NCBI GenBank assembly: GCA_002269645.1
Contig: NIVC01002028.1
Location: 50,886 to 114,885, forward strand
Direction: 5' to 3'
DNA from: Macrostomum lignano
Lineage: Eukaryota
DNA length: 64,000 nt
Shown here: in pieces, positions 1-64,000 of the stretch
Layout of the letters: each line of letters opens with the position of its first letter
Numbering within the stretch: the first letter of the stretch is position 1
Notes under the pieces: model-generated
The model's database searches: none
Seen by the model: only the letters and a program-made list of their open reading frames with translations
What the model was told of the DNA's origin: nothing
Translations under genes and position numbers: made by a program

Positions 1-30
1 TTCGCAATAGCAATTCGCGCCGCTCAAGGT

Positions 31-290
31 TTGTGTCTTCTCAACTGTCCTCTTCATTTCCTCTCCTCTCCTCTTCTCTCCTCTCCTCCTCCTTCATTCT
101 TCTCTCCATTCTCCTCTGCTTCTCTCCTATTTCATCTCTTCTCTCCTCTCGTCTCCTCTCTTTTCGCTTGCCTCGCCAATCCCTCCTCGACTCTCTTTTC
201 TCCTATCTATCATCTCTCAGCTCTCTTCTCTATTCCCTCTCCTCTCTCCTCTCCTCGAGCCTGCAGTCATGCTCTAGGTTCTCTATCTGA
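31..290. repeat. CT-rich low-complexity tract
   Basis: Almost pure pyrimidine (ctctc/cttct) sequence; the overlapping S/L/P-rich ORFs are by-products. Confidence 0.85.
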
Positions 291-321
291 CCCTTGAAAT
301 AAAACAATTTCCGAACCCTGC

Positions 322-630
322 TGTCGCGACTTTCCTAGTCATTTCTTAGTTCACCTTCACTTGTCTCTGTTTACTCCGTTTCTCTCTCTGTCTAGCTCAA
401 TCTTGTTATTCTTATCTCTCTCTCCCTTGCTGCGTTCTGATTGGCTCTCCGTTCTCGCCTCTTTCCTCAGTCGCGCACTCCACCCCCTCTCTTTATTATT
501 CTGGGCTCAACCCCCCAAAGTAAAATGTTCTATAAATATATCGGTTTGGGCCGTGCGCCCACTTACTGCTCCTTCTGCTCCTTCAATTTAACTCCAATTA
601 AATAGTCTTTAGTTTAGTATTTTTTCTACA
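322..630 (+). repeat. TRIM 5' LTR (309 bp)
   Basis: TGTCGCGACT...TTTCTACA; contains TATAAATA near 531; differs from the 3' LTR by about 2 substitutions and 1 indel. Confidence 0.92.
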
Positions 631-640
631 TGGCGCCCAA
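631..640 (+). promoter_or_regulatory. Primer-binding site, tRNA-Lys(CUU)-type
   Basis: TGGCGCCCAA equals the first 10 nt of the canonical tRNA-Lys1,2 PBS TGGCGCCCAACGTGGGGC and abuts the LTR end. Confidence 0.75.
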
Positions 641-726
641 TGTAAAATAATTAAGTCAATTCAGTAAGGCTGGCAAAGGCCATGCCATCGTCATAGTCGT
701 AGCCCTCCACCAGTCATCTCGTCATT

Positions 727-817
727 TCGTCTGTCGGCCTCATCGCTTCGTCTGTCGGCCTCATCGCTTCGTCTGTCGGCCTCATCGCTTCGTCTGTCGG
801 CCTCATCGATTCGTCTG
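727..817. repeat. 21-bp tandem repeat inside the TRIM (about 4 copies)
   Basis: Unit TCGTCTGTCGGCCTCATCGCT. Confidence 0.9.
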
Positions 818-1209
818 CCGGGGGTGCGTCCTGCGGTGTCCTCGGTCTCTCTCGGTTTCAAATTCTCGGCCGGGGCGCCTCGGGGCTCGCCTGCCGGATC
901 GTCTCTTCGCTCATCGCCTGCCAGATCGCCTCGTTAATTCGTCATTCAATTTTTTCTTTCACCATGTAGTCACAATGTAAAAAATTAAATTAATTTTTTA
1001 GGGGGGAGAGTAGATGTAGTCAGTTTTCATTTGGTTGTAACAATTTATTCATTAAAATCGCACACGTGAAATTTCTTGGTCAAATTTGCATTCACTCTAG
1101 TCTCCACAGGTTTTGTATTGAAATTCTTAGTCGAATTTGTACACCATTGTTAAATTTGCTTTAAAGTTGTTTCTTGAACTCTAATTCATAATTCTATTGG
1201 TACTCGGGG

Positions 1210-1519
1210 TGTCGCGACTTTCCTAGTCATTTCTTAGTTCACCTTCACTTGTCTCTGTTTACTCCGTTTTCTCTCTCTGTCTAGCTCAATCTTGTTATTC
1301 TTATCTCTCTCTCCCTTGCTGCGTTCTGATTGGCTCTCCGTTCTCGCCTCTTTCCTCAGTCGCGCACTCCACCCCCTCTCTTTATTATTCTGGGCTCAAC
1401 CCCCCAAAGTTAAATGTTCTATAAATATATCGGTTTGGGCCCTGCGCCCACTTACTGCTCCTTCTGCTCCTTCAATTTAACTCCAATTAAATAGTCTTTA
1501 GTTTAGTATTTTTTCTACA
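1210..1519 (+). repeat. TRIM 3' LTR (310 bp)
   Basis: Near-identical copy of 322-630, followed by the TSD CCTGC. Confidence 0.92.
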
Positions 1520-2269
1520 CCTGCACTAGTAATTCGACGACGTAAAATTTTGAGCATAAAGAAAAGTTCTCAAATTAAAGATAAAAAACTCGTTCATTGC
1601 TACTGAAGCAAGTAGGTAGAGAAATAGGCGTAATTTAATTTCACAGAAAACTATATGATTCCCTAAGTTTTGAAATATAGAAAAATAAAATGTTAGAAAA
1701 ATAACCGAACAGCTCCGCTCTCGGCCTGCGATTGGCTGGGCTGGGGTGAAGTTTAACGAAGATATTATATCATAGATAAAAACTCCTCCATTGGTGATTA
1801 GAAGTCTTTAACTTTCAAACTTTCCCCAGCTGTAATTCTCTACTTCAGATAGAAGTTCTTCTAAGTATCTGAATTCCCGAACAGCGGGAGGGCATAGCAG
1901 TAGTTGGTACGCTGAAGGAACTCTGCCTGTACCCAGTGTAATACATGCGCTTAACTAGATGGGAGAAATCTTCGACTCTCATCACTGCCTGCTTCTCCGC
2001 CACTCCCCCCCCCCTGACGCTCATTCCCAACGGACTTTATGCAGCTCTGCTGCTGCCGTCTCTCATTTCTGAATTAAAGATCGATATTCGACTTCCCAGC
2101 TCTTCAGCTGGCTCTCTATTTTCATCCCGGCGCTTTCTGTTTCTGTTCCACTGTTCGACTGATAGATTGAGTTCTTGGCTGTCTGATTTCAGTTCTCTTC
2201 TCTGCGATGTCATTGAGATATTTCTGGATCGGCTGAACTCTTTAGCAAGATTGAGATGGGATTTCAGAG

Positions 2270-2850
2270 ATGGGATATGGAATGTGTGAGATTAGATATG
2301 ATGATGAAAAATGGAATCTGTGAAATGTGCTATTAGATATCTGTGAGATTAGATATCGGAGATGGAATCTGGAATCTGTGAGATTAGATATCAGAGATGG
2401 GATCTGGAATCTGTGAGATTAGATATCGGAGATGGGATCTGGAATCTGTGAGATTAGATATGATGATGAAAAATGGAATCTGTGAAATGTGCTATTAGAT
2501 ATCTGAGCTGGGATTTGGAACCTGTGAGATTAGATAATAGGAAATGGAATCTAGAATCTTTCAGATTAGATATGACGATGAAAAATGGAATCTGTGTGAT
2601 TAGATATTGGTGATCGGAGATGGAATCTGTGAGATTAGATATCGGAGATGAGTAGCTGGGTGATCAAATCGGCGAGATTAGATAATAGGAGATGGGATCT
2701 AGAATCTGTGAGATTAGATATTTGAACTGGGCGATGGAACCTGGGAGATTAGAGATCTGAGATGGGAGTTGGGAGTTGAAATCTGTGAGACTAGATATCA
2801 GAATTGGCCTCTGGATGTGTGAGATTAGATATCTGACATGGGATATGGGA
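2270..2850. repeat. Degenerate minisatellite (GGAATCTGTGAGATTAGATAT core)
   Basis: Many imperfect copies of the core with variable spacers. Confidence 0.85.
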
Positions 2851-3483
2851 GACAAAAGACTAGAGATAAAAACCTATAGGCGAGACGGAACAAAAATATA
2901 AGCATGAAAGAATCTGCAAAATTCTCTGTCAGGGAAACAATCGGCACACTTGCGCTAGGTTCAGTGATGTCGGTGGCCCAGCAGTTGACAGCCGCCTTAC
3001 TCTTATCTGTAGCACAAGCACTTTCACTTTGTCGGCTCCAATAAAAGCAGAAAAATACAAGCCAGTCTGCCCTCGACTTCCCCGTTGTCAACCGTTGTCT
3101 AGTCGGCGGCGAAGATCAAAGCCCAGCATTGATGGCGAAGTGACCAGGGCGGAGGGGGGAGTAAAAAAGTATCGCGCCAGATTCGAGCAATTAATCACGG
3201 GCGTCGGCAGCCCCAGCCGCTGCCACTATCGCATCTTGCTGTCCTCCTGGCCCCAGCGCCTCAAGCTAATGGGCTCTCAAGAAAAACTATCTGCGTCTTG
3301 CTCCCGGCTTACGGTCAGAGTTGATCTGATGCTGTCAGCGTCTCTCTCCAGGACTTCGATTCTGCACACAGCCTGGTCTAGCACGACTTCCGTCCTGCAG
3401 CGTGGGGTGTGAGAAGTACACTTAAAGTACAGCCTGCTCAACTCTAGTTTCTTGCGACGGCTAGTGAAATTGCGTGTAAGAGG

Positions 3484-3897
3484 CTGTGTCACCCCCAGCC
3501 TGTGTCAGCCCCATCCTGTGTCTCCCCCAGCCTGTGTCACCCCAGCCTGTGTCACCCCCAGCCTGTGTCACCCACAGCCTGTGTCACTCCCAACCTGTGT
3601 CACCCCCAGCCTGTGTCACCCCCAGCCTGTTTCGCCCCCAGCCTGTGTCACCCACAGCCTGTGTCACCCCCAGCCTCTGTCACCCCCAGCCTGTGTCACC
3701 CCCAGCCTGTGTCTCCCCCAGCCTGTGTCACCCCCAGCCTCTGTCACCCCCAGCCTGTGTCACCCCCAGCCTGTGTCTCCCCCAGCCTGTGTCACCCCCA
3801 GCCTGTGTCTCCCCCAGCCTGTGTCACCCCCAGCCTCTGTCACCCCCAGCCTGTGTCACCCCCAGCCTGTGTCTCCCCCAGCCTGTGTCACCCACAG
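3484..3897. repeat. 16-17-bp minisatellite (CAGCCTGTGTCACCCC[C])n
   Basis: Direct tandem units; explains the three overlapping repetitive ORFs 3452-3978. Confidence 0.95.
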
Positions 3898-4304
3898 ACT
3901 TACCTGGAGCTTTGCCCTCGCCGCAACTTAGATGGAGAATCTTGTAAGACGGATTTCGTCGCCTGTTTCTTCACTTGACGCTGGGGCGAACTCTGAGGCT
4001 CATCTCTGGCTGCTGTGGGCGGCTGTTTGCGACCCTGCTTACGAATTGTGAACTTTTACGTTTAATTTTTTTAAACGTAAATTTACGTTTAAATTTCACA
4101 GATTTAGAGTTTTAACTGTCTAACTAACATAATTTTAACCAAGAACTACTTAGTTTTACAGTGTAACTTAATGGCCTAAAGTTAAAGTATTGCTGTTTTG
4201 CAATGATGCATATAAATTCCAAAATCTAAACATATAAATCCCCTTATTTATTACGAGTACAAAGAAAGGTTTACAAACAATCAATGAACCACTGAAGTAG
4301 CCAT

Positions 4305-4632
4305 TAATAATAATAATAATAACAATAACAATAATATCTGATTACACCTGCCACAGTTGGGCCAGATATGCAACCGACAGCTCAGCCGCAGCTATTGCGC
4401 GGCGCATTTGAAGGCTGCGTACGGCTGTTCAGTCCAAGGACTGGGGGTCGCCACACACCCTCAATTACTCCAGCTAAAGCTGGCACCCATTTTACAGCTG
4501 GGTGAACTGAAGCAATGCAGAGAGGGTAAAGTGTCTTGCTCAAGGACACAAATTTTTCTAGTGGGGTCGAGAATCGAACCCCCGACCTTTCAGTCGTAAG
4601 TCCGACGCTCTAACCACGAGGCTACCACCCCC
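4305..4632 (-). mobile_element. tRNA-derived CORE-type SINE, copy A
   Basis: Minus strand: A box TAGCCTCGTGGTTAGAGCG and B box GGTTCGATTC, then TGTGTCCTTGAGCAAGACACTTTACC...CAGCTGTAAAATGGG (similar to the MIR CORE), and a (TTA)n tail. Confidence 0.85.
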
Positions 4633-5204
4633 CATAAGATATGAAAGTCATGTTAAAAGCATTAACTTTAGATCTGTTTCCAATAAAAGTAAAAAATGAA
4701 ATTCCCATCCAACTACATACATGTAGTTGGTTTTTGGCTTCAACTGCCAAAACTCTGGTTTCATTGCCTTACCTGCAGCCCCGATCTCAAAGCACTGGTT
4801 GCCATCTCCCAGTCTGTCGCAGCCCGCCTGTCTCCTTCGCTCACAGAAAGCAGGATCAACAGCAAAAGCAGAAAATCCGAGTATTAAAACATCTCTACTA
4901 GAAGCATTCGATTGGCCAGCATCTGGTTCGATGATGGGAGCTGCCCCCCCCCCTCAGCACTCACAAGGTCTTTCGCCAGGGTAAAGTAATCGAATTTCTG
5001 CGGATCAAATTTCCTTCCTCATCATGTTGAACTGCTGAGATCGGTGCATCGGCCTCGGGATTCTGATCACTTGCTTACCCAGAGTTCAGTTGTAGGGATT
5101 CAGTACTGACTGCTTGTGCTGTAAACTGCTCTATACTACTGGTCTGTATCAGTAGCAGATTTTGGTAAAAATGCGAATATGCAGTTTTATACACAATGGA
5201 TTAT

Positions 5205-5510
5205 TTTAATTGATTACACCTGCCCCAATTGGGCGGCCAGATGTGCAACCGACAACTCAGCCGCAGCTATTGCGCGGCGCATCTGAAGGCTGCGTACGGC
5301 TGTTCAGTCCAAGGACTGGGGGGGGGGGGTCGCCACACACTCTCAATTACCCCAGTTAATGCTGGCACCCATTTTACAGCTGGGTGAACTGAAGCAATGC
5401 AGAGTTAAGTGTCTTGCTTAGGACACAAATTGTTCCGAGTGAGATTGGGAATCGAACCCCCGACCTTCAAGTCGCGAGTCCGACGCTCTAACCCCTAGGC
5501 TACAGCCCCG
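5205..5510 (-). mobile_element. tRNA-derived CORE-type SINE, copy B
   Basis: Homologous to 4305-4632 over its length. Confidence 0.85.
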
Positions 5511-5599
5511 TCAGAATTTATATACAATAAAATAATTTTATACAGTTCTTTGCCAATGAGATCTATCTCAATAGTCTGAATAATTCTGTATCTATTTAT

Positions 5600-5800
5600 C
5601 TAAGCCTGTATCATCTTTATAAGCCTGTAGAAGTTTGTATAAGCTTCTACCAGTCTGTATAAGCCTGTATCCATCTGTGTAAGCCTATCAGTCTGTATAA
5701 TCCTGTATCAGCGTGTATAAGCCTGTATCAGTCTCTACTAGCCTCTATCAGACTGTAACCAGTCTGTAACAGCCTTTATAAGCCTGTAGAAGCTTCTATA
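5600..5800. repeat. Degenerate short tandem repeat (TATAAGCCTGTATC-like)
   Basis: Repeated tataagcctgta/cagtctgta motifs. Confidence 0.65.
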
Positions 5801-6856
5801 AGTCGTTATCTTCAATATTTTCTATAGGGTCAACTGCAGCAAAATACAGTTTACAGGTAATCAAATGGTCAACTTACCTTCAACGCGAATTTGGTACTTC
5901 TGGGAATCATTTCTTGCTGCATCTGACTGACAGAACCCTGACAGCTAGCAAGGAAGCTGTAGTATTTTATGCTTGGAATTTGCTTACAACAGCTTGTTAA
6001 TATCTGCCTCACAGGAGCACTCATTGCTCAACCAATCAGATTAGAGGTGAGGGGATAAGAAGGCGGGGTACGGGCTAAATTCGAGGGAGAAAAATGAAGC
6101 AGATCAGATTAAAGAAACATCAGTTGTTGCAAAGATGCTCAGGAACAGGCTTATGGAATGAATTTTTTCACTGAAGACTTTCCTGCAGTGAGAACGGCGG
6201 GGTCTAAAATGATTGGAGCGCCTCAGGGAAGGCGATGTGCCATGAGGTTTTTGGCACTGAGCCAAGCGTATGCTCCGTTCTCCCCTCTCGATGCCCGGCC
6301 CCCTGTTCCACTGGAGAATCTCTTCTGAAGACACTCAACATTTCCGCTTGAGAAAATCTTGCGTGTCTTTGACTGACAGAAAAATTAGGCAAACACCCTT
6401 CATCTCAGTCTGCCGTATTTCGGGCTGCTCCATACAAACAGTTGCCTGCCTTATAGCTTCGATTTTTTATGAGAAAAACATTTATAGTTTTCTGTCTGGT
6501 CTTGACACGCAAGGATTTTCTCTGATACTGCAGAAAGCCGGTATGATAGGCAAAGTGTTTTGAATAACTAGGGCTTTAAGCAGATTGTGTTTCCATGAAA
6601 TTCTGCAGCTGGTCATTTCAACTGAATCGCGTCATTGTTTTACTGAGTTCTTCCAAAAACAAAAGGTGAAAGTAGTTCATAAAAAATAGATTTCCTCAGG
6701 TTTCTATTTCAAAATCTTTATCTCGCTACTCTTTTCGGTGAAGCAGTAGCAACATGCAAGAATAAGTTTATTTCTAGTTTTTTATGCTTGAATTTTCGAA
6801 AATACTGTTTAAACAAATGTTTTGAAGAATGGATTAAAAGTACACACTACCTCACA

Positions 6857-7664
<808 letters not shown>

Positions 7665-8409
7665 ATAGGTGAAAATAAAGTTTTCACTTATTTAAAATAC
7701 GTAAAGTAACACTACAGTTCGTTAAAATAAGTTGTACATTTTGGAATACCTCAGGCAAACAAACGTTACCGTTTTGAGCATTTTGAAACTCGGTTCGCTA
7801 CTTCGCGATCGAATAGTAGTGAGACGAGAACAATCTTAGAAAAGTTTAAGGCCAACATAGAAGCTTTTTTTGAGTAAGACTCGCAGAATTCGTTGCGAGT
7901 TCTATCCAGCCCGACTACCCCAGCAATCTAGTGCTGACAACTGCAGTAGTTGGCTGACTAAGCGGTCAGCTGGTTTGAGAGTTGGGACTCTCTGCTCCCT
8001 TCCAGCCCCCGTTGTCGCGGTTCAAGCACGCAATCTGTCTTGTCAGTGCTAAAATAAATTATTTGGGAGCTGACGCTTGCGGTCCCTAACACGACTGACA
8101 TTGTGGCAGCGTGGTTCTGGGCTTTAATTAATTGCTGCCATCAACCTCTGCCCTCAGCTGCGCTGCCCAAGTCTAAAGTATATAAAAAAGCAGATGATCC
8201 TTCACTTCCTCTGACCAATGCTAATGCTCCTCTATATCGATATTTTTACGCAAGGGAGCCGCCATTGGTCCTACAGCAGAGCGACCGCCCCACCGTGACC
8301 CTCGTGTGAAGAATCTCTCTTCGCTTATATTTCAGCTCTGTTACAATCTTTTTGCTGAATCACACTTCAAAGTCCCGGCGGGGTGAAGACAGGAAAACTT
8401 TGACCCACT

Positions 8410-11026
8410 ATGGGTCTGCGCCAGGACTTCGAGCTGTTCTGCACGGCCACTTCGCTTCGCGGGGTTGCCAAAACTGTGAAAGCGCCGACGCGTCCGTTGC
8501 GCTGCATTTGGACCGCCTACGTGGCCGCAATGGCCGCCTTCTTAGTCACCTGCGTCTGCTTTATCGTTACCGACTACCTGAGCTACAGGACGGTCATCCA
8601 GACTACGGTTGTGCTGAACGACCCGGGGCTGAGCTGGCCTGCGGTGACCGTGTGCGGTCACTATCCGTTCACAGAGAGCGGGCGCCAGCTCTGGCAGAGC
8701 GGCCAGATCCTGTCGCCGACCAATTTTTCTAGAATGCTGCGCGCCCACGCGCTGAAGATGTTCGACGCCGGGAATCACATTGGCGCCGAAGAGATCCTGG
8801 CCAGCGACTCCAAGCGGGTCTATTATCAGAACCTGGAGCCGGATGACGCAGAGAAGCTGAGCCACACAGCCCAGCAGCTATTTATATTCTGCATCAATGC
8901 CACGGGCTCGTTCATGGAGATGAGCAGCGGAGACGGCTGCGCTATGCAGCTAAAGTTGATCAGCCTGCCGGACTACTTCAACTGCTTCCAGGTTCAGGTG
9001 AGTGCAGGTGCGACCTGTTCTTAGACTCAGGGCTGCGTGCTGCATGTGTGCGAATCAACTATTGATTTAACTATAGTACAAAATAGAGTTGGGAAGACTT
9101 AGGCGGGTTGTAGCCTAGTGGTTAGAGCGTCGGACTCACGATTGAAAGGTCGGGGTTTCGATTCTTGACCCCACTCGAAAAAATTGTATCCTTGAGCAAG
9201 ACACTTTAAACAATTTTACCCTGCTGTAAAATGGGTGCCAGCATTAGCTGGGGTAATTGAGGGTGTGTGTGACGACCCCCCAGTCCTTGGATTGAACAGC
9301 CGTACGCAGCCTTCAGATGCGCCGCGCAATAGCTGCGGCTGAGCTGTCGGTGTGTACATCTGGCCATTAGGGCAGGGGTCCTGCCCTAACCTCGTAGAGC
9401 GGAAAAAAATCAATTAATATTATCATTATTAGTACGAACAAAATTGGGAAGAAAGACGACCTATTATTCTGACCAAAGATACCCTCGTAAAGAACAGGTT
9501 TGAACTTTCAATTTGAATTGAAAGTAAAGAAAATTGTCCTGTAATCACACTGTTAACCTGTTTGAAGAGAATATTTTGTATTTTAAGAATTTTTCAGTAT
9601 TTAGCACATAGTTATTCCAAAGCTGAGAGCTGTGTTAGCGCTGCCCAGATGTAGCAATAGCTGACTGGTGTGACGCGGGACCGGAAGTGTTCGATTTAAA
9701 TTCTGACGCATCCAAATTTTTAGGGAACCTTCAATTTTAATCGCTGAAGAGCTTGGTGAGAGTGACAGTGATTGTATTGTGGGCGGTCATTTTTTCCCAT
9801 TTATCAACTTGAAAACAAAAATATTTGACCTAAAAAAATTGCCATGATTGCTCAAGCTCCACTGTTCACGGTTTGTTGTAGGCACAGTCAGGGTATTTGT
9901 GCCATAGCAACTAGATTCCCGCTTGAAACTCAAACCATCGCAGGCCACCCCTACTATCGACTCGCTTACGGTAGTGCTGAGAGTCACCGACAGCCACCAC
10001 CAACACGGAGCCGATCCACACGAGCAGGCCTTCGTGCAGGACGCCTTCCAGCAGGCTAGCGGCTTCCGTGTGCAGCTGCAGGAGCACGATCGCTTCCCCG
10101 AACCAACCGACCGAGGCATTCACGTGGCGCCGGGCAAGATGGTCGAGATGGCTTACCAACCTGTGCGCCTGATCGAGGTTGGCAGTCCGACTGATGCTTG
10201 CCTGCCTGAAACCATCGCCTCATCGCGTCGCGTGTTGGACCTCGGACGTGACTTTGCCTACTCGCAGGAGGGCTGCTTGCGCCAGGAGCTCGGCAGGATA
10301 GTGCTGAAAGCCTGCGGCTGCCACTTTGCCGACCTTCTGCGCGAGACTCCACCAAATGCAACGCATCCGTATTGTGGCGACTATCGCCGTGGCGTGGGGC
10401 CAGTGCTGCGCAGTCGGGCCTGTCTGCAGTCACTCAACCTGCCGAGTTTGCGAGCAAACCTGGGCGACACGCACTGCCTTAAGCCCTGCCACTATCACGA
10501 CTTTGAGATGGTCTCCTCCAAGACAATCTGGCGTGCGGCAGACTGGCAACTGCACTGGTTGGCCCTTCAGGCTAAAAGTTTCCGCGATTTGGCTGAGGCC
10601 TCCGAACGACTGGCCGACTTGACCGCATCGTCGGAGCAGCGTCGCCAAGCTGAGGCTTCAATCCAGTCGGCGAAGAACTCGCTGCGCGACTTCCTAACGG
10701 CGAAAAATCTCACGGCGATATCTGGACCGCAAGTGCTGGAGCCAAGCGGTCGCGACTTCGCATACATCACCGTGCGGAGGCAGACACGGAACACCATCCA
10801 GAAAACGGAGACGCTGTCGCTGAGCTTCAGCGCGCTGATGAGTCAAGTTGGCGGCCTGAGCAGTCTCACTCTGGGTCTGACCTGCGCCTTTGCCGTTGAA
10901 CTACTGGAACTTTGCTTGCTGAAGCGGCACAGGAAAAAGGTGAGCAAAGCATCGGAAGGCTGCGCTGAAGTGGCTGACAATTCGCTGGTGCCACAGCAAC
11001 TGCAGCAACAGAGAGGAATGATCTGA
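8410..11026 (+). CDS. DEG/ENaC (amiloride-sensitive sodium channel family) subunit; join(8410..8997,9908..11026), 568 aa
   Basis: Family motifs in order: FCTATSLRG (pre-TM1), TM1, WPAVTVC, FNCF, YSQEGC, CGC, CLKPC, TM2 SQVGGLSSLTLGLTCAFAVE. Donor CAG|GTGAGT at 8997/8998 and acceptor CCATAG|CAA at 9907/9908, both phase 0. Confidence 0.9.
9102..9385 (+). mobile_element. tRNA-derived CORE-type SINE, copy C (intron of the DEG/ENaC gene; internal deletion in the core)
   Basis: A box TAGCCTAGTGGTTAGAGCG, B box GGTTTCGATTC, TCCTTGAGCAAGACACTT, CTGTAAAATGGGTGCCAGC; reverse complement of copies A/B. Confidence 0.85.
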
Positions 11027-11879
11027 CGGAACAGCCTTGTAGCGCGCACTATCTCGCTAATTAACTGATTATTGAAGCAATTTCCTTTGCGACCACTCAA
11101 AGTTGGTGATAGGCGATGAGCATGAATGATGTTTGCATTTCTTATTCAGTTTTTAGAGCGTACACTCTTAAAATCATCAATATTGTGCTGTTGGAAACAG
11201 ATCTCAGTGCTAGGTCTATTGAACTTAATGTTATAAATGATGAATATTGAATGCGCTATGCTCTCGCATATAAAGATTTTCATCTTTTCCCTTAATCCGA
11301 TGACTCAATACATCTGTAGGGTGTAGCAGGGGTCTAAATTATTCAGAGACCTGTGATTAGATTGGTCCTTGCCGAGGTAGACATAAAAGAGAATATTCAG
11401 AAATCGATCTACCACCTGCTGCTCGTGCATATAAAAAAGTACAGAGGTGGCCGCACTTCTCCTAAGTGCTAAAAGCCGCGTAAATTCTCAGCATCGCAAA
11501 TGACTATAAATTTGCGTTCTTAATTATTATTTCTAAAGCCAAAATTGATTTATGTTTGCTCTGACACAGGGATTACCGCCTGCCAACCGGTTGTACTAAA
11601 AACATGGCTGTACACTGCCGAGTATCAATAAAGTCTGTCTGAGCTCTCTCTCAAACAGCTGCTTCCGCCGGCTGGAGTTCACCAAGTGCTTTACTTCGTA
11701 CATGTTAGTCTTCGCTAACGATATATGCAAACCTCGATTAGGAACGAAGCGCTGCTTCCATCATTTACATTTATTCATTTTAGGACACTGAAAGGAACGA
11801 CATGTACTAAAGATTGCTCTTTAGATTTTCACGTCACAAAATGGTTTGATTTGGATCAATTGTTTGCACTTTTTCTTGG

Positions 11880-12560
11880 CGCACAATTTGCAGCTGTAAA
11901 TGCTATTTGTATGCAAATCCTGCACTTCAATATGATTGAGGAATATAAGGACCAACGGCGAGTTTTTGCAGACGGTTTTTTAAAGCTGCTGAAATTTTAC
12001 TTTGACAAAACCAGATTTTAGTTAAGAAAAATAGTTACTTAGTGTAATATAATGCAACTCAAGAAAATGGCTATGACTCTACTTAACACAATGTTGAGCC
12101 ACCTTATTAAAATAGGCTACGGGGGCTGTAACAAGCTTAAATATGTCAAGGCGCTTAATTAAAACTACTGGTATTTGCTTGGCATCACCCTCGTTGCCGA
12201 CGGCTGTCCCGAATTCTGGACGTATACTGATTTACAGTTGCTTGTCGCAGCACCCCTTTCCTTTGCCGGCTGCTCTCACTCTAAATTTGTGTTTACTGTT
12301 TCACTGCCTGCTGCCTTTTCTTACTCCTTTTTGCCATGGAATCTGAGAACGAATATATGAAGATATTTTGACTGATAATTTTGGCCCTTGCCCAAAATCC
12401 AGCCGTGTCCGCATCAGCTGCAGCAACTACATGTCGCGCCAGCATGTTCCGTCCACGAAACGCTGGTCTTGTACAAGAGGCTCTTGCTGTTCAAGCAGTA
12501 CATCTCGACTAAGAGGAGCAGGTATGGTATCAAGCTGCCTCTTCTGTCCCCACGCCCCAG
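11880..12560 (+). mobile_element. Degraded piggyBac-like transposase remnant
   Basis: Peptide SVHETLVLYKRLLLFKQYISTKRSRYGIKL (in ORF 12388-12576) resembles the piggyBac core S-VDE-x-V-x-FKGR-x-x-FKQYIPSKR-x-RYGIKL; upstream MQILHFN (near 11915) resembles the LHF motif. No continuous frame. Confidence 0.65.
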
Positions 12561-12829
12561 CTTCCATTCCCTCTAATAAAAGCCAAGTCTGGAGTACCCT
12601 AAAAAGAAGGTTTCCGTTGCTATGGTACCATGCCTGCTCAACTCTGTAGTCTGACCATTTTTGATATTGAATAATAATCATGATAATTGATATTATACAT
12701 TGGGTGCAATAGCAATTGGGCCGCTTCTCGTTTTGGAACAGCTGAAACTGTCCAGTGAATTCCAATTCCTCACCAGCATTCACTCGCATCAGGCTAACCG
12801 AAATTGATGGACTCCGCAAGCTAGAGCTA

Positions 12830-14234
12830 CGGGCGGGTGTCCAAAAAGTAGTGATACTTTTAACCTTAGCTCTCGTTCTTTAGCTTCCTGTGATTTAAAA
12901 TTTTATGAACTGATAGCGGCAAATCTCTTCTACAGACTGCTTTTTGAATTTTTAAAATTGATACCAGAGAGCAAAAGTTATACCCATGAAAGTAACAGTA
13001 CCTGTACCATAGAGTTACACAAATTATAGGCTGAGCTTCACGAGATCCATGCCGAGTAAGCTTCGATGAATTGTTAATTTCGGCTTGTCCAACCTGTCAG
13101 CGATCTCTCTAATGGTCATTCGAGAGTCAAGAAGATCCTCGTCAAGAAGATCCAGAATGGAGTCCGCCAGTACATCAGGTCGATGAACGTATGGCCGCCC
13201 CATCCGATGCTGATCTGCCAAGTCAGTCCTTCCCTCGCTGAACTGCTCCATCCATCGATAAACTGTCATTTTGCTGACCGCAGAGGATCCGTGCACAAAG
13301 CAAAGTTTTGCGTGAATTTCTGAGGCACATGGCCAGCGCCCCAAAGAGTGAAGATGGTACTTTGCTGAGCAACAACTGAGTGCATATCCATGTGTGTTGT
13401 CGAGTATGGGCAATGGATAAATAATCAGCGGTCCCAGTGCGTGACAACGATTGTCTGGCGAGCGCCGGTAGGCGCGAGCCATAGACAAATCGTTGTCACG
13501 TGCTGCGACCGCTGATTCTTTGCATTGTTTTTCTGTTTGACGATCCTACAGACAATGCATTGTTTGTAGTAATGATTGTTCTGCATAAAATATGCGAATA
13601 ATGATCGTCAAATTGCTACACAATGATAGATTGTGTATATGGTTTTGGAGGTAGACAATGATAAATTTTTCACGAGTGGCGAAGCCACGAGTGACTAAAA
13701 TTTATCATTGTCTATGACAAAACCATATACACAAACACATTGTCTCATGAATGTATTTTTAGAAGCCTAAAATAATGATTCCTAAGCGTGGAATAATGAG
13801 CGTACAGCATGACACAATGAAATCATGAACGAATTGCAAAATGCAAGCTCCTCTGTTTGCAAGTAAAGTAATGAATTTAATGCTTTATTTTTCTGCGCAT
13901 GATTCCGTCCATAGACAAATTTCAGTCAGTCACAGTGAGCATCATTTTGCAATTGGGCTTTGGTATTGCTTAAACAAGACATTTATCGATGCATTCTTAA
14001 TGAATGAGAGCAGAAGTCGACTATTATAAATTTCGATATAGTTTGTGTAACTCTATGGTACAGGTACTGTTATTTTAATGGGTATAACTTTTGTTCTCTA
14101 GTATCAATTTTAAAAATTCAAAAAGCAGTCTGTAGAAGAGATTTTCCGCTATCAGTTCATAAAATTTTAAATCACACGAAGCTATAGAACGAGAGCTACG
14201 GTTAAAAGTATCACTACTTTTTGGACACCCCTCG
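12830..14234 (-). mobile_element. Non-autonomous Tc1/mariner element with long (about 195 bp) TIRs
   Basis: TA flanks at 12828-12829 and 14235-14236; TIRs at about 12830-13023 and 14040-14234 (CGGGCGGGTGTCCAAAAAGTAGTGATAC... / ...GTATCACTACTTTTTGGACACCCCTCG); internal mariner N-terminal remnant. Confidence 0.9.
13030..13330 (-). pseudogene. Mariner transposase N-terminal HTH remnant
   Basis: ...VSKMTVYRWMEQFSEGRTDLADQHRMGRP...DSRMTIREIADRL..., typical of mariner DNA-binding domains; no DDD catalytic domain follows. Confidence 0.85.
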
Positions 14235-14399
14235 TACAGAACGTAGACCATTGTAACAGCTTTAGTTTTTGTTTTGCTGCTACTAAACGCCGGGAAGGTT
14301 GCTGCCTTACAATCGTATGCTTTTTTCCTCTAGTTCAGGTCTCCATACCGCAGCCAAGGCAAGTCAGCTGCCACTCATATACAGCCAAAAAACAAAAAT

Positions 14400-14660
14400 T
14401 CTAGTTCCTGTTCGCAAGTGCTGATGCAGGCTGGAAGACTGCTTTCTACGCAGCAATGCGGCAAATTTTCCGGAGAAAGACAGAAAGGAAACATCAGCAT
14501 TACAGGAAATATACATGTAGCCTTCATCCTTGCTTTTTTTGCAAGCAGTCTGTCGCACACAGCAACTGCGACCTTTTTGTGCAGGCACGATCGAAGCAAT
14601 GGGAAAGTAGCCAAGTACGTGGCGTCTACATGTATACTGCACCAATTTGTTGAATACCAA
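14400..14660 (-). pseudogene. Possible degraded piggyBac C-terminal Cys-rich remnant
   Basis: HVLGYFPIA...KGRSCCVRQTACKKSKDEGYMYISCNADV loosely matches the piggyBac C-terminal pattern; weak. Confidence 0.3.
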
Positions 14661-16245
14661 ACTTTTATTGCATGCGAGCTAAAAGCTGCCGATAAACTAT
14701 GATGCATACTGTCTGGGATTGCAGCACACTATATGTGCGTACGACGTAAATGTTTAAAATTGGCAATAAAATTTTTGCTGCATTTATGCATCATGTGAGG
14801 CGGAAGACCTTTCATTTTAATAGATGGAATGGCAGCGAAGATTTTGTGCTGCTTTGCGCCTATATTTATATATTTACAAATAGCGCGAGATTGAGGGGCC
14901 TATAGCCTATAGGGAGGTGCGAAAAGTTGGCGTGATAAACTTCGCCAACCCCCGGCTTAGCGAGCCGGCTAGTCTGGTGCACCCACCCCACGTCAGCTAG
15001 ACAGAGGTTGGGGGTTTCAAGTGCGGCTGCACTGGTGCTTGCCGGTCGCGTACATACTGCTGGCCGCCACAATAGTATAATTATGCATGGCAATACTGTC
15101 AGGCGTTGCTGTGAAAGAATACAAAGACTTGATACACACAGTTACAATGGTAGCTATAGCTACGGGTAGGATCAGGCCAGTTTATTTTACTATGCATTTT
15201 CCAGGCACATATAGTAAGAGCTAAAAATAGCGTTTGGTAGCTAGCTATCGTATCGTATCTAAACATAATTTTAGTTGATATTTTTGCACAGTGGCTGGCT
15301 ACGTGTATGTACATATGTACATGTACCATGTGCATGAACTACTCACAATGCCCTGGAGTAATTAATACAGGATATTTCCTTGAACATTCGAATCTAAAAA
15401 GTCCCTCTGTGCTATTAGGCTGGTGGTAAAATGTTCGAGCCGTGTGAAATCGATATCTGCAGAATGGACAAGCCTACAACACCCCTCAAATCTCAAAATA
15501 CATGTAGATATATTCAGGTGCAAGGATTTTTCCGGAAAGCACCAACTACAAAAAAGTGAAGAAAAAAGAAAAAAATAATATGGAATTATAGGGCAACAGC
15601 CTGGGCCTCCCTGGCTGCATCACAGATTATTTCGAACTTGAAAATCAAGCATTCTACCAGACTAGCATTAGCTAGTACGATATGTTTAGATAAATCGTAA
15701 AAACGTGGAGAAGGGTAGTGTTTATTGTACGAAAAAATTAAAATATTTATCTCAATAAACGAGAGTGACAAACAGTTTGTTCTAAAAGGGTAAAGGTATT
15801 TAATAGCTTTTCTTTTTGTTTTAATGCATAGCTAATGAAGCAAATAATTGGCGGCTTTTTGACTTCGCTAGAAATAACGGGGTTAAAAATGCGATCGTTT
15901 TCCAATCTGTTAGGCTTTTAAAGTTTTTTTAAATTATAGTATTTGCTGTATTTATGCTATTTATGCAACTGTTTTTGCATCAGTGTATTTTATATTTGTA
16001 TTATATTGCTCTCAACTTCTATAAAGTATTGACTCTCATTAGTATTTTATTTTCTTCATTGACATGCATTTTACTTTTCTTACTTTTCTTAGCTAAAATT
16101 CGTTTTTTTATTATAAAAATATTCTGCAAAAACCAGCAATTTAAGTGACCCTTTATGTTATTAAATGACATGCATACAATTAATCAGCAATGTCTAGTGT
16201 AGTTACGGTTACGATACTTCTTTGATTTGATGGCCAGTAACCTCT

Positions 16246-16408
16246 CATGGGCGAATCCAGTGGAGGGGGGCATGGGGACCCCAGCCGTGGCCAAAAAAGT
16301 GAGCCATACTTTTTTTGCCTGTAACTATGCAATGTATATTTTCCAATATTGGGCTGTAGTGCTCCGTTTAGCTATCCCCTCCCTTGAAACTTTTTGGATC
16401 TGCCCCTG
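16246..16408. mobile_element. Short MITE-like element
   Basis: Imperfect TIRs CATGGGCGAATCCA / TGGATCTGCCCCTG; no TSD recognised. Confidence 0.45.
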
Positions 16409-16796
16409 ACCGCAATGAAATATATGAAGTCCTGCATTAACAAACGATTTTTAACATGAATTTATCACTTAAAATTTAGACGAGTGTTGCTTTTCTGATG
16501 ATACTGTGACCTTATATCAAAATAGAAACTAAATTTGACTAAATCGTTGTATTTTTTTCATACAGGTGTTAATATTTAATCATTTTTGTCTGTGAATTTT
16601 CTTTAAATCTATAGTCTGCCTCTGTAAATGTATCATTATTTAATATTCAAATATTCGGAATTTTTACAAAAAATTTGCTTGCCCCTCCCCATATAAATCA
16701 GCCATATTTCGCACATCGCAACTTGAATATTATTTGTGTTTCAGTATACTGTCCTGTAGCCTCGAACACTAAGCTATTATTCCAAACCCGGTTCCC

Positions 16797-17108
16797 ATGG
16801 CAACCAGATGTGCCGGAATCAGTCCAGCTCGTGAGGCTGACGAGATGGAGAAGGCCATACTGGCCTCTGTGCGGGCCAGCGTGGAGGCTCGCCTTGGCCG
16901 ATCCGTGGACCAGTTCGAACCGGTTCTGATCGCCAGCCAGGTAGTTGCTGGCACCAATTATTTTGCCAAGGTGCGCATTGGCCACTCGGAGTTCGTCCAC
17001 CTGCGCGTGTTCCGGCCGCTGCCGCATACAATGGAGGCCGCCCGACTGAGTGGCCTGCAGACGGGCAAGTCTGCCGATGAGCCAATCGAGTATTTTGACG
17101 CCGAATAG
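16797..17108 (+). CDS. Type 1 cystatin (stefin, cystatin A/B-like), intronless, 103 aa
   Basis: N-terminal Gly, QVVAG motif (SQVVAGTNYFAKV), LRVFRPLP loop, C-terminal IEYF, no signal peptide. Confidence 0.95.
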   Translation: MATRCAGISPAREADEMEKAILASVRASVEARLGRSVDQFEPVLIASQVVAGTNYFAKVRIGHSEFVHLRVFRPLPHTMEAARLSGLQTGKSADEPIEYFDAE

Positions 17109-18598
17109 TGAGAGAGAATCCATGAGTAACAGCTAGTTGTGAACTTCCTATCATTTTTGCTGCGTTTTAAAGTGGGCACTGTCGTAAATCAAGGTGACAG
17201 CCCGCAGTTAGCAAGCAGTTGTGTCGATTCCACACTGATCCCTGAGCACACACGCCCATAGGGTGTACAGTACGAGCTAACCTTGACTTTTTTATCGTAA
17301 GGAAAGTACATGTACACTCTCTGTGTCTTGGGAGTTGGCCCGTCAACCCACCGGACGATTTTCCTGCAAAAGTCCCAAATTAATGCCGCCGCAAACGGAA
17401 TTGAATTCCTGGGCGAGAGTCAGACGCTTCCCTGCTCCTACATGCGAACGGAGGCGTCCAAAATCACAGATGTTTGTTAAAAATTCAGCATTTAAACTCG
17501 AACCGTCATTGATTCCTTCAGGATATCGTTCTTCACCAGGCTTTTCATGCTCCTAGCTTTAGGACCCAAGAGTAGAGCAAAAATTTCAAGATTACCCCAC
17601 TGATCTATTATTACTTTTATTGAGCCAAATCTGCAACAAACTGCAATCTTTGATTAGTGTGACCGAATTCCTCCCGAGAAGTTGTTAGAGTACCTAAACT
17701 GCAATGTGTTTCTTAGTTAAAAGTAGATTTTTACTTATTTTTATATACACGTTTTGACAGTTAATTAGAGCTTTATTTACATTTTCTATACACTTTCTCA
17801 CTGTTTTATGCAATCAGTAGAGTAATGGATTTCCAACCTAGGTCGCTTCTGTTATTAGCTAGCAAGTTGAAAAGCTTTACATAATTTTTTATTTTTAGTA
17901 AGTGTACCAGCTTTTTAAATATTTATTTGTCCTGTCTCTGGCAAACTCAAACTGCTGCTTCGTATTTAATTCAATTTTTCAACATTATTTATCAAACCGT
18001 GGGTAGCTATTATACTTTTTATTCCGACTTTATGCAATGCTTATTTAACGCACGCTTTAAATAATAAATTGTAGTCATTGCACAATGTTTTCAGTTATTT
18101 ATCAAAATGAGAGTAATTTTATACAATGTTCTGGTGTTCTTAAATCTATATCTGTAGAAAAAAACAATTTCGATCAATTTCAAGGATAGCTGAGATTTTG
18201 TCAAATACGTTTTCTTGCGCATCCTTTTTAAAGTCGTGGAGGGTTTTCAGTGGCGAGTATGAGTGCAGTACTATCTTCCTACGTGTTTTTGACCATGGAA
18301 AAACAAAGTTTTCTACTGAATAGCAACAGTTCGACGAATTCGAAACATTAATGAACATTATTGTACATATACTTACACCGCACACAATAGAAACAATTTT
18401 AGATCAATCATTATTCCCCAGTTTTTGAATATTACCATAGAAATTTGGATTCAAAACATTCCTCACAGAAATACAGAAAAGCAATGAAAAACAAATATTC
18501 AATAACTTGATTCTCCCAATAAGGATTAAATTGCTTAAATTGCCACCGGCGCTCGGCAGACAATCGTTGTCACGCACTGGGACTGCTGATTATTTATC

Positions 18599-19051
18599 CA
18601 TTGTCTATGGCCCAAAAGGGGGGTCTATGGAGCAACCAATCTGAGAATCTGGGCGCGCAATGAATCCATTTCACAGTGCTCGTATATCCTTCACGAATAA
18701 CTTCACTGAAACAACGTCTGCAAATAGATGGCATATAAAAAAACTACTGACATTAACACTTTGATTTCAGAGAAACCAATCAAAACAGGCAAAGGCAAAA
18801 CAATGGCATACAATAAAGCCGAGAACAATCGTGTCTCTCACGATGCTTATCCACTGCATCTTGGGCTGTAGTTAAACTTTCGTCACTGCTCTGCTCGCTA
18901 AATTCTTCGTTTGCCATATCCATGTTTGTGTAATGAAATCTGTTATTTTCTATGGTCTAAGGCTTGCACAACTGTGGAAAGGATTAATAGCGCGCCCAAA
19001 TTCTCAAATTGGTTGCTCCATTTAGACCCCCCTTTCGGGCCAAAGACAATG
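18599..19051. mobile_element. MITE with about 60-bp TIRs
   Basis: CATTGTCTATGGCCCAAAAGGGGGGTCTATGGAGCAACCAATCTGAGAATCTGGGCGCGC versus its imperfect inverse ending ...CCCCCTTTCGGGCCAAAGACAATG. Confidence 0.75.
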
Positions 19052-19157
19052 AAAAGCAATTCTTCAATAGATTGATTTTCCCACTAAGGATTAAATTGCT
19101 TGCTCCTAGGCTCAATTGGCTTGAAAAATGCTATAATATTTATTGATATCACAGTGT

Positions 19158-19398
19158 TTTCCATGGTCAAACCAAGACACACGTCACAGTTGTCTATGGT
19201 CAAACCAAGACACACATCACAGTTGTCTATGGTCAAACTAAGACACACATCACAGTTGTCTATGGTCAAACTAAGACACACATCACAGTTGTCTATGGTC
19301 AAACTAAGACACACATCACAGTTGTCTATGGTCAAACTAAGACACACGTCACAGTTGTCTATGGTCAAACTAAGACATACATCACAGTTGTCTATGGT
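19158..19398. repeat. 33-bp minisatellite (about 7 copies), present only in unit 1
   Basis: Unit CACAGTTGTCTATGGTCAAACTAAGACACACAT. Confidence 0.9.
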
Positions 19399-19831
19399 AA
19401 TATAACTCAAAACAGCCAATTAAAGCATGATAGAATATTGTGGATTAATGACCGCGAATAAGTGTGGAATAATGAAAAAAATAGTGTCGAATAATGACAT
19501 CAGTTGCGGACCGGACATAAGTGTTCATACAATGCGCTTACGCTAGGCTCCGAGCTAATAGCAAAACAAATATTTTATAGACTTTTGCCTATTGATTTCC
19601 AGTCTTTTAACTTTTATCTACTTCAAGTAGTGTCTAAAGCTCCTGTAGCAACGAAGAAAGTCGGGAAAATCTGTTTGTTAAAAACGGTTACTGGTTTACA
19701 ATAGACCTTCGGCAGGTAGTGCGGTGTCCGCTGCCAGCTATATACCAACTCCAAATCTAAAATAAAAAATAGAAATTAGTTGTAACGTTTAGTTAATTAC
19801 GTTTTCAAAACTACAAAATCAATAGATTATA

Positions 19832-22051
19832 CTATGACTGCAAACACGGAAGCAAAGCAAAAACTTGCAATTTAATTCTCAGCTCCTGTTGCAGACGATT
19901 GAGAACTGGCTGACGCTGCAGTTTCTCCACGAATATCTGCACCAGGTTGGAGTCGTCGCAGAAGGCGGCGCACACTGCGAGTTCCTGAATGTCGGCGCTT
20001 TCACTCCAAGACACCTCTTGGAACCAGTGTCTAACGCTTACGTCATCGGGTGTCAGCAGAAGTCTCAGACTCTGCAGCAGTGCGTCGAAATTGACATAGA
20101 AGACCGCATTTTGAGTGTAGCTGTCAACGTCAAATGGAAAGTACTCTGCAATGACTTTAGGTAGAAATGGCAGCTCGGGGCGTTGATCAAATCGGAAGCA
20201 GAATTTCCATGCCGAGTCAACGCTAAGCAAATGCTGCCACACGTCTTCCTCTGTTGCTTCAATTGCTAAGTTCTCTGCAGACCAGGTTATTCCTCTGCTC
20301 ACGTTGTGCCGCCTACAGGCACTCAAAACCTTTTGTGCTCCATCTCTATCGTCGAATTTTAGACAGATCATCGCCCTGAGAGCCTCGCGAGCTGTCCGAG
20401 CGCAGTCCGGGAGCCTGTCAATCATTTGCATGAGCGTCTGTCGGGAATCTGGCGATTCAGATATCCGCTGCTGAGATAATTGAAGCAGTGACCATCCCAC
20501 TACATCATAGATCTCGTGATACTCAAGCTCTGGGTTTTCTGTCTGAATGGATTGAAGTCTCAGTTCCGGTAGAATTTGAAAAGGGTGAAAGTAAAATACG
20601 CCCGATTCGTTGACCGGTCGAAGCGTTCTTTGAAATTTCAGCAAGATCTGGGGCAGCTTTTCAATTACATCCCTCAAAACATTCGTAGCACTTTGAATTG
20701 TTTGTGTCATTGCACCGGAATGGCTCGGACCCAAGCCCTTCAAGTACAAACCAGCGTTGCACAGGAAAAAGTGCTCCATGATTCGACCATCCACATTGTC
20801 CACCGTGCAGTTTTGTCCGATGCTGTCAAGAAGCATCTGCAGCGATCGTCTTATTAGACTCACGAAATTCTGCGGTCTCCATTCCTCAGCCGGCGTCTCC
20901 TCCAACATTCTGAAAGTGATTGTCTTTGCGTGATATGCTTTTAGCCCCTCGAAATTGTAGCCGTCTTTGCGGCAAATTACTTTCTTAACCAAGTACTTCA
21001 GAGTGACGAATAGCTGGCCCTGTAACGTGCTGAGACCTCTTAGCAGCAGTTTCTCCAGGAAAGTTGTGCTGACACGAAGCTGCTTTCCCGCTTGTCTAGG
21101 TGGTGCCGCGTGCACCACGTGACAGGGTGACTTGCTGAGCTCGCCTTGAAGTGTATTCAGAACGGACGGAGAAATATTTGAGCTAGAGATTCGATGCGTC
21201 AGCAGCGGAGCGATTGGCGGATAGCAGCAGACGCGGCATGCGTCAACTTCATCTACTGCAGGTCTCAATGGTGTGCCACTTGAGGCCTTTGCCGGATTGG
21301 TTGCTGTTTTAACGATAAAGATTATTAAATGTCTTATAAGCTTTTATGAGATCATGCTTTCATATTGGAACTTTTTAACTGAACAATTGGATAACAAATT
21401 AGATTTAGTGAACTGTTTGGTACAATATGGTACTGGAGCAAAAGCACAGAGAGTCAGTCGCACAAACTGAATTATGTCTACTTGTGTGCTGATTAAAAAA
21501 CTCTGGCCTGGTTATTACTTCCTGTGCATGCGAGTTGGTACGAGTACCATAAGCATTGCTTTCACAGATTGGGCCTACACTGCGGCTTTAAGCGTGAATC
21601 CAGACTGAGCATAGTCCTGTTATATGAAAAGACCTCCGCGATAATGCCCATGACGCCGAGACCCTTATGATATTCCAATTTAATAAACAGCTGCTTACCA
21701 AAGCCCCCAATTCGAATATGACCATCCTTGCAGTCGACCAGCTCCTTTTCTTTTCGATCGCAGCATTGGCAACTACCTCTGATGTGGTAGAGTCGACCCT
21801 GAAACAGCTTCATCACGTCAATGTCAGACTCCGCGTCCGTTCTCCCGTCCGCTTTGGTCAGGCTGTTGCCCCAGCCCTCTGAGTAGCTGCCGACAATATA
21901 GATCCCTGGGAATGAGTCTCTCCTGCTTCGCAAAATTCCCTGCAATGCGTCGGCAACTGCAGCCTGCAAGGCGGCTCTGGCTTTAACAAATCCGGCTTTT
22001 GTAAGCGTCGATTGAAGCAGCAGACTGAGTTCCAATTCACTCGGCATCGAC
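19832..22051 (-). CDS. Mab-21/cGAS-like receptor (cGLR) nucleotidyltransferase, copy 1; exons 22051..21699 and 21303..19832; 606 aa from ATG 22047; intact C-terminus, ankyrin part lost
   Basis: VGSYSEG and ESDIDVM catalytic motifs, third acidic residue in VDEVDAC, LRVSTTFLEKLL, LKAYHAKTITF...EEW, MEHFF. Donor TTTG|GTAAGC (phase 1) joins acceptor AAACAG|CAACC in frame. Confidence 0.85.
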
Positions 22052-22811
22052 CTGAAGAAAATATTTTATTTATTGCATTCTGACCACATACTACTCGTAG
22101 CGTTTCCATTCCCCACTTTCCGTCCCGTTCAGTCTACTAATTTTGCTATTTGATTGTCTCTTTCATTTTATAAAGTTCATTTTTTGCATTAGTTGCTTTA
22201 ATGCGTCGGGCATCGTTTCATTCCTAAACTATAAAAAGGACAATGACGAGGAAGACAAAATTAACCGAGCTAAAAGATGAGAGAATGCATAGAGCGAGAT
22301 AGAAAGACATAATTGAGCTTTTGGAAAAATACAGATTAAAACCAGAGAGAAAAATGTCTAGAAGGAGAGAAATCATCGTACACTAAAAAGAGCACATTGT
22401 GCATAGATCACGCACAAGAGGGACAGAGGTTGGAGTTCTAGAACTGGAAATGTACACTTGCAACAGCAAACAGTGCGTATTCTCGGTCAGTTGGCGAAAT
22501 GATCGTGTACAAAGTAAAATTGCAAATAGAGAACTTTCTTCAACAGCCTAATGAGAATTTTTTTATGTTGCTTTTAGTAGCTCCAGTGCTTCTTCCGCCC
22601 TAGTACGAGCGTAATGCCCACGCATGCATGTTGACGGCAGCAATTACACTAAGCTGAAGCCGCGTAGCCAGCGAAACAACTAAATACTTCAACAAACCGC
22701 TTTGAGAAGCACTTCTAAATGCCATTTGGATTCGAAAATTAGGGGGCTCTATTTCATTTTATGTACAACGTCGCTCTATTTTAATATAAAAACTCATATT
22801 CGAACTCTTAC

Positions 22812-23263
22812 TCTGACTCTGACAAAGCCGCACGATCCTGATGAGTAAGTTGATGCTTAGCCTTTTCTGTCTCAGACTCAAGAAACGGTGATTCATATTG
22901 TGTCTGAATAGTTTGTTCCAGCAAGGCAGCAACTCGGTGATGTCCATTGACGCTTGCAATTAGAAGGGGAGTCTCACCAGTAACAGTTCTTGCTTCAACG
23001 TCAGCATGCGCCCTGACGAGGGACAACACCACGCCATAGTGACCGTTCTGCGACGCGATGTAGATTGGCGTGCAGCCTTCGGAGTCTTTGAGCTTGAGCG
23101 TTTATGAGTGAGTCAAATAGCTCATGGTAACCATTCTGTGACGCAATAAAGAGCGGAGACAGCCCCGTGTCAGTTTGCAGATTAACGCTTGCTTGCGCTT
23201 TTAGGAGCAAACTAAACACAGCATGAGGGCCTAGTTGCGACGCAATGTAAATGGGCGAGCCGC
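22812..23263 (-). pseudogene. 3' remnant of the ankyrin-repeat exon (copy 1)
   Basis: Matches the last about 3 ankyrin repeats of 53976-55870; 11-bp deletion (CATTGACGTCA) causes a frameshift; homology stops abruptly at 23263. Confidence 0.9.
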
Positions 23264-23430
23264 ATGTGCATTTCCGTTTGTTTTGCTTGTATAATGAAAG
23301 TTTTGATCATGATGCGAGACTTCTGAGAATATTTTACTCTATTCGCATCAAATGCATTGTTTGCATTTTTCGATCATGTTATTTAAAGCCAGAATTCACT
23401 TCACCAACACGAATTGTTATTCATTAGTTT
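23264..23430 (+). repeat. About 170-200-bp repeat, inverted partner at 32206-32403
   Basis: TGCATTTCCGTTTGTTTTG...CACCAACACGAATTGTTATTCATTAGTTT is the reverse complement of 32206-32403 apart from an indel of about 37 bp. Confidence 0.85.
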
Positions 23431-23954
23431 ACACACCAGCTCATGATTCTACTGAGTCATTTTGTGACTAGCTGGATCCATGCCTAAAATGAGCCTTCGA
23501 TTTTAGCTTTGCTGCTAAATAAACTTTCTGTACGTCGAGTAAGTCAGACTGATGTTTTGCACTGATGTTAAAAAAATTAATGTAAATTTTATTGCTTGCT
23601 GCAATACAAATGATTGGCCTTAATAAATGAGTACTTGAAATGCTGAGTAAATTGCTCAGCTTGAATGAATCAAAGCTGCGGGTCTCTAGACCGCATATAC
23701 CAATGCTAATGAATTGAATAATTTGGAACTCAAAACTCAAAAAAGATTTTAAGCTTTGTCGGTATTAATTTGGTCAGGTACAAAATTAATTCCAGAGCAG
23801 TTAATATTATATATTTCAGCCAACAATAAAGTACATAGTTAGCAACTACGAATATTCAGATTGAGTCCCAGAGTTGAAATCCGGCAATCATGGGCGGTGT
23901 CCGGTCCGTGTCCGAGGTCAGTGGGTGCAGCGGAGTACCTGCCTGCAAGTCTAC

Positions 23955-24185
23955 TTACTTGCCAATGAGCCTCAACATAGTTCTGGCAACCCTCCCCCAC
24001 CTGATCCGGAATTTCTTCTGCAGCTCCGCGGCCTTCTCATCCGTCATCTCCGGCTCGTCCATGTCGGCCAGAGCCTCCAGCGCCGCCATCGCTTTGGCGT
24101 CCTCCTCCGACATCTCCTGGCTGCTGGGTCTGGCGGCGGCCAGAGCTGCGCACAGCAGGAGTCCGAGAACGAACTGCCACCTCAT
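23955..24185 (-). CDS. Secreted peptide precursor (76 aa): signal peptide, acidic propiece, KK, FRIRWGRVARTMLRLI, GK; candidate amidated antimicrobial/bioactive peptide, copy 1
   Basis: Hydrophobic N-terminus MRWQFVLGLLLCAALAAA; 12 D/E in the propiece; dibasic site; C-terminal G-K; GC-rich coding-like sequence; upstream TATA box; AATAAA on the minus strand near 23590. Confidence 0.8.
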   Translation of the reverse strand: MRWQFVLGLLLCAALAAARPSSQEMSEEDAKAMAALEALADMDEPEMTDEKAAELQKKFRIRWGRVARTMLRLIGK

Positions 24186-24282
24186 GATGAACTTGTAGCT
24201 GTAGCCTGATGAAGCTGAGAAGCTGGAGTAGAGTTATCTAGCCTTGGCTGCTTGGTTGTCCGCTGGGCATCCAAGGACCCTG

Positions 24283-24290
24283 TATTTATA
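24283..24290 (-). promoter_or_regulatory. TATA box of peptide gene copy 1
   Basis: TATAAATA on the minus strand about 100 nt upstream of the ATG. Confidence 0.65.
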
Positions 24291-24946
24291 GTGTAGAAAT
24301 CAGCACGTTTTTCCGGTCGCTGGAACGCGGGGGGTCCGCTGTGTCCCCTTCACGTGCTCCGGTCTTAAAAAAATTCCTTCAATGGTTAAACCCTAACCTC
24401 GACCTAGCCATCTATTGGCTTTATTGTCCATTCTCCACTCATTGCCAAGGCCCTGAGGGAATTGAACTTGAATGCTATTGGCCTTATTCTTTGACAGTCC
24501 ATTCGAGAGTAGCTCAGCTTTGCATTGAATTTGTTGCCTGCATGCAATGTATTATAGATAGCACTTATTGAGCTTCTCAAGTAGTTTCAGGACTATAGCT
24601 AAAATTGCGCTCGTTTGAGTCGCAACATGCCCAGTGGTGCTAGCTGGTCTGGGGAGTTATGAGCAGCAGGCTCTTTTGTTCTCAACTGAAATTGCTATAA
24701 GAGTTCGCAGTAGAGTTCAATGCTACGTTTGGACTTGGGCGTGTTTTCAAACTGTCTACTTAAAAACTTATTTACAACTTGCAGGGTCGCTTGGTTTATA
24801 GATTAACTGTGTGAGCTGAAACCAGTTTGAACCTGTGTTATCTATTTTTTATCGCGTTTGTATGCACGTTTTAATTATACTCTTCTGTTCCGAAGATTTA
24901 AACCACATATATGTACCAATGAGTGCAGTTTTTTTTAAATGGCCAT

Positions 24947-25100
24947 ATATACTCAGATACCATATGCTCAGATATTATATGCTCAGATATCATATGCTCA
25001 GATACCATATGCTCAGATATTATATGCTCAGATATCATATGCTCAGATACCATATGCTCAGATACCATATGCTCAGATACCATATGCTCAGATACCATAT
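24947..25100. repeat. 15-bp satellite (GATACCATATGCTCA)n, left part before the LTR insertion
   Basis: About 10 units, interrupted at ATAT by the LTR element. Confidence 0.95.
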
Positions 25101-25638
25101 TGTAGTGTGAGCATCTTTGCGTTTATTTTGTTGTAAATTGACTGCATTAGTTTCTCTCCGTTGAACGGTCGGTTCGGCAGGGCTCTCGTTTGAGAGTAGG
25201 TTCTGGTTTAGGCCAGGGGTTAGGAGTCTTCTCCGTGGTCCTGTGTTCGGTGCCTCTTTCTTCTTCAAGCTAAGATCCGCTTGTCAGTGCGTATATAATC
25301 ATTATTTATTAACCGTTATTATCGTTTTGTCAACTCTAGTTATCGCGTCGTTTGTCTAAATCTTGTAACTCAGCTAATCAAATTAAACCGTCTAGCCAAT
25401 TATCAGTTGTATCACATAGGATTATCACTCTCTAAATCTTTCGGTTTGTGTTTCCTCGTGTTCTTTATTTTCTTGTACTGTACCTGCGGCTATTGGAGAA
25501 GACTGGTAGAACTCGCCGACCGGCGATAGGCGATTAGGATTAATAGCTTTAAAATCTCCGAACGCTCCAAGTAGGTTTGTCTAGGGCCTAAATAATTGCT
25601 CACCGTGCATGCTATTATCTAATTGCCTATTTATCACA
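25101..25638 (+). repeat. 5' LTR (538 bp)
   Basis: TGTAGTGTGAGC...TATTTATCACA; no difference from 28867-29404 noticed by eye. Confidence 0.95.
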
Positions 25639-25640
25639 AG

Positions 25641-25658
25641 TGGAGCCCCTGGGAATCC
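25641..25658 (+). promoter_or_regulatory. Putative primer-binding site
   Basis: TGGAGCCCCTGGGAATCC starts 2 nt after the LTR; its complement resembles a tRNA 3' end (CCA plus T-arm). The tRNA is not assigned. Confidence 0.55.
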
Positions 25659-26163
25659 AATAGTTAGCAGGCGGCAGTTTATTGGTAGGCGCTCTAAGTG
25701 AGCAAGCTGAGACTAAAATTCAACGAGTCTGTTCCAGGCTCGTAGCGGCTATTTCGTCAACCACGCAGTGTGCAGCAATTCCGCATTAGGTGTGGTTTTG
25801 CGGTTGGCCAGTTACCCCAAAATACTGAATAGGATTTAGGAGTGGGAAAAATAAAATTGACTTTCTAAACTCAAATTAGCACTTTAATAGAAACTTGCGT
25901 GTGAAAGTAGATTTTGTTTACAGTTGAAAATTTTATTAGTGTTTATTAGCATAGTCTGCGAGTGCGCGCACTAGAGAGTACATTGGTTGAATTTGTCTCA
26001 GTGTACATTCAGTTTTTCTTATCAGTTATTGCCAGTGCGAGCGAGGCGACCGATTCCGCTCATTAGATAAAATAGAAAGCTAGATCATTGAAATTGTTAT
26101 AGCTTTACAAGTTGTACTTTCTGAAGTTGCAGTAATAGAAATTCCAATTGGTTGACACTTAGC

Positions 26164-27396
26164 ATGGCGCAAGACGGAGAAAATAGTCAGGAATCGAAGT
26201 CAGTTGAGATTAGGAACGAAGGCGAAGTAGATGAGGCCGAACATTTGAGAACAGTAGTGAGAGAACTGCAGGATCGCATAAGAAGAATGGAAACCGAAAA
26301 TCCTGAACCTAGAGTGATTTTGAAGTCGCATAACAGCGTAGCAAAGCCCAAGCCATACCGACTTGGCTCAGATTTCGAATTGTTTCTAAGAATCTTCAAC
26401 AACTACTGTCAAGGCAACAGTATAGACGAATCGGCTAAAGTGTATCAACTATTGTCGCTCCTAGACGAAGACGCCTACAAGGTTTACATTAACTTAGGCC
26501 TAGCGAGCACCGAATCATTTGAAAGCATCGAAAAGACTTTAAAGGACAAATTTAAGCCCGTAGGACAGAAGGAAGAAGCGAAGCTAGAGCTGATGAACCG
26601 CAAGCAGAAGGAAGACGAATCATTAGAAGAATTTTACGACGCATTAGTTGAATTAGTTAGGAAAGCAGGACTAGAGAGTCAGGCTAGAGAGCGAGTTTCT
26701 GAACGATTTGAAGCCGGCATAGCAAATTATAAAGTCAGGCGCGCAGTTATTGCCTATCGTAGAACCCATGAATCGAAGTATCAGACTCAAGATTTATTGA
26801 CTGCAGCTAAGAATGAGGAGATCCTCGAAGAACTCGCAAACCCAGGTAGCCAAAAGAATAGAAGGAAGCAGGAGGGCTCAAATACTTTGACAGCTCAAGT
26901 AGAAAAAGAGCAGAAAAAGCCAGCACCCAGCGCGGACCAAGGCCACCAGTCATTTGGACCTCAGTTTGCTTCCCCGAGCAATTATCCTTCGCAGTACCAA
27001 CCGTACCAGAATTATCAGCCTCAGTTCGACTACAGGCAATGGCAACCTAGGTTTGCCCATAGACAAATGAACCCAAGCTATAGGCCACAGGCACCAGTGC
27101 AGCCTCAGAATAGCTTCCGGCCACAGCATCATATGAGCAGCTACTCAAGACCCTATAATAGGCAGTCTTCGCCTTTTGTCAGGCCCGCCATGACACGCCC
27201 GCCACGCTTTGGTCACGAGGCCGGAGGGGCCAATGACAGGTTCAAACCTTCGGGGGCGAACGCGCCAAATGCGAGAAAGGCCTGTTATGAGTGCGGCGAA
27301 GAAACTCACCTGGCTAGAGACTGCCCAGTTAGACGAAATTCTTTAAACTACCGACGGGGCGGCACCAAGGGAGGGCCAACCGCCCCCAGCCACTAA
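26164..27396 (+). CDS. gag: Retrotransposon Gag (capsid-like domain, Q/P-rich linker, CCHC zinc knuckle), 410 aa from ATG 26164
   Basis: ORF inside the LTRs; capsid-like segment QKEDESLEEFYDALVELVRKA; knuckle CYECGEETHLARDC (CX2CX4HX4C). Confidence 0.93.
   Translation: MAQDGENSQESKSVEIRNEGEVDEAEHLRTVVRELQDRIRRMETENPEPRVILKSHNSVAKPKPYRLGSDFELFLRIFNNYCQGNSIDESAKVYQLLSLLDEDAYKVYINLGLASTESFESIEKTLKDKFKPVGQKEEAKLELMNRKQKEDESLEEFYDALVELVRKAGLESQARERVSERFEAGIANYKVRRAVIAYRRTHESKYQTQDLLTAAKNEEILEELANPGSQKNRRKQEGSNTLTAQVEKEQKKPAPSADQGHQSFGPQFASPSNYPSQYQPYQNYQPQFDYRQWQPRFAHRQMNPSYRPQAPVQPQNSFRPQHHMSSYSRPYNRQSSPFVRPAMTRPPRFGHEAGGANDRFKPSGANAPNARKACYECGEETHLARDCPVRRNSLNYRRGGTKGGPTAPSH
27342..27386 (+). 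promoter_or_regulatory. -1 programmed ribosomal frameshift signal
   Basis: Slippery heptamer T TTA AAC (27342-27348) in the correct gag phase; 7-nt spacer TACCGAC; 7-bp GC stem GGGGCGG (27356-27362) pairing with CCGCCCC (27380-27386). Confidence 0.8.
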
Positions 27397-27947
27397 ACCG
27401 ATTCACTCCCAATAGAAGAGCTGCAGCAGTAGAGGACCAGCAAGACAGCTCAGTCAATGTAGAATATGGCAACTTAGTTTGGTACAATTATTACAGAGGC
27501 TACGGATTTCTGCGAGATAACGATAATAGAGATATATTCTTTCATGTGACTAATACTAATATAGCAACTGATTACGAAATTATGCATTTTCTGCGCCAGA
27601 GGGCGACAGTAAAATTTATTCGCACTAACGATACTACTCATAGTAGGAAACAGAGAGCGGTCAATGTTAAAATTTGCTCAAGCGAGGAACGCAGATTAGC
27701 AGAAATTGACAAACAGAAGTCAGCGAGCTTAGCTAGACAGTCAGAGGCGTTGACAGAAGAATTAGAGAAACGAAGCGAAGCTGCAGCAGCTCAGAGAAGT
27801 GCATTAAACAGCATAGACTTGCGACTTAGTGAAGTAGAAGGAAAGAAAGCTTCAGCAGACGAATCTAAGGTAGTAAAAGAATTATCAGATCTAAGAACCG
27901 AATTGAAGGACTTGCGCCAATGCTTGGCTGGAAAGGAAGTTCACTAG
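27348..27947 (+). CDS. -1-frame ORF (199 aa): cold-shock domain plus coiled coil; predicted Gag-CSD fusion of about 594 aa
   Basis: Frame is open from just after TAG 27330-27332 to 27947. It translates ...YGNLVWYNYYRGYGFLRDNDNRDIFFHVTNTNIATDYEIMHFLRQRATVKFIRTNDTTHSRKQRAVNVK..., with CSD RNP1-like RGYGFL, RNP2-like IFFH and terminal AVNV, then a heptad-rich K/E/L segment. Confidence 0.78.
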   Translation, partial: LPTGRHQGRANRPQPLNRFTPNRRAAAVEDQQDSSVNVEYGNLVWYNYYRGYGFLRDNDNRDIFFHVTNTNIATDYEIMHFLRQRATVKFIRTNDTTHSRKQRAVNVKICSSEERRLAEIDKQKSASLARQSEALTEELEKRSEAAAAQRSALNSIDLRLSEVEGKKASADESKVVKELSDLRTELKDLRQCLAGKEVH

Positions 27948-28850
27948 AGCCGGCGTCCTGGACACGACGTTAAACTGCGACCGCTAGGGAAGACGGAATG
28001 ACATTAACCAGTGCTTGTCCTGGGCACGACAGAAAACTGCAGCCATTGGGCGGTGAATTTCGCCACGGGGATTGGTCCTGGGCAAGACCATAAACTGCAG
28101 CCAATGGGCGATAGTTTTCGCGCGCTGAGTGTTAGTCCGCCACGGGAGCGTGGGTGGAACTTTATTATCGTCGAGGCATCCAATTAGAGATAAGCGTCGT
28201 GGGAAATTGCGATAAGAATTCCGCTGTGGAGACAGCGAGGGTCGTAGCGCCCACCCTACCTTTTTAGGAGGGGGGAGGTGCGGATAGTTAAATCAGCGAG
28301 TAATAAAATTTTGCCAGCCGATAAGGTTCATCTTGGCACGTCGGAAGTGTGTAATTTGATTAACTTGTGTAAAATGCGTCAACGCGTTATTTGTTCTTGG
28401 TGATGGGTAGCATGCGTTTTGCTTTAAGTTTTCGATTGTAGAAAGTCGTGCCATAGTTTGCGTAAACGTTGCGTTCCGTCGCGATTTGTTTCGATTTATT
28501 TATTGATTTGCTTGTGTTTGTCGTGCCGCGTATTGAATAGTAGCTTTGCTTATGTATTTGATTGCGTTTTGCCGTGTCATAGAATTGTATTTGTGTTCTT
28601 GTTTGCGTTTCATTGTCGCGTCATGTTTTGCATAGTGAATTACGTTGTGTTCCCATTTGCGTTTTTTTTTCCCAGTTGCTATAGTTATACCCTTGTTATA
28701 TTGCTCTTGTTCTTGAATTTTGAAATTTGCTTTCCGCGAATGCGTTCCGTGCTGTACTGTACCAACTTGCTTACTAGGAGTAGTATGTCGTGAATATGAC
28801 GCAAATTTTCATTTGTTGTAAAAGTTTTTTCTTCTTTTGTACTCTATTTC

Positions 28851-28866
28851 TTTTAGGAGGGGGGAG
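28851..28866 (+). promoter_or_regulatory. Polypurine tract with upstream T-run
   Basis: TTTTAGGAGGGGGGAG immediately precedes the TG of the 3' LTR. Confidence 0.9.
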
Positions 28867-29404
28867 TGTAGTGTGAGCATCTTTGCGTTTATTTTGTTGT
28901 AAATTGACTGCATTAGTTTCTCTCCGTTGAACGGTCGGTTCGGCAGGGCTCTCGTTTGAGAGTAGGTTCTGGTTTAGGCCAGGGGTTAGGAGTCTTCTCC
29001 GTGGTCCTGTGTTCGGTGCCTCTTTCTTCTTCAAGCTAAGATCCGCTTGTCAGTGCGTATATAATCATTATTTATTAACCGTTATTATCGTTTTGTCAAC
29101 TCTAGTTATCGCGTCGTTTGTCTAAATCTTGTAACTCAGCTAATCAAATTAAACCGTCTAGCCAATTATCAGTTGTATCACATAGGATTATCACTCTCTA
29201 AATCTTTCGGTTTGTGTTTCCTCGTGTTCTTTATTTTCTTGTACTGTACCTGCGGCTATTGGAGAAGACTGGTAGAACTCGCCGACCGGCGATAGGCGAT
29301 TAGGATTAATAGCTTTAAAATCTCCGAACGCTCCAAGTAGGTTTGTCTAGGGCCTAAATAATTGCTCACCGTGCATGCTATTATCTAATTGCCTATTTAT
29401 CACA
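28867..29404 (+). repeat. 3' LTR (538 bp)
   Basis: Copy of 25101-25638 followed by the TSD ATAT. Confidence 0.95.
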
Positions 29405-31678
29405 ATATGCTCAGATATCATATGCTCAGATACCATATGCTCAGATACCATATGCTCAGATACCATATGCTCAGATACCATATGCTCAGATACCATATGC
29501 TCAGATTCCATATGCTCAGATACCATATGCTCAGATACCATATGCTCAGATACCATATGCTCAGATACCATATGCTCAGATACCATATGCTCAGATACCA
29601 TATGCTCAGATATTATATGCTCAGATATTATATGCTCAGATACCATATGCTCAGATACCATATGCTCAGATACCATATACTCAGATATTATATGCTCAGA
29701 TATTATATGCTCAGATACCATATGCTCAGATACCATATGCTCAGATATTATATGCTCAGATACCATATGCTCAGATATTATATGCTCAGATACCATATGC
29801 TCAGATACCATATGCTCAGATACCATATGCTCAGATATTATATGCTCAGATATTATATGCTCAGATACCATATGCTCAGATACCATATGCTCAGATACCA
29901 TATACTCAGATATTATATGCTCAGATATTATATGCTCAGATGCCATATGCTCAGATGCCATATGCTCAGATACCATATGCTCAGATACCATATGCTCAGA
30001 TACCATATGCTCAGATATTATATGCTCAGATACCATATGCTCAGATGCCATATGCTCAGATACCATATACTCAGATATTATATGCTCAGATACCATATGC
30101 TCAGATATTATATGCTCAGATACCATATGCTCAGATACCATATACTCAGATACCATATGCTCAGATACCATATGCTCAGATACCATATGCTCAGATATTA
30201 TATGCTCAGATACCATATGCTCAGATACCATATGCTCAGATACCATATGCTCAGATACCATATGCTCAGATATTATATGCTCAGATACCATATGCTCAGA
30301 TACCATATACTCAGATATTATATGCTCAGATATTATATGCTCAGATACCATATACTCAGATACCATATGCTCAGATATTATATGCTCAGATACCATATGC
30401 TCAGATACCATATACTCAGATACCATATACTCAGATATTATATGCTCAGATATTATATGCTCAGATATTATATGCTCAGATACCATATGCTCAGATATTA
30501 TATGCTCAGATACCATATACTCAGATACCATATGCTCAGATACCATATGCTCAGATACCATATGCTCAGATATTATATGCTCAGATACCATATGCTCAGA
30601 TACCATATACTCAGATACCATATACTCAGATACCATATGCTCAGATATTATATGCTCAGATACCATATGCTCAGATACCATATGCTCAGATACCATATAC
30701 TCAGATACCATATGCTCAGATATTATATGCTCAGATACCATATGCTCAGATACCATATGCTCAGATATTATATGCTCAGATACCATATGCTCAGATATTA
30801 TATGCTCAGATACCATATGCTCAGATACCATATGCTCAGATATTATATGCTCAGATACCATATGCTCAGATATTATATGCTCAGATACCATATGCTCAGA
30901 TATTATATGCTCAGATACCATATGCTCAGATATTATATGCTCAGATACCATATGCTCAGATATTATATGCTCAGATACCATATGCTCAGATATTATATGC
31001 TCAGATACCATATACTCAGATACCATATGCTCAGATATTATATGCTCAGATACCATATACTCAGATACCATTTGCTCAGATATTATATGCTCAGATACCA
31101 TATGCTCAGATACCATATGCTCAGATATTATATGCTCAGATACCATATGCTCAGATATTATATGCTCAGATACCATATGCTCAGATATTATATGCTCAGA
31201 TACCATATGCTCAGATACCATATGCTCAGATACCATATACTCAGATACCATATGCTCAGATACCATATGCTCAGATACCATATGCTCAGATACCATATGC
31301 TCAGATACCATATGCTCAGATATTATATGCTCAGATACCATATGCTCAGATATTATATGCTCAGATACCATATGCTCAGATATTATATGCTCAGATACCA
31401 TATGCTCAGATACCATATGCTCAGATACCATATGCTCAGATATTATATGCTCAGATACCATATGCTCAGATACCATATGCTCAGATACCATATGCTCAGA
31501 TACCATATGCTCAGATACCATATGCTCAGATACCATATGCTCAGATACCATATGCTCAGATACCATATGCTCAGATACCATATGCTCAGATACCATATGC
31601 TCAGATACCATATGCTCAGATACCATATGCTCAGATACCAAATGCTTAGATATCACATGCTCGGATACCATATGCTCA
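29405..31678. repeat. 15-bp satellite (GATACCATATGCTCA)n, unit 1 main array
   Basis: Period of 15 bp with variants GATATT-, -ATACTC-, GATGCC-; source of the artefactual 570-810 aa ORFs. Confidence 0.98.
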
Positions 31679-32205
31679 GGGAGAAAAGAGATTTGCTCAG
31701 ACGCCATCAGATACCCTGAGAGGAAATTTCCCCGTGACAATTTTTCTGCACCGGAGCGGAGCATCGCAGGCACACGAAATTAAAAAACACGGTCAAATCT
31801 TTTGTTGCGCACCTTTTCATCAATAGTCACGTCGAGATATTCAAAAATTCTGCCAGAAATTCGGATTTTCGCGCGCTAGTGTATTCAGTACACCCCTGTG
31901 CGCCAATCAGCACTGCGTCTCAACCTGGCCTCGCCGAGCCTCCAAGTTTCATCAGCACGTCGACCATGTGTCTGCATCAGCTCTGACTTTGTTGATCACT
32001 GGCCATAACTCAGGCAGAGCTTCTGGAGCTTCAACACTGGCACCAGGTGACAAAGTTGCTACCATGTTATGTAGTTATTTAAGTTTTTTATTAAAGTCCC
32101 TTTTTGGTAGCTCTACTGACAATTCTACTTTTTGAATGAGAAAAAATTGAGCAATAAATTAATTATACATGTCTCTCTCCGATATCAAATTTTGAAACCG
32201 ATATC

Positions 32206-32403
32206 AAACTAATGAATAACAATTAGTGTTGGTGAAGTGAAATCTGGCTTTAAATAACATGATCGAAAAATGCAAACAATGCATTTGATGGGAATAGAGT
32301 AAAATATTCAACACAATTTAATTGTCTCTGATTGATGGAAAATGACAGAAGTCTCGCATCATGATTAAAACTTATATTATACAAAACAAACGAAAATGCA
32401 CAC
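32206..32403 (-). repeat. Inverted partner of 23264-23430
   Basis: Reverse-complement homology as described for 23264-23430. Confidence 0.85.
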
Positions 32404-32460
32404 ACATTGATCCTGATTTTAAATTACCTCTTTGATATTTAACGTGCACTAATAGTTAAT

Positions 32461-35400
32461 AGAGGCAGATTCAAGAACACTGAGGGGAGCGGAGAGGCAG
32501 ATTCAAGGACACTGAGGGGAGCGGAGAGCCACATTCAAGGACACTGAGGGGAGCGGAGAGCCACATTCAAGGACACTGAGGGGAGCGGAGAGCCACATTC
32601 AAGGACACTGAGGGGAGCCGAGAGGCAGATTCAAGGACACTGAGGGGAGCGGAGAGCCACATTCAAGGACACTGAGGGGAGCGGAGAGGCAGATTCAAGG
32701 ACACTGAGGGGAGCGGAGAGGCAGGTTCAAGGACACTGAGGGGAGCGGAGAGGCAGATTCAAGGACACTGAGGGGAGCGAGAGGCAGGTTCAAGGACACT
32801 GAGGGGAGCGGAGAGGCAGGTTCAAGGACACTGAGGGGAGCGGAGAGGCAGATTCAAGGACACTGAGGGGAGCGGAGAGGCAGATTCAAGGACACTGAGG
32901 GGAGCGGAGAGGCAGGTTCAAGGACACTGAGGGGAGCGGAGAGGCAGATTCAAGGACACTGAGGGGAGCGGAGAGGCAGATTCAAGGACACTGAGGGGAG
33001 CGGAGAGGCAGATTCAAGGACACTGAGGGGAGCGGAGAGCCACATTCAAGGACACTGAGGGGAGCGAGAGGCAGATTCAAGGACACTGAGGGGAGCGGAG
33101 AGGCAGATTCAAGGACACTGAGGGGAGCGGAGAGGCAGATTCAAGGACACTGAGGGGAGCGGAGAGGCAGATTCAAGGACACTGAGGGGAGCGGAGAGCC
33201 ACATTCAAGGACACTGAGGGGAGCGGAGAGGCAGATTCAAGGACACTGAGGGGAGCGGAGAGGCAGATTCAAGGACACTGAGGGGAGCCGAGAGGCAGAT
33301 TCAAGGACACTGAGGGGAGCGGAGAGGCAGGTTCAAGGACACTGAGGGGAGCGGAGAGGCAGGTTCAAGGACACTGAGGGGAGCGGAGAGCCACATTCAA
33401 GGACACTGAGGGGAGCGGAGAGGCAGATTCAAGGACACTGAGGGGAGCGGAGAGGCAGGTTCAAGGACACTGAGGGGAGCGGAGAGGCAGGTTCAAGGAC
33501 ACTGAGGGGAGCGGAGAGGCAGATTCAAGGACACTGAGGGGAGCGGAGAGGCAGATTCAAGGACACTGAGGGGAGCGGAGAGGCAGGTTCAAGGACACTG
33601 AGGGGAGCGGAGAGGCAGATTCAAGGACACTGAGGGGAGCGGAGAGGCAGGTTCAAGGACACTGAGGGGAGCGGAGAGCCACATTCAAGGACACTGAGGG
33701 GAGCGGAGAGGCAGGTTCAAGGACACTGAGGGGAGCCGAGAGGCAGATTCAAGGACACTGAGGGGAGCGGAGAGCCACATTCAAGGACACTGAGGGGAGC
33801 GGAGAGGCAGGTTCAAGGACACTGAGGGGAGCGGAGAGGCAGATTCAAGGACACTGAGGGGAGCGGAGAGGCAGATTCAAGGACACTGAGGGGAGCGGAG
33901 AGGCAGATTCAAGGACACTGAGGGGAGCGGAGAGGCAGGTTCAAGGACACTGAGGGGAGCGGAGAGGCAGGTTCAAGGACACTGAGGGGAGCGGAGAGGC
34001 AGATTCAAGGACACTGAGGGGAGCGGAGAGGCAGATTCAAGGACACTGAGGGGAGCGGAGAGGCAGGTTCAAGGACACTGAGGGGAGCGGAGAGGCAGGT
34101 TCAAGGACACTGAGGGGAGCGGAGAGGCAGATTCAAGGACACTGAGGGGAGCGGAGAGGCAGATTCAAGGACACTGAGGGGAGCGGAGAGGCAGGTTCAA
34201 GGACACTGAGGGGAGCGGAGAGGCAGGTTCAAGGACACTGAGGGGAGCGGAGAGGCAGGTTCAAGGACACTGAGGGGAGCGGAGAGGCAGATTCAAGGAC
34301 ACTGAGGGGAGCGGAGAGGCAGGTTCAAGGACACTGAGGGGAGCGGAGAGGCAGATTCAAGGACACTGAGGGGAGCGGAGAGGCAGATTCAAGGACACTG
34401 AGGGGAGCGGAGAGGCAGATTCAAGGACACTGAGGGGAGCGGAGAGCCACATTCAAGGACACTGAGGGGAGCGGAGAGGCAGATTCAAGGACACTGAGGG
34501 GAGCGGAGAGGCAGATTCAAGGACACTGAGGGGAGCGAGAGGCAGATTCAAGGACACTGAGGGGAGCGGAGAGGCAGATTCAAGGACACTGAGGGGAGCG
34601 GAGAGGCAGATTCAAGGACACTGAGGGGAGCGAGAGGCAGATTCAAGGACACTGAGGGGAGCGAGAGGCAGGTTCAAGGACACTGAGGGGAGCGGAGAGG
34701 CAGGTTCAAGGACACTGAGGGGAGCGGAGAGCCACATTCAAGGACACTGAGGGGAGCGGAGAGGCAGATTCAAGGACACTGAGGGGAGCGGAGAGGCAGG
34801 TTCAAGGACACTGAGGGGAGCGGAGAGGCAGGTTCAAGGACACTGAGGGGAGCGGAGAGGCAGATTCAAGGACACTGAGGGGAGCGGAGAGGCAGATTCA
34901 AGGACACTGAGGGGAGCGGAGAGGCAGGTTCAAGGACACTGAGGGGAGCGGAGAGGCAGATTCAAGGACACTGAGGGGAGCGGAGAGCCACATTCAAGGA
35001 CACTGAGGGGAGCGGAGAGCACATTCAAGGACACTGAGGGGAGCGGAGAGGCAGATTCAAGGACACTGAGGGGAGCGAGAGGCAGATTCAAGGACACTGA
35101 GGGGAGCGGAGAGCCACATTCAAGGACACTGAGGGGAGCGGAGAGGCAGGTTCAAGGACACTGAGGGGAGCGGAGAGGCAGATTCAAGGACACTGAGGGG
35201 AGCGGAGAGGCAGATTCAAGGACACTGAGGGGAGCGAGAGGCAGATTCAAGGACACTGAGGGGAGCGGAGAGGCAGGTTCAAGGACACTGAGGGGAGCGG
35301 AGAGGCAGGTTCAAGGACACTGAGGGGAGCGGAGAGGCAGATTCAAGGACACTGAGGGGAGCGGAGAGGCAGATTCAAGGACACTGAGGGGAGCGGAGAG

Positions 35401-37592
35401 GCAGGTTCAAGGACACTGAGGGGAGCGGAGAGGCAGGTTCAAGGACACTGAGGGGAGCGGAGAGGCAGATTCAAGGACACTGAGGGGAGCGGAGAGGCAG
35501 ATTCAAGGACACTGAGGGGAGCGGAGAGGCAGGTTCAAGGACACTGAGGGGAGCGGAGAGGCAGGTTCAAGGACACTGAGGGGAGCGGAGAGGCAGATTC
35601 AAGGACACTGAGGGGAGCGGAGAGGCAGATTCAAGGACACTGAGGGGAGCGGAGAGGCAGGTTCAAGGACACTGAGGGGAGCGGAGAGGCAGGTTCAAGG
35701 ACACTGAGGGGAGCGGAGAGGCAGATTCAAGGACACTGAGGGGAGCGGAGAGCACATTCAAGGACACTGAGGGGAGCGGAGAGGCAGGTTCAAGGACACT
35801 GAGGGGAGCGGAGAGGCAGATTCAAGGACACTGAGGGGAGCGGAGAGGCAGGTTCAAGGACACTGAGGGGAGCGGAGAGGCAGATTCAAGGACACTGAGG
35901 GAGCGGAGAGGCAGATTCAAGGACACTGAGGGGAGCGGAGAGCCACATTCAAGGACACTGAGGGAGCGGAGAGGCAGATTCAAGGACACTGAGGGGAGCG
36001 GAGAGGCAGATTCAAGGACACTGAGGGGAGCGAGAGGCAGATTCAAGGACACTGAGGGGAGCGGAGAGGCAGATTCAAGGACACTGAGGGGAGCGGAGAG
36101 GCAGATTCAAGGACACTGAGGGGAGCCGAGAGGCAGATTCAAGGACACTGAGGGGAGCGGAGAGGCAGGTTCAAGGACACTGAGGGGAGCGGAGAGGCAG
36201 GTTCAAGGACACTGAGGGGAGCGGAGAGCACATTCAAGGACACTGAGGGGAGCGGAGAGGCAGATTCAAGGACACTGAGGGGAGCGGAGAGGCAGGTTCA
36301 AGGACACTGAGGGGAGCGGAGAGGCAGGTTCAAGGACACTGAGGGGAGCGGAGAGGCAGATTCAAGGACACTGAGGGGAGCGGAGAGGCAGATTCAAGGA
36401 CACTGAGGGGAGCGGAGAGGCAGGTTCAAGGACACTGAGGGGAGCGGAGAGGCAGATTCAAGGACACTGAGGGGAGCGGAGAGCCACATTCAAGGACACT
36501 GAGGGGAGCGGAGAGCCACATTCAAGGACACTGAGGGGAGCGGAGAGGCAGATTCAAGGACACTGAGGGGAGCCGAGAGGCAGATTCAAGGACACTGAGG
36601 GGAGCGGAGAGCCACATTCAAGGACACTGAGGGGAGCGGAGAGGCAGGTTCAAGGACACTGAGGGGAGCGGAGAGGCAGATTCAAGGACACTGAGGGGAG
36701 CGGAGAGGCAGATTCAAGGACACTGAGGGGAGCGAGAGGCAGATTCAAGGACACTGAGGGGAGCGGAGAGGCAGGTTCAAGGACACTGAGGGGAGCGGAG
36801 AGGCAGGTTCAAGGACACTGAGGGGAGCGGAGAGGCAGATTCAAGGACACTGAGGGGAGCGGAGAGGCAGATTCAAGGACACTGAGGGGAGCGGAGAGGC
36901 AGGTTCAAGGACACTGAGGGGAGCGGAGAGGCAGGTTCAAGGACACTGAGGGGAGCGGAGAGGCAGATTCAAGGACACTGAGGGGAGCGGAGAGGCAGAT
37001 TCAAGGACACTGAGGGGAGCGGAGAGGCAGGTTCAAGGACACTGAGGGGAGCGGAGAGGCAGTTCAAGGACACTGAGGGGAGCGGAGAGGCAGATTCAAG
37101 GACACTGAGGGGAGCGGAGAGGCAGATTCAAGGACACTGAGGGGAGCGGAGAGGCAGGTTCAAGGACACTGAGGGGAGCGGAGAGGCAGGTTCAAGGACA
37201 CTGAGGGGAGCGGAGAGGCAGATTCAAGGACACTGAGGGGAGCGGAGAGCCACATTCAAGGACACTGAGGGGAGCGGAGAGGCAGGTTCAAGGACACTGA
37301 GGGGAGCGGAGAGGCAGATTCAAGGACACTGAGGGGAGCGGAGAGCCACATTCAAGGACACTGAGGGGAGCGGAGAGGCAGGTTCAAGGACACTGAGGGG
37401 AGCGGAGAGGCAGGTTCAAGGACACTGAGGGGAGCGGAGAGGCAGGTTCAAGGACACTGAGGGGAGCGGAGAGGCAGATTCAAGGACACTGAGGGGAGCC
37501 GAGAGGCAGATTCAAGGACACTGAGGGGAGCGGAGAGGCAGGTTCAAGGACACTGAGGGGAGCGGAGAGGCAGGTTCAAGGACACTGAGGGG
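32461..37592. repeat. 32-bp satellite (CGGAGAGGCAGATTCAAGGACACTGAGGGGAG)n, about 5.1 kb
   Basis: Period of 32 bp; variants GGCAGG and GCCACA. Confidence 0.98.
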
Positions 37593-38102
37593 AAACCCGA
37601 GCCACTTCCAGATGCTCCTAGGCTCAATTGGCTTGGAAAATGCTATAATTTCGCACTTTAAAGTGTGAAATAATGACAAAATAGTGTCGAATAGTGACAT
37701 CAGTTCCGGGCATACAATGCGCTTACACTAAGGCTGCGAGCTAATAGCAAAAAAAATAGTTTATAGACTTTTGCCTATTGATTTCCAGTCTTTTAACTTT
37801 AATCTACTTCAAGTAGTGTCTAAAGCTCCTTTAGCAACGAAGAAAGTCGGAAAAATCTGTTTGTTAAAAACGGTTACTGGTTTACAATAGAACATCGGCA
37901 GGTAGTGCGGTGTCCGCTGCCAGCTATAGACCAACTCCAAATCTAAAATAATTAGATGCAACGTTTCAAAACTACAAAATCAATAGATTATACTATGACT
38001 GCACACACGGAAGCAAGGCAAAAACTTGCAATTTAGTTCTCAGCTCCTGTTGCAGACGATTGAGATGTGGCTGACGCTGCAGTTTCTCCACGAATATCTG
38101 CA

Positions 38103-40205
38103 TCAGGTTGGAGTCGTCGCAGAAGGCGGCGCACACTGCGAGTTCCTGAAATCCTCACTCCAAGACACCTCCTGGATCCAGTGTCTAACGCTTACGTCAT
38201 CGGGTGTCAGCAGAAGTCTCAGACTCTGCAGCAGTGCGTCGAAATTGACATAGAAGACCGCATTTTGAGTGTAGCTGTCAACGTCAAATGGAAAGTACTC
38301 TGCAATGACTTTAGGTAGAAATGGCAGCTCGGGGCGTTGATCAAATCGGAAGCAGAATTTCCATGCCGAGTCAACGCTAAGCAAATACTGCCACACGTCT
38401 TCCTCTGTTGCTTCAATTGCTAAGTTCTCCGCAGACCAGGTTATTCCTCTGCTCACGTTGTGCCGCCTACAGGCACTCAAAACCTTTTGTGCTCCATCTC
38501 TATCGTCGAACTTGAGACAGATCATCGCCCTAAGAGCCTCGCGAGCTGTCCGAGCGCAGTCCGGGAGCCTGTCAATCATTTGCATGAGCGTCTGTCGGGA
38601 ATCTGGCGATTCGGATATCCGCTGCTGAGATAATTGAAGCAGTGACCATCCCACTACATCATAGATCTCGTGATACTCAAGCTCTGGGTTTTCTGTCTGA
38701 ATGGATTGAAGTCTCAGTTCCGGTAGAATTTGAAAAGGGTGAAAGTAAAATACGCCCGATTCGTTGACCGGTCGAAGCGTTCTTTGAAATTTCAGCAAGA
38801 TCTGGGGCAGCTTTTCAATTACATCCCTCAAAACATTCGTAGCACTTTGAATTGTTTGTGTCATTGCACCGGAATGGCTCGGACCCAAGCCCTTCAAGTA
38901 CAAACCAGCGTTGCACAGGAAAAAGTGCTCCATGATTCGACCATCCACATTGTCCACCGTGCAGTTTTGTCCGATGCTGTCAAGAAGCATCTGCAGCGAT
39001 CGTCTTATTAGACTCACGAAATTCTGCGGTCTCCATTCCTCAGCCGGCGTCTCCTCCAACATTCTGAAAGTGATTGTCTTTGCGTGATATGCTTTTAGCC
39101 CCTCGAAATTGTAGCCGTCTTTGCGGCAAATTACTTTCTTAACCAAGTACTTCAGAGTGACGAATAGCTGGCCCTGTAACGTGCTGAGACCTCTTAGCAG
39201 CAGTTTCTCCAGGAAAGTTGTGCTGACACGAAGCTGCTTTCCCGCTTGTCTAGGTGGTGCCGCGTGCACCACGTGACAGGGTGACTTGCTGAGCTCGCCT
39301 TGAAGTGTATTCAGAACGGACGGAGAAATATTTGAGCTAGAGATTCGATGCGTCAGCAGCGGAGCGATTGGCGGATAGCAGCAGACGCGGCATGCGTCAA
39401 CTTCATCTACTGCAGGTCTCAATGGTGTGCCACTTGAGGCCTTTGCCGGATTGGTTGCTGTTTTAACGATAAAGATTATTAAATGTCTTATAAGCTTTTA
39501 TGAGATCATGCTTTCATATTGGAACTTTTTAACTGAACAATTGGATAACAAATTAGATTTAGTGAACTGTTTGGTACAATATGGTACTGGAGCAAAAGCA
39601 CAGAGAGTCAGTCGCACAAACTGAATTATGTCTACTTGTGTGCTGATTAAAAAACTCTGGCCTGGTTATTACTTCCTGTGCATGCGAGTTGGTACGAGTA
39701 CCATAAGCATTGCTTTCACAGATTGGGCCTACACTGCGGCTTTAAGCGTGAATCCAGACTGAGCATAGTCCTGTTATATGAAAAGACCTCCGCGATAATG
39801 CCCATGACGCCGAGACCCTTATGATATTCCAATTTAATAAACAGCTGCTTACCAAAGCCCCCAATTCGAATATGACCATCCTTGCAGTCGACCAGCTCCT
39901 TTTCTTTTCGATCGCAGCATTGGCAACTACCTCTGATGTGGTAGAGTCGACCCTGAAACAGCTTCATCACGTCAATGTCAGACTCCGCGTCCGTTCTCCC
40001 GTCCGCTTTGGTCAGGCTGTTGCCCCAGCCCTCTGAGTAGCTGCCGACAATATAGATCCCTGGGAATGAGTCTCTCCTGCTTCGCAAAATTCCCTGCAAT
40101 GCGTCGGCAACTGCAGCCTGCAAGGCGGCTCTGGCTTTAACAAATCCGGCTTTTGTAAGCGTCGATTGAAGCAGCAGACTGAGTTCCAATTCACTCGGCA
40201 TCGAC
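38103..40205 (-). CDS. cGLR copy 2; exons 40205..39853 and 39457..38103; C-terminal frameshift allele; ankyrin part lost
   Basis: Same exons and motifs as copy 1. A net 7-nt deletion near 38150 replaces the C-terminal about 55 aa with a 16-aa tail. Confidence 0.75.
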
Positions 40206-40965
40206 CTGAAGAAAATATTTTATTTATTGCATTCTGACCACATACTACTCGTAGCGTTTCCATTCCCCACTTTCCGTCCCGTTCAGTCTACTAATTTTGC
40301 TATTTGATTGTCTCTTTCATTTTATAAAGTTCATTTTTTGCATTAGTTGCTTTAATGCATCGGGCATCGTTTCATTCCTAAACTATAAAAAGGACAATGA
40401 CGAGGAAGACAAAATTAACCGAGCTAAAAGATGAGCGAATGCATAGAGCGAGATAGAAAGACATAATTGAGCTTTTGGAAAAATACAGATTAAAACCAGA
40501 GAGAAAAATGTCTAGAAGGAGAGAAATCATCGTACACTAAAAAGAGCACATTGTGCATAGATCACGCACAAGAGGGACAGAGGTTGGAGTTCCAGAACTG
40601 GAAATGTACACTTGCAACAGCAAACAGTGCGTATTCTCGGTCAGTTGGTGAAATGATCGTGTACAAATTAAAATTGCAAATAGAGAAATTTCTTCAACAG
40701 CCTAATGAGAATTTTTTTATGTTGCTTTTAGTAGCTCCAGTGCTTCTTCCGCCCTAGTACGAGCGTAATGCCCACGCATGCATGTTGACGGCAGCAATTA
40801 CACTAAGCTGAAGCCGCGTAGCCAGCGAAACAACTAAATACTTCAACAAACCGCTTTGAGAAGCACTTCTAAATGCCATTTGGATTCGAAAATTAGGGGG
40901 CTCTATTTCATTTTATGTACAACGTCGCTCTATTTTAATATAAAAACTCATATTCGAACTCTTAC

Positions 40966-41417
40966 TCTGACTCTGACAAAGCCGCACGATCCTGATGAGT
41001 AAGTTGATGCTTAGCCTTTTCTGTCTCAGACTCAAGAAACGGTGATTCATATTGTGTCTGAATAGTTTGTTCCAGCAAGGCAGCAACTCGGTGATGTCCA
41101 TTGACGCTTGCAATTAGAAGGGGAGTCTCACCAGTAACAGTTCTTGCTTCAACGTCAGCATGAGCTCTGACGAGGGACAACACCACGCCATAGTGACCGT
41201 TCTGCGACGCGATGTAGATTGGCGTGCAGCCTTCGGAGTCTTTGAGCTTGAGCGTTTATGAGTGAGTCAAATAGCTCATGGTAACCATTCTGTGACGCAA
41301 TAAAGAGCGGAGACAGCCCCGTGTCAGTTTGCAGATTAACGCTTGCTTGCGCTTTTAGGAGCAAACTAAACACAGCATGAGGGCCTAGTTGCGACGCAAT
41401 GTAAATGGGCGAGCCGC
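40966..41417 (-). pseudogene. 3' remnant of the ankyrin-repeat exon (copy 2)
   Basis: Same truncation point and 11-bp deletion as 22812-23263. Confidence 0.9.
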
Positions 41418-41585
41418 ATGTGCATTTCCGTTTGTTTTGCTTGTATAATGAAAGTTTTGATCATGATGCGAGACTTCTGAGAATATTTTACTCTATTCGC
41501 ATCAAATGCATTGTTTGCATTTTTCGATCATGTTATTTAAAGCCAGAATTCACTTCACCAACACGAATTGTTATTCATTAGTTTA
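41418..41585 (+). repeat. Inverted-repeat left arm, unit 2 (partner 47222-47419)
   Basis: Duplicate of 23264-23430. Confidence 0.85.
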
Positions 41586-42108
41586 CACACCAGCTCATGA
41601 TTCTACTGAGTCATTTTGTGACTAGCTGGATCCATGCCTAAAATGAGCCTTCGATTTTAGCTTTGCTGCTAAATAAACTTTCTGTACGTCGAGTAAGTCA
41701 GACTGATGTTTTGCACTGATGTTAAAAAAATTAATGTAAATTTTATTGCTTGCTGCAATACAAATGATTGGCCTTAATAAATGAGTACTTGAAATGCTGA
41801 GTAAATTGCTCAGCTTGAATGAATCAAAGCTGCGGGTCTCTAGACCGCATATACCAATGCTAATGAATTGAATAATTTGGAACTCAAAACTCAAAAAAGA
41901 TTTTAAGCTTTGTCGGTATTAATTTGGTCAGGTACAAAATTAATTCCAGAGCAGTTAATATTATATATTTCAGCCAACAATAAAGTACATAGTTAGCAAC
42001 TACGAATATTCAGATTGAGTCCCAGAGTTGAAATCCGGCAATCATGGGCGGTGTCCGGTCCGTGTCCGAGGTCAGTGGGTGCAGCGGAGTACCTGCCTGC
42101 AAGTCTAC

Positions 42109-42339
42109 TTACTTGCCAATGAGCCTCAACATAGTTCTGGCAACCCTCCCCCACCTGATCCGGAATTTCTTCTGCAGCTCCGCGGCCTTCTCATCCGTCA
42201 TCTCCGGCTCGTCCATGTCGGCCAGAGCCTCCAGCGCCGCCATCGCTTTGGCGTCCTCCTCCGACATCTCCTGGCTGCTGGGTCTGGCGGCGGCCAGAGC
42301 TGCGCACAGCAGGAGTCCGAGAACGAACTGCCACCTCAT
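42109..42339 (-). CDS. Secreted cationic peptide precursor, copy 2 (identical protein)
   Basis: Same 76-aa translation as 23955-24185; TATA box at 42437-42444. Confidence 0.8.
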   Translation of the reverse strand: MRWQFVLGLLLCAALAAARPSSQEMSEEDAKAMAALEALADMDEPEMTDEKAAELQKKFRIRWGRVARTMLRLIGK

Positions 42340-43100
42340 GATGAACTTGTAGCTGTAGCCTGATGAAGCTGAGAAGCTGGAGTAGAGTTATCTAGCCTTG
42401 GCTGCTTGGTTGTCCGCTGGGCATCCAAGGACCCTGTATTTATAGTGTAGAAATCAGCACGTTTTTCCGGTCGCTGGAACGCGGGGGGTCCGCTGTGTCC
42501 CCTTCACGTGCTCCGGTCTTAAAAAAATTCCTTCAATGGTTAAACCCTAACCTCGACCTAGCCATCTATTGGCTTTATTGTCCATTCTCCACTCATTGCC
42601 AAGGCCCTGAGGGAATTGAACTTGAATGCTATTGGCCTTATTCTTTGACAGTCCATTCGAGAGTAGCTCAGCTTTGCATTGAATTTGTTGCCTGCATGCA
42701 ATGTATTATAGATAGCACTTATTGAGCTTCTCAAGTAGTTTCAGGACTATAGCTAAAATTGCGCTCGTTTGAGTCGCAACATGCCCAGTGGTGCTAGCTG
42801 GTCTGGGGAGTTATGAGCAGCAGGCTCTTTTGTTCTCAACTGAAATTGCTATAAGAGTTCGCAGTAGAGTTCAATGCTACGTTTGGACTTGGGCGTGTTT
42901 TCAAACTGTCTACTTAAAAACTTATTTACAACTTGCAGGGTCGCTTGGTTTATAGATTAACTGTGTGAGCTGAAACCAGTTTGAACCTGTGTTATCTATT
43001 TTTTATCGCGTTTGTATGCACGTTTTAATTATACTCTTCTGTTCCGAAGATTTAAACCACATATATGTACCAATGAGTGCAGTTTTTTTTAAATGGCCAT

Positions 43101-46100
43101 ATATACTCAGATACCATATGCTCAGATATTATATGCTCAGATATTATATGCTCAGATATTATATGCTCAGATACCATATGCTCAGATACCATATGCTCAG
43201 ATACCATATGCTCAGATATTATATGCTCAGATATTATATGCTCAGATACCATATGCTCAGATACCATATGCTCAGATACCATATACTCAGATATTATATG
43301 CTCAGATATTATATGCTCAGATACCATATGCTCAGATACCATATGCTCAGATATTATATGCTCAGATACCATATGCTCAGATATTATATGCTCAGATACC
43401 ATATGCTCAGATACCATATGCTCAGATACCATATGCTCAGATATTATATGCTCAGATATTATATGCTCAGATACCATATGCTCAGATATTATATGCTCAG
43501 ATACCATATGCTCAGATACCATATGCTCAGATACCATATGCTCAGATACCATATACTCAGATATTATATGCTCAGATATTATATGCTCAGATACCATATA
43601 CTCAGATACCATATGCTCAGATATTATATGCTCAGATACCATATGCTCAGATATCATATGCTCAGATACCATATGCTCAGATATTATATGCTCAGATATC
43701 ATATGCTCAGATACCATATGCTCAGATACCATATGCTCAGATATCATATGCTCAGATACCATATGCTCAGATATCATATGCTCAGATACCATATGCTCAG
43801 ATATCATATGCTCAGATACCATATGCTCAGATATCATATGCTCAGATACCATATGCTCAGATACCATATGCTCAGATACCATATGCTCAGATACCATATG
43901 CTCAGATACCATATGCTCAGATACCATATGCTCAGATATTATATGCTCAGATATTATATGCTCAGATACCATATGCTCAGATACCATATGCTCAGATACC
44001 ATATACTCAGATATTATATGCTCAGATATTATATGCTCAGATACCATATGCTCAGATACCATATGCTCAGATATTATATGCTCAGATACCATATGCTCAG
44101 ATATTATATGCTCAGATACCATATGCTCAGATACCATATGCTCAGATACCATATGCTCAGATATTATATGCTCAGATATTATATGCTCAGATACCATATG
44201 CTCAGATACCATATGCTCAGATACCATATACTCAGATATTATATGCTCAGATATTATATGCTCAGATACCATATACTCAGATACCATATGCTCAGATATT
44301 ATATGCTCAGATACCATATGCTCAGATATTATATGCTCAGATACCATATGCTCAGATACCATATGCTCAGATACCATATGCTCAGATACCATATACTCAG
44401 ATACCATATGCTCAGATACCATATGCTCAGATACCATATGCTCAGATACCATATGCTCAGATATTATATGCTCAGATATTATATGCTCAGATACCATATG
44501 CTCAGATACCATATGCTCAGATACCATATACTCAGATATTATATGCTCAGATATTATATGCTCAGATACCATATGCTCAGATACCATATGCTCAGATATT
44601 ATATGCTCAGATACCATATGCTCAGATATTATATGCTCAGATACCATATGCTCAGATACCATATGCTCAGATACCATATGCTCAGATATTATATGCTCAG
44701 ATATTATATGCTCAGATACCATATGCTCAGATACCATATGCTCAGATACCATATACTCAGATATTATATGCTCAGATATTATATGCTCAGATACCATATA
44801 CTCAGATACCATATGCTCAGATATTATATGCTCAGATACCATATGCTCAGATATTATATGCTCAGATACCATATGCTCAGATACCATATGCTCAGATACC
44901 ATATGCTCAGATACCATATACTCAGATACCATATGCTCAGATACCATATGCTCAGATACCATATGCTCAGATACCATATGCTCAGATACCATATGCTCAG
45001 ATACCATATGCTCAGATACCATATGCTCAGATACCATATACTCAGATACCATATGCTCAGATACCATATACTCAGATACCATATGCTCAGATACCATATG
45101 CTCAGATACCATATGCTCAGATACCATATACTCAGATACCATATGCTCAGATATCATATGCTCAGATACCATATGCTCAGATACCATATGCTCAGATACC
45201 ATATGCTCAGATACCATATGCTCAGATGCCATATGCTCAGATGCCATATGCTCAGATGCCATATGCTCAGATGCCATATGCTCAGATACCATATGCTCAG
45301 ATACCATATGCTCAGATACCATATGCTCAGATACCATATGCTCAGATACCATATGCTCAGATACCATATGCTCAGATACCATATACTCAGATACCATATG
45401 CTCAGATACCATATGCTCAGATACCATATGCTCAGATACCATATACTCAGATACCATATGCTCAGATACCATATGCTCAGATACCATATACTCAGATACC
45501 ATATGCTCAGATACCATATGCTCAGATACCATATGCTCAGATATTATATGCTCAGATACCATATGCTCAGATACCATATGCTCAGATGCCATATGCTCAG
45601 ATACCATATGCTCAGATACCATATGCTCAGATACCATATGCTCAGATACCATATGCTCAGATACCATATGCTCAGATACCATATGCTCAGATACCATATG
45701 CTCAGATATTATATGCTCAGATACCATATGCTCAGATACCATATGCTCAGATATTATATGCTCAGATACCATATGCTCAGATACCATATGCTCAGATACC
45801 ATATACTCAGATACCATATGCTCAGATACCATATGCTCAGATACCATATGCTCAGATACCATATGCTCAGATGCCATATGCTCAGATACCATATGCTCAG
45901 ATACCATATGCTCAGATACCATATGCTCAGATACCATATGCTCAGATACCATATGCTCAGATGCCATATGCTCAGATGCCATATGCTCAGATGCCATATG
46001 CTCAGATGCCATATGCTCAGATACCATATGCTCAGATACCATATGCTCAGATACCATATGCTCAGATACCATATGCTCAGATACCATATGCTCAGATACC

Positions 46101-46695
46101 ATATGCTCAGATATTATATGCTCAGATACCATATGCTCAGATACCATATGCTCAGATACCATATACTCAGATACCATATGCTCAGATACCATATGCTCAG
46201 ATACCATATGCTCAGATACCATATGCTCAGATGCCATATGCTCAGATACCATATGCTCAGATACCATATGCTCAGATACCATATGCTCAGATACCATATG
46301 CTCAGATACCATATGCTCAGATGCCATATGCTCAGATGCCATATGCTCAGATGCCATATGCTCAGATGCCATATGCTCAGATACCATATGCTCAGATACC
46401 ATATGCTCAGATACCATATGCTCAGATACCATATGCTCAGATACCATATGCTCAGATACCATATACTCAGATACCATATGCTCAGATACCATATGCTCAG
46501 ATACCATATGCTCAGATACCATATGCTCAGATACCATATGCTCAGATACCATATGCTCAGATACCATATGCTCAGATACCATATGCTCAGATACCATATG
46601 CTCAGATACCATATGCTCAGATACCATATGCTCAGATACCATATGCTCAGATACCATATGCTCGGATACCATATGCTCGGATACCATATGCTCAG
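43101..46695. repeat. 15-bp satellite, unit 2 (uninterrupted, about 3.6 kb)
   Basis: Period of 15 bp; no LTR insertion. Confidence 0.98.
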
Positions 46696-47221
46696 GGAGA
46701 AGAGAGATTTGCTCAGACGCCATCAGATACCCTGAGAGGAAATTTCCCCGTGACAATTTTTCTGCACCGGAGCGGAGCATCGCAGGCACACGAAATTAAA
46801 AAACACGGTCAAATCTTTTGTTGCGCACCTTTTCATCAATAGTCACGTCGAGATATTCAAAAATTCTGCCAGAAGTTCGGATTTTCGCGCGCTAGTGTAT
46901 TCAGTACACCCCTGTGCGCCAATCAGCACTGCGTCTCAACCTGGCCTCGCCGAGCCTCCAAGTTTCATCAGCACGTCGACCATGTGTCTGCATCAGCTCT
47001 GACTTTGTTGATCACTGGCCATAACTCAGGCAGAGCTTCTGGAGCTTCAACACTGGCACCAGGTGACAAAGTTGCTACCATGTTATGTAGTTATTTAAGT
47101 TTTTTATTAAAGTCCCTTTTTGGTAGCTCTACTGACAATTCTACTTTTTGAATGAGAAAAAATTGAGCAATAAATTAATTATACATGTCTCTCTCCGATA
47201 TCAAATTTTGAAACCGATATC

Positions 47222-47419
47222 AAACTAATGAATAACAATTAGTGTTGGTGAAGTGAAATCTGGCTTTAAATAACATGATCGAAAAATGCAAACAATGCAT
47301 TTGATGGGAATAGAGTAAAATATTCAACACAATTTAATTGTCTCTGATTGATGGAAAATGACAGAAGTCTCGCATCATGATTAAAACTTATATTATACAA
47401 AACAAACGAAAATGCACAC
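47222..47419 (-). repeat. Inverted-repeat right arm, unit 2
   Basis: Duplicate of 32206-32403. Confidence 0.85.
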
Positions 47420-47476
47420 ACATTGATCCTGATTTTAAATTACCTCTTTGATATTTAACGTGCACTAATAGTTAAT

Positions 47477-50400
47477 AGAGGCAGATTCAAGAACACTGAG
47501 GGGAGCGGAGAGGCAGATTCAAGGACACTGAGGGGAGCGGAGAGCCACATTCAAGGACACTGAGGGGAGCGGAGAGCCACATTCAAGGACACTGAGGGGA
47601 GCGGAGAGCCACATTCAAGGACACTGAGGGGAGCCGAGAGGCAGATTCAAGGACACTGAGGGGAGCGGAGAGCCACATTCAAGGACACTGAGGGGAGCGG
47701 AGAGGCAGATTCAAGGACACTGAGGGGAGCGGAGAGGCAGGTTCAAGGACACTGAGGGGAGCCGAGAGGCAGATTCAAGGACACTGAGGGGAGCGGAGAG
47801 GCAGATTCAAGGACACTGAGGGGAGCGGAGAGGCAGATTCAAGGACACTGAGGGGAGCCGAGAGGCAGATTCAAGGACACTGAGGGGAGCGGAGAGGCAG
47901 GTTCAAGGACACTGAGGGGAGCGGAGAGGCAGGTTCAAGGACACTGAGGGGAGCGGAGAGCCACATTCAAGGACACTGAGGGGAGCGGAGAGGCAGATTC
48001 AAGGACACTGAGGGGAGCGGAGAGGCAGGTTCAAGGACACTGAGGGGAGCGGAGAGGCAGTTCAAGGACACTGAGGGGAGCGGAGAGGCAGATTCAAGGA
48101 CACTGAGGGGAGCGGAGAGGCAGATTCAAGGACACTGAGGGGAGCGGAGAGGCAGGTTCAAGGACACTGAGGGGAGCGGAGAGCCACATTCAAGGACACT
48201 GAGGGGAGCGGAGAGGCAGATTCAAGGACACTGAGGGGAGCGGAGAGGTAGATTCAAGGACACTGAGGGGAGCGGAGAGCCACATTCAAGGACACTGAGG
48301 GGAGCCGAGAGGCAGATTCAAGGACACTGAGGGGAGCGGAGAGGCAGATTCAAGGACACTGAGGGGAGCGGAGAGGCAGATTCAAGGACACTGAGGGGAG
48401 CGGAGAGCCACATTCAAGGACACTGAGGGGAGCGGAGAGCCACATTCAAGGACACTGAGGGGAGCGGAGAGGCAGATTCAAGGACACTGAGGGGAGCGGA
48501 GAGGCAGATTCAAGGACACTGAGGGGAGCGAGAGGCAGATTCAAGGACACTGAGGGGAGCGGAGAGGCAGGTTCAAGGACACTGAGGGGAGCGGAGAGGC
48601 AGGTTCAAGGACACTGAGGGGAGCGGAGAGCCACATTCAAGGACACTGAGGGGAGCGGAGAGGCAGATTCAAGGACACTGAGGGGAGCGGAGAGGCAGGT
48701 TCAAGGACACTGAGGGGAGCGGAGAGGCAGGTTCAAGGACACTGAGGGGAGCGGAGAGGCAGATTCAAGGACACTGAGGGGAGCGGAGAGGCAGATTCAA
48801 GGACACTGAGGGGAGCGGAGAGGCAGGTTCAAGGACACTGAGGGGAGCGGAGAGGCAGGTTCAAGGACACTGAGGGGAGCGGAGAGGCAGGTTCAAGGAC
48901 ACTGAGGGGAGCGGAGAGGCAGATTCAAGGACACTGAGGGGAGCGGAGAGGCAGATTCAAGGACACTGAGGGGAGCGGAGAGGCAGATTCAAGGACACTG
49001 AGGGGAGCGGAGAGCCACATTCAAGGACACTGAGGGGAGCGGAGAGGCAGGTTCAAGGACACTGAGGGGAGCGGAGAGGCAGATTCAAGGACACTGAGGG
49101 GAGCGGAGAGGCAGATTCAAGGACACTGAGGGGAGCGAGAGGCAGATTCAAGGACACTGAGGGGAGCGGAGAGGCAGGTTCAAGGACACTGAGGGGAGCG
49201 GAGAGGCAGGTTCAAGGACACTGAGGGGAGCGGAGAGGCAGATTCAAGGACACTGAGGGGAGCGGAGAGGCAGATTCAAGGACACTGAGGGGAGCGGAGA
49301 GGCAGGTTCAAGGACACTGAGGGGAGCGGAGAGGCAGGTTCAAGGACACTGAGGGGAGCGGAGAGGCAGATTCAAGGACACTGAGGGGAGCGGAGAGGCA
49401 GATTCAAGGACACTGAGGGGAGCGGAGAGGCAGGTTCAAGGACACTGAGGGAAGCGGAGAGGCAGGTTCAAGGACACTGAGGGGAGCGGAGAGGCAGGTT
49501 CAAGGACACTGAGGGGAGCGGAGAGGCAGATTCAAGGACACTGAGGGGAGCGGAGAGGCAGGTTCAAGGACACTGAGGGGAGCGGAGAGGCAGATTCAAG
49601 GACACTGAGGGGAGCGGAGAGGCAGATTCAAGGACACTGAGGGGAGCGGAGAGGCAGATTCAAGGACACTGAGGGGAGCGGAGAGCCACATTCAAGGACA
49701 CTGAGGGGAGCGGAGAGGCAGATTCAAGGACACTGAGGGGAGCGGAGAGGCAGGTTCAAGGACACTGAGGGAAGCGGAGAGGCAGGTTCAAGGACACTGA
49801 GGGGAGCGGAGAGGCAGGTTCAAGGACACTGAGGGGAGCGGAGAGGCAGATTCAAGGACACTGAGGGGAGCGGAGAGGCAGGTTCAAGGACACTGAGGGG
49901 AGCGGAGAGGCAGATTCAAGGACACTGAGGGGAGCGGAGAGGCAGATTCAAGGACACTGAGGGGAGCGGAGAGGCAGATTCAAGGACACTGAGGGGAGCG
50001 GAGAGCCACATTCAAGGACACTGAGGGGAGCGGAGAGGCAGATTCAAGGACACTGAGGGGAGCGGAGAGGCAGATTCAAGGACACTGAGCGGAGCGAGAG
50101 GCAGATTCAAGGACACTGAGGGGAGCGGAGAGGCAGGTTCAAGGACACTGAGGGGAGCGGAGAGGCAGGTTCAAGGACACTGAGGGGAGCGGAGAGGCAG
50201 ATTCAAGGACACTGAGGGGAGCGGAGAGGCAGATTCAAGGACACTGAGGGGAGCGGAGAGGCAGGTTCAAGGACACTGAGGGGAGCGGAGAGGCAGGTTC
50301 AAGGACACTGAGGGGAGCGGAGAGGCAGATTCAAGGACACTGAGGGGAGCGGAGAGCCACATTCAAGGACACTGAGGGGAGCGGAGAGGCAGGTTCAAGG

Positions 50401-50603
50401 ACACTGAGGGGAGCGGAGAGGCAGGTTCAAGGACACTGAGGGGAGCGGAGAGGCAGGTTCAAGGACACTGAGGGGAGCGGAGAGGCAGATTCAAGGACAC
50501 TGAGGGGAGCCGAGAGGCAGATTCAAGGACACTGAGGGGAGCGGAGAGGCAGGTTCAAGGACACTGAGGGGAGCGGAGAGGCAGGTTCAAGGACACTGAG
50601 GGG
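47477..50603. repeat. 32-bp satellite, unit 2 (about 3.1 kb)
   Basis: Same monomer as 32461-37592. Confidence 0.98.
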
Positions 50604-51113
50604 AAACCCGAGCCACTTCCAGATGCTCCTAGGCTCAATTGGCTTGGAAAATGCTATAATTTCGCACTTTAAAGTGTGAAATAATGACAAAATAGTGTCG
50701 AATAGTGACATCAGTTCCGGGCATACAATGCGCTTACACTAAGGCTGCGAGCTAATAGCAAAAAAAATAGTTTATAGACTTTTGCCTATTGATTTCCAGT
50801 CTTTTAACTTTAATCTACTTCAAGTAGTGTCTAAAGCTCCTTTAGCAACGAAGAAAGTCGGAAAAATCTGTTTGTTAAAAACGGTTACTGGTTTACAATA
50901 GAACATCGGCAGGTAGTGCGGTGTCCGCTGCCAGCTATAGACCAACTCCAAATCTAAAATAATTAGATGCAACGTTTCAAAACTACAAAATCAATAGATT
51001 ATACTATGACTGCACACACGGAAGCAAGGCAAAAACTTGCAATTTAGTTCTCAGCTCCTGTTGCAGACGATTGAGATGTGGCTGACGCTGCAGTTTCTCC
51101 ACGAATATCTGCA

Positions 51114-54100
51114 TCAGGTTGGAGTCGTCGCAGAAGGCGGCGCACACTGCGAGTTCCTGAAATCCTCACTCCAAGACACCTCCTGGATCCAGTGTCTAAC
51201 GCTTACGTCATCGGGTGTCAGCAGAAGTCTCAGACTCTGCAGCAGTGCGTCGAAATTGACATAGAAGACCGCATTTTGAGTGTAGCTGTCAACGTCAAAT
51301 GGAAAGTACTCTGCAATGACTTTAGGTAGAAATGGCAGCTCGGGGCGTTGATCAAATCGGAAGCAGAATTTCCATGCCGAGTCAACGCTAAGCAAATACT
51401 GCCACACGTCTTCCTCTGTTGCTTCAATTGCTAAGTTCTCCGCAGACCAGGTTATTCCTCTGCTCACGTTGTGCCGCCTACAGGCACTCAAAACCTTTTG
51501 TGCTCCATCTCTATCGTCGAACTTGAGACAGATCATCGCCCTAAGAGCCTCGCGAGCTGTCCGAGCGCAGTCCGGGAGCCTGTCAATCATTTGCATGAGC
51601 GTCTGTCGGGAATCTGGCGATTCGGATATCCGCTGCTGAGATAATTGAAGCAGTGACCATCCCACTACATCATAGATCTCGTGATACTCAAGCTCTGGGT
51701 TTTCTGTCTGAATGGATTGAAGTCTCAGTTCCGGTAGAATTTGAAAAGGGTGAAAGTAAAATACGCCCGATTCGTTGACCGGTCGAAGCGTTCTTTGAAA
51801 TTTCAGCAAGATCTGGGGCAGCTTTTCAATTACATCCCTCAAAACATTCGTAGCACTTTGAATTGTTTGTGTCATTGCACCGGAATGGCTCGGACCCAAG
51901 CCCTTCAAGTACAAACCAGCGTTGCACAGGAAAAAGTGCTCCATGATTCGACCATCCACATTGTCCACCGTGCAGTTTTGTCCGATGCTGTCAAGAAGCA
52001 TCTGCAGCGATCGTCTTATTAGACTCACGAAATTCTGCGGTCTCCATTCCTCAGCCGGCGTCTCCTCCAACATTCTGAAAGTGATTGTCTTTGCGTGATA
52101 TGCTTTTAGCCCCTCGAAATTGTAGCCGTCTTTGCGGCAAATTACTTTCTTAACCAAGTACTTCAGAGTGACGAATAGCTGGCCCTGTAACGTGCTGAGA
52201 CCTCTTAGCAGCAGTTTCTCCAGGAAAGTTGTGCTGACACGAAGCTGCTTTCCCGCTTGTCTAGGTGGTGCCGCGTGCACCACGTGACAGGGTGACTTGC
52301 TGAGCTCGCCTTGAAGTGTATTCAGAACGGACGGAGAAATATTTGAGCTAGAGATTCGATGCGTCAGCAGCGGAGCGATTGGCGGATAGCAGCAGACGCG
52401 GCATGCGTCAACTTCATCTACTGCAGGTCTCAATGGTGTGCCACTTGAGGCCTTTGCCGGATTGGTTGCTGTTTTAACGATAAAGATTATTAAATGTCTT
52501 ATAAGCTTTTATGAGATCATGCTTTCATATTGGAACTTTTTAACTGAACAATTGGATAACAAATTAGATTTAGTGAACTGTTTGGTACAATATGGTACTG
52601 GAGCAAAAGCACAGAGAGTCAGTCGCACAAACTGAATTATGTCTACTTGTGTGCTGATTAAAAAACTCTGGCCTGGTTATTACTTCCTGTGCATGCGAGT
52701 TGGTACGAGTACCATAAGCATTGCTTTCACAGATTGGGCCTACACTGCGGCTTTAAGCGTGAATCCAGACTGAGCATAGTCCTGTTATATGAAAAGACCT
52801 CCGCGATAATGCCCATGACGCCGAGACCCTTATGATATTCCAATTTAATAAACAGCTGCTTACCAAAGCCCCCAATTCGAATATGACCATCCTTGCAGTC
52901 GACCAGCTCCTTTTCTTTTCGATCGCAGCATTGGCAACTACCTCTGATGTGGTAGAGTCGACCCTGAAACAGCTTCATCACGTCAATGTCAGACTCCGCG
53001 TCCGTTCTCCCGTCCGCTTTGGTCAGGCTGTTGCCCCAGCCCTCTGAGTAGCTGCCGACAATATAGATCCCTGGGAATGAGTCTCTCCTGCTTCGCAAAA
53101 TTCCCTGCAATGCGTCGGCAACTGCAGCCTGCAAGGCGGCTCTGGCTTTAACAAATCCGGCTTTTGTAAGCGTCGATTGAAGCAGCAGACTGAGTTCCAA
53201 TTCACTCGGCATCGACCTGAAGAAAATATTTTATTTATTGCATTCTGACCACATACTACTCGTAGCGTTTCCATTCCCCACTTTCCGTCCCGTTCAGTCT
53301 ACTAATTTTGCTATTTGATTGTCTCTTTCATTTTATAAAGTTCATTTTTTGCATTAGTTGCTTTAATGCATCGGGCATCGTTTCATTCCTAAACTATAAA
53401 AAGGACAATGACGAGGAAGACAAAATTAACCGAGCTAAAAGATGAGCGAATGCATAGAGCGAGATAGAAAGACATAATTGAGCTTTTGGAAAAATACAGA
53501 TTAAAACCAGAGAGAAAAATGTCTAGAAGGAGAGAAATCATCGTACACTAAAAAGAGCACATTGTGCATAGATCACGCACAAGAGGGACAGAGGTTGGAG
53601 TTCTAGAACTGGAAATGTACACTTGCAACAGCAAACAGTGCGTATTCTCGGTCAGTTGGCGAAATGATCGTGTACAAAGTAAAATTGCAAATAGAGAACT
53701 TTCTTCAACAGCCTAATGAGAATTTTTTTATGTTGCTTTTAGTAGCTCCAGTGCTTCTTCCGCCCTAGTACGAGCGTAATGCCCACGCATGCATGTTGAC
53801 GGCAGCAATTACACTAAGCTGAAGCCGCGTAGCCAGCGAAACAACTAAATACTTCAACAAACCGCTTTGAGAAGCACTTCTAAATGCCATTTGGATTCGA
53901 AAATTAGGGGCTCTATTTCATTTTATGTACAACGTCGCTCTATTTTAATATAAAAACTCAAATTCGAACTCTTACTCTGACTCTGACAAAGCCGCACGAT
54001 CCTGATGAGTAAGTTGATGCTTAGCCTTTTCTGTCTCAGACTCAAGAAACGGTGATTCATATTGTGTCTGAATAGTTTGTTCCAGCAAGGCAGCAACTCG

Positions 54101-55870
54101 GTGATGTCCATTGACGCTTGCAATTAGAAGGGGAGTCTCACCAGTAACAGTTCTTGCTTCAACGTCAGCATGAGCTCTGACGAGGGACAACACCACGCCA
54201 TAGTGACCGTTCTGCGACGCGATGTAGATTGGCGTGCAGCCTTCGGAGTCTTTGACATTGACGTCAGCTTGAGCGTCTATGAGAGAGTCAACCAGCTCAT
54301 GGTAACCATTCTGTGACGCAATAAAGAGCGGAGACAGCCCCGTGTCAGTTTGCAGATTAACACTTGCTTGCGCTTTTAGGAGCAAACTAAACACAGCATG
54401 ACGGCCTAGTTGCGACGCAATGTAAATGGGCGAGCCGCCATTTATTTGCTGAATATCAACATCTGCTTGTGCTTTGAGAAGTGCAGCCACCACCTGGTGG
54501 AACCCTTTCTGTGAGGCAATGTACAAAGGCGACCCTCCAAGGTTGTCCTGTTGATTGATGTCAGCTTGCGCTTTGATGAGCAGGTCAATCACTTGATGAT
54601 GACCGTTGCAGGAGGCGATCAAAAGTGGGGACTCCCCAGATGCTCTCGGAGCGTCAACGTCTGCCTGTGCTTTGATAAGCGAGGCTACCACTCTCTGGTG
54701 TCCATTCTGACACGCAATATACATTGGCGAGGCCCCAAGACATGTTTGTTGGTTGACTTCCGCTTTCGATTTAATAAGCAGCTTGACAATGTCATTGTGT
54801 CCGTTCTGCGATGCGATATAGAGAGGCGAGTCACCTTTTCTGTTTCGAAAATTTACGTCTGCGTTCGCTTTGATAAGGCAGTCCACAATTTGACGGTGAC
54901 CGCGCAGAGAAGCAACGAAAAGAGGTGACTCGCCCGATTTGGTATGGCAATTGACGTCGGCTCCGGCTTGGATGAGTTGGCTCACCGTTTCAAGCCCGGG
55001 ATTGAAAGATGCAGCGTAAATAGGCGTCTCGCCCATTGTCGTTCCCAAATTCACATCGGCCATTGCTCCAATCAGCAGTTGCATAGTTTGACGGTGGCCA
55101 TTCTGAGAGGCCAAATATAGTGGCGATTCACCAGTACTCAGCTGAAGGTCAACTTCAGCTTGCGCTTTAATGAGTAGGGTCATTATTTCTCTGCGATCAA
55201 AGTACGAGGCGATAGATAGAGGTGTTGCCCCAGTGTTGGCTTGCAAGTTGACGTCTGCCTGCGCTTGCAGCAGCAACCGCGCTACTTTCAAGTGGCCATT
55301 CTGAACAGCGCTGTACAGTGGTGTGGCGCCTTCGTTAATCTGACAGTCAACGTTGACGTCCTGCTTGAGGAGCAATTCAACAACCCGGTGGTGACCTTTT
55401 TGCGACGCGATGTACAGCGGTGTCGCGCCATTTTTTATTGCGTGATTGACATCGGCTTTGGCGCTGATCAGCGATTTCACTGCCTTGTAATGATTAGCCT
55501 GAGCTGCAATGTAGAGCGCTGATGTGCCGGAATTTGTTACCAGATTTACGTTTGCTCTCGCTTCTACTAAAAGATCAACGACTTGATGATGGCCCTGCAT
55601 CGATGCCAGGTAGACTGGAGTTCGTCCGTCCTGATCCTGATAATTGACGTCGGCTTTCGATGCGATTAGCAGCTCAGTAACAGTCTCCTGTCCAGTGATG
55701 CAGGCAGCCTGCAGTGGCGAGAACGGGACACCGGATGCTGATATGAGCAGCTTGTCGGCCGTCATTCCTCTTGTCAAGAGATTCTCCACGAATGCCTTGT
55801 CTCCCTGTGCAATGGCAAGAATAATTTTCCGATCTGCTGGGAGATCCGAGCCACTTCCAGACGCCTGCAT
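51114..55870 (-). CDS. Ankyrin-repeat / Mab-21 (cGAS-like) fusion protein; complement(join(51114..52468,52864..53216,53976..55870)), about 1200 aa
   Basis: 17 ankyrin repeats (G-x-[TS]-P-L...GH...LL...ADVN). Donor TCAGA|GTAAGA (phase 2) and acceptor TTCTTCAG|G TCG ATG restore GAG TCG ATG in frame with the NTase exon. Exon lengths 1895+353+1355=3603 nt. A further 5' exon cannot be excluded. Confidence 0.78.
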
Positions 55871-56486
55871 TCTTTGGCTTTCAATCTTCTTTCGCAATGT
55901 CTACTAAGACGGCAGTAAAAGTTAAGGCAAAATTTGCTTAAAAAGGAAAGCTATTTCTGGTTAATAATTTTTTCTTTGAAGCAGCAAAATTTGGGCGTTT
56001 ATTAAAGCTTGAAATGTACAGCGTTATTGTACGTATTGGACGTACATACAGAATGTACAGAATTAGTGTATTTCACAAATATCCAGGCTATGCTACTGTC
56101 AGTAGAGAAGAATATTTTATTTTTTATTGTGTACGTCTTGGCTTTCAATAACCCAAATGATGAACGGAATCTAATTTCGAATATTTTTTACTCGAAGCAG
56201 AACCGAAATTCCCACTGCTCAATATCTGGCTAATGTTTCCTTAAAATTCTTTTTATCAATGTGTTTACTAACTTTTTACAGGGAAATTTCTGTGTTGCTT
56301 CAAATATGAATAGCGAGCCTGTTCTGGATTAAGAGTTCGAAAGGATACGACTCAGGTCTAACTCATAGCATACATGATGAAGCAACTTTATAAGTAAAGG
56401 GCCAATGAATATCAGTGAATATGATACAATGAGTTAGGAATGATTAAAAATAAGTTTAGAGCATGTAATGTGAGCTTAAGCAACCG

Positions 56487-59400
56487 TCAATAAGTTGCAT
56501 TCCTCCTGGCCCAGTCCGGAAAACCGTTGATGCCGAAAATTGCCGGCGCATAGCAGAGAGAGGCCCCGGCCGCCAAAGCGTTCGAGAGCAGCCACATGAT
56601 GCAGCCGGTGCGAAGCTGCAACGAATAAATTCACGATTGTTTTACCTTGCCATAGTTAATATATGGATGCTTTCAATGCAACAGAGACGCAGTGTTATCC
56701 AAAGCCTTACCATATCCCACGGCCGCAGGTAGCCCCTCGAATAGACCAGTATGTTTGCTGGTGTCGAGATCGGCAAAATGAATGCAAAAGAGCTGGAAGC
56801 GGCGCTAGACAGCATGAGCTGGAACGGGTGTCGCTGCAGTCGCTCGCTCTAAAACATTTCGGTGACTGAATGTCACTGAAAGTCACTGAAAGTCACTGAA
56901 TGTCACTGAATGTCACTGAATATTACTGAAAGTCACTGAAAGTCACTGAAAGTCACTGAAAGTCACTGAAAGTCACTGAAAGTCACTGAAAGTCACTGAA
57001 AGTCACTGAAAGTCACTGAAAGTCACTGAAAGTCACTGAAAGTCACTGAAAGTCACTGAAAGTCACTGAAAGTCACTGAAAGTCACTGAAAGTCACTGAA
57101 AGTCACTGAAAGTCACTGAAAGTCACTGAAAGTCACTGAAAGTCACTGAAAGTCACTGAAAGTCACTGAAAGTCACTGAATGTCACTGAATGTCATTGAG
57201 TGTCATTTAATGTCACTGAATGTCACTGAATGTCACTGAATATTACTGAAAGTCACTGAAAGTCACTGAATGTGGTTGATTATTGATAAATCGAGTTAAT
57301 AGCAAAAACCGAATCTCTAGGCGGACGCGGACTCACCAGACTGGCCAAGATGGGCAGCAGGATCGTGGCAGCTGTACCGTTAGAGGTCAACTCGGTGAGC
57401 AGGGCGGAGCACCAGCAGATGATGAAGATGAGAGCCGGGGCTGGCACGGACTTCAACGCAACCAGCTGGCTGCCGATCCAGTCGGACAGGCCGGACACCT
57501 GAGTAGTGCGGAAGATCGAGTATCGCTTGATTTGCGCATTTACTAGAGCACGGATCAGGTGAAACGCTGGGCCAAAGAAGGGGTGATTATACCATGGGAC
57601 TCAAACTTAAACTGTTTGCTTGTCGAGACATTATGAGGAGAAACATTTGCCATGTCAGTAAGTTCACAACTAGAGGCTTTACAAATGAACTCACTCTGGA
57701 CAGGTCGGCCAGTGCGAAGCCGGCACCCAGCATGAGTACAATCTGCCAGGCCACCCGCTTCTGCACCAGGTCCCAGCTCAGCAGCCGACTCGGCTTGGTA
57801 CGCCATTGCCGACAATCTTCTCCAGCTGCATCAGCATCGGCTTTAAATTCAAAGTCAGACTGCTGCTGACTGCAGTGCTCCACTGTCGTCTCATTGGAAA
57901 CTGGTTTTCTTCTTACAGCCTTGAACAGGTTCGCGAACGGATTCCGCGAGGGTAGCAGGAAGAGCAGCAAGACGGCCAGCACGGCCGGCTGCGCGTCACT
58001 CATCAGACTGACTGGTGCTTCATCCTCAGAATCCGAGGTTGGCGCTTTCATAAACAACGACGACCAACCCGGAGCTCCAGGCTGTCGCGAGATCCACAGG
58101 ATGATAGTGAGGCCAAAAATAGCCAGCACGCTTGCCTCAGCGTAGCTCAGCGGACCGAGCTGCTTGTACTGCCGCTGGAGAGCTGCGCGGGTCAGTCGAG
58201 CGTCGGCGATTGCGACCGAGTCGCCGGCTTTGGCCAAGCCGCTGAAATTGCAGTGTATGCGAAGTGATAAGGAAAAGCATCACAATTACATTACCAACAG
58301 CTAATGATAGTTGAAGTAATTATCAGCCCGGCAAAAGTAGCCTAATCGAAAAAAATGCATTTTTTATTTTTTGCGCAGCTTGGGCCCCAAAAGTAAAAGT
58401 AAAATTAAACGCTGCGATGTTCCTTAAGTGTCTACAAGACCAAAGAATTCCGCATTTGTAGCGACCAATAACAGGAGAGCCTTACGTCTAATCTTGCCAA
58501 AAACTCACTTTTAGTTTTGCCTGCGTTTTACACGCTTTCCTAGAAGAAAACCTAAAATTCCTTGGGTTCTGGACACGTTTTTAAACTATTTTGGTATTAA
58601 ATTTTTGAATGGCTTTTCTATGCAAAACCTATGATTAAGGTTGCTTGCTATAGTTTCAAAATTTTTCCCAATTTAAGAGATCCTACTTACAATTCCTACC
58701 CAAGATGCTAAATATCTTGTACCGACGTGTCTGATAGTATCATATGTCTGCTTTCTCAGTACGGCGATCGCTTAAACCACTTAAAAGACAGTTAGACGTT
58801 AAACGGATAAGGATGCAGAATTATATTGCTGGGAGGAGTTTGGAGTACATGTGTTGATTGTTGCTGATTATGAAGAGAGCCATGGAAGACTCGTGACTAT
58901 AAATTACTTTCAATTACGAGATGAATATCTTTACATCATGTCTACGTATAATCAAAGTTTGAGTCTGTATGATCCTTATGATAAAGGATTTTTGAGATTG
59001 AGTCTCACAGATTAACAATCATCATCTGGTCTGGTTCGTCTAGCTTCCAGTTTCTTTGATAACGCGTTAAAATAAATATCGGATTCCAACTGAGTGGCTA
59101 TAAACTATTAATACTAGGATTTAAACCTGCTGAATTAAAATCCAGATTTAGAAGAGAAGGCTCAATTTTGATAATACGTAAGACACGTAAAAGAGGCACA
59201 AAAGTCGTCCTTCTCTCACCGAAAGCCAAGAAAGCTGATCTGAAGCCAGACCCAGGTCAGCAAAAGGCCTACGGCGCCCAATGGCAAGGCAAACAGCATC
59301 CAACTGCAGTAGTTGAGCCCCGTGTTGGATCCGTAGTACTCTTGAACAATCCCATTCAAGATAACGTTCGGAGCCGTTCCCGTCAGAGTGACGACGCCAC

Positions 59401-60541
59401 CAAAAACAGAACCGTAGGAGACGCCCAGCAGCAGCATCCGGCACGTGCTAGCAAACTCTGCGTTGCTCTCCTCAGCCAGGTATTCTTTCAAAGGCATCGG
59501 ACGGATTATTCCATCGTTATTATCGTCATTGTCGTCTTCGATAGAGTCTTTCTTTGGATCCTCATCTTCCACATCGTCTGGTGGCAGCGGTGGGATTTGT
59601 ATTTTCACCGCTGGGCTTGACAGATCACCGTCAGGATTCTCTCCGGAGTTTTCATCAGAAACGGTGGATACGGAGGATGAAAGGACACTGGGTGCTGTTT
59701 CTGACACCACCGACTCTTTGCGACGTTTTTGCCGCATATGCTGACACCGCAGCTCGGATAGCACAGCTTCCACAATAGGCAGCATCATAGCTACCGTGGC
59801 CGTGTTCGAGATCCACATCGAAAGAACCCAGGCCGGAGCAAGCAGTCCGAAGAGGAGCCTGGAGTATGCGAATTATGCTCAAGCTTGTTCAAAACAGCCA
59901 TGTTTTAAAATACATCCCTTATCACATACGAGCAAGTACTGTAGGTGCTTACCACCTGGGCTGGACGCCGCAGAGTAAAAGAACTTTCAAGGCAATCCTC
60001 TTGTGCAAATCCCAGGCCTCGATGGATACAGCCATAATTAGACCGCCGAGAAAAAGCATATTCGAGTCCTGCAAAATGTGTGCACAAGTTGCTCTTCAAT
60101 GGGTACCTTGGATTACCTTAAACTCTTGAAGTTGAATAATGTGTTATTTAAACAAAAACTTACCTTGAAGTAGCTGGGACATATTTCACTACTGGACATA
60201 ATGCCGAGCAGAGGTGACAGCACCACAGGCAGCAAGGCGGTCACTCCTAGAGGGACCACTTCAAAGTTCCAGTAGAATGACATTAGTAGAATGATGTAGG
60301 CTGCCTTGGATACCTGTTGGATAAACAGGTTGATAGCAATTTAAAGCATATTGCAGCACAACCCAATCGGTCTAAAGCTTGATTCACTTACCAGACTGTC
60401 AAAGCAAAGAAGCAACGGAAGCAAAGCCAGCGGCACAAGGATCAGCACCACAGTCGCCCGATGCTTCAGCAACAGCTTGCCAAATCCTCGGAGCAGTTCG
60501 ACAACTCTGAGGAAAACTGCGATTGCTTGCGAGCTATTCAT
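56487..60541 (-). CDS. SLC13-family Na+/dicarboxylate-citrate-sulfate cotransporter (INDY-like); 8 exons: 60541..60392, 60313..60164, 60068..59953, 59858..59220, 58241..57695, 57498..57337, 56848..56711, 56615..56487; about 676 aa
   Basis: Motifs VTALLP, LFLGG, SMWISNT, TGTAPN (SNT-P motif 1), [23 protein letters not shown]. All introns are GT-AG with consistent phases; total 2031 nt. Confidence 0.92.
56862..57272. repeat. 10-bp tandem repeat (AGTCACTGAA)n in an SLC13 intron
   Basis: About 40 units. Confidence 0.97.
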
Positions 60542-61096
60542 GATGAAGGGAGTCTGATGATAAGTTTCTTGATTGTTCATCCCACCGACTGGCTTATATT
60601 TATAGCCCAGAAATGCTGCTCAGACCCATTTCACATTAAATTCCTTGGCTACTCTATCGACTCGCCAGCTAAAAAAAGAAGAAATTAAGAGAAAGGGTAA
60701 TCTCAGGACATGGTGACTGAGACTCACGCATTTGTTTTCCGGCCGACAATGACTGTGCTGCCTCATTTTCAGAAAATAAGAGAACAGTGTAGCCAAGCGG
60801 AAAATACATTAAGTTTGTATGCTTACAATGTTTGATTGAGTATAGTTTTGAAGCAATTTTTTTTTCTCATTGACTTGTGCATCCAATGCATCGAGTTACA
60901 AAGTGCAGACTGCATGTCACTTTGCGGAGTCAGTTTACACATTGAACTCCTTAAAATGCTTGATTTTCAGTTCATTTGGTTGAGAAATATTGATTTTTCA
61001 TTGCCTAGCTTCACTTAGTGTCTCGGGTTTTTTTAACCTTTAATTCTTCAAGATGATTTATTCAGGCTAAATTGCAAGATATGAATGTTATTTGCC

Positions 61097-62215
61097 TCAG
61101 GTAGCAATGGAGGGTTGAATTAAAGGGTTCAGGTGGCAATGGAGGGTTGAATCAAAGGGTTCAGGTAGGGGGGGGGGGCGTAGCCCAGCGGTCTAGCGCA
61201 GGCTCTGGTGTGCCAGCAACCCAGGCTCGATTCCAAGTGCAGTCACATTAATTTGGGGCTGAATTGGAATCTCAGCTTGGCTCTGCTCGTGCAATTAACG
61301 GCCTTGAGAGCCAACCCCCCAAGGCGCAGTGAAGTGTACATGCCTAACGATAATATAAAGTTAGGGCCGCTGTACACTCCTGTGTGAGTGTGTGCCTGCG
61401 TACGTATCCGCGCGCTTGTATGCCTGCTCAGGGGAGTCGGCAGAATGGGCAGCAATGCCTCTCGCCAGTTGTGTGCCAATGTCGCTTAAAGTGCGCCAGG
61501 GTGCACACAACCCCCCCTGCCTCTAATAAAAAGGGTTCAGGTAGCAATGGAGGGTTAAATCAAAGGGTTCAGATAGCAATGGAGGGTAGAATCAAAGGGT
61601 TTAGGTAGCAATGGAGAGTTGAATCAAAGGGTTCAGGTGGCAATGGAGGGTTGAATTAAAGGGTTCAGGTAGCAATGGAGGGTTAAATCAAAGGGTTCAG
61701 ATAGCAATGGAGGGTTGAATCAAAGGGTTCAGGTAGCAATGGAGGGTTGAATCAAAGGGTTCAGGTAGCAATGGAGGGTTGAATCAAAGGGTTCAGGTAG
61801 CAATGGAGGGTTGAATCAAAGGGTTCAGGTAGCAATGGAGGGTTGAATCAAAGGGTTCAGGTAGCAATGGAGGGTTGAATCAAAGGGTTCAGGTAGCAAT
61901 GGAGGGTTGAATCAAAGGGTTCAGGTAGCAATGGAGGGTTGAATCAAAGGGTTCAGGTAGCAATGGAGGGTTGAATCAAAGGGTTCAGATAGCAATGGAG
62001 GGTTGAATCAAAGGGTTCAGATAGCAATGGAGGGTTGAATCAAAGGGTTCAGATAGCAATGGAGGGTTGAATCAAAGGGTTCAGATAGCAATGGAGGGTT
62101 GAATCAAAGGGTTCAGGTAGCAATGGAGGGTTGAATCAAAGGGTTCAGGTAGCAATGGAGGGTTGAATAAAAGGGTTCAGGTAACAATGTAGGGCTGAAT
62201 CTAAGGCTTCAGATA
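61097..62215. repeat. 32-bp satellite (GGTAGCAATGGAGGGTTGAATCAAAGGGTTCA)n
   Basis: Period of 32 bp; unrelated in sequence to the 32-bp satellite at 32461; interrupted by a SINE-like insertion. Confidence 0.95.
61169..61528 (+). mobile_element. Second tRNA-derived SINE-like element inserted in the satellite
   Basis: G-run, A box TAGCCCAGCGGTCTAGCGC, B box GGCTCGATTCC, A-rich end TAATAA; flanked on both sides by AAAGGGTTCAGGTAG (TSD-like, though also part of the monomer). Confidence 0.7.
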
Positions 62216-62664
62216 GCAGTCATAGGTATCATTATGAGCAAATTAATTTATGGGAAAAAGCAGATAAGTATCACTTTATTTTTCGTTGTAATGCACGTTA
62301 GATGAGATAGAAAATAAGTTATACTCAAGCGAATTAGTCAGTGCACCAACGGACTCTATGATATTTAAATTATACCGAATGCATAGAGCAGAAATGGGCC
62401 AGCTGTTTGAGTACAATAGGAACTCCACGAATTCCTACTGTATGAGTCATGCCTTACTGAATACATCGTTCTTGTGAAAGTAATAAAGTATGCTTGAAGC
62501 TTAAACGTATGTGAAAATTCACAAATTTCGCCAGCTATCTTCAATGATTCCCATGCAAAACTATCTCTCAGACTTCCGTCTGCTTCATTAATATTGAATT
62601 TATCTTCGGCAATGACTTCTTTAGACTCAGCTGTCAGTTACCGGTGGCGCTATCAGATGTTGTA

Positions 62665-64000
62665 ACCGTAGACACTGTAGACACTGTAGACACTGTAGAC
62701 ACTGTAGACACTGTAGACACTGTAGACACTGTAGACACTGTAGACACTGTAGACACTGTAGACACTGTAGACACTGTAGACACTGTAGACACTGTAGATG
62801 CTGTAGACACTGTAGACACTGTAGACACTGTAGACACTGTAGACACTGTAGATGCTGTAGACACTGTAGACACTGTAGACACTGTAGACACTGTAGACAC
62901 TGTAGACACTGTAGATGCTGTAGACACTGTAGATGCTGTAGACACTGTAGACACTGTAGACAATGTAGACACTGTAGACACTGTAGACACTGTAGACACT
63001 GTAGACACTGTAGACACTGTAGACACTGTAGACGCTGTAGACACTGTAGACGCTGTAGACACTGTAGACGCTGTAGACACTTTAGACACTGTAGACACTG
63101 TAGACACTGTAGACACTGTAGACACTGTAGACACTGTAGACACTGTAGACACTGTAGACACTGTAGACGCTGTAGACACTGTAGACACTGTAGACACTGT
63201 AGACACTGTAGACACTGTAGACACTGTAGACACTGTAGACGCTGTAGACACTGTAGACACTGTAGACACTGTAGACACTGTAGACACTGTAGACACTGTA
63301 GACAATGTAGACACTGTAGACACTGTAGACACTGTAGACACTGTAGACACTGTAGACACTGTAGACACTGTAGACACTGTAGACACTGTAGACACTGTAG
63401 ACACTGTAGACACTTTAGACACTGTAGACACTGTAGACACTGTAGACACTGTAGACACTGTAGACAATGTAGACACTGTAGACACTGTAGACACTGTAGA
63501 CACTGTAGACACTGTAGACACTGTAGACACTGTAGACACTGTAGACAATGTAGACACTGTAGACACTGTAGACACTGTAGACACTGTAGACACTGTAGAC
63601 ACTGTAGACACTGTAGACACTGTAGACACTGTAGACACTGTAGACACTGTAGACACTGTAGACACTGTAGACACTGTAGACACTGTAGACACTGTAGACA
63701 CTGTAGACACTGTAGACACTGTAGACACTGTAGACGCTGTAGACACTGTAGACACTGTAGACACTGTAGACACTGTAGACACTGTAGACACTGTAGACAC
63801 TGTAGACACTGTAGACGCTCTAGACGCTGTAGACACTGTAGACACTGTAGACACTGTAGACACTGTAGACACTGTAGACACTGTAGACGCTGTAGACACT
63901 GTAGACACTGTAGACACTGTAGACACTGTAGACACTGTAGACACTGTAGACACTGTAGACACTGTAGACACTGTAGACACTGTAGACACTGTAGACACTG
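62665..64000. repeat. 9-bp tandem repeat (GTAGACACT)n running to the window end
   Basis: Period of 9 bp; produces the artefactual (STV)n ORF. Confidence 0.98.

Follow-up and report, generated by a model that had tools for sequence, protein, structure and literature searches.

Frog dermaseptin and temporin precursors carry a signal peptide, an acidic spacer, a dibasic site, a cationic peptide and a C-terminus ending in Gly or Gly-Lys, the source of the amide. Hydra arminins are lineage-restricted precursors with an anionic N-terminal region and a cationic C-terminal peptide that is released and amidated, and their activity has been shown. Indolicidin, tritrpticin, Bac5/Bac7 and PR-39 are mammalian linear antimicrobial peptides (AMPs) rich in Arg and Trp or in Pro and Arg, which are cut from cathelicidin precursors. 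Gene-encoded AMPs of flatworms are essentially undescribed; in a 2023 survey, the flatworm repertoire is given as undescribed and the classical lophotrochozoan groups as absent.

Judged from its sequence, the locus described here holds two copies of a small gene with one exon, which belongs to a multigene family of secreted prepropeptides restricted to Macrostomum. It lies in the window, the whole 64,000-nucleotide stretch of Macrostomum lignano DNA that was analysed, which shows 91-95% identity and synteny with M. lignano Mlig_3_7 contig NIVC01000346.1. Both copies are on the minus strand (24185 to 23955 and 42339 to 42109) and have identical 76-codon open reading frames (ORFs); copy 1 is a single exon of 76 codons running from an ATG at 24185 to a TAA stop at 23957-23955. 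The precursor reads, in order, MRWQFVLGLLLCAALAAA, RPSSQEMSEEDAKAMAALEALADMDEPEMTDEKAAELQ, KK, FRIRWGRVARTMLRLI, GK and stop. The elements of the two copies are as follows.

24132-24185, minus strand: putative signal peptide MRWQFVLGLLLCAALAAA, residues 1-18, probably cleaved after Ala18
24018-24131, minus strand: anionic propiece RPSSQEMSEEDAKAMAALEALADMDEPEMTDEKAAELQ, residues 19-56 (38 residues; 12 Asp/Glu, 3 Lys/Arg, pI ~4.05)
24012-24017, minus strand: predicted dibasic processing site KK, residues 57-58
23964-24011, minus strand: predicted mature peptide FRIRWGRVARTMLRLI, residues 59-74, hypervariable across the family
23955-23963, minus strand: Gly75 (predicted amide donor), Lys76 and TAA stop, the stop overlapping a donor-like AA/GTAAGT
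24200-24225, minus strand: conserved 5'UTR block CAGCTTCTCAGCTTCATCAGGCTACA, invariant in a DNA alignment of the window with family loci L001, L002, L003 and L004
24283-24290, minus strand: TATA box TATAAATA of copy 1, 105 nt 5' of the ATG
24304-24316, minus strand: promoter element CCGGAAAAACGTG of copy 1, 13 nt 5' of the TATA box
23810-23815, minus strand: candidate poly(A) signal variant AATATA, 140 nt past the stop, probably used
42109-42339, minus strand: second identical coding sequence, 76 codons, 231 nt identical, with the mature peptide at 42165-42118
42437-42470, minus strand: promoter of copy 2, with CCGGAAAAACGTG at 42470-42458 and TATAAATA at 42444-42437

An earlier reading made from the sequence only had proposed a signal peptide, a propiece with 12 acidic residues, KK, GK, a stop and a TATA box, and all of these are present. 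Its second copy at 42109-42339 agrees base for base, and the 16-mer that it placed at 24011-23964 does contain 5 Arg, no acidic residue and one Trp; it had left the minus strand unstated. The position of the TATA box 105 nt upstream of the ATG suggests a 5'UTR of ~75 nt, and AATATA or AATAAA occurs 120-211 nt past the stop in 6 of the 8 family 3' flanks read. Around the copies, 1,978 bp agree without a mismatch (23013-24990, offset +18,154), and this stretch is itself part of a 5.6-kb segmental duplication with 98.3% identity (19460-25100 versus 37661-43254); tblastn of the window returned these two copies only.

A 76-codon ORF is unremarkable by itself in 64 kb, where 63 ORFs of at least 90 aa are listed. 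Three observations together show that this one is more than a chance frame: it has homologues down to E = 2e-35, its prepro part is under purifying selection (pN 0.03 versus pS 0.13 between the window copy and its closest relative), and an 11-mer of the promoter element occurs twice in the window (24304, 42458), each time preceding a gene copy, with ~0.03 occurrences expected by chance.

Profile searches recovered more than 20 relatives, all from M. lignano apart from one Logan contig; phmmer matches the window protein to P0001 at E = 2e-35, with 88-91% identity (two tools differ). A profile search of 1.84 billion cluster representatives gave only 9 matches, all from M. lignano or one Logan contig, and no homologue in any other flatworm; another one yielded relatives in 23 clusters at 90% identity. 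Those from M. lignano are single-exon coding-sequence models from an RNA-seq-based, genome-guided transcriptome. No Pfam family was significant for the window protein or five paralogs, a borderline Lock_Gag1 match of P0040 being set aside as it falls on an internal duplication, and a PDB profile search with the peptide family found no match. Several models were also discarded: P0039 (139 aa, spanning 27 kb and joining two family copies) is likely an assembly chimera, since no canonical GT-AG junction was found by eye, and P0028 (634 aa), P0030/P0038 and P0047 are fused or broken.

The family is unnamed, and its members are hypothetical proteins, including BOX15_Mlig025003g1 and Mlig030644g1 of Mlig_3_7. 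The description of the gene as unannotated holds for this window and is overstated beyond it, as Mlig_3_7 carries hypothetical-protein annotations for the relative with 88-91% identity and for more than 20 others, and two to three members figure in a supplementary table of computed AMP-like peptides. In that table (Irvine et al. 2023, file S5), Mlig024774g1/g2 score 100% and Mlig001477g4 82% across eleven AMP predictors, having first been positive by SignalP and ProP. That study set them aside under the labels 'Same genome' or 'Ungrouped', unrecognised as one family, and the closest paralogs Mlig025003 and Mlig030644 were not found among the entries listed. Nine Mlig identifiers of the family and peptide strings were unmatched in the full-text literature, no assay of antimicrobial or membrane-permeabilising activity turned up for any member in the sources searched, and the supplements of three M. 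lignano expression papers held nothing useful on the family; a match to Mlig024774.g6 in supplements concerned an unrelated PRPF19 gene of the same transcription unit.

Precursors in the family are 64-95 residues long and share one layout in a single exon, which the window gene also has: signal, acidic propiece, K-K, cationic tail, Gly with or without basic residues, stop. The signal peptide and acidic propiece are nearly invariant, with an N-terminus M[RK]WQxxLGLLLC that hardly changes throughout the family and has the n, h and c regions typical of a signal peptide; paralogs with an almost identical N-terminus are positive by SignalP 4.1 in Irvine et al. 2023. K58 is nearly invariant; most members have KK or KKK ahead of the cationic tail, and two have EK or LK there. 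The tail itself runs from 6 to 30 residues and includes FIHIHF-G, FVRVRVRL-G, 30-residue Arg/Trp/Tyr-rich peptides and a Pro/Arg-repeat form, with net charges reaching +11 or more. The terminal Gly is conserved, 21 of 27 distinct tails ending in G, GK, GKR or KKG right before the stop. A search for paralogs with variable mature regions, suggested by the sequence-only reading, thus returned a conserved layout around a hypervariable mature part.

Substitution rates follow the same division. Prepro pN is 0.02-0.08 versus 0.3-0.5 for the mature region, and prepro pN/pS is 0.1-0.35 among closer paralogs. Mature-region pN/pS is ~0.5-1, with 2.0 in one pair, values near 1 over 16-30 codons fitting diversifying or relaxed selection alike and the alignment there being uncertain. 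Between the window and L002, mature pN is 0.35, higher than the divergence of either flank (0.07 and 0.18). The promoter is also shared: CGGAAA[A/C]ACGTG stands at a fixed spacing, 13 nt before [T/C]ATAAAT, in 9 of 10 distinct family promoters read, the most divergent, that of L007, carrying the variant GGAAACACGAG. Tandem clusters occur: 27 kb of L009 hold 5 intact copies and 2 partial ones, and at L006 2 copies lie 2.8 kb apart. Copy number differs between the window (2) and L001 (1).

The family resembles the frog-skin dermaseptin and temporin precursors in its conserved prepro part, its hypervariable mature peptide and its multigene organisation. It has no sequence relationship to the dermaseptin superfamily, however, with no Pfam match including the Brevenin/FSAP model, and its site is KK rather than KR and its peptide Arg-rich rather than Lys-rich; given the flatworm lineage, the likeness is convergent. 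Like the arminins, the family is lineage-restricted and combines a signal, an anionic part and a cationic C-terminus, but there is no homology, many products are much shorter (6-18 residues), with Arg dominant beside Trp, Tyr, Val or Ile, and activity is here a prediction. In a comparison of composition only, RIRIRWRR motifs, FVRVRVRL-amide strands and the PRVRL-repeat member P0029 recall the Arg/Trp- and Pro/Arg-rich AMPs and designed (hydrophobic-Arg)n amides, whereas the flatworm precursor is of a 64-95-residue signal/anionic-pro/KK type. The mesco-1/2/3 peptides of Mesocestoides corti are also Arg-rich secreted candidates, of 39-41 residues, mesco-2 coming from a 141-aa protein. Short members of the family are like the flatworm I/L-amides (GFVRIamide, RLamide, schistosomes) in a predicted amidated, hydrophobic end, an FVR-I/L-like core and dibasic processing. 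Those genes are described as highly conserved between schistosome species, while the family is hypervariable, expanded and highly cationic and was found in Macrostomum only. The conservation of the mature peptide across flatworm species that would mark npp-1-type precursors was not found: the relatives come from M. lignano and one contig, and the mature region is the most variable part.

The Arg residues give the predicted mature peptide FRIRWGRVARTMLRLI a net charge of +5, which rises to +6 when the N-terminus is free and the C-terminus amidated; 9 of its 16 residues are hydrophobic (56%). Its hydrophobic moment at 100 degrees is 0.61 (p = 0.11 versus shuffles), and hydrophobic moments in general are only slightly higher than in shuffled controls (p = 0.03-0.11). 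In the AlphaFold2 prediction, residues 52-75 form a helix (block-mean pLDDT ~61-74). Charge computation shows the acidic propiece balancing the cationic tail. With processing at KK and C-terminal amidation, both predicted from the motifs, the product FRIRWGRVARTMLRLI-NH2 would have a monoisotopic mass of 2042.23 Da.

The best reading of these features is a precursor of a lineage-specific, membrane-active host-defence peptide of antimicrobial type, a predicted function to which we give about an even chance. It draws on a precursor layout that is conserved while the product varies, on a terminal-Gly amidation signal that stands before stops of differing kind and context, on the charge, hydrophobicity and predicted helix of the peptide, on the published AMP-predictor scores of the paralogs Mlig024774g1/g2 and Mlig001477g4, and on tandem clusters, a copy-number difference, a common promoter element and relatives confined to the lineage. 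In the two window copies, which are presumably expressed, the TATA promoter with the family element CGGAAAAACGTG would drive an mRNA of ~470 nt. The 18-residue signal peptide would be removed in the ER, and the anionic propiece (net ~-9) would neutralise the cationic tail during transport. A prohormone-convertase-type enzyme would then cleave after KK, a carboxypeptidase would trim the C-terminal Lys, and peptidylglycine alpha-amidating enzymes would convert Gly75 to a C-terminal amide. The resulting FRIRWGRVARTMLRLI-NH2 may be one of a diversifying arsenal of Arg-rich, membrane-active paralog peptides with antimicrobial activity. Several observations count against the host-defence reading: the in situ and positional RNA-seq data of a paralog point to no epithelial or immune site, the short members resemble flatworm I/L-amide neuropeptides, hydrophobic moments barely exceed the shuffled controls, mature-region pN/pS near 1 would also fit relaxed selection, and the closest paralogs were not among the AMP-like entries listed.

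The surroundings of copy 1 contain two further features.

22811-23276, minus strand: ankyrin-repeat (ANK) exon remnant (aa 483-641 of a 641-aa ANK ORF), with a frameshift near 23091-23098
19835-22051, minus strand: Mab-21/cGAS-like exons of a 5'-truncated ANK-Mab-21 copy, with acceptor TTTTCTTCAG/G at 22051

The ANK remnant, which does not belong to the peptide gene, ends in a natural phase-2 donor GA/GTAAGA; M. lignano locus L001 has this remnant behind its peptide gene too. The Mab-21-like neighbour scores 23.2 bits against Pfam Mab-21_C (cut-off 24.1) and as a single sequence has no PDB match; its family profile matches cGAS chains (E ~4e-5 over ~62 residues), with a GS...DID motif visible. 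The sequence-only reading had seen in these cGLR copies a hint of an immune cluster. This hint is weak, as the neighbours are 5'-truncated ankyrin-Mab-21 copies and L001 has the peptide gene and the ANK remnant with no Mab-21. No Mab-21 was found in the L002-L009 flanks (up to 10 kb where the contig allows), and the genes next to other family loci are unrelated. Conservation of the linkage is therefore lacking, and the argument from position beside cGLR copies is rejected. What stands of the sequence-only interpretation as a whole is a genuine secreted-peptide precursor gene of conserved layout; its immune cluster and its lack of annotation were overstated.

Whether the 76-codon frame is the true product can be judged from the same neighbourhood and from the paralogs. 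The acceptor at 22051 is in phase with the donor-like site of the peptide exon, and splicing from AA/GTAAGT (23959) to the Mab-21 exon at 22051, both in phase 2, would make this the first exon of a longer gene, encoding a signal-peptide-bearing Mab-21/cGAS-like chimera, with the 76-aa ORF a mere by-product. We regard this as very improbable. The joined frame does stay open for 163 further codons, the ANK exon shows that a stop-overlapping GA/GTAAGA donor is genuinely used in ANK-Mab-21 genes, and Mab-21 units 1 and 2 lack their own 5' end and promoter. Phase agreement is nevertheless expected by chance in 1 of 3 cases, and an AAG (Lys) codon followed by any stop automatically makes GT[AG][AG]. 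The donor overlapping the stop, which the sequence-only reading had noted and singled out for a splicing check, is indeed present in the window, and the paralogs argue against its use: the donor-like GT is absent in several members, stop codons and contexts vary (TAG-GC, CGC-TGA-AAC, GGT-TAA-AT, GGC-TGA-AC) although G(K/R) before the stop is retained, and a paralog transcript is unspliced through the stop. That transcript, RNA815_1838.3 (paralog L009:10001), matches the genome colinearly over a span that begins in the 5'UTR and runs 73 nt beyond the stop, and its primers lie 364 nt apart, the stated probe length. Moreover, L001 retains an intact GK-stop gene though the Mab-21 part is absent, and this exon does not stand at the start of any M. 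lignano Mab-21 relative whose sequence was read. In the window the peptide gene does stand before 5'-truncated ANK-Mab-21 copies, its phase-2 donor matching their phase-2 acceptor. Read-through transcripts could, though very doubtfully, join the cationic propeptide to a cGAS-like protein that bears a signal peptide and is secreted or resides in the ER lumen; exon capture would then have given rise to a young chimeric immune gene. It is hardly credible that the gene is non-functional or spurious, either a decaying duplicate or a frame opposite a true antisense ORF (23890-24198, plus strand, 102 aa). Long open antisense frames do overlap the ORF, a 1-bp deletion disturbs the signal peptide at the P0003 locus, and two truncated copies exist, but both window copies are intact including promoter, TATA box and poly(A)-like signal, the prepro is under purifying selection in the sense frame, and the paralog transcript has the sense orientation. 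The antisense stretches, moreover, vary from 76 to 135 codons with unconserved ends and are expected opposite a GC-rich, stop-poor coding sequence; antisense ORFs are therefore rejected as the real feature.

The expression data for the family come from this same paralog, and they fit reproduction at least as well as immunity. In situ hybridisation of RNA815_1838.3, the sole such result for the family, is listed as 'gonads' by Brand et al. 2020, who took it from Ramm et al. 2019, and the transcript was picked from a screen of socially sensitive transcripts. Its 364-nt probe covers the conserved prepro region, so cross-hybridisation with the window-type subfamily is probable. Positional RNA-seq gives a low, body-wide signal (counts 93/94/49/176, class 0,0,0), and the similarity of counts in head-only fragments, which are without gonads, and whole worms indicates that expression is not gonad-restricted. 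The 'gonads' result together with the unbiased RNA-seq keeps reproductive and neuropeptide roles under consideration. A peptide made in or near the gonads that acts on gametes, eggs or a mating partner rather than on microbes is thus an unlikely but serious alternative, by way of fertilisation, sperm or egg physiology or sexual conflict, with the turnover of the mature region reflecting sexual selection; reproduction-related genes are reported to evolve fast in Macrostomum. Against it stand the similar head-only and whole-worm counts and the combination of Arg-rich amphipathic amides with an anionic propiece, which is the standard antimicrobial layout. A hybrid role, antimicrobial protection of the germ line or eggs, would overlap with host defence. 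A neuropeptide or hormone precursor is improbable; its amidated product would signal to a receptor, and the family would be an enlarged branch of the I/L-amide or RF-amide type known from flatworms. The dibasic site and C-terminal Gly are its classic signature, and the short members would give ...VRVRL-amide, ...VRVRI-amide and ...HVRF-amide, like GFVRIamide and RLamide. Conservation is reversed, however, with the spacer kept and the product differing among members both in sequence and in length (6-30 residues), and more than 20 paralogs in tandem clusters, net charges to +11 or more, the lack of any homologue in other flatworms among the 1.84 billion cluster representatives and the lack of enrichment of RNA815_1838.3 in the brain-bearing head fragment all speak against it. 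Some other secreted effector, whether a cytolytic toxin or deterrent directed at prey or predators or a gland secretion (mucus, rhabdites, adhesive release), has only a slim chance of being correct. It would share its chemistry with the membrane-lytic peptides of venom and skin, RNA is seen throughout the body with head and tail included, and the family is lineage-restricted; yet no gland-specific expression is reported, and in the tables searched of one tail/prostate screen (Arbore 2015) no family member occurs under the identifiers used. A prey toxin, in particular, is not obviously needed by M. lignano; the animal grazes on diatoms.

Whichever role holds, the evidence is computational. Protocols for transgenesis and RNAi are published for M. 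lignano, so regulation, cell type and function are directly testable. If the host-defence reading is right and the peptides are active, the family would be a complete effector family of restricted taxonomic range with more than 20 paralogs, a defined processing logic and a compact promoter common to its members, and it would provide natural (hydrophobic-Arg)n-amide peptides as short as 6-10 residues. If its role is reproductive instead, it would offer a compact case of rapidly diversifying reproductive peptides in a hermaphrodite.

The peptide gene occupies the minus strand, and its signals are listed in the order met when reading 24500 to 23700.

Minus strand, 5' of CCGGAAAAACGTG: CACGTG
24316-24304, minus strand: family promoter element CCGGAAAAACGTG
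24290-24283, minus strand: TATA box TATAAATA
Minus strand, between TATA box and ATG: 5'UTR of about 75 nt
24185-23955, minus strand: coding sequence, ATG at 24185, 76 codons, TAA at 23957-23955
24011-23964, minus strand: predicted 16-mer FRIRWGRVARTMLRLI, from translation of the ORF

Translation of the first copy yields, in order, MRWQFVLGLLLCAALAAA, RPSSQEMSEEDAKAMAALEALADMDEPEMTDEKAAELQ, KK, FRIRWGRVARTMLRLI and GK, with 12 acidic and 3 basic residues in the propiece RPSSQEMSEEDAKAMAALEALADMDEPEMTDEKAAELQ. The layout proposed in the sequence-only reading (signal peptide, propiece with 12 acidic residues, KK, 16-mer, GK, stop and TATA box) is present on the minus strand, with the 16-mer at the expected position. 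The claimed duplicate at 42339-42109 is identical to 24185-23955, inside a 1,978-bp block of perfect identity. Both copies lie within a tandem segmental duplication (19460-25100 vs 37661-43254) of 98.3% identity, whose differences fall nearly all below 20,250. A third unit (50672-54438) ends short of the peptide gene, and tblastn with the whole family as query found no further copy in the window.

The gene belongs to a family. A first phmmer search retrieved three M. lignano hypothetical proteins with signal and propiece in common, differing Arg/Trp-rich tails, and GK or GKR at every end. A profile run against all 1.84 billion cluster representatives returned just 9 hits, and a second such search brought in 23 clusters (90% identity); the paralogs with variable mature regions suggested as a check were thereby recovered. 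All named hits are from M. lignano. One further hit, a 929-bp Logan contig (SRR31628392), encodes a member with a Pro/Arg-repeat tail lacking the terminal Gly, carries its promoter element twice (GGAAAAATGTG and GGAAAAACGTG), and may come from another Macrostomum species. Pfam and structure searches returned no related Pfam family or solved structure. Among the predicted products are a PRVRL-repeat peptide, FRIRIRWGRVARNVLRLL-G, WLLRRIRIRWRRVLRVASRVYRIYRYLPI-G, WRIKSACKIFRRLLHLARKCYAKK-G and many short forms (FVRVRVRL-G, IFRVRVRI-G, WLRVRARVRI-G, FVRVHVRF-G, FIHIHF-G). Tails end in G, GK, GKR or KKG in 21 of 27 distinct cases, the exceptions including two broken models. The most divergent member, WFSRWFRITYRRRGGERRYLRSYFRL-G, is encoded at two loci, L007, where PARP-domain genes flank it, and L008, where the one downstream neighbour has only a faint PARP match.

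Nei-Gojobori counts over seven paralogs separate the two parts of the precursor. For the prepro (signal peptide plus propiece), closer paralog pairs give pN of 0.02-0.08 and pS of 0.10-0.26, which indicates purifying selection. For the mature region the two measures are about equal, pN lying at 0.3-0.5, and one pair reaches a pN/pS of 2.0. Between the window gene and locus L002, mature pN stands at 0.35, above the divergence of either flank (5', 0.07; 3', 0.18) and above prepro pS (0.20). The mature region thus appears to change much faster than the rest of the gene, and because it is short and carries indels, the pattern is read as one that diversifying selection could produce, which falls short of proof. 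The tails retain an open frame, an Arg-plus-hydrophobic composition and the terminal Gly, which argues against simple decay.

What is shown is how the precursor is built. By analogy with the established secretory-peptide pathway, we infer that signal peptidase would remove the signal peptide, a proprotein or prohormone convertase would cleave at KK, a carboxypeptidase E-type enzyme would trim the C-terminal Lys, and PHM/PAL amidation at the Gly would give FRIRWGRVARTMLRLI-NH2. Flatworms make amidated peptides, the flatworm I/L-amides being a cited example. The predicted product has a net charge of +6, 9 of 16 hydrophobic residues and a muH of 0.61 at 100 degrees, and its AlphaFold2 model, of low confidence (mean pLDDT 62.7), shows residues 52-75 of the precursor as a helix. 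With a pI of about 4, the anionic propiece would offset the charge of the tail; such charge balancing recurs in antimicrobial precursors. In its predicted working the locus parallels frog temporin/dermaseptin and Hydra arminin precursors, and it is not homologous to them.

Family members also share regulatory sequence. CGGAAA[A/C]ACGTG, 13 nt 5' of [T/C]ATAAAT, occurs in 9 of the 10 distinct family promoters read; the most divergent promoter, at L007, carries the variant GGAAACACGAG. Within the window the promoter 11-mer is found at the two peptide gene copies only, and a 26-nt 5'UTR block is unchanged throughout the close subfamily. Elsewhere copies stand in tandem clusters: 27 kb of L009 hold five intact copies and two partial ones, and at L006 two copies lie 2.8 kb apart. 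The L009 copies (Mlig_3_7 NIVC01001664.1, 10001-37330), intact and truncated, lie on both strands, and one (the P0003 locus) has a 1-bp deletion within the signal peptide. The annotated 139-aa model P0039, which joins two L009 copies 27 kb apart, looks like an assembly chimera.

Surrounding features of the window are as follows.

6858-7664: (AACT)n array, 0.8 kb
8410-11026, plus strand: exons of a DEG/ENaC (amiloride-sensitive) channel gene
19835-23276 and 37996-41430, minus strand: truncated ankyrin-Mab-21 copies
24947-25100, 29405-31679 and 43101-46695: 15-bp satellite (ATATGCTCAGATACC), also at loci L002 and L003
26152-27396, plus strand: retrotransposon gag ORF with zinc knuckle
32461-37593 (5.1 kb) and 47477-50604 (3.1 kb): arrays of a 32-bp satellite (AGAGGCAGATTCAAGGACACTGAGGGGAGCGG) between duplication units
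51007-55897, minus strand: ankyrin-Mab-21 copy of unit 3
56865-57270: array of a 10-bp repeat
57587-59818, minus strand: exons of an SLC13-type sodium:sulfate/citrate symporter gene
61530-62218: array of a second 32-bp repeat
62668-64000: 9-bp repeat, continuing past the window end

The 15-bp satellite begins about 760 bp 5' of each peptide gene copy and is found as well 5' of the P0002 paralog loci in Mlig_3_7, which suggests that gene and satellite are copied jointly. Duplication units are set apart by the 15-bp and 32-bp satellites, the latter purine-rich with strong GC and AT skew and also present in L002. The gag ORF sits in a stretch between two 15-bp blocks (25100-29405) that is present in unit 1 and absent from unit 2 and L001.

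The window is animal DNA, with long ORFs related to ankyrin repeats, Mab-21_C, a DEG/ENaC channel, an SLC13 transporter and a retrotransposon gag. Every protein relative comes from M. lignano. An ankyrin-repeat and Mab-21 (cGAS-like) fusion gene is tandemly triplicated, and a nucleotidyltransferase-like motif (GSYSEGWG...ESDIDV) is present. M. lignano has many such proteins, and among those related to the adjacent ORFs are 871-aa fusions with their own N-terminus. The Mab-21 family profile matches cGAS structures weakly (E about 4e-5 over about 62 residues), and a single Mab-21 neighbour sequence gave no cGAS structure match. The full 641-aa ankyrin exon exists only in the third unit (55897-53972); in units 1 and 2 just residues 483-641 remain, broken by a frameshift near 23091-23098, and this remnant lies immediately 3' of the peptide gene. 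Window positions 6611-25016 are syntenic with Mlig_3_7 contig NIVC01000346.1 (L001) at 91-95% identity, where the same ankyrin remnant follows the peptide gene and the Mab-21 part is absent. The synteny fits M. lignano (a duplicated region or another assembly) or a sibling species as the source. The peptide gene is independent of Mab-21, as L001 shows. Other family loci adjoin bestrophin, CRAL-TRIO, mitochondrial carrier or PARP genes, and the earlier suggestion of an immune cluster beside cGLR copies is weakened by the unconserved linkage.

A chimeric transcript is possible in this window, since the peptide exon has a phase-2 donor-like site (AA/GTAAGT) that, joined to acceptor 22051, leaves a frame open for 163 codons. 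The native ankyrin-to-Mab-21 intron (22805-22815 to 22051, minus strand) is also phase 2, with a donor (GA/GTAAGA) overlapping an in-frame TAA; a stop inside a donor or donor-like site is common to both. Against such splicing, family stop contexts differ: GGC-AAG-TAA-GT (window, L001), GGC-AAG-TAG-GT (L002), GGC-AAG-TAG-GC (two L009 copies), AAG-CGC-TGA-AAC (GKR end), GGT-TAA-AT (L006) and GGC-TGA-AC (L007). Judged from these sequences, the family conserves Gly(+basic)+stop and does not conserve a splice donor; the donor-like GT[AG][AG] appears because a Lys codon AAG plus any stop necessarily makes it. Family coding sequences are single exons in the M. lignano models (BOX15_Mlig), which derive from a genome-guided transcriptome of RNA-seq, spliced-leader and poly(A)-end data, with novel transcripts of low expression removed. 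Published in situ primers for transcript RNA815_1838.3 (501 nt) match L009:10001 exactly at 9977 and 10320-10340, and their 364-nt genomic spacing equals the published probe length, so this paralog mRNA follows the genome uninterrupted from its 5'UTR until 73 nt past the stop. The splicing at the stop that the sequence-only reading had named as a refutation is thus unsupported in the family, its donor not conserved and this paralog unspliced there. AATATA or AATAAA follows the stop by 120-211 nt in most members (23815-23810 in the window). With L001 carrying the gene without Mab-21, a peptide-Mab-21 chimera is very improbable. A non-functional locus is about as improbable.

Architecture, composition, family expansion, clustering, a hypervariable mature region behind a conserved prepro and lineage restriction all favour host defence. 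Irvine et al. (2023) applied eleven predictors after SignalP and ProP, with scores of 100% for Mlig024774g1/g2 and 82% for Mlig001477g4; these entries were set aside there as 'Same genome' or 'Ungrouped' and nowhere discussed. The only in situ label for the family, 'gonads' for paralog RNA815_1838.3, which was picked in a screen for socially sensitive transcripts, is the single expression hint; it points away from an antimicrobial reading and towards a reproductive role. Positional RNA-seq of the same transcript gives 93, 94, 49 and 176 reads for head-only, plus testes, plus ovaries and whole-worm (class 0,0,0), and its fractional counts suggest reads shared by several paralogs. Expression is low and body-wide, neither gonad-restricted, which speaks against the reproductive role, nor brain-enriched, which speaks against a neuropeptide. 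Weighing this evidence, we give host-defence peptides, a prediction from sequence, roughly an even chance; a reproductive role is unlikely, a neuropeptide improbable, and some other secreted effector a long shot.

The family is new, of a well-known kind. Its earlier description as new stands in that the literature searched nowhere treats the family as one unit or reports its processing logic, shared promoter, clusters or conserved-prepro/variable-mature pattern; it gives way in that members are already public as hypothetical proteins, a few of them in a supplementary list. The locus is a good and testable candidate, purely predicted, for what would be the first family of endogenous antimicrobial peptides in a free-living model flatworm.

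Follow-up and report, generated by a model that had tools for sequence, protein, structure and literature searches.

How an LTR retroelement that has gag and lacks pol comes to carry a cold-shock domain (CSD), and whether this domain took the place of Pol or was inherited as part of it, is the question raised by a 4,304-bp insertion in the 64-kb stretch of Macrostomum lignano DNA analyzed here (the window). The element is bordered on both sides by a 4-bp target duplication (ATAT), as for a Ty3/gypsy-type LTR retrotransposon, and its LTRs, both running TG...CA, are 100% identical (divergence 0/538). When the element and one ATAT are taken out, the register of the 15-bp satellite is restored; in a paralogous segment (98.3% identical) the satellite is uninterrupted, and this segment thus represents the empty site. 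The identical LTRs together with the empty site show that the insertion is recent, as a preliminary description of the locus had supposed from apparently identical LTRs and a clean target duplication. The features of the element are collected in Table 1.

Table 1. Annotated features of the insertion and their coordinates in the window.
Feature	Position	Strand	Basis or remark
Left target duplication, ATAT	25097..25100	+	Inside 15-bp satellite ATATGCTCAGATACC
5' LTR, 538 bp, TGTAGT...ATCACA	25101..25638	+	538/538 match to 3' LTR
5' LTR motifs	TATATAA at 25292; ATTAAA at 25382	+	
Putative primer-binding site (PBS)	25641..25657	+	Core TGGAGCCCCTGG, 2 nt past 5' LTR
gag, 410 aa	26164..27396	+	Pfam Retrotrans_gag and zf-CCHC
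CCHC knuckle, single	27280-27327	+	Pfam zf-CCHC
-1 frame ORF	27333..27947	+	Open past TAG 27330-27332, ending at TAG 27945-27947
Slippery heptamer T TTA AAC	27342..27348	+	X XXY YYZ phase with gag
7-nt spacer	27349-27355	+	
Putative stimulatory hairpin, 7-bp stem GGGGCGG/CCGCCCC, 17-nt loop	27356..27386	+	Folding
CSD, five-stranded OB barrel	27459..27674	+	Pfam, AlphaFold2, Foldseek, phmmer against PDB
Two long predicted helices	27681..27935	+	AlphaFold2, model residues 84-138 and 144-168
Repeat of about 58 nt, three copies, 3' untranslated region	27955..28121	+	
Second polypurine tract copy TTTTAGGAGGGGGGAG, upstream	28262..28277	+	
Polypurine tract TTTTAGGAGGGGGGAG	28851..28866	+	Abuts 3' LTR directly
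3' LTR	28867..29404	+	538/538 match to 5' LTR
Right target duplication, ATAT	29405..29408	+	

The gag product contains a capsid-like domain (Pfam Retrotrans_gag, PF03732; 25.2 bits, cut-off 24.1) and, at residues 373-388, a CCHC knuckle (zf-CCHC, PF00098; 23.8 bits, cut-off 20.8). Its identity is 40% to P0001 and, for the gag of L002, 42% when the alignment is taken in full and 47% in the best local match by BLASTP. The detectable relatives are L001 and L002, which are contigs from brackish microbial-mat metagenomes, and the copies L006 and L007; only three diverged lineages were found, all as short metagenome contigs. The window gag has a single knuckle, compared with two in the relatives, and contains a Q/P-rich insert.

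Homologous heptamers in phase with gag are found in L001 (G TTA AAC) and L002 (G GGA AAC), and in both, as in the window, the heptamer begins at a third codon position of gag. All three lineages have a spacer of 7 nt and a -1 frame that starts about 3 to 19 codons upstream of the heptamer, and a stem of 6-7 bp occupies identical columns of the alignment. In these columns 90.5% of the cells pair, compared with 33-52% in slid controls, and three of the seven stem pairs are altered on both sides in a compensatory manner. The energy of the window hairpin (-16.6 kcal/mol; z = 0.11 against shuffles) is ordinary for this G+C-rich stretch. A pseudoknot is possible, with the loop sequence GGGAG and CUCCC at about 27406-27410 as candidate partners. 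GTTAAAC is a functional slip site in arteriviruses and GGGAAAC is one in PEG10, to whose type the L002 heptamer belongs. The PEG10 frameshift is mentioned in PMC7212762. Altogether, these comparisons support the prediction of a canonical -1 frameshift signal following gag.

The -1 ORF comprises 204 codons, 199 of them past the slip, and its predicted fusion to 395 Gag residues would yield a protein of 594 aa with the junction ...RRNSLN/LPTGRHQ. Its first ATG lies downstream of both RNP motifs, RNP1 (RGYGFL) and RNP2 (IFFHV), and the prediction that the CSD and the helices following it are joinable to Gag by recoding only is supported. The preliminary description had outlined this arrangement, from a gag ending in a CCHC knuckle to the phased heptamer, the spacer, the 7-bp GC hairpin, the TAG at 27330 and the 199 codons with a late first ATG, and every element was found; it had also read the product as a CSD followed by an E/K/L heptad segment, proposing Pfam and AlphaFold as a check. 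The window CSD matches PF00313 with E = 3e-7, its score of 30.6 bits exceeding the gathering cut-off of 27 bits. AlphaFold2 returned a five-stranded barrel (pLDDT about 90) whose top 40 Foldseek matches in the PDB are all cold-shock or Y-box CSDs (TM up to 0.82; about 0.8 to CspA, CspE and YB-1), although the input alignments held cellular CSD proteins, which biases modeling towards a CSD, whereas the Pfam match is independent of them. The models of the window and P0012 domains matched CspA, CspB, CspE and Unr with TM 0.80-0.86 (0.82-0.86 for the P0012 CSD). The Pfam match and the predicted fold confirm that the -1 frame encodes a genuine CSD. The helical segment modeled after it shows a heptad-like spacing of Leu and a motif, L(T/K)xE(N/L)E(K/R), conserved across the family alignment; its length is about double that seen in the relatives, and it is probably a coiled coil.

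A homologous CSD is encoded by the L001 pol ORF and by L002/P0012 (35-38% amino acid identity; blastp E-value 8e-18). The residues W, YGF and FFH, the RNP aromatics, are invariant in the window, L001 and L002, and the PF00313 scores of the relatives (26.9 bits for L001 and 20.5 for L002) fall just under the gathering cut-off. Between lineages, pN of the CSD is 0.29-0.43 and pS, which is saturated, 0.71-0.86; a like pattern in the gag core accompanies it, and this low pN against saturated pS shows apparent constraint on the CSD. In both L001 and L002 the order is CSD, helix and then a protease with the motif DTGA, read in the -1 frame relative to a homologous gag, and L002 continues with a full set of pol domains (Asp_protease, RVT_1, RT_RNaseH, Integrase_H2C2 and rve). 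These reference copies are not perfectly intact: the RT region of L001 has several frame breaks, and the protease of L002 is split by a frame change. Since the CSD-helix module directly precedes protease, RT, RNase H and integrase in these relatives, it represents, for this family, an ancestral transframe portion at the N terminus of Pol; judged from these alignments, the CSD is an inherited feature of the family and not a substitute for Pol.

In the window copy, what follows this module is missing. As the preliminary description had it, the element is without pol: similarity to protease, RT, RNase H or integrase was absent throughout the 64 kb of the window, also with tblastn relaxed to E <= 1. 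The order protease-RT-RNase H-integrase is thus present in L002 and absent here, which identifies the window copy, by sequence comparison, as a defective, non-autonomous member of the Ty3/gypsy-type LTR retrotransposons. The -1 ORF ends 90 residues past the CSD-terminal Cys, and for the DTGA motif this distance is 86 residues in L001 and 90 in L002; aligned in this way, the ORF stops where the protease motif of the relatives would lie. Taken together, these results make it very probable that the window copy, young and non-autonomous, arose by internal deletion from a rare family of the Ty3/gypsy type in which Pol starts with a frameshifted CSD-helix module. The reading as a deletion derivative rests on comparison with relatives that are only 35-47% identical, and not with an autonomous partner from its own genome.

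The cis-acting sequences argue in the same direction. The PBS 12-mer TGGAGCCCCTGG is identical in L006 and L007, with the same 2-nt offset from the LTR, and its 8-nt core TGGAGCCC is present at that offset in L001; no tRNA gene was found within the 64-kb window. In L006 the counterpart of the window polypurine tract, TTTTAGGAGGAGGAAG, abuts the LTR start TGTAATG. Two of the three copies of the repeat of about 58 nt carry CAGCCA(A/T)TGGGCG, and a similar repeated CAGCCAATGAG is found in the 3' region of L002. The PBS core, polypurine tract and LTR termini held in common show that the window copy and its relatives are assignable to one family, and since the window copy retains the PBS and polypurine tract of that family, a helper could mobilize it in trans. 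It resembles LARD and TRIM elements and gag-retaining deletion derivatives in having intact LTRs, PBS and polypurine tract but neither RT nor integrase, and for want of these enzymes it would need a helper, as other non-autonomous LTR elements do. Unlike LARDs and TRIMs, which are non-coding, it retains gag and, with the frameshift signal, the first domain of Pol.

Whether the retained module still matters to this copy is less certain. We consider it possible, if somewhat doubtful, that the module is an inert leftover: the deletion would have ended near the protease by chance, the copy would have had too little time to decay, and the minority fusion protein would be irrelevant to a mobilization for which Gag and the cis signals are enough. 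With identical LTRs, the intact ORF is uninformative on selection after the deletion, and the deleted form is known here from one copy. On the other hand, the frameshift signal is undamaged from slip site through spacer to hairpin, and the longer helix, the lost knuckle and the Q/P-rich insert indicate that the window lineage may have had a period of independent evolution, apparently with the frame open, although these changes could predate the deletion. It is very unlikely that the -1 ORF relies on a different mode of expression, be it splicing, a subgenomic RNA or internal initiation at a GTG or ATG within the CSD. Such routes would accord with a thermodynamically ordinary hairpin and with a frameshift that is predicted from sequence, but internal starts would remove both RNP motifs, all three lineages keep the frame opening near the heptamer as well as its phase, spacing and stem, and the slip sites of the relatives are of types that function elsewhere.

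As regards the source of the domain, the preliminary description had compared the product to the Lin28 domain pair in reverse order. This holds as an analogy, given that Lin28 and plant CSD/CCHC proteins also combine a CSD with retroviral-type CCHC knuckles in one polypeptide. In Lin28, however, the CSD is N-terminal to two knuckles in one frame, while here the order is reversed and the parts would be joined by recoding only; Lin28 was missing from the PDB sequence matches to the family CSD profile, which bacterial Csp and Y-box CSDs matched equally well, and Lin28b appeared only at rank 39 among the fold matches. The reversed order, the joining by frameshift and the lack of specific affinity leave homology to Lin28-like proteins unsupported. 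Hardly credible, finally, is the claim of the same description that an RNA-chaperone module replaced pol. On this model a non-autonomous element would have captured a fragment of a host cold-shock gene and the CSD would be an innovation of a pol-less lineage, which fits the window copy taken by itself (gag, then CSD-helix, without pol) but not the presence of the module ahead of the protease, RT and integrase domains of L001, L002 and P0012, at a homologous position and in the same frame, nor the distance of the window CSD from any cellular CSD (no closer than about 35-40% identity, over short stretches).

The family shares TG...CA LTRs, a 4-bp target duplication, a PBS and a polypurine tract with Ty3/gypsy elements (Metaviridae), and, with these and the derived gene PEG10, a Retrotrans_gag/PEG10-type capsid, CCHC knuckles and a -1 frameshift to protease, RT, RNase H and an H2C2 integrase (pol being found in the relatives). 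It differs from Ty3/gypsy elements in the CSD and long helix between nucleocapsid and protease and, for the window copy, in being without protease, RT, RNase H and integrase. In betaretroviruses (MMTV p30, M-PMV), a transframe NC-dUTPase is produced by -1 frameshifting from gag. There too an accessory domain is encoded at the 5' end of the -1 frame, where it becomes joined to the nucleocapsid and immediately precedes the protease; it is an enzyme, whereas the domain described here is predicted to be a non-enzymatic, single-strand nucleic-acid-binding OB fold, and the two are not homologous. LINE-1 ORF1p is a nucleic-acid chaperone composed of a coiled coil, an RRM and a CTD. By analogy, an oligomerizing helix and a small single-strand RNA-binding domain would likely act on the element's own RNA here as well, yet the fold (RRM versus CSD), the order and the class of element differ, and there is no homology. 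Other accessory domains described in LTR retrotransposons include the chromodomain of chromoviruses, AlkB in orchid Ty3/gypsy elements, a DnaQ exonuclease and an SF1 helicase (PMC9289625, PMC6338049). They likewise are rare, lineage-specific additions to the polyprotein or to an extra ORF, kept through diversification, but none is a CSD, and most lie towards the integrase or in ORFs of their own rather than in the gag-pol transframe region. Our literature searches found no paper describing a CSD in an LTR retroelement, in agreement with the earlier remark that no described LTR family was known to have this layout, and a CSD in the transframe region of an LTR retrotransposon is apparently undescribed.

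In the model that we favor, that of a pol-deleted copy of a family with a CSD-helix Pol start, Gag-Pol of the family would be made by -1 frameshifting at X XXA AAC, followed by the 7-nt spacer and the hairpin, just past the last CCHC knuckle. Pol would then begin with a transframe region formed by the CSD and a helical, probably coiled-coil, segment, and continue with protease, RT, RNase H and integrase. The window copy has kept both LTRs, PBS, polypurine tract, gag, frameshift signal and CSD-helix, and lacks everything from the protease onward; its translation would yield mostly Gag (410 aa) and a minority of the 594-aa Gag-CSD-helix protein, a "mini Gag-Pol", and its RNA would have to be reverse transcribed and integrated by the enzymes of an autonomous relative in the same genome. 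The CSD could act as a chaperone binding single-stranded RNA or DNA, present in particles at Gag-Pol stoichiometry beside the nucleocapsid knuckles, and could assist primer annealing, strand transfer or RNA capture, and the helix could oligomerize Gag-Pol, for instance in the dimerization that activates the protease. It is tempting to go further and propose, tentatively and as something we hold to be rather improbable, that this is the first retroelement-encoded CSD: an animal-hosted Ty3/gypsy-type lineage would have fixed a CSD and an oligomerizing helix between nucleocapsid and protease, thereby internalizing a chaperone function that others borrow from host Y-box proteins, and pol-deleted parasites would keep the module and the frameshift signal to enter helper particles. 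If this were true, the module would be important enough for such parasites to retain it as a means of getting their RNA into the particles of the helper.

The frame entered from gag by the predicted -1 ribosomal frameshift encodes a real cold-shock domain (CSD) followed by a helix. Its translation scored 30.6 bits against the Pfam CSD profile (PF00313; E = 3e-7; gathering score 27 bits) and is similar in sequence to solved Csp and YB-1 chains. AlphaFold2 modelled it as a barrel of five strands with two long helices after it (mean pLDDT 83, about 90 in the barrel), and every one of the best 40 Foldseek matches of the model in the PDB is a cold-shock or Y-box domain, TM values reaching 0.82. Profile and model thus bear out the domain named in the preliminary description, while the resemblance to Lin28 noted with it survives as an analogy only: the CSD profile of the family matches bacterial Csp and Y-box proteins equally well, and Lin28 is absent from its matches. 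Both RNP motifs lie upstream of the first ATG in the -1 frame, a location that causes gene callers to overlook such domains.

The place of this domain in the family was established with two metagenome contigs, L001 and L002, which carry pol-bearing relatives; the contigs that encode the family's proteins derive from brackish microbial mats of the Etang de Berre, sampled as DNA metagenomes (PMC8605020). In L001, the -1 frame after gag reads ...EYGTIAWYNIRLKYGFIWDANKRQIFFHF...RVSFVR...RAVQV... and then passes by way of a short heptad helix to LIDTGASHCLL of the protease and beyond. Downstream of gag, L002 encodes the same CSD, the helix, a DTGA protease and then an ORF of 1,310 aa encoding reverse transcriptase (RT), RNase H and integrase. 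The window CSD is 35-38% identical to those of L001 and L002 (blastp E = 8e-18), and the residues invariant across lineages (EYG, WY, YGF, D, R.IFFH, V.F.R, D, H, K.RA, V, C) include every RNP aromatic. The Pfam CSD scores of L001 (26.9 bits) and L002 (20.5 bits) are below the 27-bit gathering score, with Asp_protease adjacent, and the model of P0012, a CSD-bearing protein from relatives, shows the same barrel and long helix (Foldseek TM 0.82-0.86). Since L001 and L002 carry the CSD-helix ahead of protease and pol, Pol of this family normally begins with this module, a transframe domain that lies after the nucleocapsid and before the protease, and the earlier reading of a CSD and coiled coil standing instead of Pol was wrong.

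The two reference relatives have defects of their own: a frame change (1978-1983) splits the L002 protease, and the RT/RNase H region of L001 (2773-4500) is broken into several frames. L002 and two further copies, L006 and L007, from three assemblies in all, are 99.4-99.8% identical, suggesting that these elements were recently active in their host. L006 also contains a 222-aa ORF (70-738) without a Pfam match, located upstream of the polypurine tract and LTR start and having no overlap with the L002 3' region; this ORF could belong to an L002-type element as an additional 3' ORF, or could result from an assembly join.

What the window copy has lost is Pol beyond the helix. A tblastn search with all L001 ORFs, the L002 protease and the 1,310-aa pol (E <= 1) found no protease, RT, RNase H or integrase in the whole 64 kb, its matches being confined to gag and the CSD. 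From the Cys at the close of the CSD, the -1 ORF continues for 90 residues, and the DTGA motif follows the same Cys after 86 residues in L001 and 90 in L002. This is most simply read as an internal deletion that extends from the protease N-terminus through the end of integrase. The remaining 3' untranslated region measures 0.9 kb. Other changes specific to the window lineage are the disappearance of one of two CCHC knuckles, a Q/P-rich insert in gag and a longer helix. In alignment A4, with the relative's gag protein P0001 and L002 gag, the missing knuckle is the first of the two, with RPPRFGHEAGG as its remnant, and the Q/P/Y-rich insert gained in the window gag comprises about 80 aa.

Features of the window copy (window positions) and priming signals of its relatives
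Feature	Position	Size	Description
LTR element	25101-29404	4,304 bp	
LTRs	25101-25638 and 28867-29404	538 bp	TGTAGT...ATCACA; 538/538 positions identical
Target-site flanks	both element ends		ATAT
gag	26164-27396	410 aa	Pfam Retrotrans_gag and one zf-CCHC, each over cut-off
Slippery heptamer	27342-27348	7 nt	T TTA AAC, in gag phase
Stem after 7-nt spacer	27356-27386		GGGGCGG/CCGCCCC
-1 frame	opens past TAG 27330-27332, closes TAG 27945-27947	199 codons post-slip	
Primer-binding region, window			LTR end, AG, TGGAGCCCCTGG
Primer-binding region, L006 and L007			LTR end, CT, TGGAGCCCCTGG
Primer-binding region, L001			LTR end, CT, TGGAGCCC
Polypurine tract/LTR junction, window			TTTTAGGAGGGGGGAG/TGTAGTG
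Polypurine tract/LTR junction, L006			TTTTAGGAGGAGGAAG/TGTAATG

The LTRs, the insertion into a satellite, gag, the heptamer, the spacer, the hairpin and the -1 frame were all confirmed, with the caveat that the energy of the window hairpin is ordinary for its G+C-rich stretch (z = 0.11). The frameshift signal was also compared with those of the relatives. The heptamer is G TTA AAC in L001 and G GGA AAC in L002, and all three heptamers occur in the same phase at the homologous place past the last knuckle. In the three sequences the spacer is exactly 7 nt and the stem columns align alike; 90.5% of the cells in these columns pair, as against 33-52% with the 3' strand slid by 1-3 columns, and three of the seven stem pairs are altered on both sides (n = 3 sequences). 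These patterns provide good comparative support for a predicted -1 frameshift stimulator. A pseudoknot could additionally form between the loop GGGAG and CUCCC at about 27406-27410.

The element was inserted in a 15-bp satellite (ATATGCTCAGATACC), whose register is restored once the element is removed. Segment 37661-43254, which is 98.3% identical to 19460-25100, enters the same satellite without interruption and is an empty-site paralogue; because its satellite carries no insertion, the insertion is younger than the duplication that produced the two segments. The window copy is apparently a cleanly bounded, recent deletion derivative. Together with 50672-54438, the two segments form a tandem segmental duplication (97-98% identity), each unit of which contains a Mab-21-like (cGAS-like) ORF of 439-478 aa, a 161-aa ORF without a Pfam match, the 15-bp satellite and a 32-bp satellite. 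Elsewhere in the window are ASC/DEG-ENaC channel exons (8410-11026), an ankyrin-repeat ORF (53972-55897) and, on the minus strand, an ORF (13024-13488) matching HTH_32, HTH_48 and other Mos1-type transposase helix-turn-helix profiles, probably a Tc1/mariner remnant. The channel exons and the ankyrin-repeat ORF mark the host as an animal.

The primer-binding site and polypurine tract resemble those of the relatives, and therefore the priming cis signals of the window copy are those of the family. No tRNA genes were found in the 64-kb window, and the tRNA sequences compared with the primer-binding site gave no exact match. The 16-nt polypurine tract occurs twice (28262-28277 and 28851-28866, 589 bp apart) around a T-rich block (43% T). 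A degenerate LTR at 28278-28850 was rejected, its local alignment score to the LTR being at shuffle level; the duplicated tract could serve as a second site for priming the plus strand, or could be a scar left by a rearrangement. Three copies of a repeat of about 58 nt occupy 27955-28121 of the 3' untranslated region, two of them with CAGCCA(A/T)TGGGCG, and the L002 3' region (6470-6521) has a repeated CAGCCAATGAGAGTAAT; these repeats may represent a CCAAT-like cis element common to the family.

Protein databases contain hardly any members of the family. The -1 ORF had no match in a word-indexed protein search; its frameshifted N-terminus is dropped by gene callers. For gag, P0001 was the one protein found (40% identity), and a gag profile contributed just P0098 and P0099 besides. 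Exact-match queries with the window gag, from either possible start, and with a neighbouring ORF matched no record. When the CSD was compared exhaustively by phmmer with 1.84 billion representatives, 96 matches were obtained, among which P0012 is the one family member; the others inspected are cellular CSD proteins, mostly with at least two CSDs. Scans with the CSD alignment found just two bacterial loci (L003 and L004) in metagenome DNA, nothing in viral_contigs, and six loci of bacterial CSP in genome_contigs. A 928-bp gag fragment, L005, is uninformative for pol. Another phmmer match, P0076 (239 aa), has a single N-terminal CSD with an RNP2 of IFFH, like the retroelement family, followed by a CCHC-like knuckle (CFNCKKKGLHWIMQC) and an acidic tail, and may represent a relative of the CSD module, either cellular or domesticated.

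As synonymous sites are saturated between lineages (pS 0.71-0.86), pN was contrasted with pS in place of dN/dS. Values of pN were 0.29-0.43 for the CSD and 0.26-0.38 for the gag core; purifying selection has thus preserved the CSD across the family, its pN being low relative to saturated pS, as in the gag core. In the proposed mechanism, most ribosomes would make Gag and a minority would slip to produce a 594-aa Gag-CSD-helix protein with the junction ...RRNSLN/LPTGRHQ; in full-length relatives, the same slip would yield Gag-CSD-helix-protease-RT-RNase H-integrase. Next to the knuckles, the CSD would provide a further surface for single-strand nucleic-acid binding and chaperoning at Gag-Pol stoichiometry, and the helix could oligomerise Gag-Pol and thereby assist protease dimerisation. 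For the deleted copy, protease, RT and integrase would be supplied by a helper. Its mini Gag-Pol may contribute to its own packaging or may be an inert leftover; the family-level constraint is silent on selection after the deletion, as this copy is young and the window contains no other.

The fixation of extra domains in LTR retrotransposons is rare (PMC9289625). No description of a cold-shock domain in a retroelement was found in the full-text literature, Repbase and Dfam being outside the scope of this search, and the domain is missing from the lists in two discussions of accessory domains (PMC6338049, PMC9289625). In kind, the nearest systems are Ty3/gypsy elements and PEG10, in which gag-pol is expressed through a -1 frameshift. 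The betaretroviral transframe NC-dUTPase is closest in layout, and L1 ORF1p, which combines a coiled coil with an RNA-binding domain, is closest in likely action, as are the Y-box proteins of the host that retroviruses make use of.

The finding concerns a whole family beyond one defective copy, and is arguably of wider interest than a domain taking the place of Pol. Each known case of an added domain, the chromodomain, dUTPase and AlkB among them, exposed an interface between the element and its host. Being an apparently recent and cleanly bounded deletion derivative, the window copy is useful for studying the trans-mobilisation needs of gag-only elements. If the proposed arrangement is true, a single-strand RNA/DNA chaperone fold would be present at Gag-Pol stoichiometry directly adjoining the nucleocapsid, and the family would offer a natural system for probing the role of the Gag-Pol transframe region and a test of a retroelement encoding its own Y-box-like factor.

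Follow-up and report, generated by a model that had tools for sequence, protein, structure and literature searches.

A probable three-exon gene of the ankyrin-repeat cGLR family in a tandem locus of Macrostomum lignano

On the minus strand of a 64,000-nucleotide stretch of Macrostomum lignano DNA (the window, in whose numbering all positions are given), a long ankyrin-repeat open reading frame (ORF) lies upstream of shorter frames that resemble Mab-21-type nucleotidyltransferases (NTases). Does the ankyrin frame encode a protein of its own, or are these frames the exons of one gene for a cGAS-like receptor (cGLR) with an ankyrin array? Between 46487 and 64000 the window is 100% identical to the M. 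lignano contig NIVC01002028.1 of assembly Mlig_3_7 (17.5 kb compared). This rules out another Macrostomum species as the source, a reading prompted by best protein matches of no more than 56% identity. The public coding sequence (CDS) on that contig starts at window 55870, the same ATG as the ankyrin ORF, and its product of 1233 aa is about 600 aa longer than the ankyrin ORF alone. The analysis favours, with a probability of roughly 0.8, a three-exon gene belonging to an expanded family of ankyrin-repeat cGLRs in M. lignano.

The fusion of ankyrin repeats to a cGLR is already published, also for M. lignano, and the locus is a known kind of gene. Li et al. 2023 (PMC9980059) reported such fusions, listed M. 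lignano members and cloned five without the ankyrin part, so that the novelty implied by an earlier, sequence-only reading of this DNA falls away. With the architecture, the species and close paralogues already in the literature or GenBank, the contribution is one annotated locus and no new concept; it also provides a worked example of a spliced fusion that can be recovered by a reader of raw ORFs.

Exon structure and splicing of the head copy

The window contains three tandem copies of the gene on the minus strand, denoted A, B and C, of which copy C is the head copy. The spliced model of copy C has three exons and two introns and encodes 1200 aa. Core residues are numbered from the serine that follows the junction of exons 1 and 2, and a slash marks a splice boundary.

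53976..55870, minus strand: exon 1, starting at ATG 55870, the first base of the public CDS; 1895 nt (631 codons plus 2 nt); 18 ankyrin units (Pfam Ank_2, E=4e-139; repeat register), then a 22-aa acidic linker
53217..53975, minus strand: intron 1, 759 nt, GTAAGA...TTCTTCAG, phase 2, between the ankyrin and enzyme modules
52864..53216, minus strand: exon 2, 353 nt; N-terminal helices and the first part of the NTase core (G54 S55, D76 x D78)
52469..52863, minus strand: intron 2, 395 nt, GTAAGC...AAAACAG, phase 1; acceptor taken from the homologue alignment (GF/ATNPAK...LRPAVD)
51114..52468, minus strand: exon 3, with stop TGA at 51116-51114; third catalytic Asp (D135), Mab-21 helix bundle and a family-specific C-terminal alpha/beta domain

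The 3' end of exon 1 reads GAGTCAGA/GTAAGA, with 53976 as the last coding base, and the unspliced frame continues ...GAG TCA GAG TAA. The sequence-only reading was right that the ankyrin ORF ends inside a splice donor (GA/GTAAGA); a stop in a phase-2 GTRA donor is, however, automatic (NNG TAA or NNG TGA) and is no evidence by itself. The acceptor of matching phase that it had proposed is likewise found, as TTCTTCAG/G (ttttcttcag/G), with 53216 as the first base of exon 2. Joining GA to G restores a GAG codon, and the frame continues S-M-P-S-E-L-E-L.

The evidence for splicing consists of the matching phase together with an intron at exactly the same codon in five paralogues. Intron 1 has the same position and phase 2 at five M. 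lignano paralogue loci (L001-L005; protein identity 34-52%), where it lies 3 codons ahead of an S-[DE]-x-E-L-S-x-x-L helix. The paralogues with mapped loci are the BOX15 models P0002, P0007, P0009, P0018 and P0026; BOX15 gene models are derived from RNA-seq and cut at trans-splice and poly(A) sites (PMC5730564). When the fused model is compared with M. lignano proteins of 1117-1378 aa, a single high-scoring pair spans the junction. Because intron position and phase are conserved in five RNA-seq-based models, because the alignment is collinear in one segment, and because the public 1233-aa product begins at the same ATG, the reading of the ankyrin and Mab-21 ORFs as exons of a single gene, which had been put forward from the letters alone, is supported.

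The second intron was not placed in the earlier reading; the homologue alignment sets it at 52863-52469. Exon 2 ends in the donor G/GTAAGC in phase 1, as in the paralogues, and an equivalent of intron 2 follows G[FY] in L001-L005, with phase 1 readable in L001-L003 and L005. Two other arrangements were rejected: an exon-3 acceptor at 52420 is in frame, yet the homologue alignment rules it out in favour of 52468, and reading exon 2 on to the end of its ORF (...GKQLFIKLEYHKG...) is ruled out by the paralogues, which splice directly after G[FY].

Enzyme core, ankyrin array and C-terminal domain

The catalytic residues expected of an NTase, namely a GS, an E-x-D-x-D and a third acidic residue, had been claimed and are present as G54 S55, E-S-D-I-D with the conserved pair D76 and D78, and D135 (AVDEV). 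The resulting motif, IVGS-X20-DIDV-X53-VDE, agrees with the cGLR motif of Li et al. 2023 (h[QT]GS X8-20 [DE]h[DE]h X50-90 h[DE]h) except for a V at the [QT] position. In the published M. lignano constructs (Li et al. 2023, PMC9980059) this position is occupied by M, L, F or T, so it was not strictly applied in that census. Across 14 family members of 35-58% identity, a set that takes in four of the constructs screened by Li et al., G54, S55, D76 and D78 are invariant and D135 is nearly so.

The AlphaFold2 (AF2) model of the enzyme part has a pLDDT of 84 and a pTM of 0.87. Its top 50 Foldseek matches in the PDB are all cGAS, Cv-cGLR1 (8gjw), Sp-cGLR1 (8gjy), MAB21L1 or MB21D2, with probability 1.0, E-values down to 4e-8 and target-normalised TM-scores mostly of 0.45-0.6; cGAS and the two cGLRs are the best structural matches of the core. 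Strand 1, at its end, and the strands spanning 76-90 and 133-142 carry the catalytic residues, an arrangement that fits the topology of the Pol-beta NTase fold. By the structural criteria of Li et al. 2023 the protein falls among the cGLRs, and the expectation that this region would model as a Mab-21/cGAS fold was borne out. Together, model and motifs support the prediction of a cGAS/cGLR fold in the enzyme part, with intact catalytic residues.

Sequence profiles recover less of this similarity. The family profile matches cGAS with E=4e-8 and Sp-cGLR1 with E=1.4e-7, in both cases over the helix bundle, while HMMER gave no alignment of the NTase core to PDB chains. Of the Pfam matches suggested beforehand, Ank_2 was recovered, the Mab-21 NTase core (PF03281) gave no match, and Mab-21_C (PF20266) reached E=1.3e-4 and 22.5 bits, under the cut-off of 24.1. 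An hhalign comparison of the family profile with one coral cGLR sequence yielded a weak match of 47 columns only, at the HVV...RLSFS motif. A profile search of a library of 1.84 billion proteins, in which about 260 columns of the alignment were ankyrin, returned 652,917 matches and was flooded by ankyrin proteins; it was useful only for the long M. lignano fusions and gave nothing on distant cGLR relatives. With a pI of 9.1, the enzyme core alone lies above the value of 8.5 that serves as a rule of thumb for nucleic-acid sensors (Li et al. 2023, PMC9980059), a weak pointer to a ligand of this kind.

Exon 1 encodes a clear ankyrin-repeat protein segment of tandem 33-residue units (Ank_2 as above; Ank, E=2e-107). 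The array proposed earlier is thus present, but the count of 17 repeats has to be revised: residues 16-609 form 18 units in an unbroken 33-aa register.

A C-terminal extension was also correctly noticed; its length, put at about 250 aa, is about 224 aa in copy C and 263 aa in the intact copy A. This alpha/beta domain (about 225-260 aa) is confined to the M. lignano family of ankyrin and Mab-21 fusions, and comparison with Pfam, PDB sequences and Foldseek gave no match (best PDB E=0.4). The end of the domain is altered in copy C:

51155..51166, minus strand: region of a 7-nt deletion, placed between 51161 and 51160 by the three-copy DNA alignment; common to copies B and C

Relative to copy A and the family consensus, the deletion shifts the frame, and 19 out-of-frame residues stand in for about 58 of the conserved tail. 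The alternative frame at the deletion reads QELAVCAAFCDD..., matching the family consensus. The stop at 51116-51114 is therefore real but arises from the deletion, and the loss of the tail makes the functional state of copy C itself uncertain.

Tandem copies and alternative readings of the locus

38103..41430, minus strand: copy B; matches copy C at 100% identity throughout exons 2 and 3, with the same 7-nt deletion
19832..23276, minus strand: copy A; truncated, frameshifted ankyrin remnant as in copy B, intact exon 3 tail

The ankyrin exon of copy B retains only the last ~160 codons, carries an 11-nt deletion and has no ATG. Copy A ends ...QELAVCAAFCDD...LQS, with its stop at 19832. Between copies A and C there are 6 synonymous and 2 nonsynonymous differences; these small counts fit purifying selection. 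The acceptors equivalent to 53216 lie at 40205 and 22051. An ATG (53212) is found 4 nt past the exon-2 acceptor in all three copies, and a Mab-21-only isoform starting there is possible. The earlier reading recorded neither this ATG nor the tandem arrangement of three copies nor the frameshift at the 3' end of copy C. Triplication and frameshift complicate any use of copy C.

The public 1233-aa CDS continues past window 46487 and differs from the 1200-aa model built here, so it must take exons of a downstream copy or something else. Exact look-ups of the ankyrin ORF and of the 161-aa exon-2 ORF found neither on record, and the locus's own 1233-aa protein was not among the matches returned for the Mab-21 part or the ankyrin exon. 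Enumeration of paths with a single extra junction gave 70 that yield 1233 aa, so this length alone does not decide the exon path.

An unlikely, though serious, alternative is that the Mab-21 exons of copy C are unused or copy C is decaying, with the ankyrin exon joined to exons of copy B or A downstream, or with the triplication being partly an artefact of assembly. The course of the public CDS past 46487 and its length of 1233 rather than 1200 aa would be explained in this way. A path that leaves copy C 55870-54142 at the donor CTG/GTGAGA and passes through the ankyrin remnant of copy B (41230-40966) into exons 2 and 3 of that copy has a product of exactly 1233 aa, 1200 plus one repeat of 33 aa. 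If the copy C ankyrin exon is joined to the exons of copy A instead, the product has 1239 aa when the junctions are standard and 1233 aa when they are shifted. The 7-nt frameshift is confined to copies B and C, while the tail of copy A is intact, and the Mlig_3_7 assembly holds 180 Mb of duplicated blocks at >=95% identity (PMC5730564). Against this, the agreement in length is shared by the 70 paths just mentioned, a jump of 13-32 kb past good nearer acceptors would be unusual, and copies B and C have the same coding sequence, so that either would give the same protein. Nor need the shortened tail indicate decay, since the family members P0003, P0004 and P0018 naturally end ahead of it. Rather less probable is the production of two proteins: the ankyrin ORF up to TAA 53972, and a Mab-21 enzyme from ATG 53212 by spliced-leader trans-splicing at 53216, either in an operon-like arrangement or as a second isoform beside the fusion. 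The ATG just past the acceptor in three of three copies would suit this arrangement, as would ATTAAA and AATAAA hexamers within the 759-nt spacer and the state of copies A and B, which have no usable ankyrin exon (11-nt deletion, no ATG) but intact Mab-21 frames behind the same acceptor. Trans-splicing is also common in M. lignano, affecting 38.8% of genes, and multi-gene precursors make up about 7% of the assembled transcripts (PMC5730564). However, the phases of exons 1 and 2 match, and the intron position is kept in five paralogues, none of which (0/5) has an ATG near the acceptor. These paralogues are still fused in a pipeline that cuts at trans-splice sites (PMC5730564), and the public annotation of the locus has a single product of 1233 aa that begins with the ankyrin ATG.

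A further alternative concerns function and is improbable, though somewhat less so than two separate products: the Mab-21 domain may be a non-catalytic scaffold, like MAB21L1 in development, with no nucleotide signalling. It would be in keeping with the failure of PF03281 to match, the V in place of Q/T in h[QT]GS, the absence of the family from the 15 active enzymes that Li et al. 2023 (PMC9980059) describe and the lack of STING in planarian flatworms (PMC13563047). However, it is hard to explain without catalysis why G-S, the two Asp of D-x-D and the third Asp are (nearly) invariant at 35-58% identity. The AF2 placement of these residues fits NTase topology, and Li et al. 2023 (PMC9980059) curated the clade as having complete active sites. 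For the locus as a whole, the three-exon ankyrin-repeat cGLR gene remains the preferred reading.

Proposed function and comparison with known systems

In the spliced form, the enzyme would make a nucleotide second messenger upon ligand binding, and this product would act on a downstream receptor; the ankyrin array would mediate protein interactions that serve recruitment, oligomerisation or autoinhibition. In the earlier reading, the array was suggested to detect perhaps a ligand other than nucleic acid, or to autoinhibit the enzyme. We infer nucleotide second-messenger synthesis by the ankyrin-fused Mab-21 enzyme, whereas STING signalling is assumed for this protein. The planarian S. mediterranea is without cGAS and STING (PMC13563047), and Macrostomum is not listed in the accessible part of Table S5 of Li et al. 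2023 (PMC9980059). A far more speculative scenario, with a small chance of being correct, is that in a lineage where most flatworms have lost cGLR signalling, Macrostomum kept and expanded an ankyrin-cGLR family whose mode of action differs from that of cGAS, with the ankyrin solenoid and/or the C-terminal domain as sensor or output, a non-STING receptor, and long (ankyrin-fused) and short (Mab-21-only, trans-spliced) isoforms from the tandem locus. If active, the enzyme would be a member of the only cGLR lineage retained in flatworms, and would offer a handle on the role of ankyrin arrays fused to a cGAS-like enzyme, whether ligand sensing, autoinhibition or recruitment.

The closest comparison is with the M. 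lignano cGLRs of Li et al. 2023 (PAA86972.1, PAA45980.1, PAA68676.1, PAA57558.1 and PAA93208.1; PMC9980059 Tables S2, S3), from the same species and the same clade. Copy C is 35-38% identical to the four of these constructs that were aligned and shares the motifs GS[FY][AS]EGWG, SD[IV]D[VF], RVST.F[LQ]E, TLQGQ and GLK.YHAKT. An N-terminal Ank_2 is present in at least three of the five (PAA86972, PAA45980, PAA68676; Table S2), and the C-terminal extension is the same as in the copy C family; copy C differs in its longer array (18 repeats) and frameshifted tail. The five constructs are absent from the 15 characterised active enzymes (Li et al. 2023, PMC9980059), so that no activity is known for the M. 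lignano clade. Within the BOX15_Mlig set, the paralogues PAA61028.1 (1146 aa), PAA88786.1 (1168 aa) and PAA54193.1 (1378 aa) are collinear over their full length at 43-49% identity, and copy C belongs to this family by its collinear ankyrin, Mab-21 and C-terminal parts and by both intron positions. The BOX15 paralogues sit at different loci and are at most 57% identical to the copy C protein, which makes them old paralogues and not alleles.

Outside the flatworms, the coral Stylophora pistillata has ankyrin-cGLR fusions with the same domain logic of core plus ankyrin repeats (Li et al. 2023, Fig. 4C); they belong to another phylum and are likened by domain layout alone, and an independent origin is possible. 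The cGAS proteins of human, mouse and pig, Cv-cGLR1 (8gjw) and Sp-cGLR1 (8gjy) share the fold, with target-normalised TM-scores of 0.5-0.6, and the catalytic GS / D-x-D / D arrangement, and their helix bundle is homologous by sequence; identity is only 12-17%, with no sequence-level match in the NTase core. In contrast to these proteins, copy C adds the 18-repeat N-terminal array and a C-terminal domain without a PDB match. MAB21L1 and MB21D2 (5eom, 7lt1) have the same fold and occupy Foldseek ranks 34-50, and Li et al. 2023 (Fig. 1A legend, PMC9980059) depict Mab21L1/2/3 as lacking a predicted functional active site. Unlike proteins of the MAB21L1 type, copy C keeps the full acidic triad and the G-S, which places it outside the non-catalytic class.

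Exon structure of the ankyrin–Mab-21 gene

The gene studied here is the head copy (copy C) of three tandem copies of the Mab-21 exons in the window, an arrangement that the sequence-only reading had missed.

Tandem copies of the Mab-21 exons
19832-23276, minus strand: copy A, the sole copy with an intact C-terminal tail
38103-41430, minus strand: copy B, coding sequence 100% identical to copy C
51114-55870, minus strand: copy C, head copy and sole copy with a full ankyrin exon

The ankyrin open reading frame (minus strand, 53972..55897, 641 aa; first ATG at 55870) ends ...GCT TTG TCA GAG TCA GAG TAA, and its stop lies inside a splice donor, GA/GTAAGA (slashes mark exon boundaries), with 53976 as the last exon base. 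Exon 1 is 1895 nt long, which places intron 1 in phase 2; the acceptor, ttttcttcag/G, opens exon 2 at 53216, and the GA+G junction stays in frame as E-S-M-P-S-E-L-E-L... into a 161-aa ORF containing GSYSEGWG and ESDIDVM. The donor, the acceptor, their matching phase 2 and the GS and E-x-D-x-D motifs had all been read correctly from the sequence. A stop inside the donor is no evidence on its own, since a phase-2 GTAA or GTGA donor always gives an in-frame TAA or TGA. The end of exon 2 (GGC TTT G/GTAAGC, 52864) and the start of exon 3 (52468, after aaaacag/) were set by alignment with homologues; the product reads ...GHIRIGGF/ATNPAKASSGTPLRPAVDEVDA..., matching the closest relative, which reads GF/ATNPAKPFRGSSLKPAVD at this junction. 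An exon 3 acceptor at 52420, also in frame, was dropped because the homologue alignment favoured 52468. The three-exon model encodes 1200 aa and ends at TGA 51116-51114.

The 34 relatives recovered with the Mab-21 part all come from Macrostomum lignano, and many of them are 820-942 aa long and combine ankyrin with Mab-21_C Pfam domains. Exons were mapped at five paralogue loci (P0009, P0007, P0002, P0026 and P0018; 34-52% identity to the query), taken from the BOX15 gene models, which derive from RNA-seq assemblies split at trans-splice and poly(A) sites mapped by experiment (PMC5730564). In all five, an intron in phase 2 (donor GT[AG]AG) sits exactly three codons ahead of a conserved S-[DE]-x-E-L-S-x-x-L helix, and a second intron follows directly after G[FY], in phase 1 in the four where the junction is readable. 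In a single HSP spanning the junction, the fused copy C model aligns with M. lignano proteins 1117-1378 aa long. The phase match, the conserved intron position and the junction-spanning alignment support the proposal that ankyrin and Mab-21 parts belong to one gene; the sequence-only observation is confirmed and its architectural interpretation supported.

Ankyrin module, enzyme core and C-terminal domain

The ankyrin module (Pfam Ank_2, E=4e-139) consists of 18 units that keep an unbroken register of 33 aa over residues 16-609. As a single sequence, the enzyme part gives weak matches, with Mab-21_C at 22.5 bits, short of the 24.1 cut-off, and cGAS in a PDB sequence search at no better than E about 0.05; the single-sequence Pfam search gave no match to PF03281. 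A family profile of the core reaches cGAS at 4e-8 and Sp-cGLR1 at 1.4e-7, both matches lying in the helix bundle. An AlphaFold model of the core from the family alignment has a pLDDT of 84 and a pTM of 0.87, and the best 50 Foldseek matches in the PDB are all cGAS, Cv-cGLR1, Sp-cGLR1, MAB21L1 or MB21D2, at probability 1.0. The earlier Mab-21/cGAS assignment is supported by this model.

The catalytic motif is IVGS-X20-DIDV-X53-VDE. Counting from the serine after the exon 1/exon 2 junction, G54, S55, D76 and D78 are invariant among 14 members (35-58% identity) and D135 nearly so, which bears out the third acidic residue proposed beforehand. In the model these residues lie where strand 1 ends and on the strands spanning 76-90 and 133-142, a placement that fits the Pol-beta NTase topology.

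For the C-terminal domain, a model of the intact copy A sequence shows a confident alpha/beta fold (pLDDT 86), with no match in the PDB (best E=0.4) or in Pfam. The ankyrin part, the core and the C-terminal domain have pI values of 6.0, 9.1 and 4.8, respectively. The basic core argues mildly against a non-nucleic-acid ligand, which the sequence-only reading had suggested for the ankyrin repeats; that these repeats would sense such a ligand, or autoinhibit the enzyme, upstream of STING is speculative.

Family-specific conserved Cys and His residues (H89, H111, C143 and H179) are found in exons 2-3 of copy C, at about positions 89-179 of the Mab-21 part, within the patterns H..G.C.C...NGH, RLC.YPP and SPCH.VHAA. 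These might form a structural metal site.

The tandem locus, its annotation and its surroundings

No differences separate copies B and C over 1656 coding nt; relative to both, copy A carries 6 synonymous and 2 nonsynonymous changes. In A and B the ankyrin exon is reduced to its last ~160 codons (breakpoint corresponding to C 54438), carries an 11-nt deletion and lacks an ATG, so neither can make the fusion alone. A 7-nt deletion is common to B and C and falls between 51161 and 51160 in C; the resulting frameshift puts 19 unrelated residues in place of the conserved tail, which in copy A reads ...ADIQELAVCAAFCDD...LQS. All three copies have an ATG (MPSELEL...) 4 nt past the exon 2 acceptor (53212, 40201 and 22047), a feature that the five M. 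lignano paralogues examined all lack; judging by this ATG, a trans-spliced, ankyrin-less Mab-21 isoform is possible. The triplication of the gene body may be real, or partly assembly redundancy of Mlig_3_7.

Over 46487-64000 the window matches contig NIVC01002028.1 (GCA_002269645.1, Mlig_3_7) at 100.000% identity. In the gene table of this contig a CDS starts at 55870, the same ATG as in our model. Its product has 1233 aa with ankyrin matches, and the CDS extends past 46487. Since the ankyrin ORF alone gives 632 aa, the annotators' model must also splice past the TAA. The annotated protein was not among the matches of either the Mab-21-part or the ankyrin-exon search. A path from C 55870-54142 to the ankyrin remnant of copy B (41230-40966) and on to B exons 2 and 3 gives exactly 1233 aa, that is, 1200 aa plus one 33-aa repeat; enumeration yields 70 single-junction paths of this length, which leaves the candidate undecided.

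Other features of the window
8410-11026, plus strand: DEG/ENaC amiloride-sensitive sodium channel, two ORFs matching its N- and C-terminal halves (Pfam ASC, E=4e-11 and 3e-22)
13024-13488, minus strand: ORF with Mos1/mariner-type helix-turn-helix domains
25101-25639 and 28867-29405: 539-bp direct repeats, 100% identical
26152-27396: 414-aa ORF between these repeats, with retrotransposon gag and zinc-knuckle domains
29405-31679 and 43101-46695: 15-mer arrays (ATATGCTCAGATACC), up to 240 copies
32461-37593 and 47477-50604: 32-mer arrays (AGAGGCAGATTCAAGGACACTGAGGGGAGCGG), 161 and 98 copies
56487-59818, minus strand: SLC13 (Na/sulfate symporter) gene
3484-3897, 6858-7664, 19156-19398, 56865-57270, 61530-62218 and 62668-64000: six other tandem arrays

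The three copies are set apart by the 32-mer and 15-mer arrays; downstream of B and C a purine-rich 32-mer minisatellite is followed by the 15-mer. These arrays account for the odd GC and skew blocks of the window and give rise to spurious ORFs of >1200 aa. The six other arrays comprise a 16-mer, (AACT)n in about 200 copies, a 33-mer, a 10-mer, a second 32-mer and a 9-mer, and the satellite content of the window is unusually high. The segment 25101-29405 resembles a short LTR element, inserted very recently between the 15-mer satellite and the sequence upstream of copy A, and the Mos1/mariner-type ORF is probably a transposase fragment. The SLC13 exon beside the cGLR gene shares 98% identity with a protein of M. 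lignano. The annotated 261-aa SLC13 product lies upstream of the cGLR gene and on its strand; the gap of only about 617 bp between the end of this product and the cGLR ATG suggests a shared transcriptional unit. More symporter exons (59216-59818) lie outside the 261-aa model. The DEG/ENaC gene is a neighbour unrelated to the cGLR gene.

Comparison with known cGLRs

The published definition of cGLRs combines the active-site motif with homology over two lobes and the predicted fold, and some cGLRs carry ankyrin or TPR modules; they are absent from most platyhelminths, and M. lignano accessions with an N-terminal Ank_2 appear in Table S2 of that study (Li et al. 2023, PMC9980059). A later study of the planarian S. 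mediterranea detected neither cGAS nor STING (PMC13563047). GenBank annotates the gene studied here and its kind has been published for M. lignano, so it is already known; what keeps it of interest is a C-terminal domain of orphan fold, what the ankyrin array does, which receptor would respond and the messy tandem locus. Five M. lignano members were cloned without the ankyrin part (screen numbers 89-93), none of them among the 15 active enzymes described (Li et al. 2023, PMC9980059). Four of these five constructs aligned with the copy C protein at 35-38% identity and have the same invariant residues. The conserved Cys/His positions of the M. lignano family are not the zinc ribbon of vertebrate cGAS.
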